DNA of 46,323 nucleotides from Chthonomonadales bacterium (GTDB lineage: Bacteria > Armatimonadota > Chthonomonadetes > Chthonomonadales > Chthonomonadaceae). Of the stretch, positions 1-46,323 are shown one piece after another. A program made the position numbers and the translations under genes. Numbering within the stretch: position 1 is the first letter of the stretch; the number at the start of each line of letters is the position of its first letter. The notes below the pieces were generated by a model. It made no database searches. It worked only from the letters and a program-made list of their open reading frames with translations, and had not been told where the DNA came from. The DNA lies in the NCBI GenBank assembly GCA_038217285.1, contig JBBQPO010000015.1:1-46323 (forward strand), written 5' to 3'.

Positions 1-213
1 TGTTGGCACGCCAAGCCCGAGCCGATTTATGGAGCTTGGCGCAAAATGCTTGCTTACCTGACGCTCAGCCAACAAAAGCAGGTTTCTCGATCTCAATGTG
101 GGGTTTCTGCGGGTTCAGCAGAAGCCCCTACAACCCCGAGACACGTGGTAGGGCAGAGTGCTGCCGCATGAAATCAGAAGGCGCGAAGCGCCGAGACCGC
201 TAAACTACAGAAC
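1..213 (+). mobile_element. possible 3' end of an insertion sequence interrupting the phosphoesterase
   Basis: Frame-1 ORF tail (..GAWRKMLAYLTL..) ends at TGA 169-171. There is a long imperfect hairpin at ~85-141 and an abrupt junction into the phosphoesterase at ~213. IS family not determined. Confidence 0.3.
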
Positions 214-215
214 AC

Positions 216-674
216 GTGTTCAGCGGGCACGACCATGTCTTCTTCAAGTCCGTGCATGATGGCATCACCTACTGGCTCTCCGGCGGCGCGGGCGCGCCTA
301 CCGACGCCTCTCCGACAGAGGGCGGCTATCAGCACTTCGTCTACTTCACCGTCAACGGCCCGGAGGTTTCCGCGGTCGTGCTCCAGCCCTGGCGGCTGTT
401 CACGCAGGTCGGCCCGGTCGCGGCCAACGGCTCCTGTTCGGCCGTGATCAGCAACTACAACCATGACCCTCTGCCGGTCTGCGCAGAGCTGCCGACCGGA
501 TTGAAACCGGAGGAGGTCGTCGCCGAAGTGACCTGGACGTACAAAGGCAAAACTACCCCTCTGGCGTTCACACTGGTTCCGTCGCAGTCGCCAGGCGTCC
601 TCACTCTCCGCGCCATCGTCCCGAAAAATCGGGCCGCCACCTTTACCATCCGACCAAGGAATGTTGAAAAATGA
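216..674 (+). pseudogene. C-terminal part of a metallophosphoesterase (calcineurin-like), 5' portion missing or interrupted
   Basis: Begins HVFSGHDH...YWLSGGAGAP, the last metal-binding motif of calcineurin-like phosphoesterases. An in-frame TAA at 201-203 precedes it and upstream sequence is unrelated. Confidence 0.65.
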
Positions 675-3406
675 GATCGTGCTCGTCTACCATCATCCAT
701 ACCTCGTCTCTCTGCTCGACCCTGCGCCGCTGTTTGCGGCGAAGATTCCTGTTCAGCCTGGTTCTGCTCCTGCTGGCCCTTTCCACCCTGGCGCAGGCGC
801 AGAATCGGCCTGCGGAGCGGCTGCGCAATCCAGGATTCGAGGGGGGTGGGGGCAGCGATGGGCGCGGGGCGGGCGTTCCCGGCTGGGACGCTTTCGAGCT
901 CGGCTACGATGTGGACCGCATGACGCACCGCAGCGGCGAACAGAGCATTCGCTGCGACAGTCTGCGCACGACGACCCTGCGGGGAGCGCAGTCGAGAGTG
1001 GCGCTGCATCAGAAGAAGGCGGTTCCTGTCGAGGTCACAGGCTGGAGCAAGGCGGAAAAGGTGGGAGGTGTACAAGACAGCGACTACTCGCTCTATGTAG
1101 ATCTCGCCTATACCGACGGCACGACTCTGTGGGGCCGTGTCGAGGGGTTCCATGCGGGGACGCACGACTGGGAGCGCCGCCATCTGCTGATCATCCCGAC
1201 CAAGCCTATCGAGAGCCTGACGGTAAACGCGCTCTTCCGCAAGCATGCCGGTACCGCCTGGTTCGACGATTTCTCGGTGCATGAGCTCGACGGCCCCGGC
1301 ATCTACGACAGCCAGTCGCTGCTGCCCCTGCCCAGGCGCGAGGCCCATGGCACGGAAGGCGCGGGGCGCAGCGTCTCCTCGACCGACGGGCTGACGCTGC
1401 GCCTGAACGGGCGGAGCGACATCGTGAGCGTCAAAAGCGGCGGGCAGGAGATCGCCTCCACCGGGCAGGGCGGATTCTACCTACGCGATGTGGGGGCGGA
1501 GGGGCCGGTTCTAGCTCTGCGCGGCGCCCAGACCGCCTACAAAAACAACGGTGTGAGTTTCCGCACCGAACTCCCCGATTCACATTTGCGCTTTTTTGCC
1601 CAGATCGTGCCGGAAGGCGACGCGCTTGCTATCGATGGCGAGATCACCGACCTGACCGGGAAGGACCGCGCCGTGACGGTCTACTTCGCTCTGCCCGTCG
1701 GCGCGGAGGGCTGGCTCTGGGGGGACGACATCCGGCGCTCCCGTCCGATCGTCGCCGGACAGGAGTTCAGCAACCTCACGCATAGCAACGTTGGGGCCAC
1801 GGGTGGGCTGTCGCTCTATCCCTTCGGCTCAGTCTCTCAGGGCAAGGCCGGCGTCGCGCTCGCGGCCCGCATGGACTGGCCCTCCGTCACGCGCATCTTT
1901 TACAACGGCCCGACGCGCCAGTTGGTGATGGCCTGGGACGTGGCGCTGACGCCGAAAACGACCGCCTGGCCGGCCCGCAACGCCCGCTTTCGCGGCCTGC
2001 TCTATCGCCTGCCCCCGGCCGAGGCCGCGTGGGGTTTCCGCGCCGCCGCGCAGAAGTTCTATCGCCTGAACGCGCCAAACTTCGACCGCCTTGCGAAAGC
2101 CGACGGCATCTGGATGCCGTTCACCGACCCGGCCACCATCAAGAACGCCGCCGACTTCGGCATCGCCTATCACGAGGGAGACAACAGCCTCGAAACCGAC
2201 GATGTGGCCCATATCCTCAGCTTCCGCTACACCGAGCCGATGACCTGGTGGATGCCCATGCCGCCTGCCATGCCCCGGACCTACGAGGCCGCGATGGCGC
2301 TTCTCAACAGCCTTGCCGTCGATCCTCACCCGAAGTCTAAGACCGATCAGGATCTGGCGCGCGCCGTCCTGAGCAGCGGCACACAGGACGAGAGCGGACA
2401 CTACAATCTGGAGTTCCGTAACGAGCCCTGGGCGAACGGCGCGGTCTTCGTCATGAACATCAACCCGGAACTCGCCGCCACACCCGACAAACCGACCCGC
2501 GCCTCCCTGGCCTACACGGTCGAGATGGCGAGTAAGATGTACGGCGCGGAGGCGAAGCGCACGCGCGGCGACCAGGACGGCGAGTATCTCGACTCGCTGG
2601 AGGGCTGGAGCGATGTGCAGGACTACCGGGCTTCCAATATCGCCGCCTGCCCCTATCCGCTGCCTTTCGACACCGACAGCCGTCACCCGGTTCTGCCGCA
2701 GTGGTATTCGACCTTCGCCTTCGCCCGCTATCTGCGCGACGACCTGCACAACCGGGGCAAGCTGCTGATGGCGAACTCCGTGCCGATCCGGTTCGCGGTC
2801 TTCGCACCGCTGTTCGACGTCATGGGCATCGAAGTCAACTGGCTCGGCGCGAAGGGCGAATGGCAGCCGGAGGGAGACGACGTCCTGAGCCTGCGCCGTA
2901 CGCTCAGCGCGACCAAACCCTACCTGCTCCTGATGAACACCAACTTCGACAAGTTCTCGGCCCCACTGGTCGAAAAGTACTTCCAGCGCAGCCTGTTCTA
3001 CGGGATCTTTCCCTCGATGTTCAGCGCCGACGCCGCCACGAATCCCTACTGGGAGACTCCGGCCCTCTATGAGCGCGACCGCCCGCTGTTTCGCAAATAT
3101 ATCCCGGTCATTCGCAGGCTCTCCGCCGCCGGTTGGGAGCCGTTGACGCAGGCGAAGAGCAGCAACCCTATCGTCTATGTGGAGCGCTACGGCAAGCGAC
3201 TCTTCACCCTCCTCAACGATACCCATCAGCCGGAAGCCGCCACTCTGACCATCGATCTGGCTGTGCTGGGCCTGCGTACCGGCTCTGCGCTGGAAGTCGT
3301 CAACCTGCTCACCGGAGCAAAACTGCCCGTCTCTTTCGCCAATGGCAAACTCACTACGACCGTCTCGCTGCAACCTGACGAGGCCCTGGCTCTGGAACTG
3401 CATTAG
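671..3406 (+). CDS. secreted protein with N-terminal carbohydrate-binding (CBM4/9-like) domain and putative glycoside-hydrolase-like catalytic region
   Basis: 911-aa ORF with a signal peptide (LLLLALSTLAQA). 'LRNPGFE...GTHDWERR...GTAWFDDFSV' is a CBM-like jelly roll; a DGEYLDS motif lies in the C-terminal region. Confidence 0.7.
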   Translation: MRSCSSTIIHTSSLCSTLRRCLRRRFLFSLVLLLLALSTLAQAQNRPAERLRNPGFEGGGGSDGRGAGVPGWDAFELGYDVDRMTHRSGEQSIRCDSLRTTTLRGAQSRVALHQKKAVPVEVTGWSKAEKVGGVQDSDYSLYVDLAYTDGTTLWGRVEGFHAGTHDWERRHLLIIPTKPIESLTVNALFRKHAGTAWFDDFSVHELDGPGIYDSQSLLPLPRREAHGTEGAGRSVSSTDGLTLRLNGRSDIVSVKSGGQEIASTGQGGFYLRDVGAEGPVLALRGAQTAYKNNGVSFRTELPDSHLRFFAQIVPEGDALAIDGEITDLTGKDRAVTVYFALPVGAEGWLWGDDIRRSRPIVAGQEFSNLTHSNVGATGGLSLYPFGSVSQGKAGVALAARMDWPSVTRIFYNGPTRQLVMAWDVALTPKTTAWPARNARFRGLLYRLPPAEAAWGFRAAAQKFYRLNAPNFDRLAKADGIWMPFTDPATIKNAADFGIAYHEGDNSLETDDVAHILSFRYTEPMTWWMPMPPAMPRTYEAAMALLNSLAVDPHPKSKTDQDLARAVLSSGTQDESGHYNLEFRNEPWANGAVFVMNINPELAATPDKPTRASLAYTVEMASKMYGAEAKRTRGDQDGEYLDSLEGWSDVQDYRASNIAACPYPLPFDTDSRHPVLPQWYSTFAFARYLRDDLHNRGKLLMANSVPIRFAVFAPLFDVMGIEVNWLGAKGEWQPEGDDVLSLRRTLSATKPYLLLMNTNFDKFSAPLVEKYFQRSLFYGIFPSMFSADAATNPYWETPALYERDRPLFRKYIPVIRRLSAAGWEPLTQAKSSNPIVYVERYGKRLFTLLNDTHQPEAATLTIDLAVLGLRTGSALEVVNLLTGAKLPVSFANGKLTTTVSLQPDEALALELH

Positions 3407-3573
3407 CCTCGCCAAATTCGATAAATTTCAAAAGAAGGAGTCTTGCTACCAGACGATGAAATGAACTAAATCATCGCTCGACAGGCGCGCCGTAAGGAGA
3501 CGGCTCCGTCGCCCTGGAGGTGCCTTCACCGCGTCCGCCCAGAAAAGGAGGTGCCTGGCCGACCGCCGATAAA

Positions 3574-3635
3574 TTTAACCTAATCTTAACCTTCGATTAA
3601 CACCCTCTTAGTTTTTCTTAACATGTTCTTAATCA
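3574..3635 (+). promoter_or_regulatory. six direct repeats YTTAAYYW at ~11-bp period (Pho-box / OmpR-PhoB family-like operator array)
   Basis: TTTAACCT(3574), CTTAACCT(3585), ATTAACAC(3596), CTTAGTTT(3607), CTTAACAT(3617), CTTAATCA(3628), followed by a -10-like CATACT at 3644-3649. Confidence 0.65.
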
Positions 3636-3717
3636 TCCGCGTGCATACTCTCTCCACGTAACGCACGCGTTCCCCGCCTCCATTCCGGGGAGCGCCTCAC
3701 AAAGGAAGGTAGAACTT

Positions 3718-4608
3718 ATGTCTCAGTCCACTCACTCGAAAAGCGGTAAGGGCGCCGGATTTACGCTTATCGAGCTACTTGTCGTTATCGCGATCATCGC
3801 GATTCTGGCGGCAATCCTGTTTCCCGTCTTCGCCCAAGCCCGCGAAAAGGCCCGCTCCATCTCCTGCCTGAGCAACGTCAAGCAGATCGGGACAGCCTTT
3901 TACATGTATGTGCAGGACTACGACGAAACCACACCCTGCCTGGGCAATGGCTGGGACTGGGAAGTCAAGCTCTATCCCTACACCAAGAATGTCCAACTCT
4001 ACTTCTGTCCCGACCGCAGTGACTGCTGCGATAACTACGATTACACAGCCCAGATCGGTCTTAACATCAGCCCGAGCGGCAAAGAGATCGGCTACGGCTA
4101 CAACTGGGGCTTCCACCGCCGTGGCGGCGGACTGCTTCTCGGCCAGCAGGCCGATCCTCAGCGACCTGGCAGTAAGTATATTCCCGGCATCACTCTCGCC
4201 GCGATGACCGCTCCGGCGAACCTCTTCGCCTTCGGCGACAGCTACGACACGCCCCGCACCACTATGAACATGAGCTTCCTGCTCTGCACCTGGAACGGCA
4301 CCAGTAACAGCTCCCTGCGCCACAGCGGCGGTCACTTCAATGTCGGCTTCGCCGATGGACACGCCAAGGCGGTCTACTACAAAGCGGGCTATATGAGCGG
4401 CGCAGAGAACGGTCGGTTCGCCCGACCGCGCAGCACCAACGAAGTCTCGTACTACTGCGCCGATCCGGACGCCATGCTCACCAACACCGACGGCGACAGC
4501 CTGGACCTGCCCTCTCCTTTCCGATGCGGCGACATCGGCAAGTGGATGGACACGAACTACCCGCCCTGCACCGGTGGTGCGACCTCCCACTGTATGATGC
4601 CGGACTAG
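3718..4608 (+). CDS. DUF1559 / prepilin-type N-terminal cleavage-methylation protein with H-X9-DG-like motif
   Basis: [34 protein letters not shown]-terminal [27 protein letters not shown]. Confidence 0.93.
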
Positions 4609-4655
4609 TTCGTCCCGCTTCCCGTTGTTCGGGACCACGAACAGCGTTCTTTGAA

Positions 4656-4690
4656 GGCCTCCGATGCGCGGTTGGCGCGCATCGGAGGCC
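4656..4690 (+). terminator. perfect 15-bp stem-loop between DUF1559 gene and small lipoprotein (attenuator or mRNA stabiliser)
   Basis: GGCCTCCGATGCGCG-gttgg-CGCGCATCGGAGGCC followed only by a weak T tract (gtttc). Confidence 0.5.
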
Positions 4691-4713
4691 GTTTCTCATA
4701 GGAGATTGAAACC

Positions 4714-4872
4714 ATGAAAACTTTCCGAACCTCCCTGATGGCCCTTCTCTGCGGCGCTTTTCTGACACTGATTCTCGCCGGCTGTGGCGGTACGCCTGAT
4801 GTCAAACAGGATCCCGGCGCGGGCAGCAAGGGCCTCAGCGCTCAGGAGAAGAAAGACAAACAGGACAAGTAG
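4714..4872 (+). CDS. small lipoprotein (52 aa), not in ORF track
   Basis: RBS AGGAG; MKTFRTSLMALLCGAFLTLILAGCGGTPDVKQDPGAGSKGLSAQEKKDKQDK*; lipobox LAG-C. Confidence 0.8.
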   Translation: MKTFRTSLMALLCGAFLTLILAGCGGTPDVKQDPGAGSKGLSAQEKKDKQDK

Positions 4873-4912
4873 CAGCCACACCATCCGGCGACACGAAGGA
4901 TAGGGATCTCCG

Positions 4913-5149
4913 ATGAAAAATAAGACTGTTTCGCCGCGGTTCGTCCTGACCACAGTAGCCGTGCTGGTAACCTCGCTGGGCGTCGTCGAATGGCGTGCCC
5001 TTTATGCCCTGGACCATCCGCCCCTCCATCGCACCAACTGCGTCACCTGCCACTCCGATGCCAAAACCATGAAGGCCATGGCGGACAAAGCGGGCGACGA
5101 TCTCTATAACCAGCATCGCGGCGATCTCAAAGAAGCCTGGACCAAGTAG
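4913..5149 (+). CDS. small exported or membrane-anchored protein with CxxCH heme-binding motif
   Basis: N-terminal hydrophobic segment, NCVTCH motif, AGGGA RBS-like sequence upstream. Confidence 0.65.
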   Translation: MKNKTVSPRFVLTTVAVLVTSLGVVEWRALYALDHPPLHRTNCVTCHSDAKTMKAMADKAGDDLYNQHRGDLKEAWTK

Positions 5150-5211
5150 CGGCGCCATATCCCGTTTTTGCACCACACGCTTCGCGGGTGGTGCAATTTC
5201 TCGTGTTCCAG

Positions 5212-5439
5212 TTAAGCGGTGATTGGCTGGGGGATGTGGAAGCGGGTGGTGAAGAGGCTCACGACCTGGAGCAGGGGCGCGTAGTCGCTCCCAGTCAGCA
5301 GGCTATCGGCGAGCGCGACCGTACAGACCGTGTCGTCGGTGAAGCGACTGCCCGGCACGAAGAGCGGAAACTGCATGCTCTTCAGCCCGCCGCGTTCGTA
5401 CACCGATCCAATGACATCCCCCGCAATCGCTCCCAGCAT
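5212..5439 (-). pseudogene. ADP-ribosylglycohydrolase (DraG/ARH family) N-terminal fragment
   Basis: MLGAIAGDVIGSVYE...FTDDTVCTVALADSLL matches the ARH N-terminus; the ORF stops after 75 aa. Confidence 0.8.
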
Positions 5440-5624
5440 CTCCCACTCCCTCTCTCGGCCTCCACCCGAAACGCGTGTTCGGTTCCCGCCGATCCCTTCA
5501 CCGTCCGCCGCAGGCGCCTGCCCCCCTGGTTCCCCCAATGCGAGGCTTATCCATATTGACGCGTCTGACGGCGACTCTGTCTCGCCCCGCCATAAGAAAA
5601 AAATAAAAATAGGCGAACCCTTCC

Positions 5625-5664
5625 GACTACAAACGTCGTCTAATAGTTGACGACAAACATAGTC
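5625..5664. promoter_or_regulatory. two BlaI/MecI-type operator-like imperfect palindromes
   Basis: GACTACA-aa-CGTCGTC (5625-5640) and GACGACA-aa-CATAGTC (5649-5664), resembling the TACA-N2-TGTA core, immediately upstream of the BlaI-family gene. Confidence 0.6.
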
Positions 5665-5679
5665 AGGAGCGTGACGCCC

Positions 5680-6069
5680 ATGCGGAGTTTCCCACCTATC
5701 AGTAAAGCGGAGCTGAAACTTCTCAGCTACATCAACGATCATCACCCGATCACCGTGCGGGAGGTTGCCGATCAATTCGCGCAGACCGATGCCTACGCCC
5801 GCACGACGGTGCTGACTCTCATGGAGCGACTGCGCGGCAAAGGGCATCTGGTGCGCGAGCAGATCGATGGCCTGCAGCGCTACGCGCCTGCGGTGCCGAA
5901 GGAGTTGATGCAGCAGTCGCTGGTACGTGATTTCGTCAGCCGCGCTCTAGGCGGATCGGTCTCCCCCTTCGTCGCGTTTCTGGCCCGCGAGGCTCGGGTC
6001 AGCGATGCGGAACTGGACGATCTGAAGCATCTGGTCGCGGAGCTGGAGAAACAGCGGAAGGAGGAGTAA
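5680..6069 (+). CDS. BlaI/MecI/CopY family transcriptional repressor
   Basis: ISKAELKLLSYI...ITVREVAD...YARTTVLTLMERLRGKGHLVRE winged-helix pattern; RBS AGGAG at 5665. Confidence 0.93.
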   Translation: MRSFPPISKAELKLLSYINDHHPITVREVADQFAQTDAYARTTVLTLMERLRGKGHLVREQIDGLQRYAPAVPKELMQQSLVRDFVSRALGGSVSPFVAFLAREARVSDAELDDLKHLVAELEKQRKEE

Positions 6070-6074
6070 GCGCG

Positions 6075-7943
6075 ATGTCTCTCTGGAATGAATCTCTGAA
6101 CGATTTTGCGGCTCTCTGGCTGGCAACGCTGGCGCGCGCCTGCTGGCAGGGGGGTCTGGCGCTCGGGCTGGTATGGGCTGCCTGCCGCCTGCTGCCGCGC
6201 CTCCCGGCCTGGGGACGCTGCTGGCTGTGGCGTCTGGCCTGCCTGAAACTCCTGGTCGCGCTCCTCTGGCTGCCGAGCCTCGATCTGCCCCTGCTTCCGC
6301 CGCCGACCACAGCGGCAACGCCGCTCTTCCTGACGCCGGCCATTCCGCAGCCGACCGTCGCCGGCTCGGAATCCGGGCTTGCCGGTGACCTTCCTTCGAA
6401 CGATCTGCGGGTCGTCACGACGACTGCCGTTGTCCCTACGGTGGCGGGGTGGCTGCTGCTGCTCTGGTCGGCCAATCTATTATGGCAGGGCGGGCAGGCG
6501 GTTCGGCAGGGTCTGACGGCTGGACGACTGCGCCGGACCGGCAAGCCTCTGGACGGCAGCCCGCTCGATTTTTGGAACGTCGCATTGAGCCGTGACCTGC
6601 GCCTCACCGGCGTTCCCTACCTGCTGTCGAGCACGGCGACCGCCACACCGCTGCTGATAGGCATATTTCGGCCGTGCATCGTCCTGCCGGAGGCCCTGCT
6701 CTCCACGTGTACTCCAGACGAGTTGCGCCTGATCCTCGCGCACGAACTGGCGCATATCCGACGGCGCGATCTGCTCTGGGGGTGGCTGCCTCTGTTGACG
6801 CGCCTGGTCTGCGGTTTCCATCCGCTCGTCTGGCTGGCCGAACGTGAGCTCGGCATGGCGCAGGAGATCGCCTGCGACGAGTCCGCCCTGCATCTTACCG
6901 GAGTCGCCTCGTCCGCTTATGGCCGTCTGCTGGTGCGTGTCGCGGCACGCTTCGACCCACGTCCCTCTCGGGGCTTCGGCATGATCGGCATGACCGAGTC
7001 CTACCTCACCCTGAAAAGGAGATTGTCTGCCATGAAGAGTTTTCCCTCTGCTCCGCGTCCGTATCGCACAGCCATTCGCTTCGGCATGCTCACCCTCGGT
7101 CTGGCCGCGCTCGTCCCCTGGCGTGTCGCCGCCCAGGCCACTGCGCCGGTCGGATTGCCCCCGACTGCACCCGCCAATCCGGCGGCCCCAGAAGCGCCCC
7201 CAGTGCCTGCTCTTCCCGCTCCCGCAACGCCTACGGTCGGATTGACCCCGGCTGCTCCTGCCGATCCGGCTGCACCCATCAATTCGGCAGCCATCGATCC
7301 TACTGCCGTCCGTCCTGCCGCAACCCCTGTTGGAGTGAGGCCCGCTCGTCAAGCGCCCCGCGCCCGCAGGAGCCCGGCTCCGTCCGGAATGGGTTATGCG
7401 CCTGCAATGCCTGGTCCTCGGGCATCTCGAGGCGGTAAGGCAGCGACCGGGTCCTCCGAGGGCATTTCAGCGCCCGTGCAGACCGATCCACCCGAAACTC
7501 TCAGCTACCCAATGGCCGCGCCTGGAATGCTCTCCCATGCAGCGCCCAGCGTCGATCCGACCGGGCGCGCGAATCGTGGTGCTGTTGGTCCCAGCGGTCG
7601 CTCTGGCGAGGCAGGTAGCTTTAGTCCCGGTGGCGGTTTCGGTAGTAGTGGTAGAGGTGGCGGCTACGGCTTTGGTCCCAGTGGGGGTGGTGGCTTTGGT
7701 GGCGGTGGTCGTGGTCCTGGTGGCGGCGGCATTGGTCCTGCTGGTGGCGGCGGTCGCGGCTTCGGCGGCGGCACCGGCGGCGGTGGCCTTGGCACTCCTG
7801 TCGGTGGTGGCGGTGGCGGCTTGGGTCCCGCTGGCGGTGGTGCCGGCTTTGGTGGCGGTGGCAGTTCTAGTAGCGAGGGGGCTACCCGCGCGACTCCTGG
7901 GGTTAGCGGAGTACCGAACCCGCCTCTCGCTAGGCCCAAGTGA
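6075..7943 (+). CDS. BlaR1/M56 family metallopeptidase with Pro/Ala- and Gly-rich low-complexity C-terminus
   Basis: TM segments, ILAHELAHIRRRD zinc motif, QEIACD; follows the BlaI-family gene. Confidence 0.9.
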   Translation: MSLWNESLNDFAALWLATLARACWQGGLALGLVWAACRLLPRLPAWGRCWLWRLACLKLLVALLWLPSLDLPLLPPPTTAATPLFLTPAIPQPTVAGSESGLAGDLPSNDLRVVTTTAVVPTVAGWLLLLWSANLLWQGGQAVRQGLTAGRLRRTGKPLDGSPLDFWNVALSRDLRLTGVPYLLSSTATATPLLIGIFRPCIVLPEALLSTCTPDELRLILAHELAHIRRRDLLWGWLPLLTRLVCGFHPLVWLAERELGMAQEIACDESALHLTGVASSAYGRLLVRVAARFDPRPSRGFGMIGMTESYLTLKRRLSAMKSFPSAPRPYRTAIRFGMLTLGLAALVPWRVAAQATAPVGLPPTAPANPAAPEAPPVPALPAPATPTVGLTPAAPADPAAPINSAAIDPTAVRPAATPVGVRPARQAPRARRSPAPSGMGYAPAMPGPRASRGGKAATGSSEGISAPVQTDPPETLSYPMAAPGMLSHAAPSVDPTGRANRGAVGPSGRSGEAGSFSPGGGFGSSGRGGGYGFGPSGGGGFGGGGRGPGGGGIGPAGGGGRGFGGGTGGGGLGTPVGGGGGGLGPAGGGAGFGGGGSSSSEGATRATPGVSGVPNPPLARPK

Positions 7944-8197
7944 GCGTCTCAAAATGCCGTCGTAGCCGCCGGTTGGCTCATGCCGACGGGCGGCTTCACT
8001 ATGGGCTAACGCGTCTAGTACAGGGACCTGCCTGCCTTTTGCGGGAGGCGGACGCCAGACCATTGCTGATGTCGGGGGCACGAGGGCAGGAAATAAAGGG
8101 AAAGCGGGCGAATAGACAGCCGGATGTGCAGCGCACGGCAATGGATTTCTGGGCAATGTTGGATCTGAAGCCCAACGGAACTAGAGGCTGATACTGG

Positions 8198-9367
8198 ATG
8201 TTAGACCATTTCACAGTTAAAGACTTCAAATCGCTGGTAGATGTAACTGTAGACCTCGGTGTGGTCAATGTATTCATCGGAGCAAATGGGAGCGGCAAGA
8301 GCAATCTTCTGGAGGCCATCGGCGTTCTCGGAGCGGCAGCCTCTGGTCGCGTCAATGATGAGTCGCTAAAGTACCGCGGCGTACGCCCGGGCGTCCCTGC
8401 ACTATACAAAGCCTCTTTTAAGAATAAGCAGGGCGCGTTGCATATCGGCTTTAAAGCCGAAGGCTACGGTGCGTCTTACGCCGTTTCTCTACTTAATCCG
8501 ATTGAGAAACCTACCCCCGAGTGGGCGTTCAAACACGAAAATCTAATGCTCGGTAAAAAACAGATCGTTGGACGTGGCCCTCGAACCTACGAACAACTCA
8601 ATCCGAATGCAGGGCTGGCAGCGCTTAAAGCAGTGGAGTTAAAGGCGGACGATCCCGCCGGAAAACTCCTCGATATGTTTCGCAACTATGCTATTTATTC
8701 TCCGGATACGCCGACACTCCGAGGGCTGGAGCCGGATCCACAGTCGCGAGAGCCGGTCGGCCTCGCAGGAGGCAGACTGCCTGAAGGACTATTGGCGATC
8801 CGATATACCGATGCGCAACAATACCTGACGGAAATGCTTTCTCTCGCGGGATGGATCTCTAGTTTCGGGGTCAGTTATACCAGGCAGATTCCGATTTCAG
8901 AAAGCGTCCCTCAACCACAGCGTGGACTACGGTTTCGTGATCAATATATGAGTGAGGGACGTAACCTGCTCTCCGGCTACGATGCCAGCGAAGGCATTCT
9001 CTATCTGCTGTTCTATAGCGTACTGGCCCTGCATCCAAAAGCGCCTCGTCTTTTTGCGATTGACAACTTTGACCAAGCTCTGAACCCGCGTACTGCCCGA
9101 GAATTTACGCGAACATTTTGCCAATGGTTGACGAACCAGAAAGACCGGCAGGTTTTGTTGACAACGCATAATCCTCTGGTACTTGATGGTTTACCGTTGC
9201 AGGATGATCGCGTAAGACTGTTTGCCGTAGATCGAAGTAAGCGCGGGCATACTGTTGTCAATCGAGTCATGGTGGATGAAAAGCTTCTTGAAGCAGCGGA
9301 GAAAGGTGTCCCCCTCTCGCAACAATGGGTCATGGGTCATTTTGGAGGAGTGCCTTCCAGTGTCTAA
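8198..9367 (+). CDS. ABC-type (AAA_21/OLD-like) ATPase
   Basis: Walker A GANGSGKS near the N-terminus, ASEG signature, Walker-B-like FAIDNFD, H-loop TTHN. Confidence 0.9.
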   Translation: MLDHFTVKDFKSLVDVTVDLGVVNVFIGANGSGKSNLLEAIGVLGAAASGRVNDESLKYRGVRPGVPALYKASFKNKQGALHIGFKAEGYGASYAVSLLNPIEKPTPEWAFKHENLMLGKKQIVGRGPRTYEQLNPNAGLAALKAVELKADDPAGKLLDMFRNYAIYSPDTPTLRGLEPDPQSREPVGLAGGRLPEGLLAIRYTDAQQYLTEMLSLAGWISSFGVSYTRQIPISESVPQPQRGLRFRDQYMSEGRNLLSGYDASEGILYLLFYSVLALHPKAPRLFAIDNFDQALNPRTAREFTRTFCQWLTNQKDRQVLLTTHNPLVLDGLPLQDDRVRLFAVDRSKRGHTVVNRVMVDEKLLEAAEKGVPLSQQWVMGHFGGVPSSV

Positions 9368-10045
9368 AATTCTACGGGTCAGTTATGTGGTCGAAGGAAC
9401 GACCGACTTCATCGTTCTGGACGCTCTGATCGAAAAGTTTCTAGTGGTATCGATTACGTTTCGAGACAGATCCAACCGCCTACTTCAGAGTATACCGACA
9501 ATCAGGGTATTCTGGGCGGCGGTTGGAAAGGAGTACTGAGGTGGTGTGAACAGACAGGAACATCCCCCGGCGGTTTCGCGAAAAGTCTGCCCCTATTGAA
9601 CTGCGATTGCCTGATTATCCATGTCGATGCCGATATTGCGGCTGAAGTAGAATTACAGTCGTATGATCTGGCTGCTCCCTGCCCCCCGGCAAAAGATACG
9701 TGCGATAAACTACACGCGCACCTGAAAAACCTCATTGGAAACCCTCTGCCATCAAAAGTCGTGCTCTGTATTCCTGCACAATGCATGGAAGCGTGGGTTT
9801 TCGCGGCATTGCATCCGGATCTGATTACAAATTTCCAACAGCTAGAGTGCAGATCGGAACCGGAAACCCTTCTTATCGGGAAACCGGACAAACTAGTACG
9901 TGACAAAGATGGCCGCGCCCGGAAGGAGCCGCAACGCTATAAAAAGGCGGAAAATCGTATAGCCAAAGGTTGGTCCCACACCATCGCCATTTGTTCTGAA
10001 GCACACCGGTTTGAGACAGATTGTCTTGCCGTCCTTCTTCAGTAG
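9360..10045 (+). pseudogene. TOPRIM-like partner of the ATPase (DUF4276/DUF4435-like), frameshifted at ~9444
   Basis: GTG start overlaps the ATPase end; YVVEGTTD motif. Restoring one base near 9444 gives continuous ...GIDYVSRQIQP...GGGWKGVLRWC...IIHVDADIA...EAWV to TAG 10045. Confidence 0.75.
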
Positions 10046-10102
10046 CCCCATCGAAAACTGCCTCCTCGTCAACAATGAGGCAAGCAAAACCCCAACACTG
10101 CT

Positions 10103-12760
10103 TCACTCTCCGCTCTGCTGGATCAGTTTGGCTACCAGTGCGGTCCAGCCTGTTTGGTGGCTTGCACCGAGGCCCGCGCCGTTGTCACCGTGAAAATACT
10201 CGTGGAAGAGAATATTATCGCGCCAGTGCGGGTCTGTTTGAAACGTCTCCAGGCCACCGTAGACCGGGCGTCGGCCGTTTTCGTCGCGTAGGAAGAGGCG
10301 GGTCAGGCGTCGAGAGAGCTCCTGAGAGACCTGCCAGAGGGTCAGCATCGTGCCGGAGCCGGTAGGGCACTCGACCAGAAAGTCGTCGCCGTAGTAGTGG
10401 TGAAAGCGCTGGAGCGCCTCGATCAGCAGGTAGTTGATAGGGAACCAGATCGGTCCGCGCCAGTTCGAGTTGCCGCCAAAGAGGCCTGTGCGGGATTCGG
10501 CGGGCTCGTAGTCCACGCAGTAGGTCGTGCCCTCGATAGTGATCGTGTAGGGCTGGGCCAGGTGTACTTTGCTGAGGGAGCGAATGCCGTAATCGCTGAG
10601 GAACTCCTCCGGATCGAGCAGGCGGCGCAGCAGCCGCTTCATGCGATGCCCGCGCACGAGCGCGAACAGACGACGCTCTCCGGCTCCCGGCTCCGTCCAG
10701 CGGGAGATGAGGCCGGAGAGCTCGGGACGGTGCTTCAGGAACCACTCCAGGCGGTCGCGGAAGCCGGGGAACATCTGGAGCGTGTCCGGCTCCATCGAAT
10801 CCACAGCGAGCAGAGGCATGAGGCCGACCAGAGAGCGGACTTTGAGGCGCTGCGCGCTGCCGTCGGGACTGCGGAGCACATCGTAGAAGAACTCGTCCTC
10901 TTCGTCCCACAGCGAGATTCCTTCGCCTGCGATGTTGTTCATGGCGCCCGCGATATTGAGGAAGTGCTCCAGAAAGGTCGTCGCCATGTCTTCGTAGATC
11001 GGATTGTCGCGCGCCAGTTCGAGAGAGATGCTGAGCATAAGGAGGCTATAGAAGCCCATCCAGGCGGTGCCATCGGACTGATCCAGCGTACCGCCGTTGG
11101 GCAGCACGGCGCTGCGGTCGAACACCCCGATATTGTCCATGCCGAGGAAGCCACCCTGAAAGACGTTGAGGCCGTTGGGATCTTTGCGGTTGACCCACCA
11201 GGTGAAGTTGAGCAGCAGCTTCTGGAAGACTCGTTCCAGGAAAGCGCGATCCGCCACACCGGTCGTGCGGCGTTCGATCTTGTAGATGCGGAAGGCGGCC
11301 CAGGCATGGACCGGAGGATTGACATCGCCGAACGCCCATTCGTAGGCAGGCAGTTGACCGTTGGGATGCATGTCCCAGTCTCGGCAAAGCAGCAGCAGTT
11401 GCCGCTTGGCGAAGCCGGGGTCGATCAGAGCCAGCGGAATCGTGTGAAACGCCAGATCCCAGGCGGCATCCCAGGGATCCTCCCAGGCGTCGGGCATGGA
11501 GTAGATATCGGCGTTGTTGAGGTGCCGCCACTCGTGATTGCGGCCTTTTTTGCGCTCAGGCGGAGGCGGAGGCATACCGGGATCGCCGTCGAGCCAGTCG
11601 GCGACCGAGTAGTTGTAGAACTGTTTGCTCCAGAGCAGCCCGGCGAAGGCTTGCCGCTGCACGTTGCGCACGTCGTCGGAGAGAGCGGAGTCCAGTTGCT
11701 TCGCATAGAAGGCGTCCGCCTCCTGTTTGCGCTGCTGCAGGATGGTGTCGAACGAGTGGCCGAGCGCATCGGTCATGGTCGTGTCCGTGTTCAGCCGCAG
11801 CCGCAGCGTCTTCGTCTCTCCCGCCGTGAAGTTCAGGTGATAGCGCAGGGCGGCTTTCGTCCCGGTATTATCGGTATTGACGGCATCGGTACGCCCTCCA
11901 ACAATGTAGTTATGGAAGGCATCTTTGACGTAGTGGCTGGCGTTCTGGCCATGCGGAGGGAAGAGGCAGGAGAAGTTGGTTTCGTTCTCCGTGAAGAGGG
12001 GTTCGGGCACATCCACGGTCGCGCCGCCGTGCAGGTAACGTGTGCCGAGTTCGACATGGTCGGCGCGCAGTGTGCGCATCCCGTCTTGCACGGGGGCTAG
12101 CCCGCTGATCTGCGGCCGGGGCACGTCGCCGCCCCAGCTCCAGGTGTTGCGGAACCAGAGAGTTGGCAGCACGTCCAGCATCGCATCCGGCCCATGATTG
12201 ACGATGGTGATCTCGATCAGGATGTCTTCCGGATCGAGTTTGGCGTACTCGATGAAGACGTCGAAATAGCGATTCTCGGCGAAGACTCCGGTATCCAGCA
12301 ACTCGAATTCGGCCTCTTCGCGGCCCCGGCGCGCGTTCTCCTCGATCAGTTGGATGTAGGGATAGGCGGCATGGGGGTATTTGTAGAGAGCCTTCATGTA
12401 GGAGTGGCTGGGGGTGGAGTCGAGAAAGAAGAAGTACTCCTTGACATCCTCGCCGTGGTTGCCCTGCGGGCCGGTCAGCCCGAAAGGGCGCTCTTTGAGG
12501 ATTGGGTCGTTGCCGTTCCAGAGCGCGAGCGCGAAACAGAGGTTCTGCCGCCGGTCGCAGATGCCGAGCAGGCCGTCCTCATTCCAGCGGTAGGCGCGGG
12601 AGCGGGCGTGGTCGTGCGGGAAGTAGTCCCAGGCCGAGCCGTCGGGGCTGTAGTCCTCTCGCACGGTGCCCCAGGCCCGCTCGCTCAGATAAGGCCCCCA
12701 TTTTTTCCAGTCGACGGCATGGTCCCGCGCCTCTAAAACCCGCTTCTCTTCTTCGGTCAT
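10103..12760 (-). CDS. MGH1-like / GH63-like glucosidase
   Basis: [54 protein letters not shown] conserved blocks; start taken at MTEEEKR. Confidence 0.92.
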
Positions 12761-12773
12761 GGTTCCTCTTGAT

Positions 12774-13541
12774 TCAGTAGAGCGTGACTTGCTGCGTGAG
12801 GCCGCCGTCCACATAGTAGGTGCTGCCGGTGACGTAGTCCGACTCGCTGCTGGCGAGGAAGACGGCGACCGAGGCGACCTCTTCGGGTCTGCCGAAGCGT
12901 CCCCAGGGGATCTCGCTGATGGCGTTCTTGCTGGCGATGGGGTCGTCGAGCACCGACTGGTTGATCGGGGTAGCGATAGCGCCCGGCGCGATGTTGTTGA
13001 CGTTGATCTTGTAGGGAGCCAACTCCATAGCGAGGTTGCGCATCATCATGCGGATGCCGCCCTTGGAGGCGCAGTAGGCGGTATACTCGGGGAACGGAAT
13101 GTCTTCGTGGACCGAGGAGATATTGATCAGCTTGCCGCCCTGGCCCTGCTTGACCAACTGCCGCGCGGCGGTCTGATGCACCAGGAACGCGCCGAAAAGG
13201 TTGACCCCGATGACCCGGTTCCATTCGTCATCGGTCACTGCGAGGAACGGCTTTTTGATCTCGATACCCGCATTGTTGACGGCGATATCGATGCGTCCGA
13301 ACTTCGCCACGACCTCTGCCATCATGCGCTCGACATCTTCGCGCTTGCTCACATCTCCTGCGACCGCGATGCCCGTCGTCCCGAACGTGGCGACCTCGGT
13401 GGTGGCGTCCGCATCGCGCGTTCCGCCCGGCAGGTAGTTGACGGCGACATGCGCGCCCTCGGCGGCGAACCGCTCGGCAATCGCCTTCCCGATCCCGCTA
13501 TTGGCCCCTGTAATGAACGCGACCTTATCCTTCAATCTCAT
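12774..13541 (-). CDS. SDR family oxidoreductase (glucose 1-dehydrogenase-like)
   Basis: [25 protein letters not shown] motifs. Confidence 0.92.
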
Positions 13542-13842
13542 AGCGTCTCTCCTCCTAGGTGGTGAAGGGGCGATAGCCCGCAATAGTAACTCCCATCGTC
13601 GCGTTAAAGTTCCCTGCTTCCCCGGCTTTCTCCTGCCCTGCCTGCGCCGTAGACGGCAGGAAACAGGGGCTGACATCCCGAAATGAGAGCCATCTCACCC
13701 GTTTGGGAGCAGAGATCAGGAAGCCGGTACGTCTGGAAGGTTCCGCAGTCAGTATGCCGCAGGCGGCGCGACCGAGCCTTCCGGCAGTGGCCCGCGCCGA
13801 GGGGATCGTACGTCCAATCACAACTCAAAAGGAAACAGTCTG

Positions 13843-14514
13843 ATGTCGAGTCGAAATTTAATTGCGGTGGCTATGTTGGCGCTGGCTTTGCTCGTGGGGG
13901 GAGGCGCGGTGGTGGTGCATGCCCGGCCCGGCAGTTTGCCGGGGGACGGCGTCGGGGGCGACAACACCGCCGTCGTGGATATGGAGCGTCTCTATAATAA
14001 CTCCGACCTGCCGCAGGTACTGGCGCAGAAGGTCGCGCAACTGGGCGCGCAGGCCCAGCAGCGCCTCGACGCCCTGGCGGACGCCCGCTTCCTGGACGCG
14101 AAGGAACTGCAAGAGTACGGTGATCTGATCGGCAAGGCAGCGCCGGACGCGGCCCAGCAAGCCCGTATGAAAGATCTCAAAGCCCTCTCGAACCAGCGCT
14201 CCGCCGAGCTCGACACCCTCAACGTCAAACCGGCCGACATGGTCACCCCGGCGGACAAGACGCGGATGCGCACCCTGGTCGAAATGAGCCACCTTATCGA
14301 TAAAGTGCTGCCCTCCGTACACGACGATCTGGCGCAGGATCAGGCGGATCGCATTCGCGCCATCCGCCGCGACCAGATCGCCCAGTTGCGCGTTGTTGTC
14401 GGCCAGGTCGCGAAGGAGAAAGGCGTCGTCCACGTCTTCGATGTCAACGCCCTCGTCTACTCCGCCAACGACCTGACCCCTCTCGTCCTGAAAAAACTAA
14501 AGCCCGGCAAGTAG
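13843..14514 (+). CDS. OmpH/Skp-like periplasmic chaperone
   Basis: Signal peptide, AVVDMERLY, long helical region, VAKEKGVVHVFD...DLTPLVLKKL C-terminus. Confidence 0.75.
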   Translation: MSSRNLIAVAMLALALLVGGGAVVVHARPGSLPGDGVGGDNTAVVDMERLYNNSDLPQVLAQKVAQLGAQAQQRLDALADARFLDAKELQEYGDLIGKAAPDAAQQARMKDLKALSNQRSAELDTLNVKPADMVTPADKTRMRTLVEMSHLIDKVLPSVHDDLAQDQADRIRAIRRDQIAQLRVVVGQVAKEKGVVHVFDVNALVYSANDLTPLVLKKLKPGK

Positions 14515-14539
14515 TACAGAGAACCCTGGACGCGCTCTA

Positions 14540-14797
14540 ATGATAAGAATGGAAGACAAATTTTCCGAAGACTACTACTTAAACCCCTCGATCCCGTGGC
14601 AGGAACGCTGGGACGCCTATAACCTTAAAAACACACAACATCTCTTGCTAGACGGTGTGAAACGCCCCTGCGATTTCTGTGACTCGCTCTATCTGGTCGA
14701 AGCAAAGTTTGCAGGCAATGCTTGTTTCCATTGCTATGCGTGCAGCGAATTGCCGGAACCTCCTGAATGGAGTGCAGACGCTTCTGTGTCCGATTAA
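14540..14797 (+). CDS. small Cys-rich hypothetical protein
   Basis: 85-aa ORF with CDFC and CFHCYAC; next to the integrase remnant. Confidence 0.4.
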   Translation: MIRMEDKFSEDYYLNPSIPWQERWDAYNLKNTQHLLLDGVKRPCDFCDSLYLVEAKFAGNACFHCYACSELPEPPEWSADASVSD

Positions 14798-15175
14798 TTG
14801 CGTAAGCCTCGGTGATAGTCTCCATCGAAGGTTCCAGCGCCCTCGGCGACGGTCCTGCGGAAGAGGCTTCCGAGGTGCCGATGGTAGGTCGCAACCGTGG
14901 ACGACTTGCCGGGCTCCGATGCGGTAGCGTGGCCCCAGCGCTCTTCCGGCTCCTTGTGGCTGTTGGTGAGGTAGGCGAAAAACTGCCGCATCTCGAGGAC
15001 ACTGCAACAGGGGATGGACTTATGTTCGAGGAACCAGAAGAAGTTGCGAAGATAGAGGGGCCGGTTGGCAAGCGTGGATGCAGAATGCTGCTCGAACCCG
15101 CATGACTACAGCCAGCCCTCGGCGTAGCGCTTCAGATCCGAAACGCTGATAGTCGGGTCCGTTTTGACGGAAGGA
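14794..15175 (-). pseudogene. tyrosine integrase N-terminal (SAM-like) remnant
   Basis: Minus frame reads SDLKRYAEGWL*SCGFEQHSASTLANRPLYLRNFFWFLEHK...EMRQFFAYLTNSHKEPEERWG...TVATYHRHL, with an internal TAG and no catalytic domain; directly 3' of the tRNA. Confidence 0.6.
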
Positions 15176-15210
15176 AGAGGTGGGTTTGAGATCGAAACCA
15201 AAGAGAAACA

Positions 15211-15282
15211 TAGGCAGTATTGGATTTGAACCAATGACCTCTTCCGTGTCAAGGAAGCGCTCTACCCCTGAGCCAACCGCCT
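15211..15282 (-). tRNA. trnV: tRNA-Val(GAC)
   Basis: AGGCGGT acceptor / ACTGCCT-A; D arm GCTC..GAGC; anticodon arm CTTCC-TTGACAC-GGAAG; T arm ATTGG-TTCAAAT-CCAAT; CCA not encoded. Confidence 0.96.
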
Positions 15283-15319
15283 GTAAGCACCGTCGCTTTT
15301 TACGTCGAACAGTGAGAGA

Positions 15320-15348
15320 ATTATATCACAGGCAGGGCTGTCTGTCAA
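15320..15348 (-). promoter_or_regulatory. sigma70 promoter of tRNA-Val
   Basis: Minus strand TTGACA-N17-TATAAT with TG extension. Confidence 0.85.
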
Positions 15349-15424
15349 GGTGAACCCGATTATAAACGATTGCTTCCCGGTCAAGGAAGTAATCGTTTTC
15401 CCTCTCAAACCGACGGTCTCCCTC

Positions 15425-16315
15425 TCAAAGGGCGTGTTCCGTTGCCTTCGGATTTTGCGACCGGAGCTTGCGATAGTTCGTCAGGCATTTCTCCACAGTC
15501 TCCAGAGAGGGGAAACGACTGCCTTCCTGCTCGATCAGCACATACTCTGCGCCACCCTTCTCCTCGGCGGCCTTCAGGAGATTTGCCCAGGGAGTATCCC
15601 CTTCCCCGAACAGCACTTTGTAGCCGCGATCCGTGCCGGCGCCCCAGTCCTTGAGGTGCAGGGAGCGAATACGGCCGGGATGGGCGCGGATCCAGGCAAT
15701 GGGATCGAAGCCGACTTCCATACAGGTGCCGACATCGAACTGCAGGGTGACCTCTTTGGGCGTGTGCGCGGCCAAAAAAGGCATCGGCCGAAATCCGTCC
15801 CGCTCGGTAAACTCCAGATGGTGATTATGATAACCCGCGCGCATCTTCAGGGGCTTGAGCGTCTGTGCGGCCTGGGTCAGGGTATCGGCGACCCGCTTCC
15901 AGTCGTCCTGATTCTCCGTTCGCCCGGCGCTTGCCATCACGATCGTCTTGGAACCGAGGATCCGGTTCAGTTCGATCGCGTGTTTCAGCCCGTCCCCTTC
16001 CAGCCCACTGCGATTGTTGTGGGTCGAGAGGCACCGGATATTCAGCTCGTCCAGCAGTTTGCGCACCTCCTGCGCATAGGAGGCGGACCAGGCCGCATAC
16101 GGGGAATAGAACTCGACCACCTCATAGCCCATCCGCGCGACCGTCCGCACCGTTCCCATCAGATCTTTCGCCAACTCGTCACGCACCGAATAGAGCTCCA
16201 GTCCTACCGGTAGGTGGCGGGGCTTCCCCAGCGCTCCGGCTGCAAGAGCGCCGCTCGACGCCGCCAGCGTCGCCATAAGAAACGCGCGTCTTGTCATCTC
16301 ATCGTTGTTAGCCAT
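15425..16315 (-). CDS. Tat-exported sugar phosphate isomerase/epimerase (AP endonuclease 2 TIM barrel)
   Basis: TRRAFL Tat motif; GLELYSVRD, GYHNH, FDVG, LHLKD, IEQE motifs. Confidence 0.9.
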   Translation of the reverse strand: MANNDEMTRRAFLMATLAASSGALAAGALGKPRHLPVGLELYSVRDELAKDLMGTVRTVARMGYEVVEFYSPYAAWSASYAQEVRKLLDELNIRCLSTHNNRSGLEGDGLKHAIELNRILGSKTIVMASAGRTENQDDWKRVADTLTQAAQTLKPLKMRAGYHNHHLEFTERDGFRPMPFLAAHTPKEVTLQFDVGTCMEVGFDPIAWIRAHPGRIRSLHLKDWGAGTDRGYKVLFGEGDTPWANLLKAAEEKGGAEYVLIEQEGSRFPSLETVEKCLTNYRKLRSQNPKATEHAL

Positions 16316-16452
16316 ACGTTGCTCCTCTGCCCCCGGAAAAAGGCTTCCTTGACGTAGGGGTACGTTCCCATTACGGGGTGAAAGATCCTTCTCGATTTGC
16401 GCGAAGGCGGGTCATCGAACGCTCAACAGAAGGGGGCAGGGACTCAGGTCTG

Positions 16453-17250
16453 TCAGTCGCAGATGCCGTAGAAGGTGCCGTAGCTGTTGCCGTCGGTGGC
16501 GGCGTTGGGGTCTGGATCGTCGCTGCGGCCGCCGGAAGGGCAGACGACCTGGGTGTCGAACGCGCCACTGGTGACCACGAATTTGGCGTGACCGTCGGCG
16601 TACACGAAGCCCGCGCCCCGGCTGTGCCAGGCCTGGTAGTAGCCGGGAATGTAGCCGTATTTGGCGTTCGTGCCGAACCAGGGCATCATCTCGTCGCGCA
16701 TGATGCGGGTGTCGGAGGGCGCGGTGAACTGCGAATCGGTGACGATGTTGTTCACGGTGAACTGGGTCGTGTCGTTGTTCTGTGACGATTCGCCTGCCAC
16801 CACGGAGAAGCTGCCCCGGTCGAAGCGGTAACTGGAGCCGTAGCAGGACTGGTAGTTGGCGCGGCCCGGACAGCCGTAGGTCGGGTCGGAGATCGACGGG
16901 CCGCCCTGATCGTCGGGGCAGCGAAAGATCTCCTTGTTCTTGGTATAGGGCAGGATCTCCAGCTCGATCCCTTTGTGCGGCGTGTCGCCGGTCCAGGCGC
17001 GGGCGCTGGTCACGGGGTCCTGGGTGTTGTAGGCGTAGAAGATCGGGAAGCTCTCGTCGTAGTCCTGCACATACATCTTGACCGCCAGACCGATCTGGCG
17101 AACGTTGGAGGTGCAGACGGTCTGGCGCGCGCTTTCGCGGGCCTGCGCGAAGACCGGGAAGAGAATGGCCGCCAGGATCGCGATGATCGCGATGACGACG
17201 AGCAGCTCGATGAGGGTGAAGGCGGTGCGGATGCGGGAAGTATTGTTCAT
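16453..17250 (-). CDS. DUF1559 / prepilin-type N-terminal cleavage-methylation protein with H-X9-DG motif, downstream of TPP riboswitch
   Basis: [52 protein letters not shown] at 17250 with GGAG RBS. Confidence 0.93.
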
Positions 17251-17284
17251 TTGGGTTGCTCCGTTCTCACCGAAGGCGGGCAAC

Positions 17285-17317
17285 AAAAAACGCCGCCATC
17301 GGGAAATGGAAGCGGCG
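17285..17317 (-). terminator. intrinsic terminator in riboswitch expression platform
   Basis: Minus strand CGCCGC-ttccatttcccgatg-GCGGCG-TTTTTT between the aptamer and the start codon. Confidence 0.7.
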
Positions 17318-17365
17318 AGAAGAGGGCACAGCGCCACTAGGGCGCAGATGTCTTTCCGGTATTGG

Positions 17366-17458
17366 CCGCTTTCCTACGCCGGTATGATCCGGTTCAGGTA
17401 CCAGGGTCGGCTTTTCAAAAGCCCTCTCAGCCTGTTTTGCAGCAGGCTCCCCTAGCGG
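17366..17458 (-). ncRNA. TPP (thiamine pyrophosphate) riboswitch
   Basis: Minus strand CCGCTAGGGGAGCCTG..CAGGCTGAGAGGGC..GCCGACCCTGGTACCTGAACCGGATCATACCGGCGTAGGAAAGCGG, with CTGAGA, ACCTGA and ATACC.GCGTAGGAA hallmarks and P1 CCGCT/AGCGG. Confidence 0.93.
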
Positions 17459-17490
17459 TGGCGCGACCGTTTTGCGGTCGCGTCGTCTTT

Positions 17491-17519
17491 AGTGTACACG
17501 TATTCCTTCGAAATTGCAA
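17491..17519 (-). promoter_or_regulatory. sigma70-like promoter upstream of TPP riboswitch
   Basis: Minus strand TTGCAA-N17-TACACT. Confidence 0.6.
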
Positions 17520-17523
17520 ACGA

Positions 17524-17814
17524 TCAGAGCGTGGGCGGGGCGTTCCGGCTTTCGAGGACGCGCCGGATCGGGATGTTGGCGACCACGGCCACGGCGTTGT
17601 CCGAGCGCTCCAGGCTGAGGTCGAGAGCCGCTTCGTCGATCTCGACATACTTCGAGAGGACGAGCAGAATCTCGCGGCGCATCTCCTCCATCATTGGGGC
17701 CGGTATATCGGCCCGATCGTGCATGAGGACGAAGCGCAGACGGTCTTTGGCAACGTGTTTGGCGGATTTTTCGCCCCGACCGAAGAGGCGGTCAATCAAG
17801 GTATTCAATGGCAT
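17524..17814 (-). CDS. minE: cell division topological specificity factor MinE
   Basis: SAKHVAKDRLRFVLMHDR...MRREILLVLSKYVEID...VANIPIRRV. Confidence 0.95.
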   Translation of the reverse strand: MPLNTLIDRLFGRGEKSAKHVAKDRLRFVLMHDRADIPAPMMEEMRREILLVLSKYVEIDEAALDLSLERSDNAVAVVANIPIRRVLESRNAPPTL

Positions 17815-17835
17815 GGCACTCTCCCAGGGGGATAC

Positions 17836-18654
17836 TCAGCGAGATTTTCCGGAGAAACGTCGGAGCATCTTCTCGAGGAAGCCGCTCTTCTCGTCCAGGT
17901 CCAGGAACGGAACCTCTTCTCCACGCAGGCGGCGGGCGATGTTGCGATAGGCTTTGCCCGCCATACTGGTGTCCGACATGACCGCAGGCTCCCCGTGGTT
18001 CGTCGAGGTGATGATCACCTCATCGTCGGGAACGACGCCGATCAGTTTGACGGAGCTACCCAGCACCTCCTGCACATCCTCTACGCTGAGCATCTCCTGG
18101 TTTTTGACCATACGCATGCGGATCCGGTTGACGATCAGCATCGGGTTGCACAGCTCCTGCGCCTCCAGCAGGCCGATGATGCGGTCGGAATCACGCACGG
18201 AGGCCATCTCCGGGTTGGTGACGACGATCGCTTCGGTGGCGCCTGCGGTGGCGTTCTTGAAGCCTTGCTCGATGCCGGCCGGACAGTCGATCAGGATGAA
18301 GGTGAAGCCCTCTTCCTGGAGATCTGCCACCAACTGCTGCATCTGCCGGGTGGTGACCGCGCTCTTGTCGCGGGTCTGCGCAGCGGGCAGCAGCGAGAGG
18401 TTCTGGTTCCGCTTGTCCTTGATCAGGGCTTGCCGGAGTTTGGCGCGGCCCTCGACCACATCCACGATATCGTAGACGATGCGGTTTTCGAGGCCCAGCG
18501 CGAGATCGAGGTTGCGGAGGCCGATATCGGCGTCCATCACCGCGACCTTCTCTCCCATCGCTGCCAGTGCGACTCCCAGGTTCGCGGTCGTTGTGGTCTT
18601 GCCGACGCCGCCTTTTCCCGAAGTTATGACGATCACCCTGCCGGTAGTGGACAT
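17836..18654 (-). CDS. minD: septum site-determining ATPase MinD
   Basis: ITSGKGGVGKTTTTAN, DADIGLRNLD, IDCPAGIEQGF, C-terminal amphipathic helix. Confidence 0.97.
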   Translation of the reverse strand: MSTTGRVIVITSGKGGVGKTTTTANLGVALAAMGEKVAVMDADIGLRNLDLALGLENRIVYDIVDVVEGRAKLRQALIKDKRNQNLSLLPAAQTRDKSAVTTRQMQQLVADLQEEGFTFILIDCPAGIEQGFKNATAGATEAIVVTNPEMASVRDSDRIIGLLEAQELCNPMLIVNRIRMRMVKNQEMLSVEDVQEVLGSSVKLIGVVPDDEVIITSTNHGEPAVMSDTSMAGKAYRNIARRLRGEEVPFLDLDEKSGFLEKMLRRFSGKSR

Positions 18655-18749
18655 AAAAGAACGACTCTCCTCATGCGAACGATAGACGGTGCGCGGCGAG
18701 GCCGCGACAGACGCTTAGTATAGCATAAACCTTTGTAAAAAAGCGGGCT

Positions 18750-19517
18750 TTACTCGACGCCGCGCGGATCCGCCAGCGGATCGACGCCGCGCAGGATCAT
18801 CCCCTGGCCCCGGCTCTCGTGAGTCTTGATGGTGGGCGTATCTTCCGGGTCGCGCATCTGGATGAGCACGGTGGTGCGCGCCTCCTGGCTGACGTTGATG
18901 CCTGAGCCGTGAATGGTGAGGTAGGAGAAGAAGAGCGCATCGCCCGGCTCCGCCTCGCAGGGCACCGCCGACTCGATGGGATAGTCCGCGAACGGCAGAT
19001 GCCAGCCGCCCTCGGAGCTATGCTCCAGGATGCCGAGCTTATGGCTGCCGGGCACGACGCGCACGCAGCCCTTCTCGATAGGCGCGGAGTCGAAATGAAT
19101 GATGGCCGCAATCATGCTGTGGCGGTCGTGCGGGAAGTAGGGCGCATCCTGATGCATGGGGAACGGGGAGCCCTTCTCCGGCGGCTTGATGAACATCTTG
19201 GTATGGTGCAACTGCACGTTGGGGGAGCCGATGATGTCGGACGCGACGGCGGTCATCCGGTCGTCCACCAGGAGCTTCGAGAAGGCTGCGGAGAAGAACT
19301 GCACGTTGTGGCAGTGCATGATCTTGGTATCTTTTGCGCCCGGAACCGCCTCCCGCGCACTGCCCCAGGTAGCGTCCATGTTCTTGTGTGCGCTCAGCCG
19401 CGCCGCCAGCGCGTGCGTCTCCGCCCGATAGGCCGCAGCCTCTTCCGGCCGGAGCAGTCCCTTCACCAGAACATAGCCGTTCTCGCGGTAAAACTCTCTC
19501 TGTTCCTGACTCAGCAT
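18750..19517 (-). CDS. phytanoyl-CoA dioxygenase (PhyH) family protein
   Basis: MLSQEQREFYRENGY, HQDAPY (HxD), GCVRVVPGSH, IHGSGIN. Confidence 0.92.
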   Translation of the reverse strand: MLSQEQREFYRENGYVLVKGLLRPEEAAAYRAETHALAARLSAHKNMDATWGSAREAVPGAKDTKIMHCHNVQFFSAAFSKLLVDDRMTAVASDIIGSPNVQLHHTKMFIKPPEKGSPFPMHQDAPYFPHDRHSMIAAIIHFDSAPIEKGCVRVVPGSHKLGILEHSSEGGWHLPFADYPIESAVPCEAEPGDALFFSYLTIHGSGINVSQEARTTVLIQMRDPEDTPTIKTHESRGQGMILRGVDPLADPRGVE

Positions 19518-19660
19518 CGCTTTACTCTCCCACATCGACAATGATGGTTCAGTATACCCCACCGGCAGGACAGGACCGGAGGAAAGCGCCGCATTCGCAA
19601 CGAAACAGAGAGGAGATTGCGGTTTCAAAGAAGTTGGCGTAAAGAAGAGGTGGAGGAACT

Positions 19661-21265
19661 ATGAGCGCGGAGACAGAGTTGCGGGCATTTATCGAGAGGC
19701 ATGTCGCGGCGGTGGCGCCGCTAAGTCGGGAGATGGGACTGGCGGAATGGGAGATGCAGACCACCAGCAGCCCCGAGGCGACCGAGCGTGTCGCGACCCT
19801 GCGCGAACGTTTTACCAATCTCTACGCCAATCCGGAAGAGTATGCCTTTCTGCAAGGTCTGACCGGGCAAGCGTTCGACGATCCTTCCCTGGCGCGGCAG
19901 CATCTGCTCTTACGCAATGCTTACCTCGGCAATCAGATCGCACCGGACGTCATCGCGGAGATGATCGCGCTCGAAGTGGGGATCGAGGAGACGTTCAACA
20001 CCTTTCGCGCTACGGTAGGCGGCGAAGAGGTCAGCGACAATACGCTTGATGAGATCCTGTTGACCTCCCACGATACCGCCCTCCGCCGCGAAGCCTGGGA
20101 GGCGAGTCAGGCGGTGGGGGCGGAGGTTTCGGAACGCGTCCTGCAACTGGTACGTCTGCGGAACCGCGAAGCCCGGCGCCTCGGCTTCTCCGACTACTAT
20201 GCGATGAGCCTGGAACTGCAGGAACTGGTCCCGGAGCGCCTGTTCGCGCTGCTCGACGACCTGCAGGCCCGAAGCGAGCCGCTCTGGGACACCTATAAAG
20301 CGGAGTTGGATGCCCACCTCGCCGCGCAGTTCCACACGACGCCCGCAGCCCTCCGGCCCTGGCACTACCACAACCGCTTCTTTCAGGAGCCCGGCCCCGG
20401 TGAGGCCGATCTCGACCGCTTTTTCACCGACAAAGACCTCGAAAAACTGACCGCCGACTTTTTCGCCGCCATCGGCCTGCCTGTGGACGACCTTCTGAAG
20501 ATCGCCGACCTCTACGAGCGTCCGGGGAAGTGTCAGCATGCCTTCTGCACCAACATCGACAGGGCGAACGATGTGCGCGTCCTCTGCAACAATCGCCCCA
20601 ACGAGCACTGGATGAGCACGACCCTGCACGAGTTCGGGCATGCCGTCTACGACAAGTTCCTCGACCCCGCACTGCCCTATCTGCTGCGCGAACCCGCCCA
20701 TATCATGACCACCGAGGCCATCGCGCTCTTCATGGGTCGCTTGACCAAAAACGCCGACTGGCTGGCGACCTATGCCGGTGTCGCCCCTGACGAAGCCGCG
20801 CGTATCGCCGCCGCCGCCCGCCGCGAGACACGCGACCATCTGCTGGTATTCATGCGCTGGTGCTTCGTGATGGCGCATTTCGAACGCGCCCTCTATCGCG
20901 ATTCCGACCAGGACCTGAATACGCTCTGGTGGACGCTGAAGGCGAAATATCAGGGACTTATCCCGCCGGAAGGCCGACATGCTCCCGACTGGGCCGCCAA
21001 GATTCACCTCGCCTCCGCGCCCGTCTACTACCACAACTACCAGCTCGGCGAGATGGTCGCCTCGCAACTGCTCCACCATCTCTCTACCAGGGTTCTGGCG
21101 GGCGAGCCGGCCGCCGCGCTCATCGCCAGCCCGAAGGTTGGCGCCTATATGGAGACCGAACTGTTCCGCCCCGGCGCTATGGCTCCCTGGGAAGCGTGGC
21201 TGGAACACGCCACCGGGGAAGCCCTCAATCCTGGCTACTTCGTCGAACAGTTGGAGAGCCTCTGA
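19661..21265 (+). CDS. M3/M2-type zinc metallopeptidase (oligoendopeptidase-like)
   Basis: TLHEFGHAVY motif, TEAIA, YYHNYQLG. Confidence 0.88.
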   Translation: MSAETELRAFIERHVAAVAPLSREMGLAEWEMQTTSSPEATERVATLRERFTNLYANPEEYAFLQGLTGQAFDDPSLARQHLLLRNAYLGNQIAPDVIAEMIALEVGIEETFNTFRATVGGEEVSDNTLDEILLTSHDTALRREAWEASQAVGAEVSERVLQLVRLRNREARRLGFSDYYAMSLELQELVPERLFALLDDLQARSEPLWDTYKAELDAHLAAQFHTTPAALRPWHYHNRFFQEPGPGEADLDRFFTDKDLEKLTADFFAAIGLPVDDLLKIADLYERPGKCQHAFCTNIDRANDVRVLCNNRPNEHWMSTTLHEFGHAVYDKFLDPALPYLLREPAHIMTTEAIALFMGRLTKNADWLATYAGVAPDEAARIAAAARRETRDHLLVFMRWCFVMAHFERALYRDSDQDLNTLWWTLKAKYQGLIPPEGRHAPDWAAKIHLASAPVYYHNYQLGEMVASQLLHHLSTRVLAGEPAAALIASPKVGAYMETELFRPGAMAPWEAWLEHATGEALNPGYFVEQLESL

Positions 21266-21270
21266 GCAAT

Positions 21271-22167
21271 ATGGCGAGCGAAACGGATTTTAGCGCACGA
21301 CGTCCCGAACTATGGGAGCGATTACCCGCCCTGCTCGACTACTCCGCGCAGCGTTGGTCGCTGCGAGTGCTGCCCGCCTTTGCAAACCTATCGTACAACT
21401 ACGTCGCGCCGGTCGTTCGTGAGGACGGAACAGAGGCTGTTATCAAGATCGGCCTGCCCGACAAAGAGCTGCAGACAGAGATCGAAGCGCTGCGTGTGTA
21501 CGATGGCGGGCATAGCGTTCGTCTGTTGGACGCCGATCCGGAACGTGGAGTGCTCCTCCTGGAACGTCTGCGCCCCGGTACGGTGCTCACGACGCTCGCC
21601 GACGAAGCCAACGATTCGCGGGCGACCTCCATCGCGGCCACGGTCATGCAGAGATTATGGCGGCCCGTACCGGCCGAGCACGATTTTCCCGACGTGCGCG
21701 ATTGGGCCGCCGGCATGCCAAAGATGCGCGCCCATTTCGGAGGCGGCGTCGGCCCCTTTCCGCTCCGTCTCTTTGAGGAGGCGGAAGCGCTGTTTACGGA
21801 GCTTCTCGCTTCCTCCTCCGCGCCCGTCGTTCTGCACGGCGACCTGCACCATGACAATATCCTTGCCGCAGAGCGCCACGCCTGGATGGCTATCGATCCC
21901 AAAGGTATCGTCGGTGAGCCGGCGTATGAGGTCGGGGCATTGCTGCGCAATCTCTGGCCAGATCGACACATGGTGGTCGATCCAGGACAGTTGCTGGAGC
22001 GTCGGGTCTATCAGATGGCAGAGGAACTGCACATAGACCGGGCGCGAATTCGCGGCTGGGCGGTGGCGCAGGCGGTACTCTCGGCCTGGTGGTGCATTGA
22101 AGACGCCAGCGACGGTTGGGAGGACACCCTCGCCATCGCCGAACTCCTGGCTGCGATTGCGGGTTAG
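21271..22167 (+). CDS. aminoglycoside phosphotransferase / APH(6)-hydroxyurea kinase family protein
   Basis: LSYNYVAPV, LLLERLRPG, LHGDLHHDNIL, AIDPKG. Confidence 0.88.
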   Translation: MASETDFSARRPELWERLPALLDYSAQRWSLRVLPAFANLSYNYVAPVVREDGTEAVIKIGLPDKELQTEIEALRVYDGGHSVRLLDADPERGVLLLERLRPGTVLTTLADEANDSRATSIAATVMQRLWRPVPAEHDFPDVRDWAAGMPKMRAHFGGGVGPFPLRLFEEAEALFTELLASSSAPVVLHGDLHHDNILAAERHAWMAIDPKGIVGEPAYEVGALLRNLWPDRHMVVDPGQLLERRVYQMAEELHIDRARIRGWAVAQAVLSAWWCIEDASDGWEDTLAIAELLAAIAG

Positions 22168-22296
22168 CGCGTCACCCGCCCTTTCGGAGTCTGGTCTTCG
22201 CCTGTCATCAAGCCTCGTTCATATTTCCCCGGCGTTGAAATCCCGGAAACCCTCCGCGCTGAGGCGCCTTTCCAAGAACTCTCTCCGCCAGACCGC

Positions 22297-23424
22297 TCAG
22301 GCCCGTTTGCGGCGGAGGCGGAAACCTGCCCCAGAGACCGCGAGCGCACTCAGAAGGCCCAATGTGCCGGGTTCGGGGGTGGCCGGGTCGTTGGCAGGAG
22401 CGAAGTTGGTGTCAAACTTCAGGTATTTAGACACCGCTTGATTTCCCAGCAGGTAAGCCGACACCGCGTTGGAGTTATAGATGTCCAGAGTATTGCCGGT
22501 CTTGTAGGCAAGATTGTACTTTACGACGCAGTCGAAGCTTGTGGGCGCCCCGTAGGCGCTGGCCAGGCCGCTCGCATAGATGTTGCCGTCCGGGCCGTAA
22601 TCCACGCCGAAGATGCCGTCCAGCTTATGGTCGGTCACTTTGTTGATGTACGTGCCGTTGCTGTTAAAGTGAAAAATCGAACTGTCGACCGTGGAACTGC
22701 GCTTGTTATTTCCGACGAACAAGCTGCCGTCGGCGGCAAAGGCCATTCCGGTGGGATTCGTCAAATTTCCGGTCGCGGCATCGTTCAGTTTGATAAACCC
22801 GGTTTCATTGGTCAGGTCCGCGTTGAACTTGAGGACGCTGTAGGCCGTCCCTCCAACGGTGTAACCGCTGGCATGAGCGTAGCCAGCGGCAAGGATGTAA
22901 CTGCCGTCCGGGCTGACGACGACGTCGTGAATTCCCGTAAGTCCGACCGAAGACGCTATGCTGCCGTCTATCGTATTGATGCGGTAGAGGGTATTGCCGG
23001 CTTCGTCGGGGATGTAGACGTGGTTCGCGTCGCTGGTGATCGCGATTCCGCCGATGCCCGAGTACGTCTTGGTGCCCACGTAGCTGATAAAAGCCCCGTT
23101 GTCCCGGCGGAAACGGGCCAACCGCGGGCCGACACCGCTGACATTGGTGGTCACCAGCAGCGTGTTGTTGGTGCCGTGCACCCCTTCTGTGACATGGTAG
23201 CTTGCGGCGATGAAAGGATCGACATTGTTGGGTGAGTCCGGCAGTTTGCCCTGCGAGGCGGCGAGCGCACTCGACGAGGCATCGAAACGGTGCAGCACGC
23301 CGCTGCCGTAATCGCCGACATAGAGGAAGTTATCCGCCTGAGAGGGGGTGGAAAGCCCGGCCATCAGACCGGTCAGAGCCACGATCATAGTCGCGGAGAA
23401 GTAGTTTGAGAGGCGCATAATCAT
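22297..23424 (-). CDS. PEP-CTERM sorting-domain protein with beta-propeller-like repeats
   Basis: Signal peptide; PTGMAFAADGSLFV and GVDYGPDGNIY repeats; C-terminal TPEPGTLGLL...RLRRKRA. Confidence 0.88.
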   Translation of the reverse strand: MIMRLSNYFSATMIVALTGLMAGLSTPSQADNFLYVGDYGSGVLHRFDASSSALAASQGKLPDSPNNVDPFIAASYHVTEGVHGTNNTLLVTTNVSGVGPRLARFRRDNGAFISYVGTKTYSGIGGIAITSDANHVYIPDEAGNTLYRINTIDGSIASSVGLTGIHDVVVSPDGSYILAAGYAHASGYTVGGTAYSVLKFNADLTNETGFIKLNDAATGNLTNPTGMAFAADGSLFVGNNKRSSTVDSSIFHFNSNGTYINKVTDHKLDGIFGVDYGPDGNIYASGLASAYGAPTSFDCVVKYNLAYKTGNTLDIYNSNAVSAYLLGNQAVSKYLKFDTNFAPANDPATPEPGTLGLLSALAVSGAGFRLRRKRA

Positions 23425-23746
23425 CCTTTAGGAGAAACGTTAAATGGCGTTGTCGACTGAGGACGGTACCATCATGGGGCCTGCCTCCACAAATATTCTA
23501 CCTGATAAACGACCGTTGAACATCTGCCAATCGGCACATTTAGCGCTGATCGTGCAAACATGTAGCGTCATCAATTTTTCGGAGTTGCTTTGGTTTGCAC
23601 CTACAACCACGATCCGAAAGCCCTATTCTCATTCAGGATGCGCCACCCGTTTTGGCGAAGGTATTGGATGAAGTGTGGGTTTTTTACACGAATCCTTACC
23701 GCCCCCTGGTACGCCACGGACGCTGTTGTACCCCGTTTAGAGCCGA

Positions 23747-26011
23747 TCAGGTGAACGTGATGTGATCGACCGGAGATTGATCCAGAATTTTCTTGAGGCC
23801 ATCTATGGCATTCTGAATGCTGCCAGACGATACAGATTGGGCCTCCGTTCGGAAGAGGAAAACCGTTCCATTTCCCAGATTGTAGTACTTTGACGCTCCG
23901 CCTTGATAGAAGTAAGAAATAAAGGTAATATCCGAATCGAAGAGCGGCGCACCGCGATCGTAGTCCGTATGATACAGCGCTCCTGCAGTGCCTCCGGTGA
24001 TAAATGCTTCCGCAAGCGTCCACGCTCGCGTCGGCACCGAGAAGACGTAGCCGGCGTAGATATTATACGTGCCGTCAAACTGGCCGTTTTTGTAATTCAT
24101 CGTGTTGACGAATTTCTGCGTGACAGTGCCGGTGAAGCTGCCGCTCGTCGTTTGGAGGGTGATGATCGCCTGCGCTTTACCGATTTCAGACGTGCTGCCA
24201 TCCGGCGCTTTCAGCACTGCAGTCACCATTACCGTGATAGCCGATTGGTCCGAAGTCGTCGTGACAAGATCGACCGAAGTCGATGTGGTATGAATGGCAT
24301 TGCCAACAATACCGTCACTTGAAGAAAGCGTCGATGTCGTTCCATTTTGTGTCCAGCTATACGTAATAATGCCCGTGAGCCCTGCGGGCGGTTTGACAGT
24401 AAACGACACTCTCGCCCCAGGCGTGATCGTTGCTGCGGTCGGAGAGAGAATCAGCGTCGGCGCGGTGAGTGTCGCCGCCCACAAATCGCCTTGATTTGAG
24501 GCTTGCAGGTTGGCAGCGACGGCAGCCATATCCCCGACACCCAGCGCCCCGAACGCGGCAACGACAACGTTGACAAATACCCGAAGCGCCACCCCGACAT
24601 AGGTCTTGAAAGTGGCTCTCTGCACCGCGAGCGCGGCTGCCGCCTCGGCGCTTCCAATGACTTTGAGCAGCGCGCTGAAACACGCATTGGCGACAAGATC
24701 ATCGGTTACGATCGCTTCCATACCCAGCCGAGCCGCTGCCCCGAACAGACCCTGCTGCGCGCGAGCGATGGCTGTCTGCCATGCAGCATTTTCGAGCGCG
24801 GTCAGGGAGAGAATGGCCGCTTCGATGGCAGCATCGTTGATAATGATGTCCTTGATGCCCACCGCATCGAGCAGCAGCGAGAAAAGTATGTCGACAAACC
24901 AGGCTTTGAGCGTCAGGGTCTTGACGGTCGCGCGCCATCCGACCACCTCGTTGGCATAGCGCGACGCGGCGAAGAAACTCGGCTCGTCCTGTGAAAACGC
25001 AGAACCCAATACGATAATATCGAAGAAGGTTTTCTTCGTCGCCGGATCGAGCGCCAGAGGTATCACTGGACTTGAAACCGGTGAGTAAGGCGCGGAGCTT
25101 TTCAAAAGGTCGCTGAGCGCAGTGAACAGGGAAAGGTTCTGTGTGGAGAGTACCGAAATCGGAGCGTTTGCCGCCACGGCGAGCGGGAGGTCGTGTTGTA
25201 CATCCGTGAGATCGACGGTTCCCGTTTTATACGTATAGAATTTGGTGTAGCGTCGGAAGTGGTTGACTCCCACGAAACCGACGCTGGCGATGTCCTGATT
25301 GACCTCGAACCCGCTCTGCTGTCCAGAAGGAGAAATCTGCAGCAGGGGCGGGACAGTGGCGCGAGTTCCGGCAGACGCATTTGCTCCTGTAGGTCGATAA
25401 GCCGCTTTGCCGCCCCCTTTGATGGTACCGACAGCCACTTTCAAGGCGGCAGCGATCTGAGCGTCACTTTTATCAAGAGCGAATGAGTCTGCCAGCACGC
25501 GCTGTTCAATAACTTGTGACAGCGTGACCGTCGCGGAGTTCTGCTGAATCAGAGTGACGACTTCACTACGGGCACTTTCAGGAATCGAGTACGCATCCAG
25601 AGCAAAGTAGACCAGTGCCGTTGCTGAGGAGAGTGCGCCAAGGGTAACGGATTTCGATCTGGGATCGACAAATCCAGTGAAGAGCGCCTGCCCTGTTGCG
25701 TCCTGAACATAGACCAGCGAGGGTCCGGTATCGAGGCATTTTGCATTAAATGTCTGGTCCGACTTGACAACGCTCGATCCCAGGCCATTCGAAACGTTCA
25801 GACTGCCGACATTCGCTTTGAACCCGGTAGGGTAGAGCAGTTGACCTGATACGGAACGGATCCTGCCCCCGTTGACAGCGCCACTTCCGCCGCCGCATCC
25901 AGTGAGCGCGAGAGCGCTGGCGGAGAGCAACGCACCACTCGCCGCGACAAGGAATTCCCGGCGTCCCCACAAGAGTTGTCGTAGTCTATCTGTATCCGCT
26001 ACTCTATCCAT
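23747..26011 (-). CDS. large hypothetical Tat-lipoprotein
   Basis: GRREFL twin-arginine motif then LTG-C lipobox; long Ala-rich hydrophobic helical middle; Ig-like Thr/Ser-rich C-terminal part. Confidence 0.7.
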   Translation of the reverse strand: MDRVADTDRLRQLLWGRREFLVAASGALLSASALALTGCGGGSGAVNGGRIRSVSGQLLYPTGFKANVGSLNVSNGLGSSVVKSDQTFNAKCLDTGPSLVYVQDATGQALFTGFVDPRSKSVTLGALSSATALVYFALDAYSIPESARSEVVTLIQQNSATVTLSQVIEQRVLADSFALDKSDAQIAAALKVAVGTIKGGGKAAYRPTGANASAGTRATVPPLLQISPSGQQSGFEVNQDIASVGFVGVNHFRRYTKFYTYKTGTVDLTDVQHDLPLAVAANAPISVLSTQNLSLFTALSDLLKSSAPYSPVSSPVIPLALDPATKKTFFDIIVLGSAFSQDEPSFFAASRYANEVVGWRATVKTLTLKAWFVDILFSLLLDAVGIKDIIINDAAIEAAILSLTALENAAWQTAIARAQQGLFGAAARLGMEAIVTDDLVANACFSALLKVIGSAEAAAALAVQRATFKTYVGVALRVFVNVVVAAFGALGVGDMAAVAANLQASNQGDLWAATLTAPTLILSPTAATITPGARVSFTVKPPAGLTGIITYSWTQNGTTSTLSSSDGIVGNAIHTTSTSVDLVTTTSDQSAITVMVTAVLKAPDGSTSEIGKAQAIITLQTTSGSFTGTVTQKFVNTMNYKNGQFDGTYNIYAGYVFSVPTRAWTLAEAFITGGTAGALYHTDYDRGAPLFDSDITFISYFYQGGASKYYNLGNGTVFLFRTEAQSVSSGSIQNAIDGLKKILDQSPVDHITFT

Positions 26012-26228
26012 GCCATTCCCTCCGGAGATATGAAAAGTGATTGTCACCGACGCAGATCGTAGCGGTGTTTCAAAGTCGACGGTTTTCATCAACCTGTAAG
26101 TAAGGAACCGCCAAACTATTATCGCTCCACAATTCCGCCTCGGTTGAGTTCAGAAGGGGCTCGAATGTGGAGCGGTAATTCTTGGGAGTTGCCTAACTAT
26201 CTCACCTTACGCAGGCGAACATTTTAAT

Positions 26229-26332
26229 CTGACTTAGCTTGCCCTTGTTGGCGGTAAAATACCGTCATGGACACACAAATTCTCGACATCTATACCGACT
26301 ACCTGATAGGAAGACGGGGAAGAACGCAATAA
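26229..26332 (+). mobile_element. IS701-family-like transposase 5' stub
   Basis: ATG 26267 MDTQILDIYTDYLI resembles the IS701 transposase N-terminus, then ends after 21 codons; preceded by CTGACTTAG end-like sequence. Confidence 0.4.
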
Positions 26333-26440
26333 GTTCCCGCAAAAAAAGGAGTCATGGCTCTCGTTGTCTAACAGCGAGAGAGCAGGGAGAGCCGTTCGTC
26401 CGGCCTTCTTTTTAGCAGCCGTTGGTGGAAAGGTGGAACG

Positions 26441-27622
26441 ATGCGATATCGTCGATTTGGGCGCACGGAGCTTTCGATGCCGGTGTTTTCGTGCGGGGGA
26501 ATGCGTTATCAGTTCAAGTGGCAGGATGTGCCGCCGGAAGAGATCCCGGCGGAGGGGCAGGCCAATCTGGAGGCGACGATTCACCGTGCTCTGGAGCTTG
26601 GAATCAATCATATCGAGACGGCGCGTGGCTATGGGTCGAGCGAGATGCAGTTGGGCCGTGTGCTGCCGGCGGTGCCGCGTGAACGCCTGATCGTGCAGAC
26701 CAAGGTCTCTCCGCGCGAGTCGGCGCAGGAGTTCCGGGAGACCTTCGAGCAGTCCCTGAACTACCTCGGCCTGGAGCATGTCGATCTGCTGGCGTTTCAT
26801 GGCCTGAATCTGGACGAGCATATCGACTGGATTCTGCGCCCCGGTGGGTGTATGGAGGTCGTGCGGGAGTTGCAGCGCGATGGTCGTGTGCGATTCATAG
26901 GGTTCTCGACGCATGGCCCGTGCAGCGTCATCACGAAGGCGATCGAGACGGGTGAATTCGACTATATAAACCTGCACTGGTACTTCGTCAACGATACGAA
27001 CTGGCCGGCCATCGAGGCGGCGGCGCGGCAGGACATGGGCGTCTTCATCATCTCGCCGAGCGACAAGGGCGGGCGGCTCTACGATCCGCCCGCGAAACTG
27101 AAAACACTGTGCGAACCGCTCTCCGCCATGCAGTTCAACGATCTCTACTGTCTGGCACGCCCGCAGGTGCATACGCTCAGCATCGGCGCTGCCCGTCCGA
27201 CCGATTTCGACGATCATATCGGCGCACTCGCCTACTACGACCGGATCCCGGAAGTACTGCCGCCCATCGAGGCGCGCGTTCGTGCTGAGATCGCGCGCGT
27301 GGTGGGAGCGGACTGGGCGGACCACTGGACCGAGGGCATTCCGGAACACTATCATATACCGGGCGAGATGAATGTACTGGACATTCTGCGCCTCTGGATG
27401 TTTACCAAGTCACTTGATCTGGAGGTCTGGGCCCGCAGCCGCTATAACCTACTCGGCCATGCCGACCACTGGTGCCCCGGAGACAATGCCGGAGAGTTCG
27501 ACGAGGCCGCGCTCCTTGCTGCCCTCTCGAAAAGCCCCTTCGCCGCCCGCATTCCCGGCATCCTGCGCGAAGCCCATACCCTCCTCGGAGGTGAAGCACA
27601 GAAGCGGCAGAGCGAGAGTTAA
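26441..27622 (+). CDS. aldo/keto reductase
   Basis: MRYRRFGRTEL, GINHIETARGYG, IVQTKV, IGFSTHG. Confidence 0.92.
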   Translation: MRYRRFGRTELSMPVFSCGGMRYQFKWQDVPPEEIPAEGQANLEATIHRALELGINHIETARGYGSSEMQLGRVLPAVPRERLIVQTKVSPRESAQEFRETFEQSLNYLGLEHVDLLAFHGLNLDEHIDWILRPGGCMEVVRELQRDGRVRFIGFSTHGPCSVITKAIETGEFDYINLHWYFVNDTNWPAIEAAARQDMGVFIISPSDKGGRLYDPPAKLKTLCEPLSAMQFNDLYCLARPQVHTLSIGAARPTDFDDHIGALAYYDRIPEVLPPIEARVRAEIARVVGADWADHWTEGIPEHYHIPGEMNVLDILRLWMFTKSLDLEVWARSRYNLLGHADHWCPGDNAGEFDEAALLAALSKSPFAARIPGILREAHTLLGGEAQKRQSES

Positions 27623-27721
27623 TCGCGTGTCGGGCTGTTTGCAGCAGACGCCCGGCCCCGCTTGCCAGGGCTGGAGCTTTCGTGTACACTGACGGTAACA
27701 CAATGCGAGGTGATTTTCGGA

Positions 27722-28720
27722 ATGGCTACGAGATGTCTGTGGCGGCGGTTGCTGCCAATTTTGTTTGTGTGCTGGCTTGGCGGAGGCGCGCTCGCTTCGG
27801 TGAAAGCGCAGGAAAAAACGTTCACGCTTCCCGCGCCTGCGGACAACACCGAGGCGTTGCGCCGCGCCTTTTATGCTTACGACAGCGATCTGCCTCTGAA
27901 TGTTACCGTAAAACCACTGGACGACTCGGAGGTTCGCACCCGGTTCCGCCTCGACTACGATTCCGCGCACGATCAGCGCGTCGCTGCCATTGTCGCGGTG
28001 CCGAAGAAGGGAAAAGGCCCCTTTCCGGCCGTGCTGCTCATGCACGGCTCCGGGGGCGACAAGGATGTCAACTATATTCATGGGATCAGCGAGGCGCTGG
28101 TGCGGCGCGGCTTCATCACGCTCTCCATCGATGCGCAGTACCGGGGAGATCGTATGCGACTGGGCCGCGTGAACGATATCAAACCCGACTCGTTCACCTG
28201 GCGCGATGCCTGGGTTCAGACCGTGATCGACCTGCGCCGCGCGGTCGACTATCTGGAGACCCGGCCGGATGTGGACAAGAGCCGCATCGGCTATCTCGGC
28301 GTCAGCATGGGCGGCATTCTGGGGGGAATTCTCGGGGGAGTCGAGGAGCGCGTCGCCTGCTTCGCGCTGGTGGTTCCTGGCGGCGGCTTTGTGGAGTTGG
28401 CGAAGAATATCGATAAGTTCCCCGTCCTCAAAGCGCACTGGCCGGTGACGATGACCCCCGCAGTGCTGAAGCGCGTGGAGGAGATCGCCAACGTCGCGGA
28501 CCCGATCTACTTCGTCGGGCGCATCCTGCCGCGCCCGCTGCTGATCGTCGTCGCCAAACACGACGAGCTTATTCCCCCGGAGGCCTCCGCCGCGTTCGTC
28601 GCCGCCGCCCACGCCGACGAAGCGACGCAGGTACACCGCGTCGAGTCCGGTCATGTCCCGCCGACGCAGACCGTGTTCGATGTGCGCGATTTCCTCGTCG
28701 CCCATCTCGGCAAGAAGTAG
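27722..28720 (+). CDS. secreted alpha/beta hydrolase (acetylxylan esterase / dienelactone hydrolase-like)
   Basis: Signal peptide, PAVLLMHG, GVSMGG nucleophile elbow, HDELIP, ESGH. Confidence 0.88.
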   Translation: MATRCLWRRLLPILFVCWLGGGALASVKAQEKTFTLPAPADNTEALRRAFYAYDSDLPLNVTVKPLDDSEVRTRFRLDYDSAHDQRVAAIVAVPKKGKGPFPAVLLMHGSGGDKDVNYIHGISEALVRRGFITLSIDAQYRGDRMRLGRVNDIKPDSFTWRDAWVQTVIDLRRAVDYLETRPDVDKSRIGYLGVSMGGILGGILGGVEERVACFALVVPGGGFVELAKNIDKFPVLKAHWPVTMTPAVLKRVEEIANVADPIYFVGRILPRPLLIVVAKHDELIPPEASAAFVAAAHADEATQVHRVESGHVPPTQTVFDVRDFLVAHLGKK

Positions 28721-28758
28721 CCGTACGGCAGCGCTACTTTTTCCGGTTTGTGGGCGTT

Positions 28759-29871
28759 TCAGGCTGTAACGGGTTCGGGCGCGCCTGCCTCCTGAACAGC
28801 GATGGGCAGGTGGCCTTCGGCCTCCATAACGGAGTAGAGCGCCGCGAGGGCGACCTCGATCTGCGAGGCGTCCGGTGCGCGGGTCGTCAGGTACTGCGTC
28901 GCCATGCCGGGCGCGAAGATCGCCATGACGAGCGGATTGCGCCGAAACTTGCCCGCGAACTTGATGATCTCGTAGGCCACGCCAGCGACCAGCGGAATGA
29001 CCGCCAGATGCAGTGGGAAGCGCAGGTACCAGACCGGTCGCGGCAGGAACGCGAAGACGATCAGGTTGACGACCAGCACGACGAAGATGAAGCTGGTGCC
29101 GCAGCGGGGATGGATACGCGAGGCGGCCAGCGCATTGTGGGTGTCGAGTGGCAGGCCAGCCTCCAGAGTGTTGATCGCCTTATGCTCCGCGCCGTGATAC
29201 TCGAACACGCGGCGGATGTTGCCATTGAGGGAGATCAGCGAGATATAGCCGAAGAAGATCACCATCTTGATCAGGCCGTCGGAGATGTTGCGCCAGACAT
29301 CGCTGTGATCCGCACCCGCCATAATGGGGTGCAGGTATTTGCCCAGTTTGTCGGTCAGCAGGGTCGGAATCAGCACGAACAGCACGACGCCGAACACCAG
29401 GCTGAACGCCAGGCTGCTGCCGATGGCGATGTCGTTGATCTTGCCGGACTTGGGCGCGGTTTCGGAGACGACCAGCGGAATGCCGTTGGCGAGAGAGGCG
29501 GCGCTGTCGCGGATCTCCTCCCGCGCCTTCTCCGTCGGGCTGACCACGACTGCGGTCTGACCGCTGCGCTCCTGCTCGTACTGCAACTGCACGTTGGAGG
29601 CGAAGGAGAGCGCACGACTTCCGAGCGCCATGGCGTCTACCAGTGCGAGCGTGCCGCGCAGAAACGGCCTGTTGAGCCACTTCAGCTTGCCGATGATGCT
29701 CTTGTCCACCTCTTCCCTCTGCACGACAATCTGCCCGTCCGGGCGGCGGCAGGCGACAGCAAAGTAGTGCTTGCTCCGCATCATCACGCCCTCGATCACG
29801 GCCTGCCCGCCGTACTGCAGCACGGCTTCCGTCGTCATCTTTTCAGTCGGTGTCGCCTTTACTTCGTCCAA
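28759..29871 (-). CDS. DUF1385 membrane protein
   Basis: YGGQAVIEGVMMR, FEYHGAEHKAIN, HPRCGTSF, QYLTTRAP. Confidence 0.92.
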   Translation of the reverse strand: MDEVKATPTEKMTTEAVLQYGGQAVIEGVMMRSKHYFAVACRRPDGQIVVQREEVDKSIIGKLKWLNRPFLRGTLALVDAMALGSRALSFASNVQLQYEQERSGQTAVVVSPTEKAREEIRDSAASLANGIPLVVSETAPKSGKINDIAIGSSLAFSLVFGVVLFVLIPTLLTDKLGKYLHPIMAGADHSDVWRNISDGLIKMVIFFGYISLISLNGNIRRVFEYHGAEHKAINTLEAGLPLDTHNALAASRIHPRCGTSFIFVVLVVNLIVFAFLPRPVWYLRFPLHLAVIPLVAGVAYEIIKFAGKFRRNPLVMAIFAPGMATQYLTTRAPDASQIEVALAALYSVMEAEGHLPIAVQEAGAPEPVTA

Positions 29872-29989
29872 AAAACGCCTCCTGAGCGACCATCGCCCCT
29901 GCCATCCGGCATCCTATGGTAGAAGGAGTTCACCCCGGACGGCGGGCTTCCCTTCTTACGTTGCAAAACCGTGTCTCCGTCCCCGTCTC

Positions 29990-30865
29990 TTACCGAGTGG
30001 TAGGGGGCATGGCGGAGGTGCGCAGTTGGGCGTGCCCGTTGCTGTTGTTCAGGAGCCGCTGCCATTCGCCATAGACCGGATTGGGCAGAATAAACCAGTC
30101 GGTTCCGAACCGATAGCGGCGGCCATCGACCTGCGCGGCCCGCGCCGCGATCGCGGTCGTGCGGTCGGCATCGGTCGGTGCCTTCGAAGCCACGAACTCC
30201 TCCGAAAAGTCGCGCAGGTTGTCCCCTGCCATCAGCAGCACGCGGTACTTCTGCTCCGCCTGCTGTCGTCGTGCTGTCTTGTCCGAAGCGGTGTCTTTCG
30301 TCAGCAGCCGGTCTTCGATGCCCTCTAAATTCAGGCCGTTGTGCTTCAGCGCCTCTATGGTCGCTGCCCGATTGCGAGTCAGGCGGTTGGTAATGTAGAC
30401 GACGGTGACGCCCATCCCTTCTGCCGCTTCGATAAACGCCTTCGCGCCCGGAATCAGCCGCGTGTCGTCCGCGTACTTGCTCTCCCACTGATCCCAGAGC
30501 GCGTCGCTGTAAGCCAGACGTTCGCGATCCAGAAACGACTGAAATCCGGCGTTGTCTACCACGGTCTCGTCCAGATCCATGACCACGGCAGGCGGCAAAC
30601 CGTCGTTGCGGGTCGCGGCCAGTTTCGACCGCAGGCGCTCCGTCATCCAGCCGTAGGTCTGCAGGCAGCAGGCGCGGTACTCCGCCGACGTCTGCATATA
30701 GAGATTGGCATCCAGCGTTCGCTCCTGAGGATTCGCTACGGCCTCTTTCTGCCCCACTGTCGGACGCGCCAGCGAGGGCGCGACACTCACCGCACCGATT
30801 CCAATGCCCAGCACAATCCCCACCGACGCCGGAACCAACCAGCCTGCGCGCTTCCCCATAGCCAT
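29990..30865 (-). CDS. class C acid phosphatase / 5'-nucleotidase e(P4) family (HAD)
   Basis: YMQTSAEYRA, MDLDETVVDN, YITNR, GDNLRDF, LPNPVYGEW; no lipobox Cys. Confidence 0.92.
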   Translation of the reverse strand: MAMGKRAGWLVPASVGIVLGIGIGAVSVAPSLARPTVGQKEAVANPQERTLDANLYMQTSAEYRACCLQTYGWMTERLRSKLAATRNDGLPPAVVMDLDETVVDNAGFQSFLDRERLAYSDALWDQWESKYADDTRLIPGAKAFIEAAEGMGVTVVYITNRLTRNRAATIEALKHNGLNLEGIEDRLLTKDTASDKTARRQQAEQKYRVLLMAGDNLRDFSEEFVASKAPTDADRTTAIAARAAQVDGRRYRFGTDWFILPNPVYGEWQRLLNNSNGHAQLRTSAMPPTTR

Positions 30866-31337
30866 CTTTGTCTCCCTCTTCTTGCGTCCTGCTCGATCTT
30901 CGCCCTCATCCTGCCGGAAAAGTATAGATCACAAGCGCAGGCGAAAGCAATTCCCCATGTATCCCCACGAACAATCTGATCCGCGAAGGTATCGTTACCC
31001 AAAGGGCAAAGCCAGAAGAGACAGTACAAAGGCACCCCGTTCGAGCATGTCGAATGGGGCGCTGTTTCTACGACAAAATACCCTCGTCAAATCACTTTAG
31101 GAGGCTATATGCCTGCTTCTTCGTCAGATTGAATGATCCCCTGCTCAATCAGATGTCGCTTAATATTACGAGGAAGACGATTGGTATTACCTGCGCCCTC
31201 ACGAATACGCGCCAGCGCGTCCGCACTTACGGACGATTTATGACGGATATTCGCCTCTTCCGACTTCTGAGATGTCGCACTTTCGCTCTGCGAAAGTATA
31301 AACGTCAAACTTAGTAACCAAAAAGAGGAAATTAGCA

Positions 31338-31378
31338 AATACATCACGAATACATCACGAATACATCACAAATATATC
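31338..31378. repeat. tandem 11-bp repeat AATACATCACG (~3.7 copies)
   Basis: aatacatcacg aatacatcacg aatacatcaca aatatatc. Confidence 0.85.
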
Positions 31379-31603
31379 TGACGACAGACGTAGCTTGCAT
31401 CGTATTTGAAAGAATGACATTTAATGTAGCCATGATGCCATGCTGTAAGGAACAATCAGCTTCCAAAATGTACTGTATAGATGGCGAACGATGAATTACG
31501 TGTCAAGTTGCGATGTAGTCAACTCGTCTTGTAGTAACAGCGTAAGTCATAGTCTGCATAAACATGTGTACAATATTCTGCTTTTTATCACAAAGGAGAA
31601 GAA

Positions 31604-32161
31604 ATGCTCGCTCGAAATTCGTGGTTCGTGGCCGGTTGCTCTCTTGCTTCAGCGCTGGCTATCTTGGCCTCCGCGCCAACTCGTTCCCGTGCCGACGTGG
31701 CGGTTAGCTATGTCCACATTCGTCCCCCCGAAACCCCCTTGGTATCCTACGACACGATAACCTATTCGTGCAACGTGTCCGGAACTCCCTATTGTATGGG
31801 CTGGGCGCTGAGAATGAAGGACTGGGGTGCCACAGAACCCAGCCAAGCCACTGACGCCGGGACTGAGAACTCCATACTCGGAGGGAGCGGAGGCGCCAGC
31901 AATGGTTCTACGACGGACTGGCGCCCTTATAGGTTTGTAAACAGTGGCGTATGGATCGCTTACCATATACATGGAGTTCTCTCAGACGGCAGCGGGACAT
32001 TATTGACCATCAGACGTCTGCCTAACATTCGAGCAGGCACTCTGCGGGCGCATAATGAGATCAAAATGCGCTCGACGCAGTTATTGGCCGTCTGTAATCC
32101 AAAAGGCCGAAAGTCAATAGATGCGTACACTAGCTGGTATCAATACAATATTGGATCGTAA
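31604..32161 (+). CDS. hypothetical secreted protein
   Basis: RBS AAGGAG, N-terminal signal-like segment, 185 aa. Confidence 0.6.
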   Translation: MLARNSWFVAGCSLASALAILASAPTRSRADVAVSYVHIRPPETPLVSYDTITYSCNVSGTPYCMGWALRMKDWGATEPSQATDAGTENSILGGSGGASNGSTTDWRPYRFVNSGVWIAYHIHGVLSDGSGTLLTIRRLPNIRAGTLRAHNEIKMRSTQLLAVCNPKGRKSIDAYTSWYQYNIGS

Positions 32162-32287
32162 GCGAGGCGTCTGTTTGACATGTGGTACCGATGCTTCGGT
32201 GATCTGTGATCCAATGCATCGGTACTTTCCTGTTCACCGTGACTTTTCCGATTTAGAAGGACGTACTCCTTCTGGGGAGCGAGCAAA

Positions 32288-33976
32288 ATGAAACGTCTAT
32301 TTGTTGTTTGGTCCTTTCTGTTTGTAAGTTTAACCCTCTCAGGCATCTCCCAATCCCGGATAGTCGTACGTGAATTTCCAGAGCCTCCGCGTCTTTCCTG
32401 GATGGCATCGGATGCAGGATTGCAGACATTGGTAAGTCTAGACGCTTCCAGAAAGCCCCTCCGCGACGTTCTGGCAAGCCTCTCACGTCGGTATGAGGTC
32501 CCTATTCGAGCAGAACAGGCGCTGGAGGATTACCGTATTTGCTTGCATGCCAAAAACCAGCCTTTACGCACATTGATGGGCCGACTGCAAGACTTATTTG
32601 GGCACGGGACCCAGTCGCCTCGGTCCTGTGAATGGATCAGAACCACCGAAGAATCCAAGCAGCCGGTCTACTACCTGAGACGGACTCGTCATGGGATAGA
32701 CGAAGAAGAGGCGTTGCTGGACGTGCCACGTCAGACCTGCCTTCGCTGGCTGAAAGAACTGAAGAATTATACCCGCCTGCCCAAAGAGGAACAGGCGAAG
32801 TTTCAAGCGGAGTGCCCTTGTCTCCAGGCAAACATTCGCACCGGGGGGCTGGACGGTTTAGCCCGTCCCCTGTACGAGGCGTTCGCAGCCCTGGCAGACG
32901 GCCAGATTGAGGCGCTGATGCAGCAGGGCAGTGTGGACCTACCTGATCTTGCTTTTACGTCGGAAGCGCAAGGGGTACTGGAAAAACTTCCGGACCCTCC
33001 TGCTGGAGTACCCAAAAAGTTTCCCTCCCCTGGCCAATCTACTTCCGGCGCGATGCTGCGCCTGGAGCGCGAAGGTGATAGTGATACGACTGGGGTGTAC
33101 TTGTTGAGCGTCAATCCACATAATAATACGTACTGCACACGCAGTTTTATCTTCGATACGCAGAGGCAGTATACGGGGTTGCTGGATACGGAGGAGATGC
33201 AGCTTTCGCCGATAGAGAAGCAGGGTCCTGCCATGGACATCCTCGCCCACTGGCAAAGTCAGGCGTCCACAAATACTTCGTCCATGCCTCTCGAAACAGC
33301 TCTGAGGTTGATCGCGCATGAATCGGGCCTTACCATCTACGCAGAGGTGTTTCCCAGATGGCCTGTTCCCATCGAGCAGACAAAAGGGACGCAGGAGAAG
33401 CTGCTGACTCTCCTCTGCGCCAGAGCAGGCTATCGCTGGCGAAAAGTAGGCAAGGACGTCCTGGTTTACAGTAGGTCTTGGGCCCAGGATCGTCAGGCAA
33501 ATGTCCCGCAGCCGTTGCTTGATCGGTGGCTGGCTAACTTCGTCAAGAATGGACGCCATATCTTGCCCGATCTGTTGGAGATGGCGCGTCTGCGGGATGC
33601 ACAGGTCCGAAATCTGGACCATTGGATGGATGTTCAATCTCCGCTGTCGACCCGCAATTTGGGCTGTGTGCGTCTGTTAGGAGCTCTTGCGCCTGCTGAA
33701 GTTCGGTTCGCTTTCGACCCACAAGGGCAACTTGTGGGTACGCTGGACGCCTCCGCCTTCGCTATCTTGCAGAAGGAATTCAAGCACATGGTTATTCTGC
33801 CCATCCGTGTTTTCATCCAACGCGATCCCGACCTGCCGCTTTCGGGCCCCGGTGGCAAGCCTGGCGTGCGTAAGAGCATTACGGTAACACTCCAGGATCA
33901 AACAGGCGCGACAAAGAAATACTTTATCATCGAGCCATTTGATCGGCCTCAGCGGCTGGATGGGTCGGCACAATAA
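32288..33976 (+). CDS. hypothetical secreted protein with two secretin/TonB N-terminal (STN)-like motifs
   Basis: Signal peptide; VSLDASRKPLRDVLASLSRRYEVPI and MPLETALRLIAHESGLTI...LCARAGYRWRKVG. Confidence 0.65.
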   Translation: MKRLFVVWSFLFVSLTLSGISQSRIVVREFPEPPRLSWMASDAGLQTLVSLDASRKPLRDVLASLSRRYEVPIRAEQALEDYRICLHAKNQPLRTLMGRLQDLFGHGTQSPRSCEWIRTTEESKQPVYYLRRTRHGIDEEEALLDVPRQTCLRWLKELKNYTRLPKEEQAKFQAECPCLQANIRTGGLDGLARPLYEAFAALADGQIEALMQQGSVDLPDLAFTSEAQGVLEKLPDPPAGVPKKFPSPGQSTSGAMLRLEREGDSDTTGVYLLSVNPHNNTYCTRSFIFDTQRQYTGLLDTEEMQLSPIEKQGPAMDILAHWQSQASTNTSSMPLETALRLIAHESGLTIYAEVFPRWPVPIEQTKGTQEKLLTLLCARAGYRWRKVGKDVLVYSRSWAQDRQANVPQPLLDRWLANFVKNGRHILPDLLEMARLRDAQVRNLDHWMDVQSPLSTRNLGCVRLLGALAPAEVRFAFDPQGQLVGTLDASAFAILQKEFKHMVILPIRVFIQRDPDLPLSGPGGKPGVRKSITVTLQDQTGATKKYFIIEPFDRPQRLDGSAQ

Positions 33977-34041
33977 CGCTTCCGGCAAGCAGGACGATTC
34001 TGCTCGAACAGGGAACAGTGTGTGAAGATACCGTAAACAGC

Positions 34042-34100
34042 AAAAAACGCGTCTCCTTTGTCCGCTCCGGTCGGTCGAGCCGGGAGACAAAAGAGACGCG
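34042..34100 (-). terminator. intrinsic terminator after rpmE
   Basis: CGCGTCTCCTTTGTC...GACAAAAGAGACGCG hairpin, preceded on + by AAAAAA (T tract on the minus strand). Confidence 0.7.
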
Positions 34101-34131
34101 CTTGATCGTGAGGGGACCGCAAGGGCCGCAC

Positions 34132-34341
34132 CTACTTTTTGATGAATTTGTCGTACTTCGCCTGGAACTTCTGAACGCGGCCTTCCGTGTCGATCAGTTT
34201 CTGCTTACCGGTATAGAACGGATGGCAGGCGGAACAGATCTCCACACGAATGCTCTTACGCGTTGAGCGAGTCTCGAACGTGTTACCGCACTGGCAGACA
34301 ACACTCGTCATCTGGTAGTCGGGATGTATTCCGGTTTTCAT
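34132..34341 (-). CDS. rpmE: 50S ribosomal protein L31 (Zn-binding type)
   Basis: MKTGIHPDY...CQCGNTF...[15 protein letters not shown]...GRVQKF. Confidence 0.97.
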
Positions 34342-34487
34342 GGTTTTCCCTCTCTTCAAAAACAACGCCTACTTATTATACGCTACACGACCCCGAATTG
34401 CAACCGAAAGCGGCCACTTTTTTCGAGTGTGGTCCTGCCTTCGGATTGCAGTTTTTCGTTGAACCGCCAGCGCACGTGCCTCTGTGT

Positions 34488-35513
34488 TCAGGCGAGCGGT
34501 AGTTTTTGGGTCTGATCGGTGGTGGCGGCGCGGAGGCCGGCTTCCAAAATCTCCTGCGCGTCGCGGCTGACGGCGGGCGAACAGAAGCCCTCGACCGGCA
34601 CGTTGTTTTCGAGGCAGTAGAGCAGATACTCCGGGCCGCTGCGGTGCGGATAGACGGTGGGAGTAGGGTCGATCGCCTCTTCCGGCTTGCCGGGGCGCTG
34701 GATCAGCACTTTGCCGTGGTGAATGCCGAGGGAGCCTTCGGTGCCGTAGACGACCGGGTTGGCTCCTGCGTAGCCGACGGGCTGCGTCCAGCTCGCCTCA
34801 CAGACACCGAACGCATGGGCGTATTTGGCGAGAATGACGGCGTTGTCGTCCGAGGCCGCGTATTTCGGCTCCGTGCCGAAATAGCCGCGCATTCCGGTGA
34901 CGGACTGCGGCAGGCCGAGCAGCCGCGCCGCGAGCTTCGCGCCGTAGCAGCAGTAGTCCATGAGCGCGCCCGCGCCGTTGATCTTCGGCGTGGTCAGATC
35001 CCGCACGAAGCTCGGGGAGCAGCCGATGGCCACCGGGCCGCTGTGCGCGCTTCGGTAGCGGGTATAACGAATTTCGCCGATGTCTCCAGAGAGTGCACGC
35101 CGCTCGACCTCCTGCCACTCCGCGCCCCATGCTGACGGCCAGTTGATCAGAAGGAGCGTGCCCGCCTTCTCCGCCGCCGCCTTCATGCGCTCGGCCTGCG
35201 CGAGTGTCGCCGCCATCGGCTTCTCGCTGATAACGTGGATGCCTTTTGCCGCGGCCGCTTCCACGATGTCCGCGCCCTCACTGTTCCCGCCTGCCGCCTG
35301 CACGATGTCGAGCGCTTCTTTCTCGATCATCTCCTGCCAGGTGCTGTAGAGGCGCGTAACGCCGAACTCCTTCCGGATCTTCTCCAGCAGTTCCGGCTCA
35401 TCATCGCCCGCCGCCACGAGTTCGACGTTTTCCAGTTTCTTCCATTGGTGCAGCTCGCCCCAGACATGGTCGTGCGACATTCCCGCAATGCCGACGCGAT
35501 AGATCTTTGCCAA
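34488..35513 (-). CDS. Gfo/Idh/MocA family oxidoreductase
   Basis: TTG start after AAGGAG; VGIAGMSHDH, HVISEKPMA, GAGALMDYCCYG. Confidence 0.9.
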   Translation of the reverse strand: MAKIYRVGIAGMSHDHVWGELHQWKKLENVELVAAGDDEPELLEKIRKEFGVTRLYSTWQEMIEKEALDIVQAAGGNSEGADIVEAAAAKGIHVISEKPMAATLAQAERMKAAAEKAGTLLLINWPSAWGAEWQEVERRALSGDIGEIRYTRYRSAHSGPVAIGCSPSFVRDLTTPKINGAGALMDYCCYGAKLAARLLGLPQSVTGMRGYFGTEPKYAASDDNAVILAKYAHAFGVCEASWTQPVGYAGANPVVYGTEGSLGIHHGKVLIQRPGKPEEAIDPTPTVYPHRSGPEYLLYCLENNVPVEGFCSPAVSRDAQEILEAGLRAATTDQTQKLPLA

Positions 35514-35738
35514 TACGGTCTCCTTTTCTTCCCCTCTAAGGGCCGAGAAAGGACGGATGGTCCTCTCTCTACAGAATACATTCGCGCCCACCCCCGCCTC
35601 TCCCTCCCTGGTTTCGACGCAGGTGTGCCGGAGTTTGGCGAGCCGGAACGAAGTTAGGACACGAAATCCTGGCGTCCTCCCTCTCGGCGAAAGAAAAAGA
35701 CAGTGAGGAAGGATCTCCACGCGGAGTGTGAAGAGGCG

Positions 35739-36470
35739 TCACGGCGCCACCAGCTCTTTGTAGGCGTTGCCGCTTTTCAGGGAGAGCCTGGTATTCTTCT
35801 GCGGATCGTCTCCAAGCGAGATCGAGCGTTTCCCGCCCGGATACTGAAGACTTAGGAAAGGCAGGCGATCCGGTGCGACGGTGAGTTCCGTGTGGGTGAA
35901 AGGATCGCTGGAGCCGAGGAAGAGATTGGAGCCGGAATCGTTGCCATTCATAGAGATACGCGTACTGCCGGTTTTGTCCTCCATATCAAAGGCCGACTGC
36001 CCCTCCCGGTTCACGCAGAGACGAACTTGGTCCGAGCCGGTCTTACCAGCGAGACTAAACCAGGGTCTGCCGCCGTCATCAATGCGCAGGTCTACCCGCG
36101 CGTGGGTCGCCGGGTCGAGGATCATCAGTGCTGGAATGCCGTCCGTTCCCACCTGAGCGACCATCCGCGTATGCCCCTCTTTATCGTTTAACTCCATCAG
36201 CGGGCGTCCATCCGTTGTAATGCAGAGCGTCGCACGGGCGGCGCCCCCGCGATCCCGCAAGGTGAGGGCGGGAGCACCGGGTTCCGACGAGGTCAGATCC
36301 GCATATACCTTTCCATCGGCGCCCACCAGGGCGAAGGCATGGGCCTGCACCAGATCCGGTACCCTGGAACTGCCCGTCGGCGCCGACCGCGCCTGCAGCG
36401 CGATCCCACCAAAAAGCCCCACTAACAACAGCATCGCATTTGTGAACGTACGTGTGCCAATCGCTTTCAT
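35739..36470 (-). CDS. hypothetical exported protein with ~22-aa repeats (PxLxLxDxxGxxR)
   Basis: TM/signal segment, then PALTLRDRGGAARATL, PLMELNDKEGHTRMVA, PALMILDPATHARVDL, PWFSLAGKTG... Confidence 0.7.
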   Translation of the reverse strand: MKAIGTRTFTNAMLLLVGLFGGIALQARSAPTGSSRVPDLVQAHAFALVGADGKVYADLTSSEPGAPALTLRDRGGAARATLCITTDGRPLMELNDKEGHTRMVAQVGTDGIPALMILDPATHARVDLRIDDGGRPWFSLAGKTGSDQVRLCVNREGQSAFDMEDKTGSTRISMNGNDSGSNLFLGSSDPFTHTELTVAPDRLPFLSLQYPGGKRSISLGDDPQKNTRLSLKSGNAYKELVAP

Positions 36471-36618
36471 GTCTGTCCTCCCTGTCGCGCGTTGATATGA
36501 TGGTCGTGTCGTCCTGCAAAACCCCGGCGTCTCCTCTGTATTCCGAGTCGTGCTGCCGTTCAGGCATTCCTTTCTCAGACTACCTGACAAATCCAAATGA
36601 TGCCTTGGACAGTAATAC

Positions 36619-36870
36619 TTATGGTAGATTGGGGACTATTCCTTGTTTCCTACGTGCCTCCTTCCTACGCCCGTCTTTTTCGTATTCATCAACAAGTTCT
36701 TCGAGTTTCTTAAACAGTGGTTCAAGGTGGAATAGGTTAGAGTGTCCAGGTCGGATTGTGCGAGCAATGCATTCCTTTCGCTTTAAGCTCAACGCGTGGC
36801 TCCGGACTTGCTCCTTTGTCAAACCCATTCGTTTAGAAAGCGTCTCAAACGATGGATATAATGGTAGGCG
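36619..36870 (-). pseudogene. helix-turn-helix (phage replication/HTH_36-like) C-terminal fragment
   Basis: PLYPSFETLSKRMGLTKEQVRSHALSLKRKECIARTIRPGHSNLFHLEPLFKKL; the N-terminus is replaced by TnpB remnant sequence. Confidence 0.45.
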
Positions 36871-36949
36871 CAAGGCGGCGGGTATGGTTGAGATACGCCG
36901 CAAAGGCAGGGAGATCCGCGCTCGTTTTTGGGCCTGGTAGTCTATTTCG

Positions 36950-37459
36950 GTTCGTGTCGGCACAGAGCAGAAACGGTTTTTTCACGTGAGATGCGCTGGC
37001 TGATGGGAAACTGGGCCTTTGACCAACTACGCCAGTTCGTGTCGTACAAGGCGGAGGCCGCAGGCGTTCGTGTGGTTCTGGTAGCCCCTCGCAATACCAG
37101 TCGCACCTGTAGTCGGTGCGGATACTGCGATAAGGGCAACCGCAAGAGCCAGGACAAGTTCCTTTGTCTCAAGTGTGGCTTCGAGTTGAATGCCGACTTC
37201 AATGCGGCAATCAATATCGGGGCACGGGCCGACAGTTCAGACGGCCTATTGTGTCGGTCGAAGGGTTCACCCAACGACCAGACGCAAGCCCTCTGCCTTT
37301 AGAGACTGCTGAAAAAGTGACGGTCGAACATTATCGGCTTCCATATCTAGGCTGGAACGTTTGTACCAGACCTACGCGTAGGGTCGAAATCAGCCCAAAT
37401 CGCGGTGAAATGCCCGCTAAATCGACTTTTCAGCAGTCTCCTTTAGGCGGGGGTCTGAC
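36950..37459 (+). mobile_element. tnpB: IS200/IS605-family remnant: TnpB C-terminus plus right end (interrupted by MITE)
   Basis: NWAFDQLRQFVSYKAE...PRNTSRTCSRCG...FLCLKCGFELNADFNAAINI (RuvC and Zn ribbon). The right-end hairpin CCCTCTGCC-TTTA-GGCGGGGG then TGAC is restored when the MITE is removed. 5' part is missing. Confidence 0.85.
37302..37440. mobile_element. 139-bp MITE with 14-bp terminal inverted repeats and 5-bp target-site duplication
   Basis: TIR GAGACTGCTGAAAA / TTTTCAGCAGTCTC; flanked by CTTTA at 37297-37301 and 37441-37445. Confidence 0.85.
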
Positions 37460-37975
37460 GATCACGTTCAGAAGAACTTCACCGTAGTCATAGGGTGAGC
37501 AGTCGGAAACCTCCTGATAGCGCTCCGCGCGTTCGTTGGTCGGGAAAGACTCCAGATAGTCGAGGAGCGGCAGAGCCGCTTGCAAGAGAGGGCGGTTCTT
37601 GGAACCTGAGCGGTACTGGTCACCTCCTTCCGCGGTACGGATGACCTCGTCGAGGTATCGGTTGACAATCTCCGGGCAGAGCAGGTCGGGCGTTAGCCGA
37701 TGCCAGAGTTCCTTGGCAGCCAGGAACGGAAAGTCGTCCCACAAGTCGTAGCGCTCTTTGCCCTGTGTCCAGTTCTCACGCAGAACGGAGCAGCGTCCTG
37801 CCTGCTTGGCCTGATCGGCAAAGCACTCTCTGTCGGTGTCGATGTCGAGTTCGTGGAGTTTGGCGAAAAGGGCCTCTGTTGTCCAATTCCCCAGGCCGTC
37901 ATACCGCCAGCCGAGCCCAATCTGTCTTTGACGCTGGATAGCCGCTATTGTGTGAGCATTCAAGAGAGGATCCAT
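37460..37975 (-). pseudogene. hypothetical protein truncated at its 3' end by the IS605-family insertion
   Basis: MDPLLNAHTIAAIQ...YDYGEVLLNVI runs directly into the IS right end at 37459. Confidence 0.55.
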
Positions 37976-38042
37976 CTCGACCTCCGGATCGCGCGATACG
38001 CATCGCCACCGTTTTGGGTAATAACATCGCCGACGTCTCGCC

Positions 38043-38573
38043 TCATTCTTCGGAGAGGTCCCTGGCCGGAGCGTCTTCGCCACCCGGATTCAGAACTTTA
38101 AACAGGAAGGCGTACGCCACTCGCCATCGCTCCCCGGAGTTGGTCAAAACTGTCGCGGTCTTCTGGTTGAGGTCGTGGACACGTCCGTACTTCTCCCGGT
38201 TCTGCCGGTCCCGGAAACCGACGTGATCGCCCACCTGCAGCAAGCTCCGATCCAGCGGTTGGCGTGCAGAGACCGGATGCAAATCCACAGCGACTCCCTC
38301 CAGGTTGACCGAACAGAATCGGATTGACCACTGCTTCTTATCTTCATGGTTCTCGACGACCAGGCGTGTTCGGTTTAACTCCAGAACACTGGCTTTGATC
38401 AGGCGATTGGCGGTATCGTCAAAGTAATGGATGATCATCCCGGGCCGCAACTGTGCTCTGACGTGCTCAACCCGTTCTGGATTGTCCAGTTGCTGCTCAA
38501 TAGCCACCCGAAGCCGATAGAGATCAAAGAGCGACGCCGATCGCAGTGCGTTCAGAATCTGGGTATAGTCCAT
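38043..38573 (-). CDS. hypothetical protein with SH3/KOW-like C-terminus
   Basis: RBS GAGGAGGGG; MDYTQILNALRSASLFDLYRL...LQVGDHVGFRDR...GERWRVAY. Confidence 0.7.
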   Translation of the reverse strand: MDYTQILNALRSASLFDLYRLRVAIEQQLDNPERVEHVRAQLRPGMIIHYFDDTANRLIKASVLELNRTRLVVENHEDKKQWSIRFCSVNLEGVAVDLHPVSARQPLDRSLLQVGDHVGFRDRQNREKYGRVHDLNQKTATVLTNSGERWRVAYAFLFKVLNPGGEDAPARDLSEE

Positions 38574-38723
38574 TCCCCTCCTCCCGGGCAGATAGAGTCT
38601 GTTGTATTTGCCGACAAACGATAACAAGTTCGCCATGTCCGCCGGAGATTCCTAGTTATCAGAACCACTTGTGGGCAGAGAAAGTACCTGGAAATTACCT
38701 GTTATCAGAAGCCGTGATGTAGG

Positions 38724-39440
38724 TCAGGGTTTCAGGCGCTCCCAGGGCCAAGAGGTGAGGGCGTTGATGCTGTAGGGTTTCAAGACGACGGTGGTTTCGC
38801 CAGGGGCGACTTCCGCGCCGCGCTGCAGGCCGTCCGGCAGGGTCGAGTCGTATCAGGTGTGGTAGAGGCGCGGGCGCTGCGATCCGGTGAGAGGGATGGT
38901 TTTGCTCTGTGCGCCGTCGTTGATGAGGACGATGGTGAACGCTCTGCCCGTGCCAACCAGCGTCGCGGCGTGGAGGCGCTGCGTACCGTCGGCGTCTTTG
39001 CCGCCCTGAACCTCGGTCGCGGCGACCTGCATTCCCGACTTGATGGCTTTGGTCAGCACGGCGTAGCCGTAGTAGACGGAGGGGTTGGGCTGTAGTTTGC
39101 CGTTCACCGATACGAAGGGGTTGAAGCCGTCGTCCTTGCCGGTATCGGCGTGGTTGTAGGCCCAGCGAGCGAAGCCGCGCACACCCGCGTTCAGGCCGCC
39201 GACCACCAGCTCCGCGCCGCCGAGCGTACCGCGATAACGGGCCTCGCCATCGGTCCGATTGGCCCCGAACTCGCCGATGAAGACCGGCTTTCCGCCCAGT
39301 CCTGCGACCGCGCCTTCGTACCCGCGCAGGAACGGCTGCATCACGCCGCCGCTCGATTCGCGGCCGGGCGCTTCGACGGCGGAGAAGTAGTCGTGCGCGG
39401 AGAAGGCATCGGCGGTGACACGCGCGTCCAGGGCCGGAAA
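38724..39440 (-). pseudogene. glycoside hydrolase (GH-A clan, GH30/GH5-like) C-terminal fragment with internal stop
   Basis: DAFSAHDY, KPVFIGEFG, YYGYAVLTK, IVLIND; TGA at 38853-38855 reads through in frame to VLKPYSINALTSW and TGA 38724. No N-terminus. Confidence 0.7.
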
Positions 39441-39856
39441 GGCGTGGCTACGTGCAAAGGGGTCAAACCCGCCTGCTGTGGAGCCTCCATCTTCGCACCA
39501 TGTTCCAACAGGAGGCGCGTGATTTCGATGTGCGCCGCGTCGTTGCCATCGCACACTGCCGCATGCAGGGGCGTCCAGCCATCTCCCTGTGCCAAGTTGA
39601 CATCCGCGCCGTTCTCCACCAGAATCTTTACCACGGCCGACTGTCCGCGAATGGCCGCTCTCAGCAAGGGGGTCGCCCCTCCTGGGGTTCTGGCGTTGAC
39701 GCGCTTGCTATCCTCCTTGAGCAGCCGCTGAACCGTCTCCACATCACCGCTGTTGGCCGCGTCATGAATGGGGTCCGCTCCCGCCTGCACCGGGAGCAGA
39801 AGCCAGACCGCGATCCCTACCAGAAAACGGGTTCCCAGGCGCTGAAATCGCATCAT
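39441..39856 (-). pseudogene. secreted ankyrin-repeat protein, 3'-truncated
   Basis: Signal peptide, IHDAANSGD, GATPLLRAA, GWTPLHAAV, GLTPLHVA, then abrupt junction into the GH fragment. Confidence 0.75.
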
Positions 39857-39990
39857 CGTTTACGTCTCCTGGATGGATTTAACGTCCGCATCTTCTCCAT
39901 CGCCTGCAGCCTATCGTTAGGACGCAAGTTCTTGTGGCTGGCAACTAATCGCCTCCCTTTGTACACTATCTCATTGAGGGGCCCTCAAAC

Positions 39991-40572
39991 ATGACACTTG
40001 ACGAGAAAAATCTGGCGCGGCGATTTCGGGACGGCGAAGCAGGAAGCTTCGATACATTGTACCGTGAATACGGAACACGAATCTTTCGCTTCTGTCTACG
40101 CCTCTGCGGCAATGACGCCTGTGCCGAAGACCTGACGCAGGAGGTGTTCCTGGCAGCCTATGTCGGAGCGAAGCGTTTTGAAGGACGCTCCTCACTGGCG
40201 ACCTGGCTGTATCGGATCGCGCTCTACCAGTGGCGCAACATGCAAAAAGCGTGCCGACTGGAAACCGTCCCTTTGGACGACACTGTGGCGGTGCTCTCTT
40301 CCGACCCGGCGCAGGCCGGTCTGGAGCGCATCACGCTCGAAAACGCTCTGGCGGCTTTGCCGGAACCGTTGCGGGAAGCCTTCCTGCTGGTCAAGTCAGA
40401 AGGTTTTCTGTGTCGGGAGGCGGCTGAGATCCTCGGTATTCCCGAGGGAACGCTGAAAGCCCGCCTCTACACGGCGGTTCTCAAGCTCCAGAGCCTGCTC
40501 GAAGCCCCGGAGAGCGCCACAGCGCACCAACAGCCGGGTCGTGCGACCCGACCCAAGGAGATATTGCAATGA
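39991..40572 (+). CDS. ECF RNA polymerase sigma factor
   Basis: AEDLTQEVFL, FEGRSSLATWLYRIA, LPEPLREAFLL...EAAEILGIPEGTLKARL. Confidence 0.93.
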   Translation: MTLDEKNLARRFRDGEAGSFDTLYREYGTRIFRFCLRLCGNDACAEDLTQEVFLAAYVGAKRFEGRSSLATWLYRIALYQWRNMQKACRLETVPLDDTVAVLSSDPAQAGLERITLENALAALPEPLREAFLLVKSEGFLCREAAEILGIPEGTLKARLYTAVLKLQSLLEAPESATAHQQPGRATRPKEILQ

Positions 40573-41972
40573 AGCGAGAGAGATGTTGTGATCAGATCCG
40601 GCGTCAGTTGAGCGTCCGGGTTCCGCAGACCCAGCCAGTGGAAGAGGCGACTCGACTGCATCTGGAAACCTGCGCAGGCTGTTCCGCTTTTCTGAACCGT
40701 CTGGAACGACTGGAGGCGCAGGTCATCGCCTGGCCCAACCACACTCCCTCTGCTTCCTTGGCAGCGCGTATCTCCGTTGCGCTGGTTGCCGAAAGCGCTT
40801 CCTGTCCTGCAAAGCGTGCCGGGGGAATTTCTCGTCTGCAAACGAGCCTGAAGGGGCTCAAGGAGCATCGAACGATGATAAAACGAGTATCATGGGCAGG
40901 AGCCGCATTGGTGGGCGTTCTCATTCTAACCGCCGGACACCAGAGGGGCCACGCCACTTCCGTATTGAAACGGATGGGGGATGCCAGTCAGCGGATCAAG
41001 ACGGTACACTTGATCGGGTGGAACTGCGAGTTGAGCCCGGATGTCGCCGAGGAAGTCGCCAACGGCAATACCGGGATCAGCATCACCAGAGTACTTCCCC
41101 ATCGGTTTGAAGCCTGGATCAAGAACGGACAGTGGCGCGAGGCACAGGATCAAGATGTCACCGTATACACCTCCGGCAAGACCTGGCAGAACGGTGTGCC
41201 TGTTCCGGACGCGACGCAGCCACCGCTTCTCACCTCCTTCGCACTGCGTGCCATTACAGGCGAGAACTCCTTCGGGCCTGGCGTGGAGTTCACCAGCCAG
41301 ATTCTCGGCGAAGAGGTCTTGAACGGACAGACGACGACGAAACTGGTGCTGGAAAGCAAGAAAAAGCCGGGGGTGGACGGAGTCGATCCCGTTCAGGAGC
41401 GCAGACTCTTCTGGCTGGATCCCAACTCGTACCTGCCGATCCGGATGGAGCAGATGCGCTACAATCTGGACCGATGGGGACTGGATGCAGTGGTGTGGTT
41501 CGACTATAACCAGCCGGTCTCCAACACACTGTTCGATGCGGCAAAGGTGCGGATGGAGCCACATGGCCGCGTGGACTATCTCCACTCCCCGGCACAGAGC
41601 CTCTATCGCTTCACGAACGACCAGTACAATCAGTACACGAGCATTCTGAGCGATAACACCCGCGAGCAAAGGCAGATCAACGCGGACACGAGCCTGACGC
41701 AAGTGCAGAAGAACGATCTGCTGAAGAAAACGGCTGCAGACTGCAACCTTCGCTTACGCAATATGATGACGCCAGATCAGCAAAGACTCTTCGCGGACTG
41801 GTGGTATGTCCAGCCGAAAATCATGGAGAAACTCTGGACGCCGCAGCAGCGCAAAGAAGATGCCAAGTGGCATGCCGAGCAGATGGTTCTGATGAAGGCG
41901 TGGTTCGCATCACAGGACGAACAGACTCAGAATCGTCTGCGTGGATCGATCTTCGGCAACCCCACCCCCTGA
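40569..41972 (+). CDS. anti-sigma factor: zf-HC2 + TM + LolA/LppX-like periplasmic domain
   Basis: HLETCAGC ZAS motif, TM helix, RLFWLDPNSYLPIRME...FDYNQPVSNTLF; ATGA overlap with the sigma gene. Confidence 0.75.
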   Translation: MKRERCCDQIRRQLSVRVPQTQPVEEATRLHLETCAGCSAFLNRLERLEAQVIAWPNHTPSASLAARISVALVAESASCPAKRAGGISRLQTSLKGLKEHRTMIKRVSWAGAALVGVLILTAGHQRGHATSVLKRMGDASQRIKTVHLIGWNCELSPDVAEEVANGNTGISITRVLPHRFEAWIKNGQWREAQDQDVTVYTSGKTWQNGVPVPDATQPPLLTSFALRAITGENSFGPGVEFTSQILGEEVLNGQTTTKLVLESKKKPGVDGVDPVQERRLFWLDPNSYLPIRMEQMRYNLDRWGLDAVVWFDYNQPVSNTLFDAAKVRMEPHGRVDYLHSPAQSLYRFTNDQYNQYTSILSDNTREQRQINADTSLTQVQKNDLLKKTAADCNLRLRNMMTPDQQRLFADWWYVQPKIMEKLWTPQQRKEDAKWHAEQMVLMKAWFASQDEQTQNRLRGSIFGNPTP

Positions 41973-42017
41973 CAGCCTAGGTGCGCAAATGAACCAGCGA
42001 GAAGCTGAGATCATTTC

Positions 42018-42050
42018 CAACGACCCCGAAAACTTTTTTCGGGGTCGTTG
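42018..42050. terminator. perfect 15-bp hairpin after anti-sigma gene
   Basis: CAACGACCCCGAAAA-ctt-TTTTCGGGGTCGTTG. Confidence 0.55.
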
Positions 42051-42134
42051 ACCCTGACTTACCAACCCGGTTTTGATGGCTATGTGTTGCTGCGTGGTAT
42101 AATGACGATGGTTTATGCGAGAACAGCGAGATAG

Positions 42135-42374
42135 ATGAATGCCATGAAGCAAGCGATGACCGTCGTGGTCGGGATGCGGGTGCGGCTGCGGAAAAAGCAC
42201 CCCTGCGGCAGCGACGAGTGGACGGTAACGCGCACTGGAGCCGACATCGGTATGGTGTGCGAAGGTTGTGGGCGTCGGGTGATGCTGGAGCGCGAAGATT
42301 TTGAGCGTCGCGTCCGGCAAGTTGTCACCACCCCGCCTGCGGCCGATACCTCCGCCGGAGAACAACAAAAATGA
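42135..42374 (+). CDS. DUF951 domain protein
   Basis: VRLRKKHPCGSDEWTVTRTGADIGMVCEGCGRRVMLER. Confidence 0.92.
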   Translation: MNAMKQAMTVVVGMRVRLRKKHPCGSDEWTVTRTGADIGMVCEGCGRRVMLEREDFERRVRQVVTTPPAADTSAGEQQK

Positions 42375-43813
42375 GTTTGAGATTTCCGCACCTTCCCGGG
42401 GCGCGACGATGGGCGCAGGGCGGAGTAGTGGTGCTGGGAGTCGCGGGACTGTGCGGCTTTCTAATGCCGCTGCGCACGCCGATCCGGCCCCGGCCCTCCT
42501 CCAAAAATAGCTTCGTCCTGACGGTGGCCAAATACCAGGCGCAGCCTGCCGAACCTCTTCCGATGGTGATCGAAGCCGATGCCATGCGGCGCGCCCCGGA
42601 AGATCCGAACGCCTTGCGCGCCATTCAGGAGGCAATCCTCCATATCGTCCCCAATCCACCAGATCCGGCCTCTGTGGAGGCCGTACCTGCGGAGCCGGCC
42701 TGGATGCTCTGGGGACGACTGAGAACGACGCCCGCGTCGGTCTCCATGCTGCCGGACGCCGGGGTGCGGGCCTATGCGGTACACTCGGCGCAGGGGATGA
42801 CCCTCTGTCTGGTCAACGCGTCTTCAGAAAAAAAACAGATTCGCCTGCAGATTCGCCTTCCTCGCGGCGTCTATAAACTGGAGCGACTGATATTCTCGCC
42901 ACCGAACCTCATGGTCCAGGCGAGCCGCCCTCTCCGCGCGACGCCGACAGAGAGCCGACTGCGCACCGTCTCGCACGACGGCCAGGCGACCGCGGTCATG
43001 CCGACGGTCGTCCCCGTGACGCAGTTGGAGCGGATGCAGGGGCGGACGCTGAATGCGGCTGGCACGATCCGCAAGCCTTGTCTCCTGCTGCCCGGTCAGG
43101 TCTGTCTCTACCGCTATACCGATGTGGCGCAGGCGGCTCGCGCCGCTCTGAACGAAACCTACGACGGCCTGCATACCATGGCGCTCCGATCGCCCGGTCC
43201 CGCGCAGAGACTGCGCCATATTCTGGAAGAGGGCAATGGGAAACGTGGCAGCCTTTCCGCCGGTAGTGGGCAGAGCAGCAGTGCGCGCCTCTCCGGTATT
43301 CATCGCCTGCTGCTGCTGACGGCGCAGGTGCAGTCGATGCAGCGCAACTATCAGCATCGGCATGTGGTCGGGGCGGAGGAAGGCGCGGCGGTCATGGGCG
43401 CTCTGGAACGCCTGACCGATGCGCTGGCCGAGACGAGCGCAGCCCTTCTGGAGCTCGTGCCGCAGATCGTGGTCAATGCGGAGAGTGAGCCTGGCGCGGC
43501 GGCTATGCCCGACGCTGCTGAGACAACACCGCCCTCGCGGCGTCTCACCGTGACGATGTCGCTGGCGAATCTGGGTCGCCAGAGTGTGGGCATGGTCAAA
43601 CTTGGGCTGGACACCGCCGCGCTGCCGCATGGCGTGGTCTGTGCGCCGGATGACCCGGCTTATTTCGGTTCCGTGCATCCGGGGCAGTCCGTGCGCGCCA
43701 CCTTCCATCTGCGCTGTCCTGCGGGCACACCGCTCCCGACCGACCGCTGCGGCGGCGATGTCTCCTATTTTGTTTCCGGGACACCAGCCCACCTGCGTAT
43801 TCGCGCCTGGTGA
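42371..43813 (+). CDS. hypothetical membrane-anchored protein
   Basis: 480-aa ORF overlapping the DUF951 stop (ATGA); N-terminal TM; C-terminal Ig/NEW3-like segment (LTVTMSLANLG...GSVHPGQSVRATF). Confidence 0.65.
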   Translation: MSLRFPHLPGARRWAQGGVVVLGVAGLCGFLMPLRTPIRPRPSSKNSFVLTVAKYQAQPAEPLPMVIEADAMRRAPEDPNALRAIQEAILHIVPNPPDPASVEAVPAEPAWMLWGRLRTTPASVSMLPDAGVRAYAVHSAQGMTLCLVNASSEKKQIRLQIRLPRGVYKLERLIFSPPNLMVQASRPLRATPTESRLRTVSHDGQATAVMPTVVPVTQLERMQGRTLNAAGTIRKPCLLLPGQVCLYRYTDVAQAARAALNETYDGLHTMALRSPGPAQRLRHILEEGNGKRGSLSAGSGQSSSARLSGIHRLLLLTAQVQSMQRNYQHRHVVGAEEGAAVMGALERLTDALAETSAALLELVPQIVVNAESEPGAAAMPDAAETTPPSRRLTVTMSLANLGRQSVGMVKLGLDTAALPHGVVCAPDDPAYFGSVHPGQSVRATFHLRCPAGTPLPTDRCGGDVSYFVSGTPAHLRIRAW

Positions 43814-43895
43814 ACATTGCGCCGTGAGAGTGCGGGCTCCGCTCGCTCCGACCCACTCTCCTCTTCATTCCGATACCGATAAGGGTGACCCAACT

Positions 43896-45575
43896 ATGCG
43901 TACTCGTCTGTCTGCTTTCGTCTGCTGCCTCCTGCTCGCCGCCTGCTGCCTGCTCACGGCCGCCGCGCCACTGCGCGCCGACATCAAATTGAAGCTCGAT
44001 TCTAAAGCCGGTGACAGCATCAGCGACGTCGCCAAGATCGTCGCGCATGCCGACAGCACGGACAATATCGACAAAGTCGAGTTCTACGTGGACGACCAAC
44101 TGCGCTTTACCGCGCCCAGCGTTCCCTATATCTTCACCTGGGACACCATCCTCGACAAAGAGGGCATGCATACGCTGGCGGTCACCGCCTTCGACGCCAA
44201 CGGACAGACCAAAAAACTCAGCATCACCCTGAACATAGAGAATGAGCTCGCGCTTGGCGGGGACGCGCTCGCGCAGAAGGCGGGCGAGGCCCTCAAAGCC
44301 AACGATCTGCCGACCGCCATGAAGTACTGCCGCCGCGCCCTGAAAGCCGACCCCAGTAATGCCGAAAGCTCCCGTGTTCTGGCCGGCATCTATGCGAGCG
44401 AAAGCGACTGGAACAAGGCGGTGACCACGCTGGAAAAATCCAAAAATGTCACGACCGACTCCACCACGATGCTCGAACTCGCGACCTACAAAATGCGGCG
44501 TGCCTTGCAGCCAGAGAATGCGCTCACATTCTTCACGGAGCTCGAGGCGATTCAGAGCCTGCGCCAGCAAGCCGCCGATCTGCATACAGCCGAGGTCACC
44601 AGGCAGAACCCCGACAGTACAGCCGCCACGTACGAAACCATTGGAGACGCTCTGCTGGCCGCAGGACACGTCCATGAGGCGGTGCTGGAGTATCGCAAAT
44701 CTGCCGACAAAGAGCATGCACCCGCTACCAGCGTCAACCGCTACGCGCTGGCGAAACTCTACGAAGGCACCCCGGAAGAGGCTCTGGAGATCCTGCACAT
44801 CGCCGAGGTCAACGGCATGAAGGCGGACGCCGCTACCCGCGCCGTACAGGGTCTGGCGCTGGCGAGGGCCACGAAGTATGACGAGGCCCGGACGTCGGTC
44901 GCGGGCGATGTGGCCGCGAACTACCCTGCCGCCCTCTATGTCGCCACCTATGCCGATACCTCCACGGGCAAATACGCGCAGGCCCGCGCCGAAGCGCAGG
45001 CTGCAGCGAAACTCCTGCCTCGTGCTGCGGAGACCTTCTACGCGAACTCTATGACGCTGCAGAAAATCAACGAGCAGGAGGATGCCCTGAATGCCACTCT
45101 GGCCCTGGCCCCCTTTCAGGTCGCGCCGTATCTCGACTTCGCCGCCCGCGTCGCCGTGGAGAAGCAGCCGGATCGCTACGATCGCGCCATGAAGTTCGTC
45201 GACTTCGTCCTGAAGCGTGACCCCGCGAATGGCAATGCGCGCCTTCAGAAGGCGCTTCTGTATCTCCAGACGAACCGTCTGAAAGAGGGGGGAGCCGTCC
45301 TCGATGGACTGGCGAAGGGCACCCGACAGTCGCCCGAAGTGCTGGCGGCCCTCGGTATCTACTGGCAAATGTCCAACAAGCCGGGCGTCTCCCAACGGTA
45401 CACCGAAGCCGCCCGCCAGATGGATAAAGCTCGATTCGACCGGCCTTTCTCGCCGACTCCGATGGAACTGATGTACGATCTGAACCGCAAATACCGCTAC
45501 CACATCGGCTTCTTCCTGACCCCGATGGCTCTCTACCCGCCCCAGAAGGCCGCGCTGCCTGCGCCGGCCCCTTAA
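43896..45575 (+). CDS. secreted Ig-like (Big_7-type) + TPR repeat protein
   Basis: Signal peptide; IDKVEFYVDD...PYIFTWDT...GMHTLAVTAFDANG; TPR-like helices follow. Confidence 0.85.
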   Translation: MRTRLSAFVCCLLLAACCLLTAAAPLRADIKLKLDSKAGDSISDVAKIVAHADSTDNIDKVEFYVDDQLRFTAPSVPYIFTWDTILDKEGMHTLAVTAFDANGQTKKLSITLNIENELALGGDALAQKAGEALKANDLPTAMKYCRRALKADPSNAESSRVLAGIYASESDWNKAVTTLEKSKNVTTDSTTMLELATYKMRRALQPENALTFFTELEAIQSLRQQAADLHTAEVTRQNPDSTAATYETIGDALLAAGHVHEAVLEYRKSADKEHAPATSVNRYALAKLYEGTPEEALEILHIAEVNGMKADAATRAVQGLALARATKYDEARTSVAGDVAANYPAALYVATYADTSTGKYAQARAEAQAAAKLLPRAAETFYANSMTLQKINEQEDALNATLALAPFQVAPYLDFAARVAVEKQPDRYDRAMKFVDFVLKRDPANGNARLQKALLYLQTNRLKEGGAVLDGLAKGTRQSPEVLAALGIYWQMSNKPGVSQRYTEAARQMDKARFDRPFSPTPMELMYDLNRKYRYHIGFFLTPMALYPPQKAALPAPAP

Positions 45576-45596
45576 TCTCACTTGCGTAAGAGCTAA

Positions 45597-45637
45597 CAGA
45601 TCGGCCTCCCTCTCAACATGAGAGGGAGGCCGATCTG
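45597..45637. terminator. 19-bp perfect hairpin between convergent genes
   Basis: CAGATCGGCCTCCCTCTCA-aca-TGAGAGGGAGGCCGATCTG. Confidence 0.7.
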
Positions 45638-45658
45638 CGTTTAACGCACAGAACGAAC

Positions 45659-46323
45659 CTATTTGACCTCTTCGACCTCGCCGATCTCTTTGAGGGGGGC
45701 ACGGAGTTTGTCGGCGTCGCCGACGATGATGATCGCCGCGCGGTCGGCGAGGAAGTACTTCTGCGCCACACGCTGCACATCAGCCACCGTGACCGCATCG
45801 ATATGAGCGCGGAAGGAGGTGAGATAGTCGGTTGGCAGACCGTAGAGTTCGCGGCTGAGAAGGCTCGCCGCCAGACCACTCTGCGTGACGAGTCCCAGCA
45901 CGAAGTTGCCCTTGAGGTAGGATTTGGCCTCCTGCAGCTCGATGTCTGTGACAGGCGTCGTACGTATCTGGTCGGTGAGACGCAGCATCTCTTTGAGGGC
46001 AGGAGCGGTGACGTCGGTACGTGTCTGAGCGCTGGCGGTAAAGTCGCCCGCCAGCCCGCTACGATCAAGGGCGCTGCTGACATCGTAGGCGTAGCCCAGG
46101 CGCTCACGCACATTGGCGAAGAGACGAGAGCTGAAGCCGCCGCCCAGGATGATATCGGCGAGGGTGAGGGGATAGAAGTCGGGGTCGCCCCGCTTGATCG
46201 CCAGATTGCCCAGGACGATGTTGGACTGGACGGAGCCGGGACGATTGATAAGATAGATGCGTCGCGCCGTGACGGCAGGCAGGGCGGGATAGGCCGCCGC
46301 AGCGACTCCCCCGGCTGGCGCAG
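45659..46323 (-). CDS. M16 family (pitrilysin-like) peptidase, C-terminal part (runs off window)
   Basis: INRPGSVQSNIVLG...ILGGGFSSRLFANVRERLGYAY...IDAVTVADVQRVAQKY. Confidence 0.9.
   Translation of the reverse strand, partial: APAGGVAAAAYPALPAVTARRIYLINRPGSVQSNIVLGNLAIKRGDPDFYPLTLADIILGGGFSSRLFANVRERLGYAYDVSSALDRSGLAGDFTASAQTRTDVTAPALKEMLRLTDQIRTTPVTDIELQEAKSYLKGNFVLGLVTQSGLAASLLSRELYGLPTDYLTSFRAHIDAVTVADVQRVAQKYFLADRAAIIIVGDADKLRAPLKEIGEVEEVK

Follow-up and report, generated by a model that had tools for sequence, protein, structure and literature searches.

TonB-dependent receptors with riboswitches, for example those under btuB leaders, place the outermost component of an uptake route under the riboswitch of the vitamin concerned, beside an inner-membrane system, and the thiamine salvage operons controlled by TPP riboswitches contain thiN and a ThiV-type SSF symporter. 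In type IV competence pili and pseudopili, a filament captures extracellular DNA and pulls it through a secretin, with minor pilins giving the binding specificity; we know of no set of subunits specific for small molecules in these pili. An archaeal system that combines nutrient capture with pilin-type signals is the bindosome of Sulfolobus, described as comprising sugar-binding proteins whose signal peptides are of class III, together with the Bas assembly system (PMC3047682). Regarding phosphate control, the SphR Pho box is described as a series of direct 8-bp repeats, at least two and usually three or more in number, with an 11-bp period, that replace the -35 element, and the cyanobacterial SphR/PhoB boxes found upstream of the -10 element of pst and phosphatase genes as at least three tandem 8-bp repeats of CTTAACCT with 3-bp linkers (PMC1906773).

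The window analysed in the present study, a stretch of 46,323 nucleotides from a Chthonomonadales bacterium of the Armatimonadota (GCA_038217285.1 JBBQPO010000015.1:1-46323), carries two genes for pilin-like DUF1559 proteins, gene A and gene B, with the following features.

3575-3634, plus strand: Pho-box array read from the sequence, six CTTAAC(C/A)-type direct repeats in 11-bp phase
3644-3649, plus strand: candidate -10 hexamer CATACT, found by eye, 8-10 bp past the last Pho box
3718-4608, plus strand: gene A, pilin-like DUF1559 protein of 296 aa bearing a signal peptide of class III, the constant shaft, a head of its own and an H-X10-DG motif
4656-4697, plus strand: terminator-like hairpin 3' of gene A, found by eye (15-bp G+C-rich stem, 5-nt loop, T-rich tail)
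15425-16315, minus strand: gene, 137 nt downstream of gene B, for a xylose-isomerase-like TIM-barrel protein (PF01261) whose N-terminus is of the twin-arginine type
16453-17250, minus strand: gene B, pilin-like DUF1559 protein of 265 aa, with a TPP riboswitch upstream
17285-17317, minus strand: expression platform in the leader sequence, a terminator hairpin with a run of six U
17354-17463, minus strand: TPP riboswitch aptamer RF00059, 71 bits (gathering score 54.3), full length (model positions 1-105)
17491-17519, minus strand: candidate leader promoter of gene B (TTGCAA and TACACT separated by 17 nt), found by eye, 8 of 12 consensus positions

In both products, a hydrophobic helix comes after (G/A)-F-T-L-x-E, the Glu being residue 5 of the mature protein, as in type IV pilin-like proteins; read from the sequence, the predicted cleavage sites lie between GAG and FTLIE in gene A and between RTA and FTLIE in gene B. 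The ORF list starts gene B at a GTG at 17337; the real start is instead the ATG at 17250, downstream of the leader terminator, and the protein has a 10-residue leader with a predicted cleavage before F11 and a conserved Cys. The N-terminal models PF07963 N_methyl (30.7 bits for A and 28.1 for B; cut-off 21.2) and TIGR02532 (29.7 and 27.6; cut-off 16.3) matched both proteins, as did PF07596 DUF1559/SBP_bac_10 (29.1 and 41; gathering cut-off 23.3). Since the PF07596 match covers only profile positions 2-32 in A and 2-53 in B of 268, the two heads lie outside this model. The original prediction of two DUF1559 paralogs with a common N-terminal helix and a differing central domain is borne out by BLASTP, in which the first approximately 104 residues align at 56% identity and the rest is unalignable. 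The H-X9-DG-like motif that it assigned to both holds for gene B (H209-X9-D219-G220), whereas that of gene A is longer by one residue. The NCBIfam model of the prepilin-type processing-associated H-X9-DG domain, which we take to be TIGR04294, was absent from the NCBIfam matches of five family members, including A and B (E<=0.001). The major pseudopilin GspG (TIGR01710) was considered and rejected, with 33-40 bits against an equivalog cut-off of 88.85 and a match restricted to the N-terminal 55 residues; NCBIfam scores of family members for the GspG and GspH models were far under the cut-offs. In an AlphaFold2 model of the gene B protein (pLDDT 94.2), the top matches by VIA-align were all pilins or pseudopilins, the pilin fold having a beta-sheet head on which a long N-terminal helix packs, but these matches were weak (Z 5.0-3.0) and the tool warns of common arrangements here, while the Foldseek match was confined to the helix. 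Structure searches found no solved relative of the gene B head, and no periplasmic-binding-protein fold was among the matches of the model with Z>=2.

The Pho-box units upstream of gene A start at 3575, 3586, 3597, 3608, 3618, and 3629, with spacings of 11, 11, 11, 10, and 11 bp, and the CATACT hexamer 8-10 bp behind the last unit suggests that the array stands in place of a -35 element; CATAAT and TACACT hexamers similarly follow the arrays of relatives. The second unit is the cyanobacterial consensus CTTAACCT with its 3-bp linker (PMC1906773), whereas the array described here lies in Armatimonadota and before pilin-like genes. Throughout the source genome, TTAAC-N6-TTAAC occurred 13 times, versus 0-2 times at each of eight other spacings tested, which is well beyond a chance outcome, and the same arrays were found upstream of an OprO/P-like porin-pstS-pstCA operon and a PF04185 phosphoesterase gene. 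In relatives, arrays precede the porin gene at 16 of 19 loci (38 period-11 pairs versus 0-1 at other periods) and the orthologs of gene A at 16 of 25 (25 versus 0-2); the gene A orthogroup itself was present in 47 of 61 related genomes (E<=1e-40). We regard the CTTAAC-type repeats as Pho boxes because they also head the porin-pstS-pstCA genes, here and at those 16 loci; both the repeat architecture and the association with core Pho-regulon genes that mark PhoB/SphR-type boxes were thus found in this genome and in relatives. Gene A is accordingly a predicted member of the Pho regulon, and the hairpin behind it makes it look monocistronic.

The TPP aptamer lies on the strand of gene B and ends 104 nt upstream of the ATG. 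The 5' arm of the leader terminator can alternatively base-pair with helix P1 of the aptamer, on its 3' strand, forming an antiterminator, and this pairing is present in the minimum-free-energy fold of the leader. From this arrangement of terminator and antiterminator we infer an OFF switch, through which gene B would be transcribed only at low TPP. The consensus promoter scan, which needs 9 of 12 positions, did not return the candidate promoter of this leader, nor did the terminator scan return its hairpin, the loop and bulge of which fall outside the scan rules. The xylose-isomerase-like gene may be co-transcribed with gene B, and it is doubtful that it belongs to the system; the same PF01261 family follows the gene B ortholog in one relative.

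The link between the TPP riboswitch and the pilin-like gene is conserved. The gene B orthogroup stands behind 55 of 66 TPP riboswitches, in 54 of the 61 genomes of the order, and a pilin-like gene follows all six TPP riboswitches in five complete genomes from five other families. A thiC match was found in only 10 of the 61 genomes; the link is present in 48 of the 51 without one, and in most of these the pilin-like gene is the sole TPP-controlled gene found. The gene after the gene B ortholog was thiN in 11 of 15 relatives tested and an SSF symporter gene in one. In the window, thiN does not adjoin gene B, and the source genome has a thiN-SSF pair located elsewhere; a Pfam scan of the window found no ABC transporter adjoining gene A or B. 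An aptamer, a terminator, and, in relatives, thiN or in one case an SSF symporter in the same unit are also the marks of known thiamine salvage operons, but the first and most conserved gene here encodes a pilin-like protein. Our literature search found no published thiamine regulon listing such a protein and no paper on links between riboswitches and DUF1559 genes.

The source genome encodes 55 pilin-like DUF1559 paralogs, approximately 1% of all its genes. An Rfam scan of their upstream regions with all families detected one TPP and one cobalamin riboswitch, and Pho boxes precede three paralogs, gene A and two more. The whole genome contains five riboswitches of the five classes counted (TPP 2, cobalamin 2, SAM 1, FMN 0, and Moco 0), two of which have a pilin-like gene downstream, as do three of 10 Pho-box loci. 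In relatives, 25 of 32 cobalamin riboswitches examined are followed by a pilin-like gene. In a phylogenetic tree, the 53 rows defined by a TPP riboswitch formed one clade and the 26 rows defined by a B12 riboswitch another, with supports of 98 and 97, and within one genome the three signals (TPP, cobalamin, and Pho) fall on three head clades. The median identity among 53 paralogs was 94% in the 32-residue shaft versus 21% in the head. The neighbors of the paralogs are varied, including LacI/GntR regulators, TPR and FG-GAP proteins, glycosidases, and unrelated genes.

The machinery that could handle such proteins is present in the genome: PilC, 13 T2SSE ATPases, three secretins, and one Peptidase_A24 prepilin peptidase (PilD), which also has an A24_N_bact domain. 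On another contig of this genome, C3, the gene for PilC (T2SSF) lies directly upstream of two pilin-like genes, and the pilins adjoining PilC/PilD on C3 agree with the shaft in the first 22 mature residues. A CoiA-like gene and pilus genes occur in the genome and are not linked to A or B; the substrate of competence pili is DNA, in contrast to the nutrients proposed here. TonB-dependent receptors are scarce in the order, with no Plug domain and one receptor-barrel match in the source genome, and 0-4 Plug domains per genome in relatives, present in 36 of 61. The pilin-like genes occupy the same regulatory slot as btuB-type receptors, and a BtuF-like gene stands behind the second cobalamin riboswitch; however, there is no relation in sequence or fold to these receptors, and a different energy source and another path across the outer membrane would be involved.

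Set against these results, the original prediction holds in part. The Pho-like array before gene A is genuine, and genes A and B do have different nutrient-type regulators, Pho boxes and a TPP riboswitch. Such regulators are enriched before DUF1559 genes relative to the share of these genes in the genome; the assembly genes, said to lie outside the window, are on other contigs; and the few TonB-dependent receptors fit the suggestion of an analogous repertoire. The claim of a repertoire of nutrient-specific pilin heads stands in part: the regulation of distinct heads is solid, with one clade per vitamin switch, but Rfam and Pho-box scans of the upstream regions recognized neither a riboswitch nor a Pho box in 50 of the 55 paralogs.

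We lean slightly, at little better than even confidence, toward interchangeable nutrient-capture heads on a common pilus or pseudopilus under nutrient-specific switches. The window would then hold two members of an envelope repertoire of some 55 pilin-like proteins, all with a nearly invariant type IV pilin shaft and differing, disulfide-stabilized heads. The gene B protein may be the extracytoplasmic part of a thiamine salvage route in which the head captures thiamine, an SSF-type symporter imports it, and ThiN pyrophosphorylates it. Binding of a PhoB/SphR-type regulator to the six Pho boxes would induce gene A under phosphate limitation, probably for the acquisition of a phosphorus compound, and the third paralog, elsewhere in the genome, would be controlled by its cobalamin riboswitch. 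Most likely, the one PilD-type peptidase cleaves the pre-proteins, which the type IV filament machinery (PilC, ATPases, and secretins) would then handle and present as exchangeable heads; ligand binding and any part in crossing the outer membrane are likewise proposed from the genes. Two further points count against this proposal. Thiamine is small enough for porins, and thus a role at the outer membrane is not required for it; moreover, contig C241 carries thiC, thiDE, and BtuF-like genes, and if it belongs to this genome, the organism can itself make the pyrimidine moiety.

The same proteins might instead be cut by the prepilin peptidase and left unpolymerised, with the shaft as their inner-membrane anchor, and feed the SSF symporter or BtuCD-type transporters as substrate-binding proteins. 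The Pfam name SBP_bac_10, the mostly solitary paralog genes outside pilus operons, and the operon partners thiN and SSF symporter in relatives all agree with this view, but a plain anchor does not need a shaft of 94% median identity, the shaft is common to pilins adjoining PilC/PilD, and the gene B model resembles, if weakly, pilins rather than a periplasmic binding protein. The SSF symporters known to us also work without binding proteins. We consider this explanation unlikely, despite its precedent in the archaeal sugar-binding proteins (PMC3047682). To the extent that the bindosome is described there, the likenesses are nutrient capture by proteins with a type IV pilin-like signal peptide and the use of a prepilin-type peptidase with a filament-like assembly system serving several substrate-specific members per machine, both proposed here from genes; the archaeal proteins, however, are binding proteins of ABC transporters to which a pilin-type signal is added, whereas the present ones are bacterial, apparently pilin-like throughout, and controlled by riboswitches and Pho boxes. 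The BtuF-like gene and the B12 paralog share their regulation only in that each has a cobalamin riboswitch of its own.

Explanations without nutrient binding by the paralogs were also considered. Condition-specific pseudopilins could enable the type II export of scavenging exoproteins, such as phosphatases or vitamin binders; Pseudomonas aeruginosa has a phosphate-starvation-induced type II system, and two paralogs adjoin Metallophos phosphoesterases, one through a common Pho-box intergenic region. The TPP unit in this order, however, consists of the pilin-like gene alone or with the cytoplasmic ThiN, with no co-regulated secreted cargo, and together with the low GspG/GspH scores this makes such a function quite improbable. 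Adhesive minor pilins typically have variable heads on a common shaft, and TPR and FG-GAP/ASPIC surface-type proteins are encoded close to many of the paralogs, from which starvation-induced pilins that alter attachment, motility, or contact with vitamin-producing neighbors or prey may be envisaged. We find this very improbable, as it leaves unexplained the single head clade that each vitamin keeps across families, the operon with thiN, and the pilin-like gene as the sole TPP-controlled gene in most genomes without a thiC match. The large share of paralogs without a nutrient signal would also suit a general envelope role, with real regulators acquired as a lineage-specific accident and no ligand specificity; we give this little credence at all, considering that 54 of the 61 genomes from the order and five further families keep the linkage and that each of two different vitamin switches goes with a clade of its own.

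Taken together, the wiring of two genes of this family to shortages of TPP and phosphate points to a previously undescribed, pilus-type scavenging of scarce nutrients.

Genes A and B of the window, which lies in a genome of 6.2 Mb (459 contigs, 60% G+C, 95% complete), encode pilin-like proteins of the DUF1559 family, and each gene follows a nutrient-type control element:

3575-3634, upstream of gene A: predicted Pho-box array, six CTTAAC(C/A) units spaced 11, 11, 11, 10 and 11 bp
3718-4608, plus strand: gene A, 296 aa, over the PF07963, PF07596 and TIGR02532 cut-offs
16453-17250, minus strand: gene B, 265 aa, over the same three cut-offs
17317-17285, minus strand: G+C-rich hairpin and six U behind the aptamer, read from the sequence
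17354-17463, minus strand: TPP aptamer, full length in Rfam, 71 bits against a gathering score of 54.3

PF07963 is the N-terminal methylation motif and PF07596 is DUF1559/SBP_bac_10; the match to the latter was confined in both proteins to the first 30-50 of 268 profile positions. Both scored far under the cut-offs of the GspG, PilA and ComGC models, and the H-X9-DG domain model was listed for neither at E<=0.001. In BLASTP, residues 14-99 of gene A aligned with residues 10-113 of gene B at 56% identity, and no other segment aligned. The motif in gene B is H209-X9-D219-G220, that of gene A was read as H-X10-DG, and the residues invariant among gene B orthologues (the TPP clade) include Y72, Y74, H92, E96, D114, R182, D186, Y198-G-Y200, W208 and R211. 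The original prediction had described two DUF1559 paralogs with a common N-terminal part, different central domains and an H-X9-DG-like motif, one behind a TPP riboswitch and the other behind a Pho-like array, and this description was borne out, with X10 as the spacer in gene A. In named records, the closest full-length relative of gene B was from an uncultured Chthonomonadales bacterium (64% identity), and further matches were from Armatimonadota and PVC-type phyla, which places the organism in Armatimonadota; a related-locus search that rested on the shaft alone, the near-constant N-terminal pilin helix, gave paralogues of many phyla, together with a single true orthologue (L032).

Between genes A and B, the window encodes a BlaI-type repressor (Penicillinase_R) with a sensor peptidase of the BlaR1/M56 type behind it (5647-7943), and a 389-aa AAA_21/AAA_15 ATPase (8198-9367; AbiEii-like, RecF/SMC-type) that is possibly a defence or toxin-antitoxin component. 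Two large glycoside-hydrolase-like genes flank the region, one just upstream of gene A (671-3406; 911 aa, with a weak Melibiase_C match alone) and the other encoding a 903-aa MGH1-like/GH63 protein (10103-12814). A tRNA gene (15211-15282, minus strand, Rfam 67.4 bits) is located just downstream of the TIM-barrel gene behind gene B.

Regarding the gene B leader, the hairpin and its U run are followed by a purine-rich segment and then by the ATG start codon at 17250. A longer reading frame from a GTG at 17337, which appeared in the ORF list, was rejected because it would cross the leader terminator. In the minimum-free-energy fold, the 3' strand of helix P1 pairs with the 5' arm of the terminator hairpin, as would be expected if these strands formed an antiterminator to be broken up by TPP binding, and from this alternative pairing we infer the logic of a TPP OFF switch. 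A consensus promoter/terminator scan of the minus strand listed neither the promoter seen by eye nor the leader terminator of gene B. In four soil/rhizosphere RNA-type runs, 4-7% of the sampled words were present; the runs covered the constant-shaft segment 17136-17223 alone, with thousands of contigs of 90-99% likeness, and the aptamer was covered by one low-depth contig from a run that was labelled as RNA by guesswork. These runs are uninformative on the expression of gene B; the thousands of shaft-like contigs indicate that the shaft of the family is extremely common in such samples.

The pairing of a TPP riboswitch with a gene B orthologue is widespread in the order. In a comparison set of 61 genomes from three families, 57 had at least one TPP riboswitch, and the downstream gene was assessed for all 66 riboswitches (30 retrieved loci, the window's own, 31 further stretches and four by coordinates). 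A pilin-like ORF was directly downstream in 25 of the 30 retrieved loci, 29 of the 31 further stretches contained an ORF scoring 320-470 bits against the orthogroup profile, for which the best paralog in the window's genome reached 172 bits, and the four located by coordinates alone preceded thiC. With the window's own included, the riboswitch led to an orthogroup gene in 55/66 cases and 54/61 genomes; the remaining 11 preceded thiC (seven), a thiE-like gene (two) or a thiM-like gene (one), the last two types being assigned by eye, or had no downstream sequence (one). A thiC match was found in 10/61 genomes (7/44 high-quality genomes), the TPP-pilin pair was present in 48 of the 51 genomes without such a match, and in most of these 51 its riboswitch was the only TPP riboswitch found. 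The ORF that follows the pilin-like gene in relatives (n=15) was a thiamine pyrophosphokinase in 11 cases (PF04263, mostly with PF04265), and once each an SSF symporter, a member of the TIM-barrel family also found in the window and a DinB-like protein; the last gave no match, its reading frame probably having been mis-chosen. The window's own genome carries a thiN-SSF pair on contig C26. In a sample of the phylum, the orthogroup (E<=1e-70) was detected in 110/301 genomes and 57/159 genera, and all six TPP riboswitches of five complete genomes, each drawn from a different further family, were directly upstream of an orthogroup gene.

Since the pilin-like gene is the sole TPP-controlled gene detected in most genomes without a thiC match and is found in an operon with thiN, the logic of riboswitch regulons suggests that it very probably functions in acquiring external thiamine. 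The lack of a thiC match in 51/61 genomes also makes it probably central to the vitamin B1 dependence of soil Armatimonadota. In other Armatimonadota families, the TPP-controlled gene is duplicated, occurring as a tandem pair behind one riboswitch (G084, contig C3, 37166-38769), and at two loci with one riboswitch each on contig C1 of G200. The sole other TPP riboswitch of the window's genome precedes thiC on contig C241 (9.4 kb; L001, L166), which also carries a thiD/thiE fusion and a cobalamin riboswitch before a BtuF-like gene; thiC gave no match in four other genomes of the genus (completeness 73-98%), and this contig may be strain-specific or mis-binned.

The array upstream of gene A is followed by a CATACT hexamer. 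Across the genome, TTAAC-N6-TTAAC occurred 13 times versus 0-2 times at each of eight other spacings, and chains of at least three units occurred at six loci versus one in a shuffled genome. The 13 pairs correspond to 10 loci, three of which precede pilin-like paralogs:

Window: gene A, pilin-like paralog
C105:1033-1893: pilin-like paralog, its intergenic region common to a divergent Metallophos phosphoesterase gene
C75:8201-9139: pilin-like paralog
Operon of an OprO/P-type porin, PstS and a PstC/A-type permease
PF04185 phosphoesterase with a beta-propeller
Five other loci: an MgtE_N/CBS protein, an ABC-membrane/DUF1854 pair, an SDR and GH4 pair, a PMT_2 protein and an unknown ORF

In relatives, arrays were present at 16 of 19 porin-gene loci (one of the three without an array had no upstream sequence), with 3-5 units and CATAAT-like hexamers behind them; TTAA pairs numbered 38 at period 11 versus 0-1 at other periods. 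A strict rule of at least two exact TTAAC in a chain caught only 7/25 gene-A orthologues, and the TTAA period test was therefore used for these; it placed arrays at 16/25 loci (25 period-11 pairs versus 0-2), one of the nine others having 36 nt upstream only. The Pho box of SphR in Synechocystis is described as at least three 8-bp repeats with the consensus CTTAACCT and 3-bp linkers (PMC1906773), to which the unit and spacing of the gene A array are equal. We conclude that these repeats form a predicted Pho box and that gene A is a member of the predicted Pho regulon.

These two genes belong to a larger repertoire. The TPP-clade profile detected 56 paralogs above 70 bits in the genome, 55 of which had the pilin motif, and when about 480 nt upstream of all 55 were scanned against all 4227 Rfam families (E<=0.1), two matches alone were obtained, namely the gene B TPP riboswitch and, directly before a 253-aa paralog (C89:3998-4759; locus C89:3998-5142, L167), a cobalamin riboswitch that scored 40.5 bits against a gathering score of 31.5. 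The one other cobalamin riboswitch of the genome precedes the gene for a BtuF-like periplasmic binding protein on C241, the single SAM riboswitch (C10:31529-31642) is away from any paralog, and a search of the genome for FMN and Moco riboswitches found none. Of 72 cobalamin riboswitches in relatives, 32 were examined (two without downstream sequence), and 25 had a pilin-like gene within 700 nt downstream. A recognised nutrient signal was thus present on 5/55 paralogs (TPP one, B12 one, Pho three). The census of nutrient regulators proposed as a check accordingly favoured the original prediction, with two of five riboswitches and three of ten Pho-box loci preceding a family that accounts for about 1% of genes, a share based on an estimated rather than counted gene total. 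Shared 10-mers among the 55 upstream regions revealed no further common operator.

In 53 full-length paralogs, mature residues 1-32 had a median identity of 94%, while the heads, the variable remainders, had 21%. In a head tree of 154 rows, 53 TPP-linked and 26 B12-linked proteins that had been grouped by riboswitch, not by sequence, each formed a single clade (SH-aLRT 98 and 97, respectively); the gene-A clade had a support of 99, and its unity is trivial because that set was defined by similarity. The neighbours of the other paralogs were diverse and many were unrelated (180 ORFs scanned with two E-value cut-offs): LacI/GntR regulators occurred at six loci, a TPR and FG-GAP/ASPIC pair at five, and Metallophos, CobU, a GH78 rhamnosidase and pantothenate kinase at one locus each. 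The TPR and FG-GAP_3/UnbV_ASPIC pair adjoins paralogs on C170, C249, C132, C34 and C218 (L302, L303, L310, L319, L323), often with LacI or GntR regulators nearby, and looks like a second, sugar-type module around the DUF1559 family. A cobinamide kinase gene (CobU, C42:~3578-5050, L338) is divergent from the paralog C42:5178-6200, and a Metallophos phosphoesterase gene (C113:~10157-11356, L322) is directly upstream of the paralog C113:11499-12428; the upstream regions of these two paralogs contained neither a riboswitch nor a Pho box.

An AlphaFold2 model of gene B based on 24 close orthologues was unusable (pLDDT 43.9) and was replaced by one based on a 93-row alignment (pLDDT 94.2, pTM 0.87), in which an N-terminal helix of 50 residues is joined to a mixed head. 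A comparison with 48,161 chains in VIA-align placed pilins and pseudopilins at all top ranks, with Z scores in the uncertain range of the tool:

Thermus PilA4: Z 5.0, 123 residues aligned, rmsd 3.8
ETEC type IVb pilin: Z 4.7
EpsG: Z 4.3
PulG: Z 3.6

Foldseek found no match in the PDB at E<=0.001, and what it aligned was the helix alone. A PDB sequence search likewise matched the N-terminal helix alone, and no solved structure therefore covers the head.

Genes for pilus/T2SS assembly, the presence of which had been proposed as a further check, were found in the genome, which has 13 T2SSE ATPase matches, three secretins and one prepilin peptidase. A cluster at C3:19237-28217 (L345) contains three T2SSE ATPases, PilC (T2SSF) and PilD, the only prepilin peptidase of the genome, directly followed by two pilin-like genes; it is likely to be the core type IV filament machine. 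These two pilins share their first 22 mature residues with genes A and B, and their heads branch apart from all other paralogs in the tree. Concerning TonB-dependent routes, no Plug domain and one TonB-receptor barrel match were found in the window's genome, 36/61 genomes of the order had 1-4 Plug matches, and none of the riboswitch loci examined led to a Plug/TonB-receptor gene.

We give slightly better than even chances to an explanation in which these paralogs are nutrient-specific capture proteins that have a common pilin shaft, are each controlled by their own sensor and are all served by type IV machinery. The sensor for each nutrient would turn on the cognate capture protein, the filament machinery would handle every protein bearing the shaft, and gene B would pass thiamine to the SSF symporter and then to ThiN. 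The observed regulation also fits a binding protein that is simply tethered, as in a bindosome; the extreme conservation of the shaft, common to the machine-linked pilins, argues for co-assembly over a mere anchor, and we regard such tethering as unlikely. The same regulation is accommodated by a secretion adaptor, to which we assign a small chance, by adhesion induced on starvation, which appears improbable, and by the absence of any nutrient-specific role, which we consider very improbable.

A bolder form of the capture-protein explanation, which we put forward tentatively and with more doubt than belief, is that the type IV filament of Armatimonadota is a TonB-independent device for fishing nutrients, with exchangeable nutrient-specific heads and inward delivery. 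Dozens of exchangeable subunits would fit one constant shaft, each under a nutrient-specific regulator and with a head for one scarce compound (thiamine, corrinoids, a phosphorus compound and probably sugars), and retraction through the secretin or a periplasmic hand-over would bring the compound to inner-membrane transporters.

No publication on a link between riboswitches and DUF1559 was found in the literature library searched, in which few publications name the family and none is functional as judged by its title or abstract. The TPP-clade profile matched 327,662 representative clusters at E<=0.001, and few bacterial families that lack a function are as large as DUF1559/H-X9-DG; the fishing device, if real, would provide one for a superfamily of more than 300,000 sequence clusters. 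The window adds a Pho-regulated clade and shows that, in one genome, three head clades of a single family come under three different nutrient signals. Since riboswitches and Pho boxes are direct read-outs of the nutrient that a gene serves, these signals lead to testable ligand assignments, namely, thiamine, B12 and phosphorus. Should the heads prove to bind these compounds, they would represent a new class of bacterial nutrient-capture proteins, which could explain the uptake of vitamins by these diderm bacteria with few or no TonB-dependent receptors.

Follow-up and report, generated by a model that had tools for sequence, protein, structure and literature searches.

A TPP riboswitch precedes a pilin-like DUF1559 gene in Armatimonadota and suggests a part for the encoded protein in thiamine uptake

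The window, i.e., the whole 46,323-nt stretch of DNA that was analysed, comes from a contig of a Chthonomonadales bacterium. On its minus strand, a leader of 273 nt lies between the stop codon of minE and a gene encoding a pilin-like DUF1559/H-X9-DG protein (Table 1). The original prediction, made from the letters alone, had placed here a promoter, a complete TPP aptamer, an intrinsic terminator and the start codon of a prepilin/H-X9-DG protein, in a unit devoid of thi and transporter genes. The aptamer, claimed at 17366-17458, falls inside a match to the RF00059 covariance model that scores 71.0 bits (gathering score 54.3; E 4e-12; cmscan), covers model positions 1-105 and is not cut off; a search of the whole genome with RF00059 recovers the same match (17354-17463, minus strand). 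The claimed promoter stands in part: TTGCAA-N17-TACACT is present at 17519-17491, but it agrees with the consensus at only 8 of 12 positions (counted by eye) and went unreported by a promoter scan with a threshold of 9 consensus positions. Since its score falls below that threshold, we grade a weak promoter at 17491-17519 as plausible only.

Table 1 Genes and leader features at the pilin-like locus of the window (coordinates are those of the window).
Feature	Coordinates	Strand	Basis	Remarks
minD	17836-18654	-	Pfam	ahead of minE
minE	17524-17814	-	Pfam	5' of the leader
Putative sigma-70-type promoter	17491-17519	-	read from sequence	TTGCAA 17519-17514, 17-nt spacer, TACACT 17496-17491
GC-rich hairpin	17457-17487	-	hairpin scan; also in the leader fold	14-pair stem (listed on the plus strand), between promoter-like site and aptamer
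TPP riboswitch aptamer RF00059	17354-17463	-	Rfam covariance model	
Predicted antiterminator	17303-17376	-	folding	3' strand of P1 (17376-17362) paired with 5' arm of the terminator (17318-17303)
Predicted intrinsic terminator	17285-17317	-	sequence and folding	CGCCGCU 17317-17311 with the end of GAUGGCGGCG 17300-17291
Shine-Dalgarno GGAG	17259-17262	-	read from sequence	8 nt before the ATG
Pilin-like DUF1559/H-X9-DG gene (P0001)	16453-17250	-	ORF and profiles	thiamine-linked clade; 265 aa; stop included in the coordinates
Prepilin-type N-terminal motif	17158-17223	-	PF07963, TIGR02532	residues 10-31, Glu at +5
H-X9-DG motif	16591-16626	-	sequence and AlphaFold model	H209...D219-G220; turn of a beta-hairpin in the model
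Xylose-isomerase-like TIM-barrel gene	15425-16315	-	Pfam	next gene on the same strand

Downstream of the aptamer, sequence and folding agree with the terminator originally claimed at 17285-17317. Folded alone, this element has a predicted energy of -12.5 kcal/mol, and its stem is followed by a U-run, UUUUUUGUU at 17290-17282 (the U-run part being 17290-17285). A simple terminator scan, which allows loops of 3-8 bases, omitted the hairpin, probably because its loop exceeds this range. The competing duplex between the 3' strand of P1 and the 5' arm of the terminator is predicted at -15.9 kcal/mol, and in the minimum-energy fold of 17380-17278 this antiterminator pairing replaces the terminator stem. 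A leader of 251 nt is more stable than 200/200 shuffled versions (z -3.2). Terminator and antiterminator have the classical layout of a transcriptional OFF-switch, with an expression platform predicted from folding. When TPP is plentiful, the aptamer helix P1 would be closed, the terminator would form and transcription would stop before the gene. Under TPP shortage, the 3' strand of P1 would be released to sequester the 5' arm of the terminator, allowing transcription of the gene. This hairpin with its UUUUUUGUU run recurs in three leaders (L017, L021 and L034) from two genomes of the same genus, and the remaining two leaders from this genus have shorter U-runs. As a hairpin with a U-run is present in only 32/64 leaders of riboswitch-pilin loci, the mechanism of control varies among loci.

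The start codon of the original prediction holds. The ATG at 17250 begins a frame that is open to a stop at 16455-16453, and its product matches both N_methyl and PF07596 and contains H209-X9-D219-G220. The N_methyl model PF07963 scores 28.2 bits (cut-off 21.2) and TIGR02532 27.6 bits (cut-off 16.3), and the FTLIE motif can be read directly in the protein. Residue -1 of the predicted cleavage site, canonically Gly, is Ala in the window protein and either Ala or Gly among 37 orthologues. These orthologues are 61-87% identical to the window protein over its full length, with many aromatic and acidic residues invariant. Among the matches listed, the best relatives are assigned by their databases to Chthonomonadaceae, Chthonomonadales or Armatimonadota. 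PF07596 (DUF1559/SBP_bac_10) scores 41.4 bits against a cut-off of 23.3 and covers only profile positions 2-54 of 268, while TIGR04294 gives 17.4 bits, just below its cut-off of 19. The H-X9-DG turn is flanked in the AlphaFold model by strands at 213-217 and 222-225; H209, D219 and H221 are invariant in the 37 orthologues and G220 is present in at least 90% of the rows. The protein falls outside the GspG equivalog TIGR01710 (33.3 bits; cut-off 88.85; only the N-terminal 54 residues align), and scores with the PilA and ComGC equivalog models are far under their cut-offs. Neither Pfam nor NCBIfam gives a match to hydrolase families, or to periplasmic-binding-protein families of the TbpA/ThiB and ThiY type. 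A sequence search of the PDB returned pilin N-termini only, and a look-up of residues 60-265 in the ESM Atlas returned only unnamed or DUF1559 clusters.

The original claim that the unit contains no thi or transporter gene is correct, the next gene on the same strand, 137 nt downstream of the pilin-like gene, being that of the TIM-barrel protein. The description of the pilin-like gene as a lone gene is right for the window locus but not for the genome, in which a kinase and a symporter, its likely partners, are found elsewhere (see below). The TIM-barrel gene may be co-transcribed with the pilin-like gene at the window locus; as a member of the unit it was rejected, since no other locus compared has it after the pilin gene. 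The open frames that overlap the region on the plus strand match nothing in Pfam.

RNA data were compared with the locus. The share of sampled words found in any one RNA run is 7% at most. In four RNA libraries, from soil or rhizosphere, contigs accumulate at 17024-17257, the segment encoding the N-terminal helix, and are uninformative on the window gene because this helix is common to all paralogues. One 151-nt contig lies over the aptamer with 4 differences, its source run being only guessed to be RNA, and one 250-nt contig lies over 16486-16729 with 26 differences. The RNA contigs are no evidence of expression of the pilin-like gene.

Of the outcomes named in the original prediction as refuting it, the two open to computation, absence of an RF00059 match and orthologues without the riboswitch, did not occur: the riboswitch stands upstream of the orthologues of the gene. 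The order sample comprises 41 genomes, the window genome included, and RF00059 was found in 38 of them with a total of 45 matches, each of which was examined. A pilin-like gene follows 38 of the 45 matches, in 37/41 genomes; the other 7 precede thi genes (thiC, thiE-like and thiM-like, assigned by eye and with simple motifs rather than with Pfam). The pairing is absent from four order genomes: two are incomplete (67% and 79%), one has no riboswitch match, and in the fourth the only riboswitch precedes thiC. For the phylum, an even set of 151 genomes was used, 104 of which have a riboswitch match, and it was searched with a profile built from the 37 orthologues, a strong match being one of at least 258 bits. 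There are 54 strong matches in 52/151 genomes, and all 54, thus 52/52 orthologue genomes, are directly behind an RF00059 match on the same strand. The gap between the riboswitch and the first aligned residue extends from 34 nt upward (median 94.5 nt), the largest gaps (747 and 897 nt) belonging to second tandem copies. The next-best match of the profile, at 178 bits, does not adjoin the riboswitch of its genome. Members of the clade are single-copy in most sampled genomes, with two tandem copies in two genomes. When the 73 riboswitch loci of the phylum sample without a strong orthologue behind them were fetched, 7 of them, in seven further genomes, proved to precede a shorter, divergent pilin-like gene matching PF07596 and N_methyl; most of the rest precede thi genes according to a reading of motifs, and 11 are unclassified. 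The pairing therefore occurs in 59/151 genomes of the phylum sample (52 with the orthologue and 7 with the divergent form). A scan of contigs with the orthologue alignment gave, among the matches listed, almost only paralogues and one Chthonomonadales orthologue with 64% identity.

Few families of unknown function are as expanded in Armatimonadota and in the Planctomycetota-Verrucomicrobiota group as the DUF1559/H-X9-DG proteins, and PF07596 is matched by 236,326 representative proteins at E <= 0.001. At E <= 1e-5, the orthologue profile picks out 65 open frames in the window genome. The window gene scores 498 bits, the next frame 175 bits, and 48 frames lie between 100 and 150 bits. About 50 of these are paralogues, which are not behind a TPP riboswitch; around the closest (C105:1033-1896), Rfam gives no match over a distance of 7 kb and the neighbourhood is uninformative. 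The window protein belongs to the DUF1559/H-X9-DG family (PF07596, TIGR04294) by its Pfam match above cut-off and its H-X9-DG motif. Compared with DUF1559 at large, its clade is distinct, aligns with the first 54/268 profile positions only and is always behind a TPP riboswitch in the sampled genomes. Invariant residues peculiar to the clade include Y74, H92, E96, D114, Y133, Y137, Y141, R182, D186, E187, Y198, Y200 and W208. A tree was built from 116 rows, i.e., 58 riboswitch-linked orthologues, 7 divergent ones and 51 paralogues of the window genome, after dropping rows below 60 bits, without the N-terminal motif or shorter than 180 aa, as well as L002, a duplicate of the window. A branch with an SH-aLRT support of 97 separates the 58 orthologues from all other rows, and another (100) separates the 7 divergent proteins. 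Joining all 65 riboswitch-linked rows by constraint raises the log-likelihood by 24.8 units and is compatible with the data (p-AU 0.71), so a single origin of the riboswitch-pilin pairing is possible as far as these alignments can tell.

The link to thiamine is borne out by gene content and clustering. Comparison of the 59 genomes with the pairing to the 92 genomes without it shows (i) a full-length thiamine pyrophosphokinase (PF04263) in 57/59 versus 6/92; (ii) an orthologue of an SSF symporter, called at E <= 1e-60, in 38/59 versus 5/92, with no orthologue at this threshold in 21/59; and (iii) a match to thiC (PF01964) in 4/59 versus 82/92, that is, no thiC match in 55/59 versus 10/92; these counts are patterns, not statistics, and overstate the support, because related genomes are not independent samples. 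The kinase is directly after the pilin gene in 22/52 orthologue genomes; in the larger share (30/52) the two are not adjacent. The symporter gene is part of the pilin cluster in 20 genomes; where it lies elsewhere, the kinase gene is usually its neighbour. The riboswitch-pilin pair is the constant core of the loci. The presence of the kinase favours intact thiamine, rather than a precursor, as the substrate.

The original prediction had gone on to infer a subunit for the capture or uptake of thiamine or a precursor, and these comparisons support that reading. Since the pairing recurs across the phylum, mostly in bacteria apparently unable to make thiamine, a helping role of the pilin-like protein in thiamine uptake is the most likely one. 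We propose, with a probability of roughly 0.55, that it is a TPP-repressed extracytoplasmic component of thiamine acquisition that would capture thiamine and feed it to an inner-membrane carrier. A shortage of TPP might instead induce the pilin for adhesion or for contact with vitamin producers, as a surface behaviour with no direct role in transport. Adhesion and cell contact are classical functions of pilins, the kinase gene does not adjoin the pilin gene in 30/52 orthologue genomes, and 12 such loci that were inspected have no same-strand transport or thi gene after the pilin gene. Against this stand the single cluster with kinase and symporter in about 20 genomes and the high conservation of the protein, unlike that of surface pilins, which are usually variable in sequence. 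We hold such a behavioural role to be highly improbable.

The window genome is one of the four with both the pairing and a thiC match. Its kinase and SSF symporter genes share a locus on another contig, near which Rfam gives no match, and its thiC is under a TPP riboswitch of its own. As it also has a ThiD/ThiE-like frame (recognised by eye only), thiamine uptake is probably not essential in this organism.

The structure of the window protein was modelled with AlphaFold from an alignment of 103 rows (pLDDT 95.3, pTM 0.87). The model consists of a helix (residues 13-63) followed by a large mixed domain with strands. A first model, from the 37 orthologues, was discarded (pLDDT 69), Foldseek having given nothing significant on it. 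With the 103-row model, Foldseek found nothing at E <= 0.001 and aligned only the N-terminal helix of pilins. An exhaustive VIA-align search ranked type IV pilins and pseudopilins in all of the top 19 positions with modest Z values from 5.1 to 2.6, among them PilA4 (6xxd, 5.1), EpsG (4lw9, 4.4), ComP (5hz7, 4.0) and PulG (5wda, 3.7). The fold matches listed by Foldseek and VIA-align include none of the periplasmic binding proteins of thiamine systems, absence from a list excluding no family. The periplasmic-binding fold suggested by the Pfam name "SBP_bac_10" was likewise considered and was not seen in the fold searches. From the predicted structure we conclude that the window protein would be an enlarged pilin-type protein with no recognisable periplasmic-binding-protein fold. 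Like the type IV pilins and the pseudopilins of type II secretion (PilA4, EpsG, PulG), it has the N-terminal methylation motif with Glu5, and its model bears a modest resemblance to theirs in overall fold; it differs from them in a globular domain that is about twice as large and in a solitary gene that follows a riboswitch and is remote from assembly genes.

Low in the VIA-align list are weak matches to inositol-monophosphatase-like chains (Z 2.2-2.6). Together with the invariant residues D63, D65, H92, E96, D114, D186, E187, H209, D219 and H221, they could be taken to indicate an extracytoplasmic salvage enzyme, which would hydrolyse or dephosphorylate thiamine derivatives (TPP, TMP or breakdown products) for import by a carrier. 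D63, D65, H209, D219 and H221 are, however, invariant or nearly so in the paralogues too and therefore look structural; the protein belongs to no hydrolase family by sequence, and Z values of 2.2-2.6 are in the range that VIA-align itself calls a common arrangement. An enzymatic role of this kind is highly unlikely.

The proposed capture of thiamine may be pictured as follows. The prepilin signal would direct export of the protein, and processing would probably be carried out by the prepilin peptidase of the genome, in which a single enzyme of this type (Peptidase_A24) was found; together with its three secretins and 13 T2SSE-type ATPase matches, this equips the genome for processing and assembling pilin-like proteins. 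The N-terminal helix would anchor the protein either to the inner membrane or within a short pilus or pseudopilus, and the large, unusually conserved globular domain would, most likely, capture thiamine outside the cytoplasmic membrane. Thiamine would then be handed to an inner-membrane carrier, which in many relatives may be the SSF symporter, and thiamine pyrophosphokinase would convert the imported thiamine to TPP. A prediction of a complex between the symporter and the pilin-like protein gave a score of 0.00, which is neutral as to binding. DNA-uptake pilins (ComP of Neisseria, ComGC) may serve as a working analogy, as pilins that bind the substrate that is imported; the substrate of the window protein would differ in being a small vitamin, and its binding is putative.

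The regulatory logic is that of known TPP-riboswitch units for thiamine uptake and salvage (thiV in SAR11, kinase operons), and the operons of the relatives of the window organism similarly hold an SSF symporter and a kinase. ThiV, in the account of it in PMC11452348, is a riboswitch-controlled sodium:solute symporter for HMP or thiamine. None of the described TPP-riboswitch uptake units has a pilin-like protein, whereas here the pilin-like gene comes first and is, at the window locus, the only gene. A literature search, judged by titles and abstract openings and with subscription journals and supplements outside its reach, found no work linking a riboswitch to DUF1559, H-X9-DG or pilin-like proteins, and no function in the titles or abstract openings of the DUF1559 literature. 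For Fimbriimonas ginsengisoli, the parts of the genome paper concerned with these genes (PMC4072686) report that thiamine synthesis is lacking, that the kinase alone is kept and that there are 79 PulG-like genes, and draw no connection between these findings.

A parallel is provided by cobalamin. The window genome has two cobalamin riboswitches, one of which (C89:4989-5142) precedes a DUF1559 protein of 253 aa (G000:C89:4001-4759). Like the window gene, this paralogue is a pilin-like gene placed after a vitamin riboswitch; unlike it, the riboswitch is a different one and the protein, with 141 bits on the profile of the thiamine-linked clade, belongs to a different clade. Its orthologues occur in 31/41 genomes of the order, and a cobalamin riboswitch is directly upstream in 29/31 of these (coordinates compared by eye). 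The two exceptions are one gene at the start of a contig and one genome with no riboswitch match.

These data bear on a further explanation, in which the window protein is a conduit and not a binder, that is, a vitamin-specific structural subunit of a pilus or pseudopilus that would open or span the envelope via a secretin or reach neighbouring cells and so let thiamine in. The predicted fold of the window protein resembles pilins only, and the genome is rich in type IV filament ATPases (13 T2SSE-type matches above cut-off) and has three secretins, compared with only one TonB-dependent barrel. On the other hand, the thiamine regulon of the window genome has no separate binder, distinct DUF1559 clades go with distinct vitamins and the globular domain is strongly conserved; the last two points speak for specificity towards a ligand or a partner. 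We thus regard a pure conduit as unlikely and retain thiamine capture by the pilin-like protein as the preferred reading.

A riboswitch reports a ligand that the cell cares about, so the TPP- and B12-linked clades point to two vitamins as ligands to assay. If the proposal of thiamine capture is true, a pilin-based step would be added to vitamin uptake, which would help to explain how thiamine is supplied in genomes without a thiC match and, at least in the window genome, with one TonB-dependent barrel; the vitamin auxotrophy and cross-feeding of such bacteria could then be better predicted from metagenomes. A broader generalisation, possible but tentative, would see in DUF1559 pilin-like proteins the ligand-specific subunits of a type IV filament or pseudopilus through which vitamins, and perhaps many other nutrients, cross the outer envelope without a TonB-dependent transporter. 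Clades would then be tuned to thiamine or cobalamin, and the roughly 50 paralogues per genome would be a repertoire of capture modules. Were pilin filaments indeed to import nutrients, this would be an unrecognised route of nutrient import and would give a function to one of the largest uncharacterised bacterial families. The other cobalamin riboswitch of the window genome precedes a BtuF-like binding protein, recognised by eye.

In relatives of the source genome, the genes of a thiamine pyrophosphokinase (PF04263) and an SSF-family symporter come after the riboswitch-controlled pilin gene, whereas in the source genome itself the same two genes lie on another contig, C26, 3' of a glycosyltransferase gene. 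An Rfam search covering 13 kb around this pair returned no match.

Features within and outside the window
Feature	Location	Position or context
tRNA-Val (GAC)	window 15211-15282	downstream of the pilin gene
xylose-isomerase-like TIM-barrel protein	window 15425-16315	downstream of the pilin gene
GC-rich hairpin, 14 pairs	window 17457-17487	flanked by the promoter-like site and the aptamer
three T2SSE-type ATPase genes, prepilin peptidase match, two DUF1559 paralogues	C3:19237-28217	source genome
thiamine pyrophosphokinase and SSF symporter, adjacent	G000:C26:18744-20766 (locus L048:4742-6818)	source genome
cobalamin riboswitch (RF00174) and DUF1559 pilin-like gene	G000:C89:4001-5142 (locus L142:513-1654)	source genome, outside the window

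At two loci (L125, on contig C3 of genome G064, and G077:C264:3557-5074) a single riboswitch is followed by two copies of the thiamine-clade pilin gene in tandem, and in G064 the symporter comes after both. The orthologue match of genome G107 (L133; C1:851442-852203) is interrupted by one in-frame TAA, and this genome has no kinase match; the G107 copy of the gene may be in decay. Two genomes that belong to a single genus have a second TPP riboswitch (L084, G076:C5, and L086, G142:C29), ahead of proteins of approximately 220 amino acids that look, by eye, hydrophobic and membrane-spanning. These proteins may be another thiamine carrier.

The TIM-barrel protein encoded downstream of the pilin gene carries an apparent twin-arginine signal (judged by eye), and in none of the other loci examined does such a gene adjoin the pilin gene. 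On the other side, the hairpin ahead of the aptamer has no U-run 3' of it on the minus strand; a terminator scan picked it up as a terminator-like element of the plus strand, and no credible gene end is found there on that strand.

The genes of the cluster on contig C3 fall within 9 kb, and its prepilin peptidase match is the only one in the source genome; proteins of the DUF1559 family may be assembled by the products of this candidate locus. The cobalamin riboswitch on contig C89 of the same genome (40.5 bits) precedes a gene for a 253-amino-acid DUF1559 pilin-like protein, distinct from that of the window, and this pairing is kept in 29 of the 31 genomes of the order that have the orthologue.
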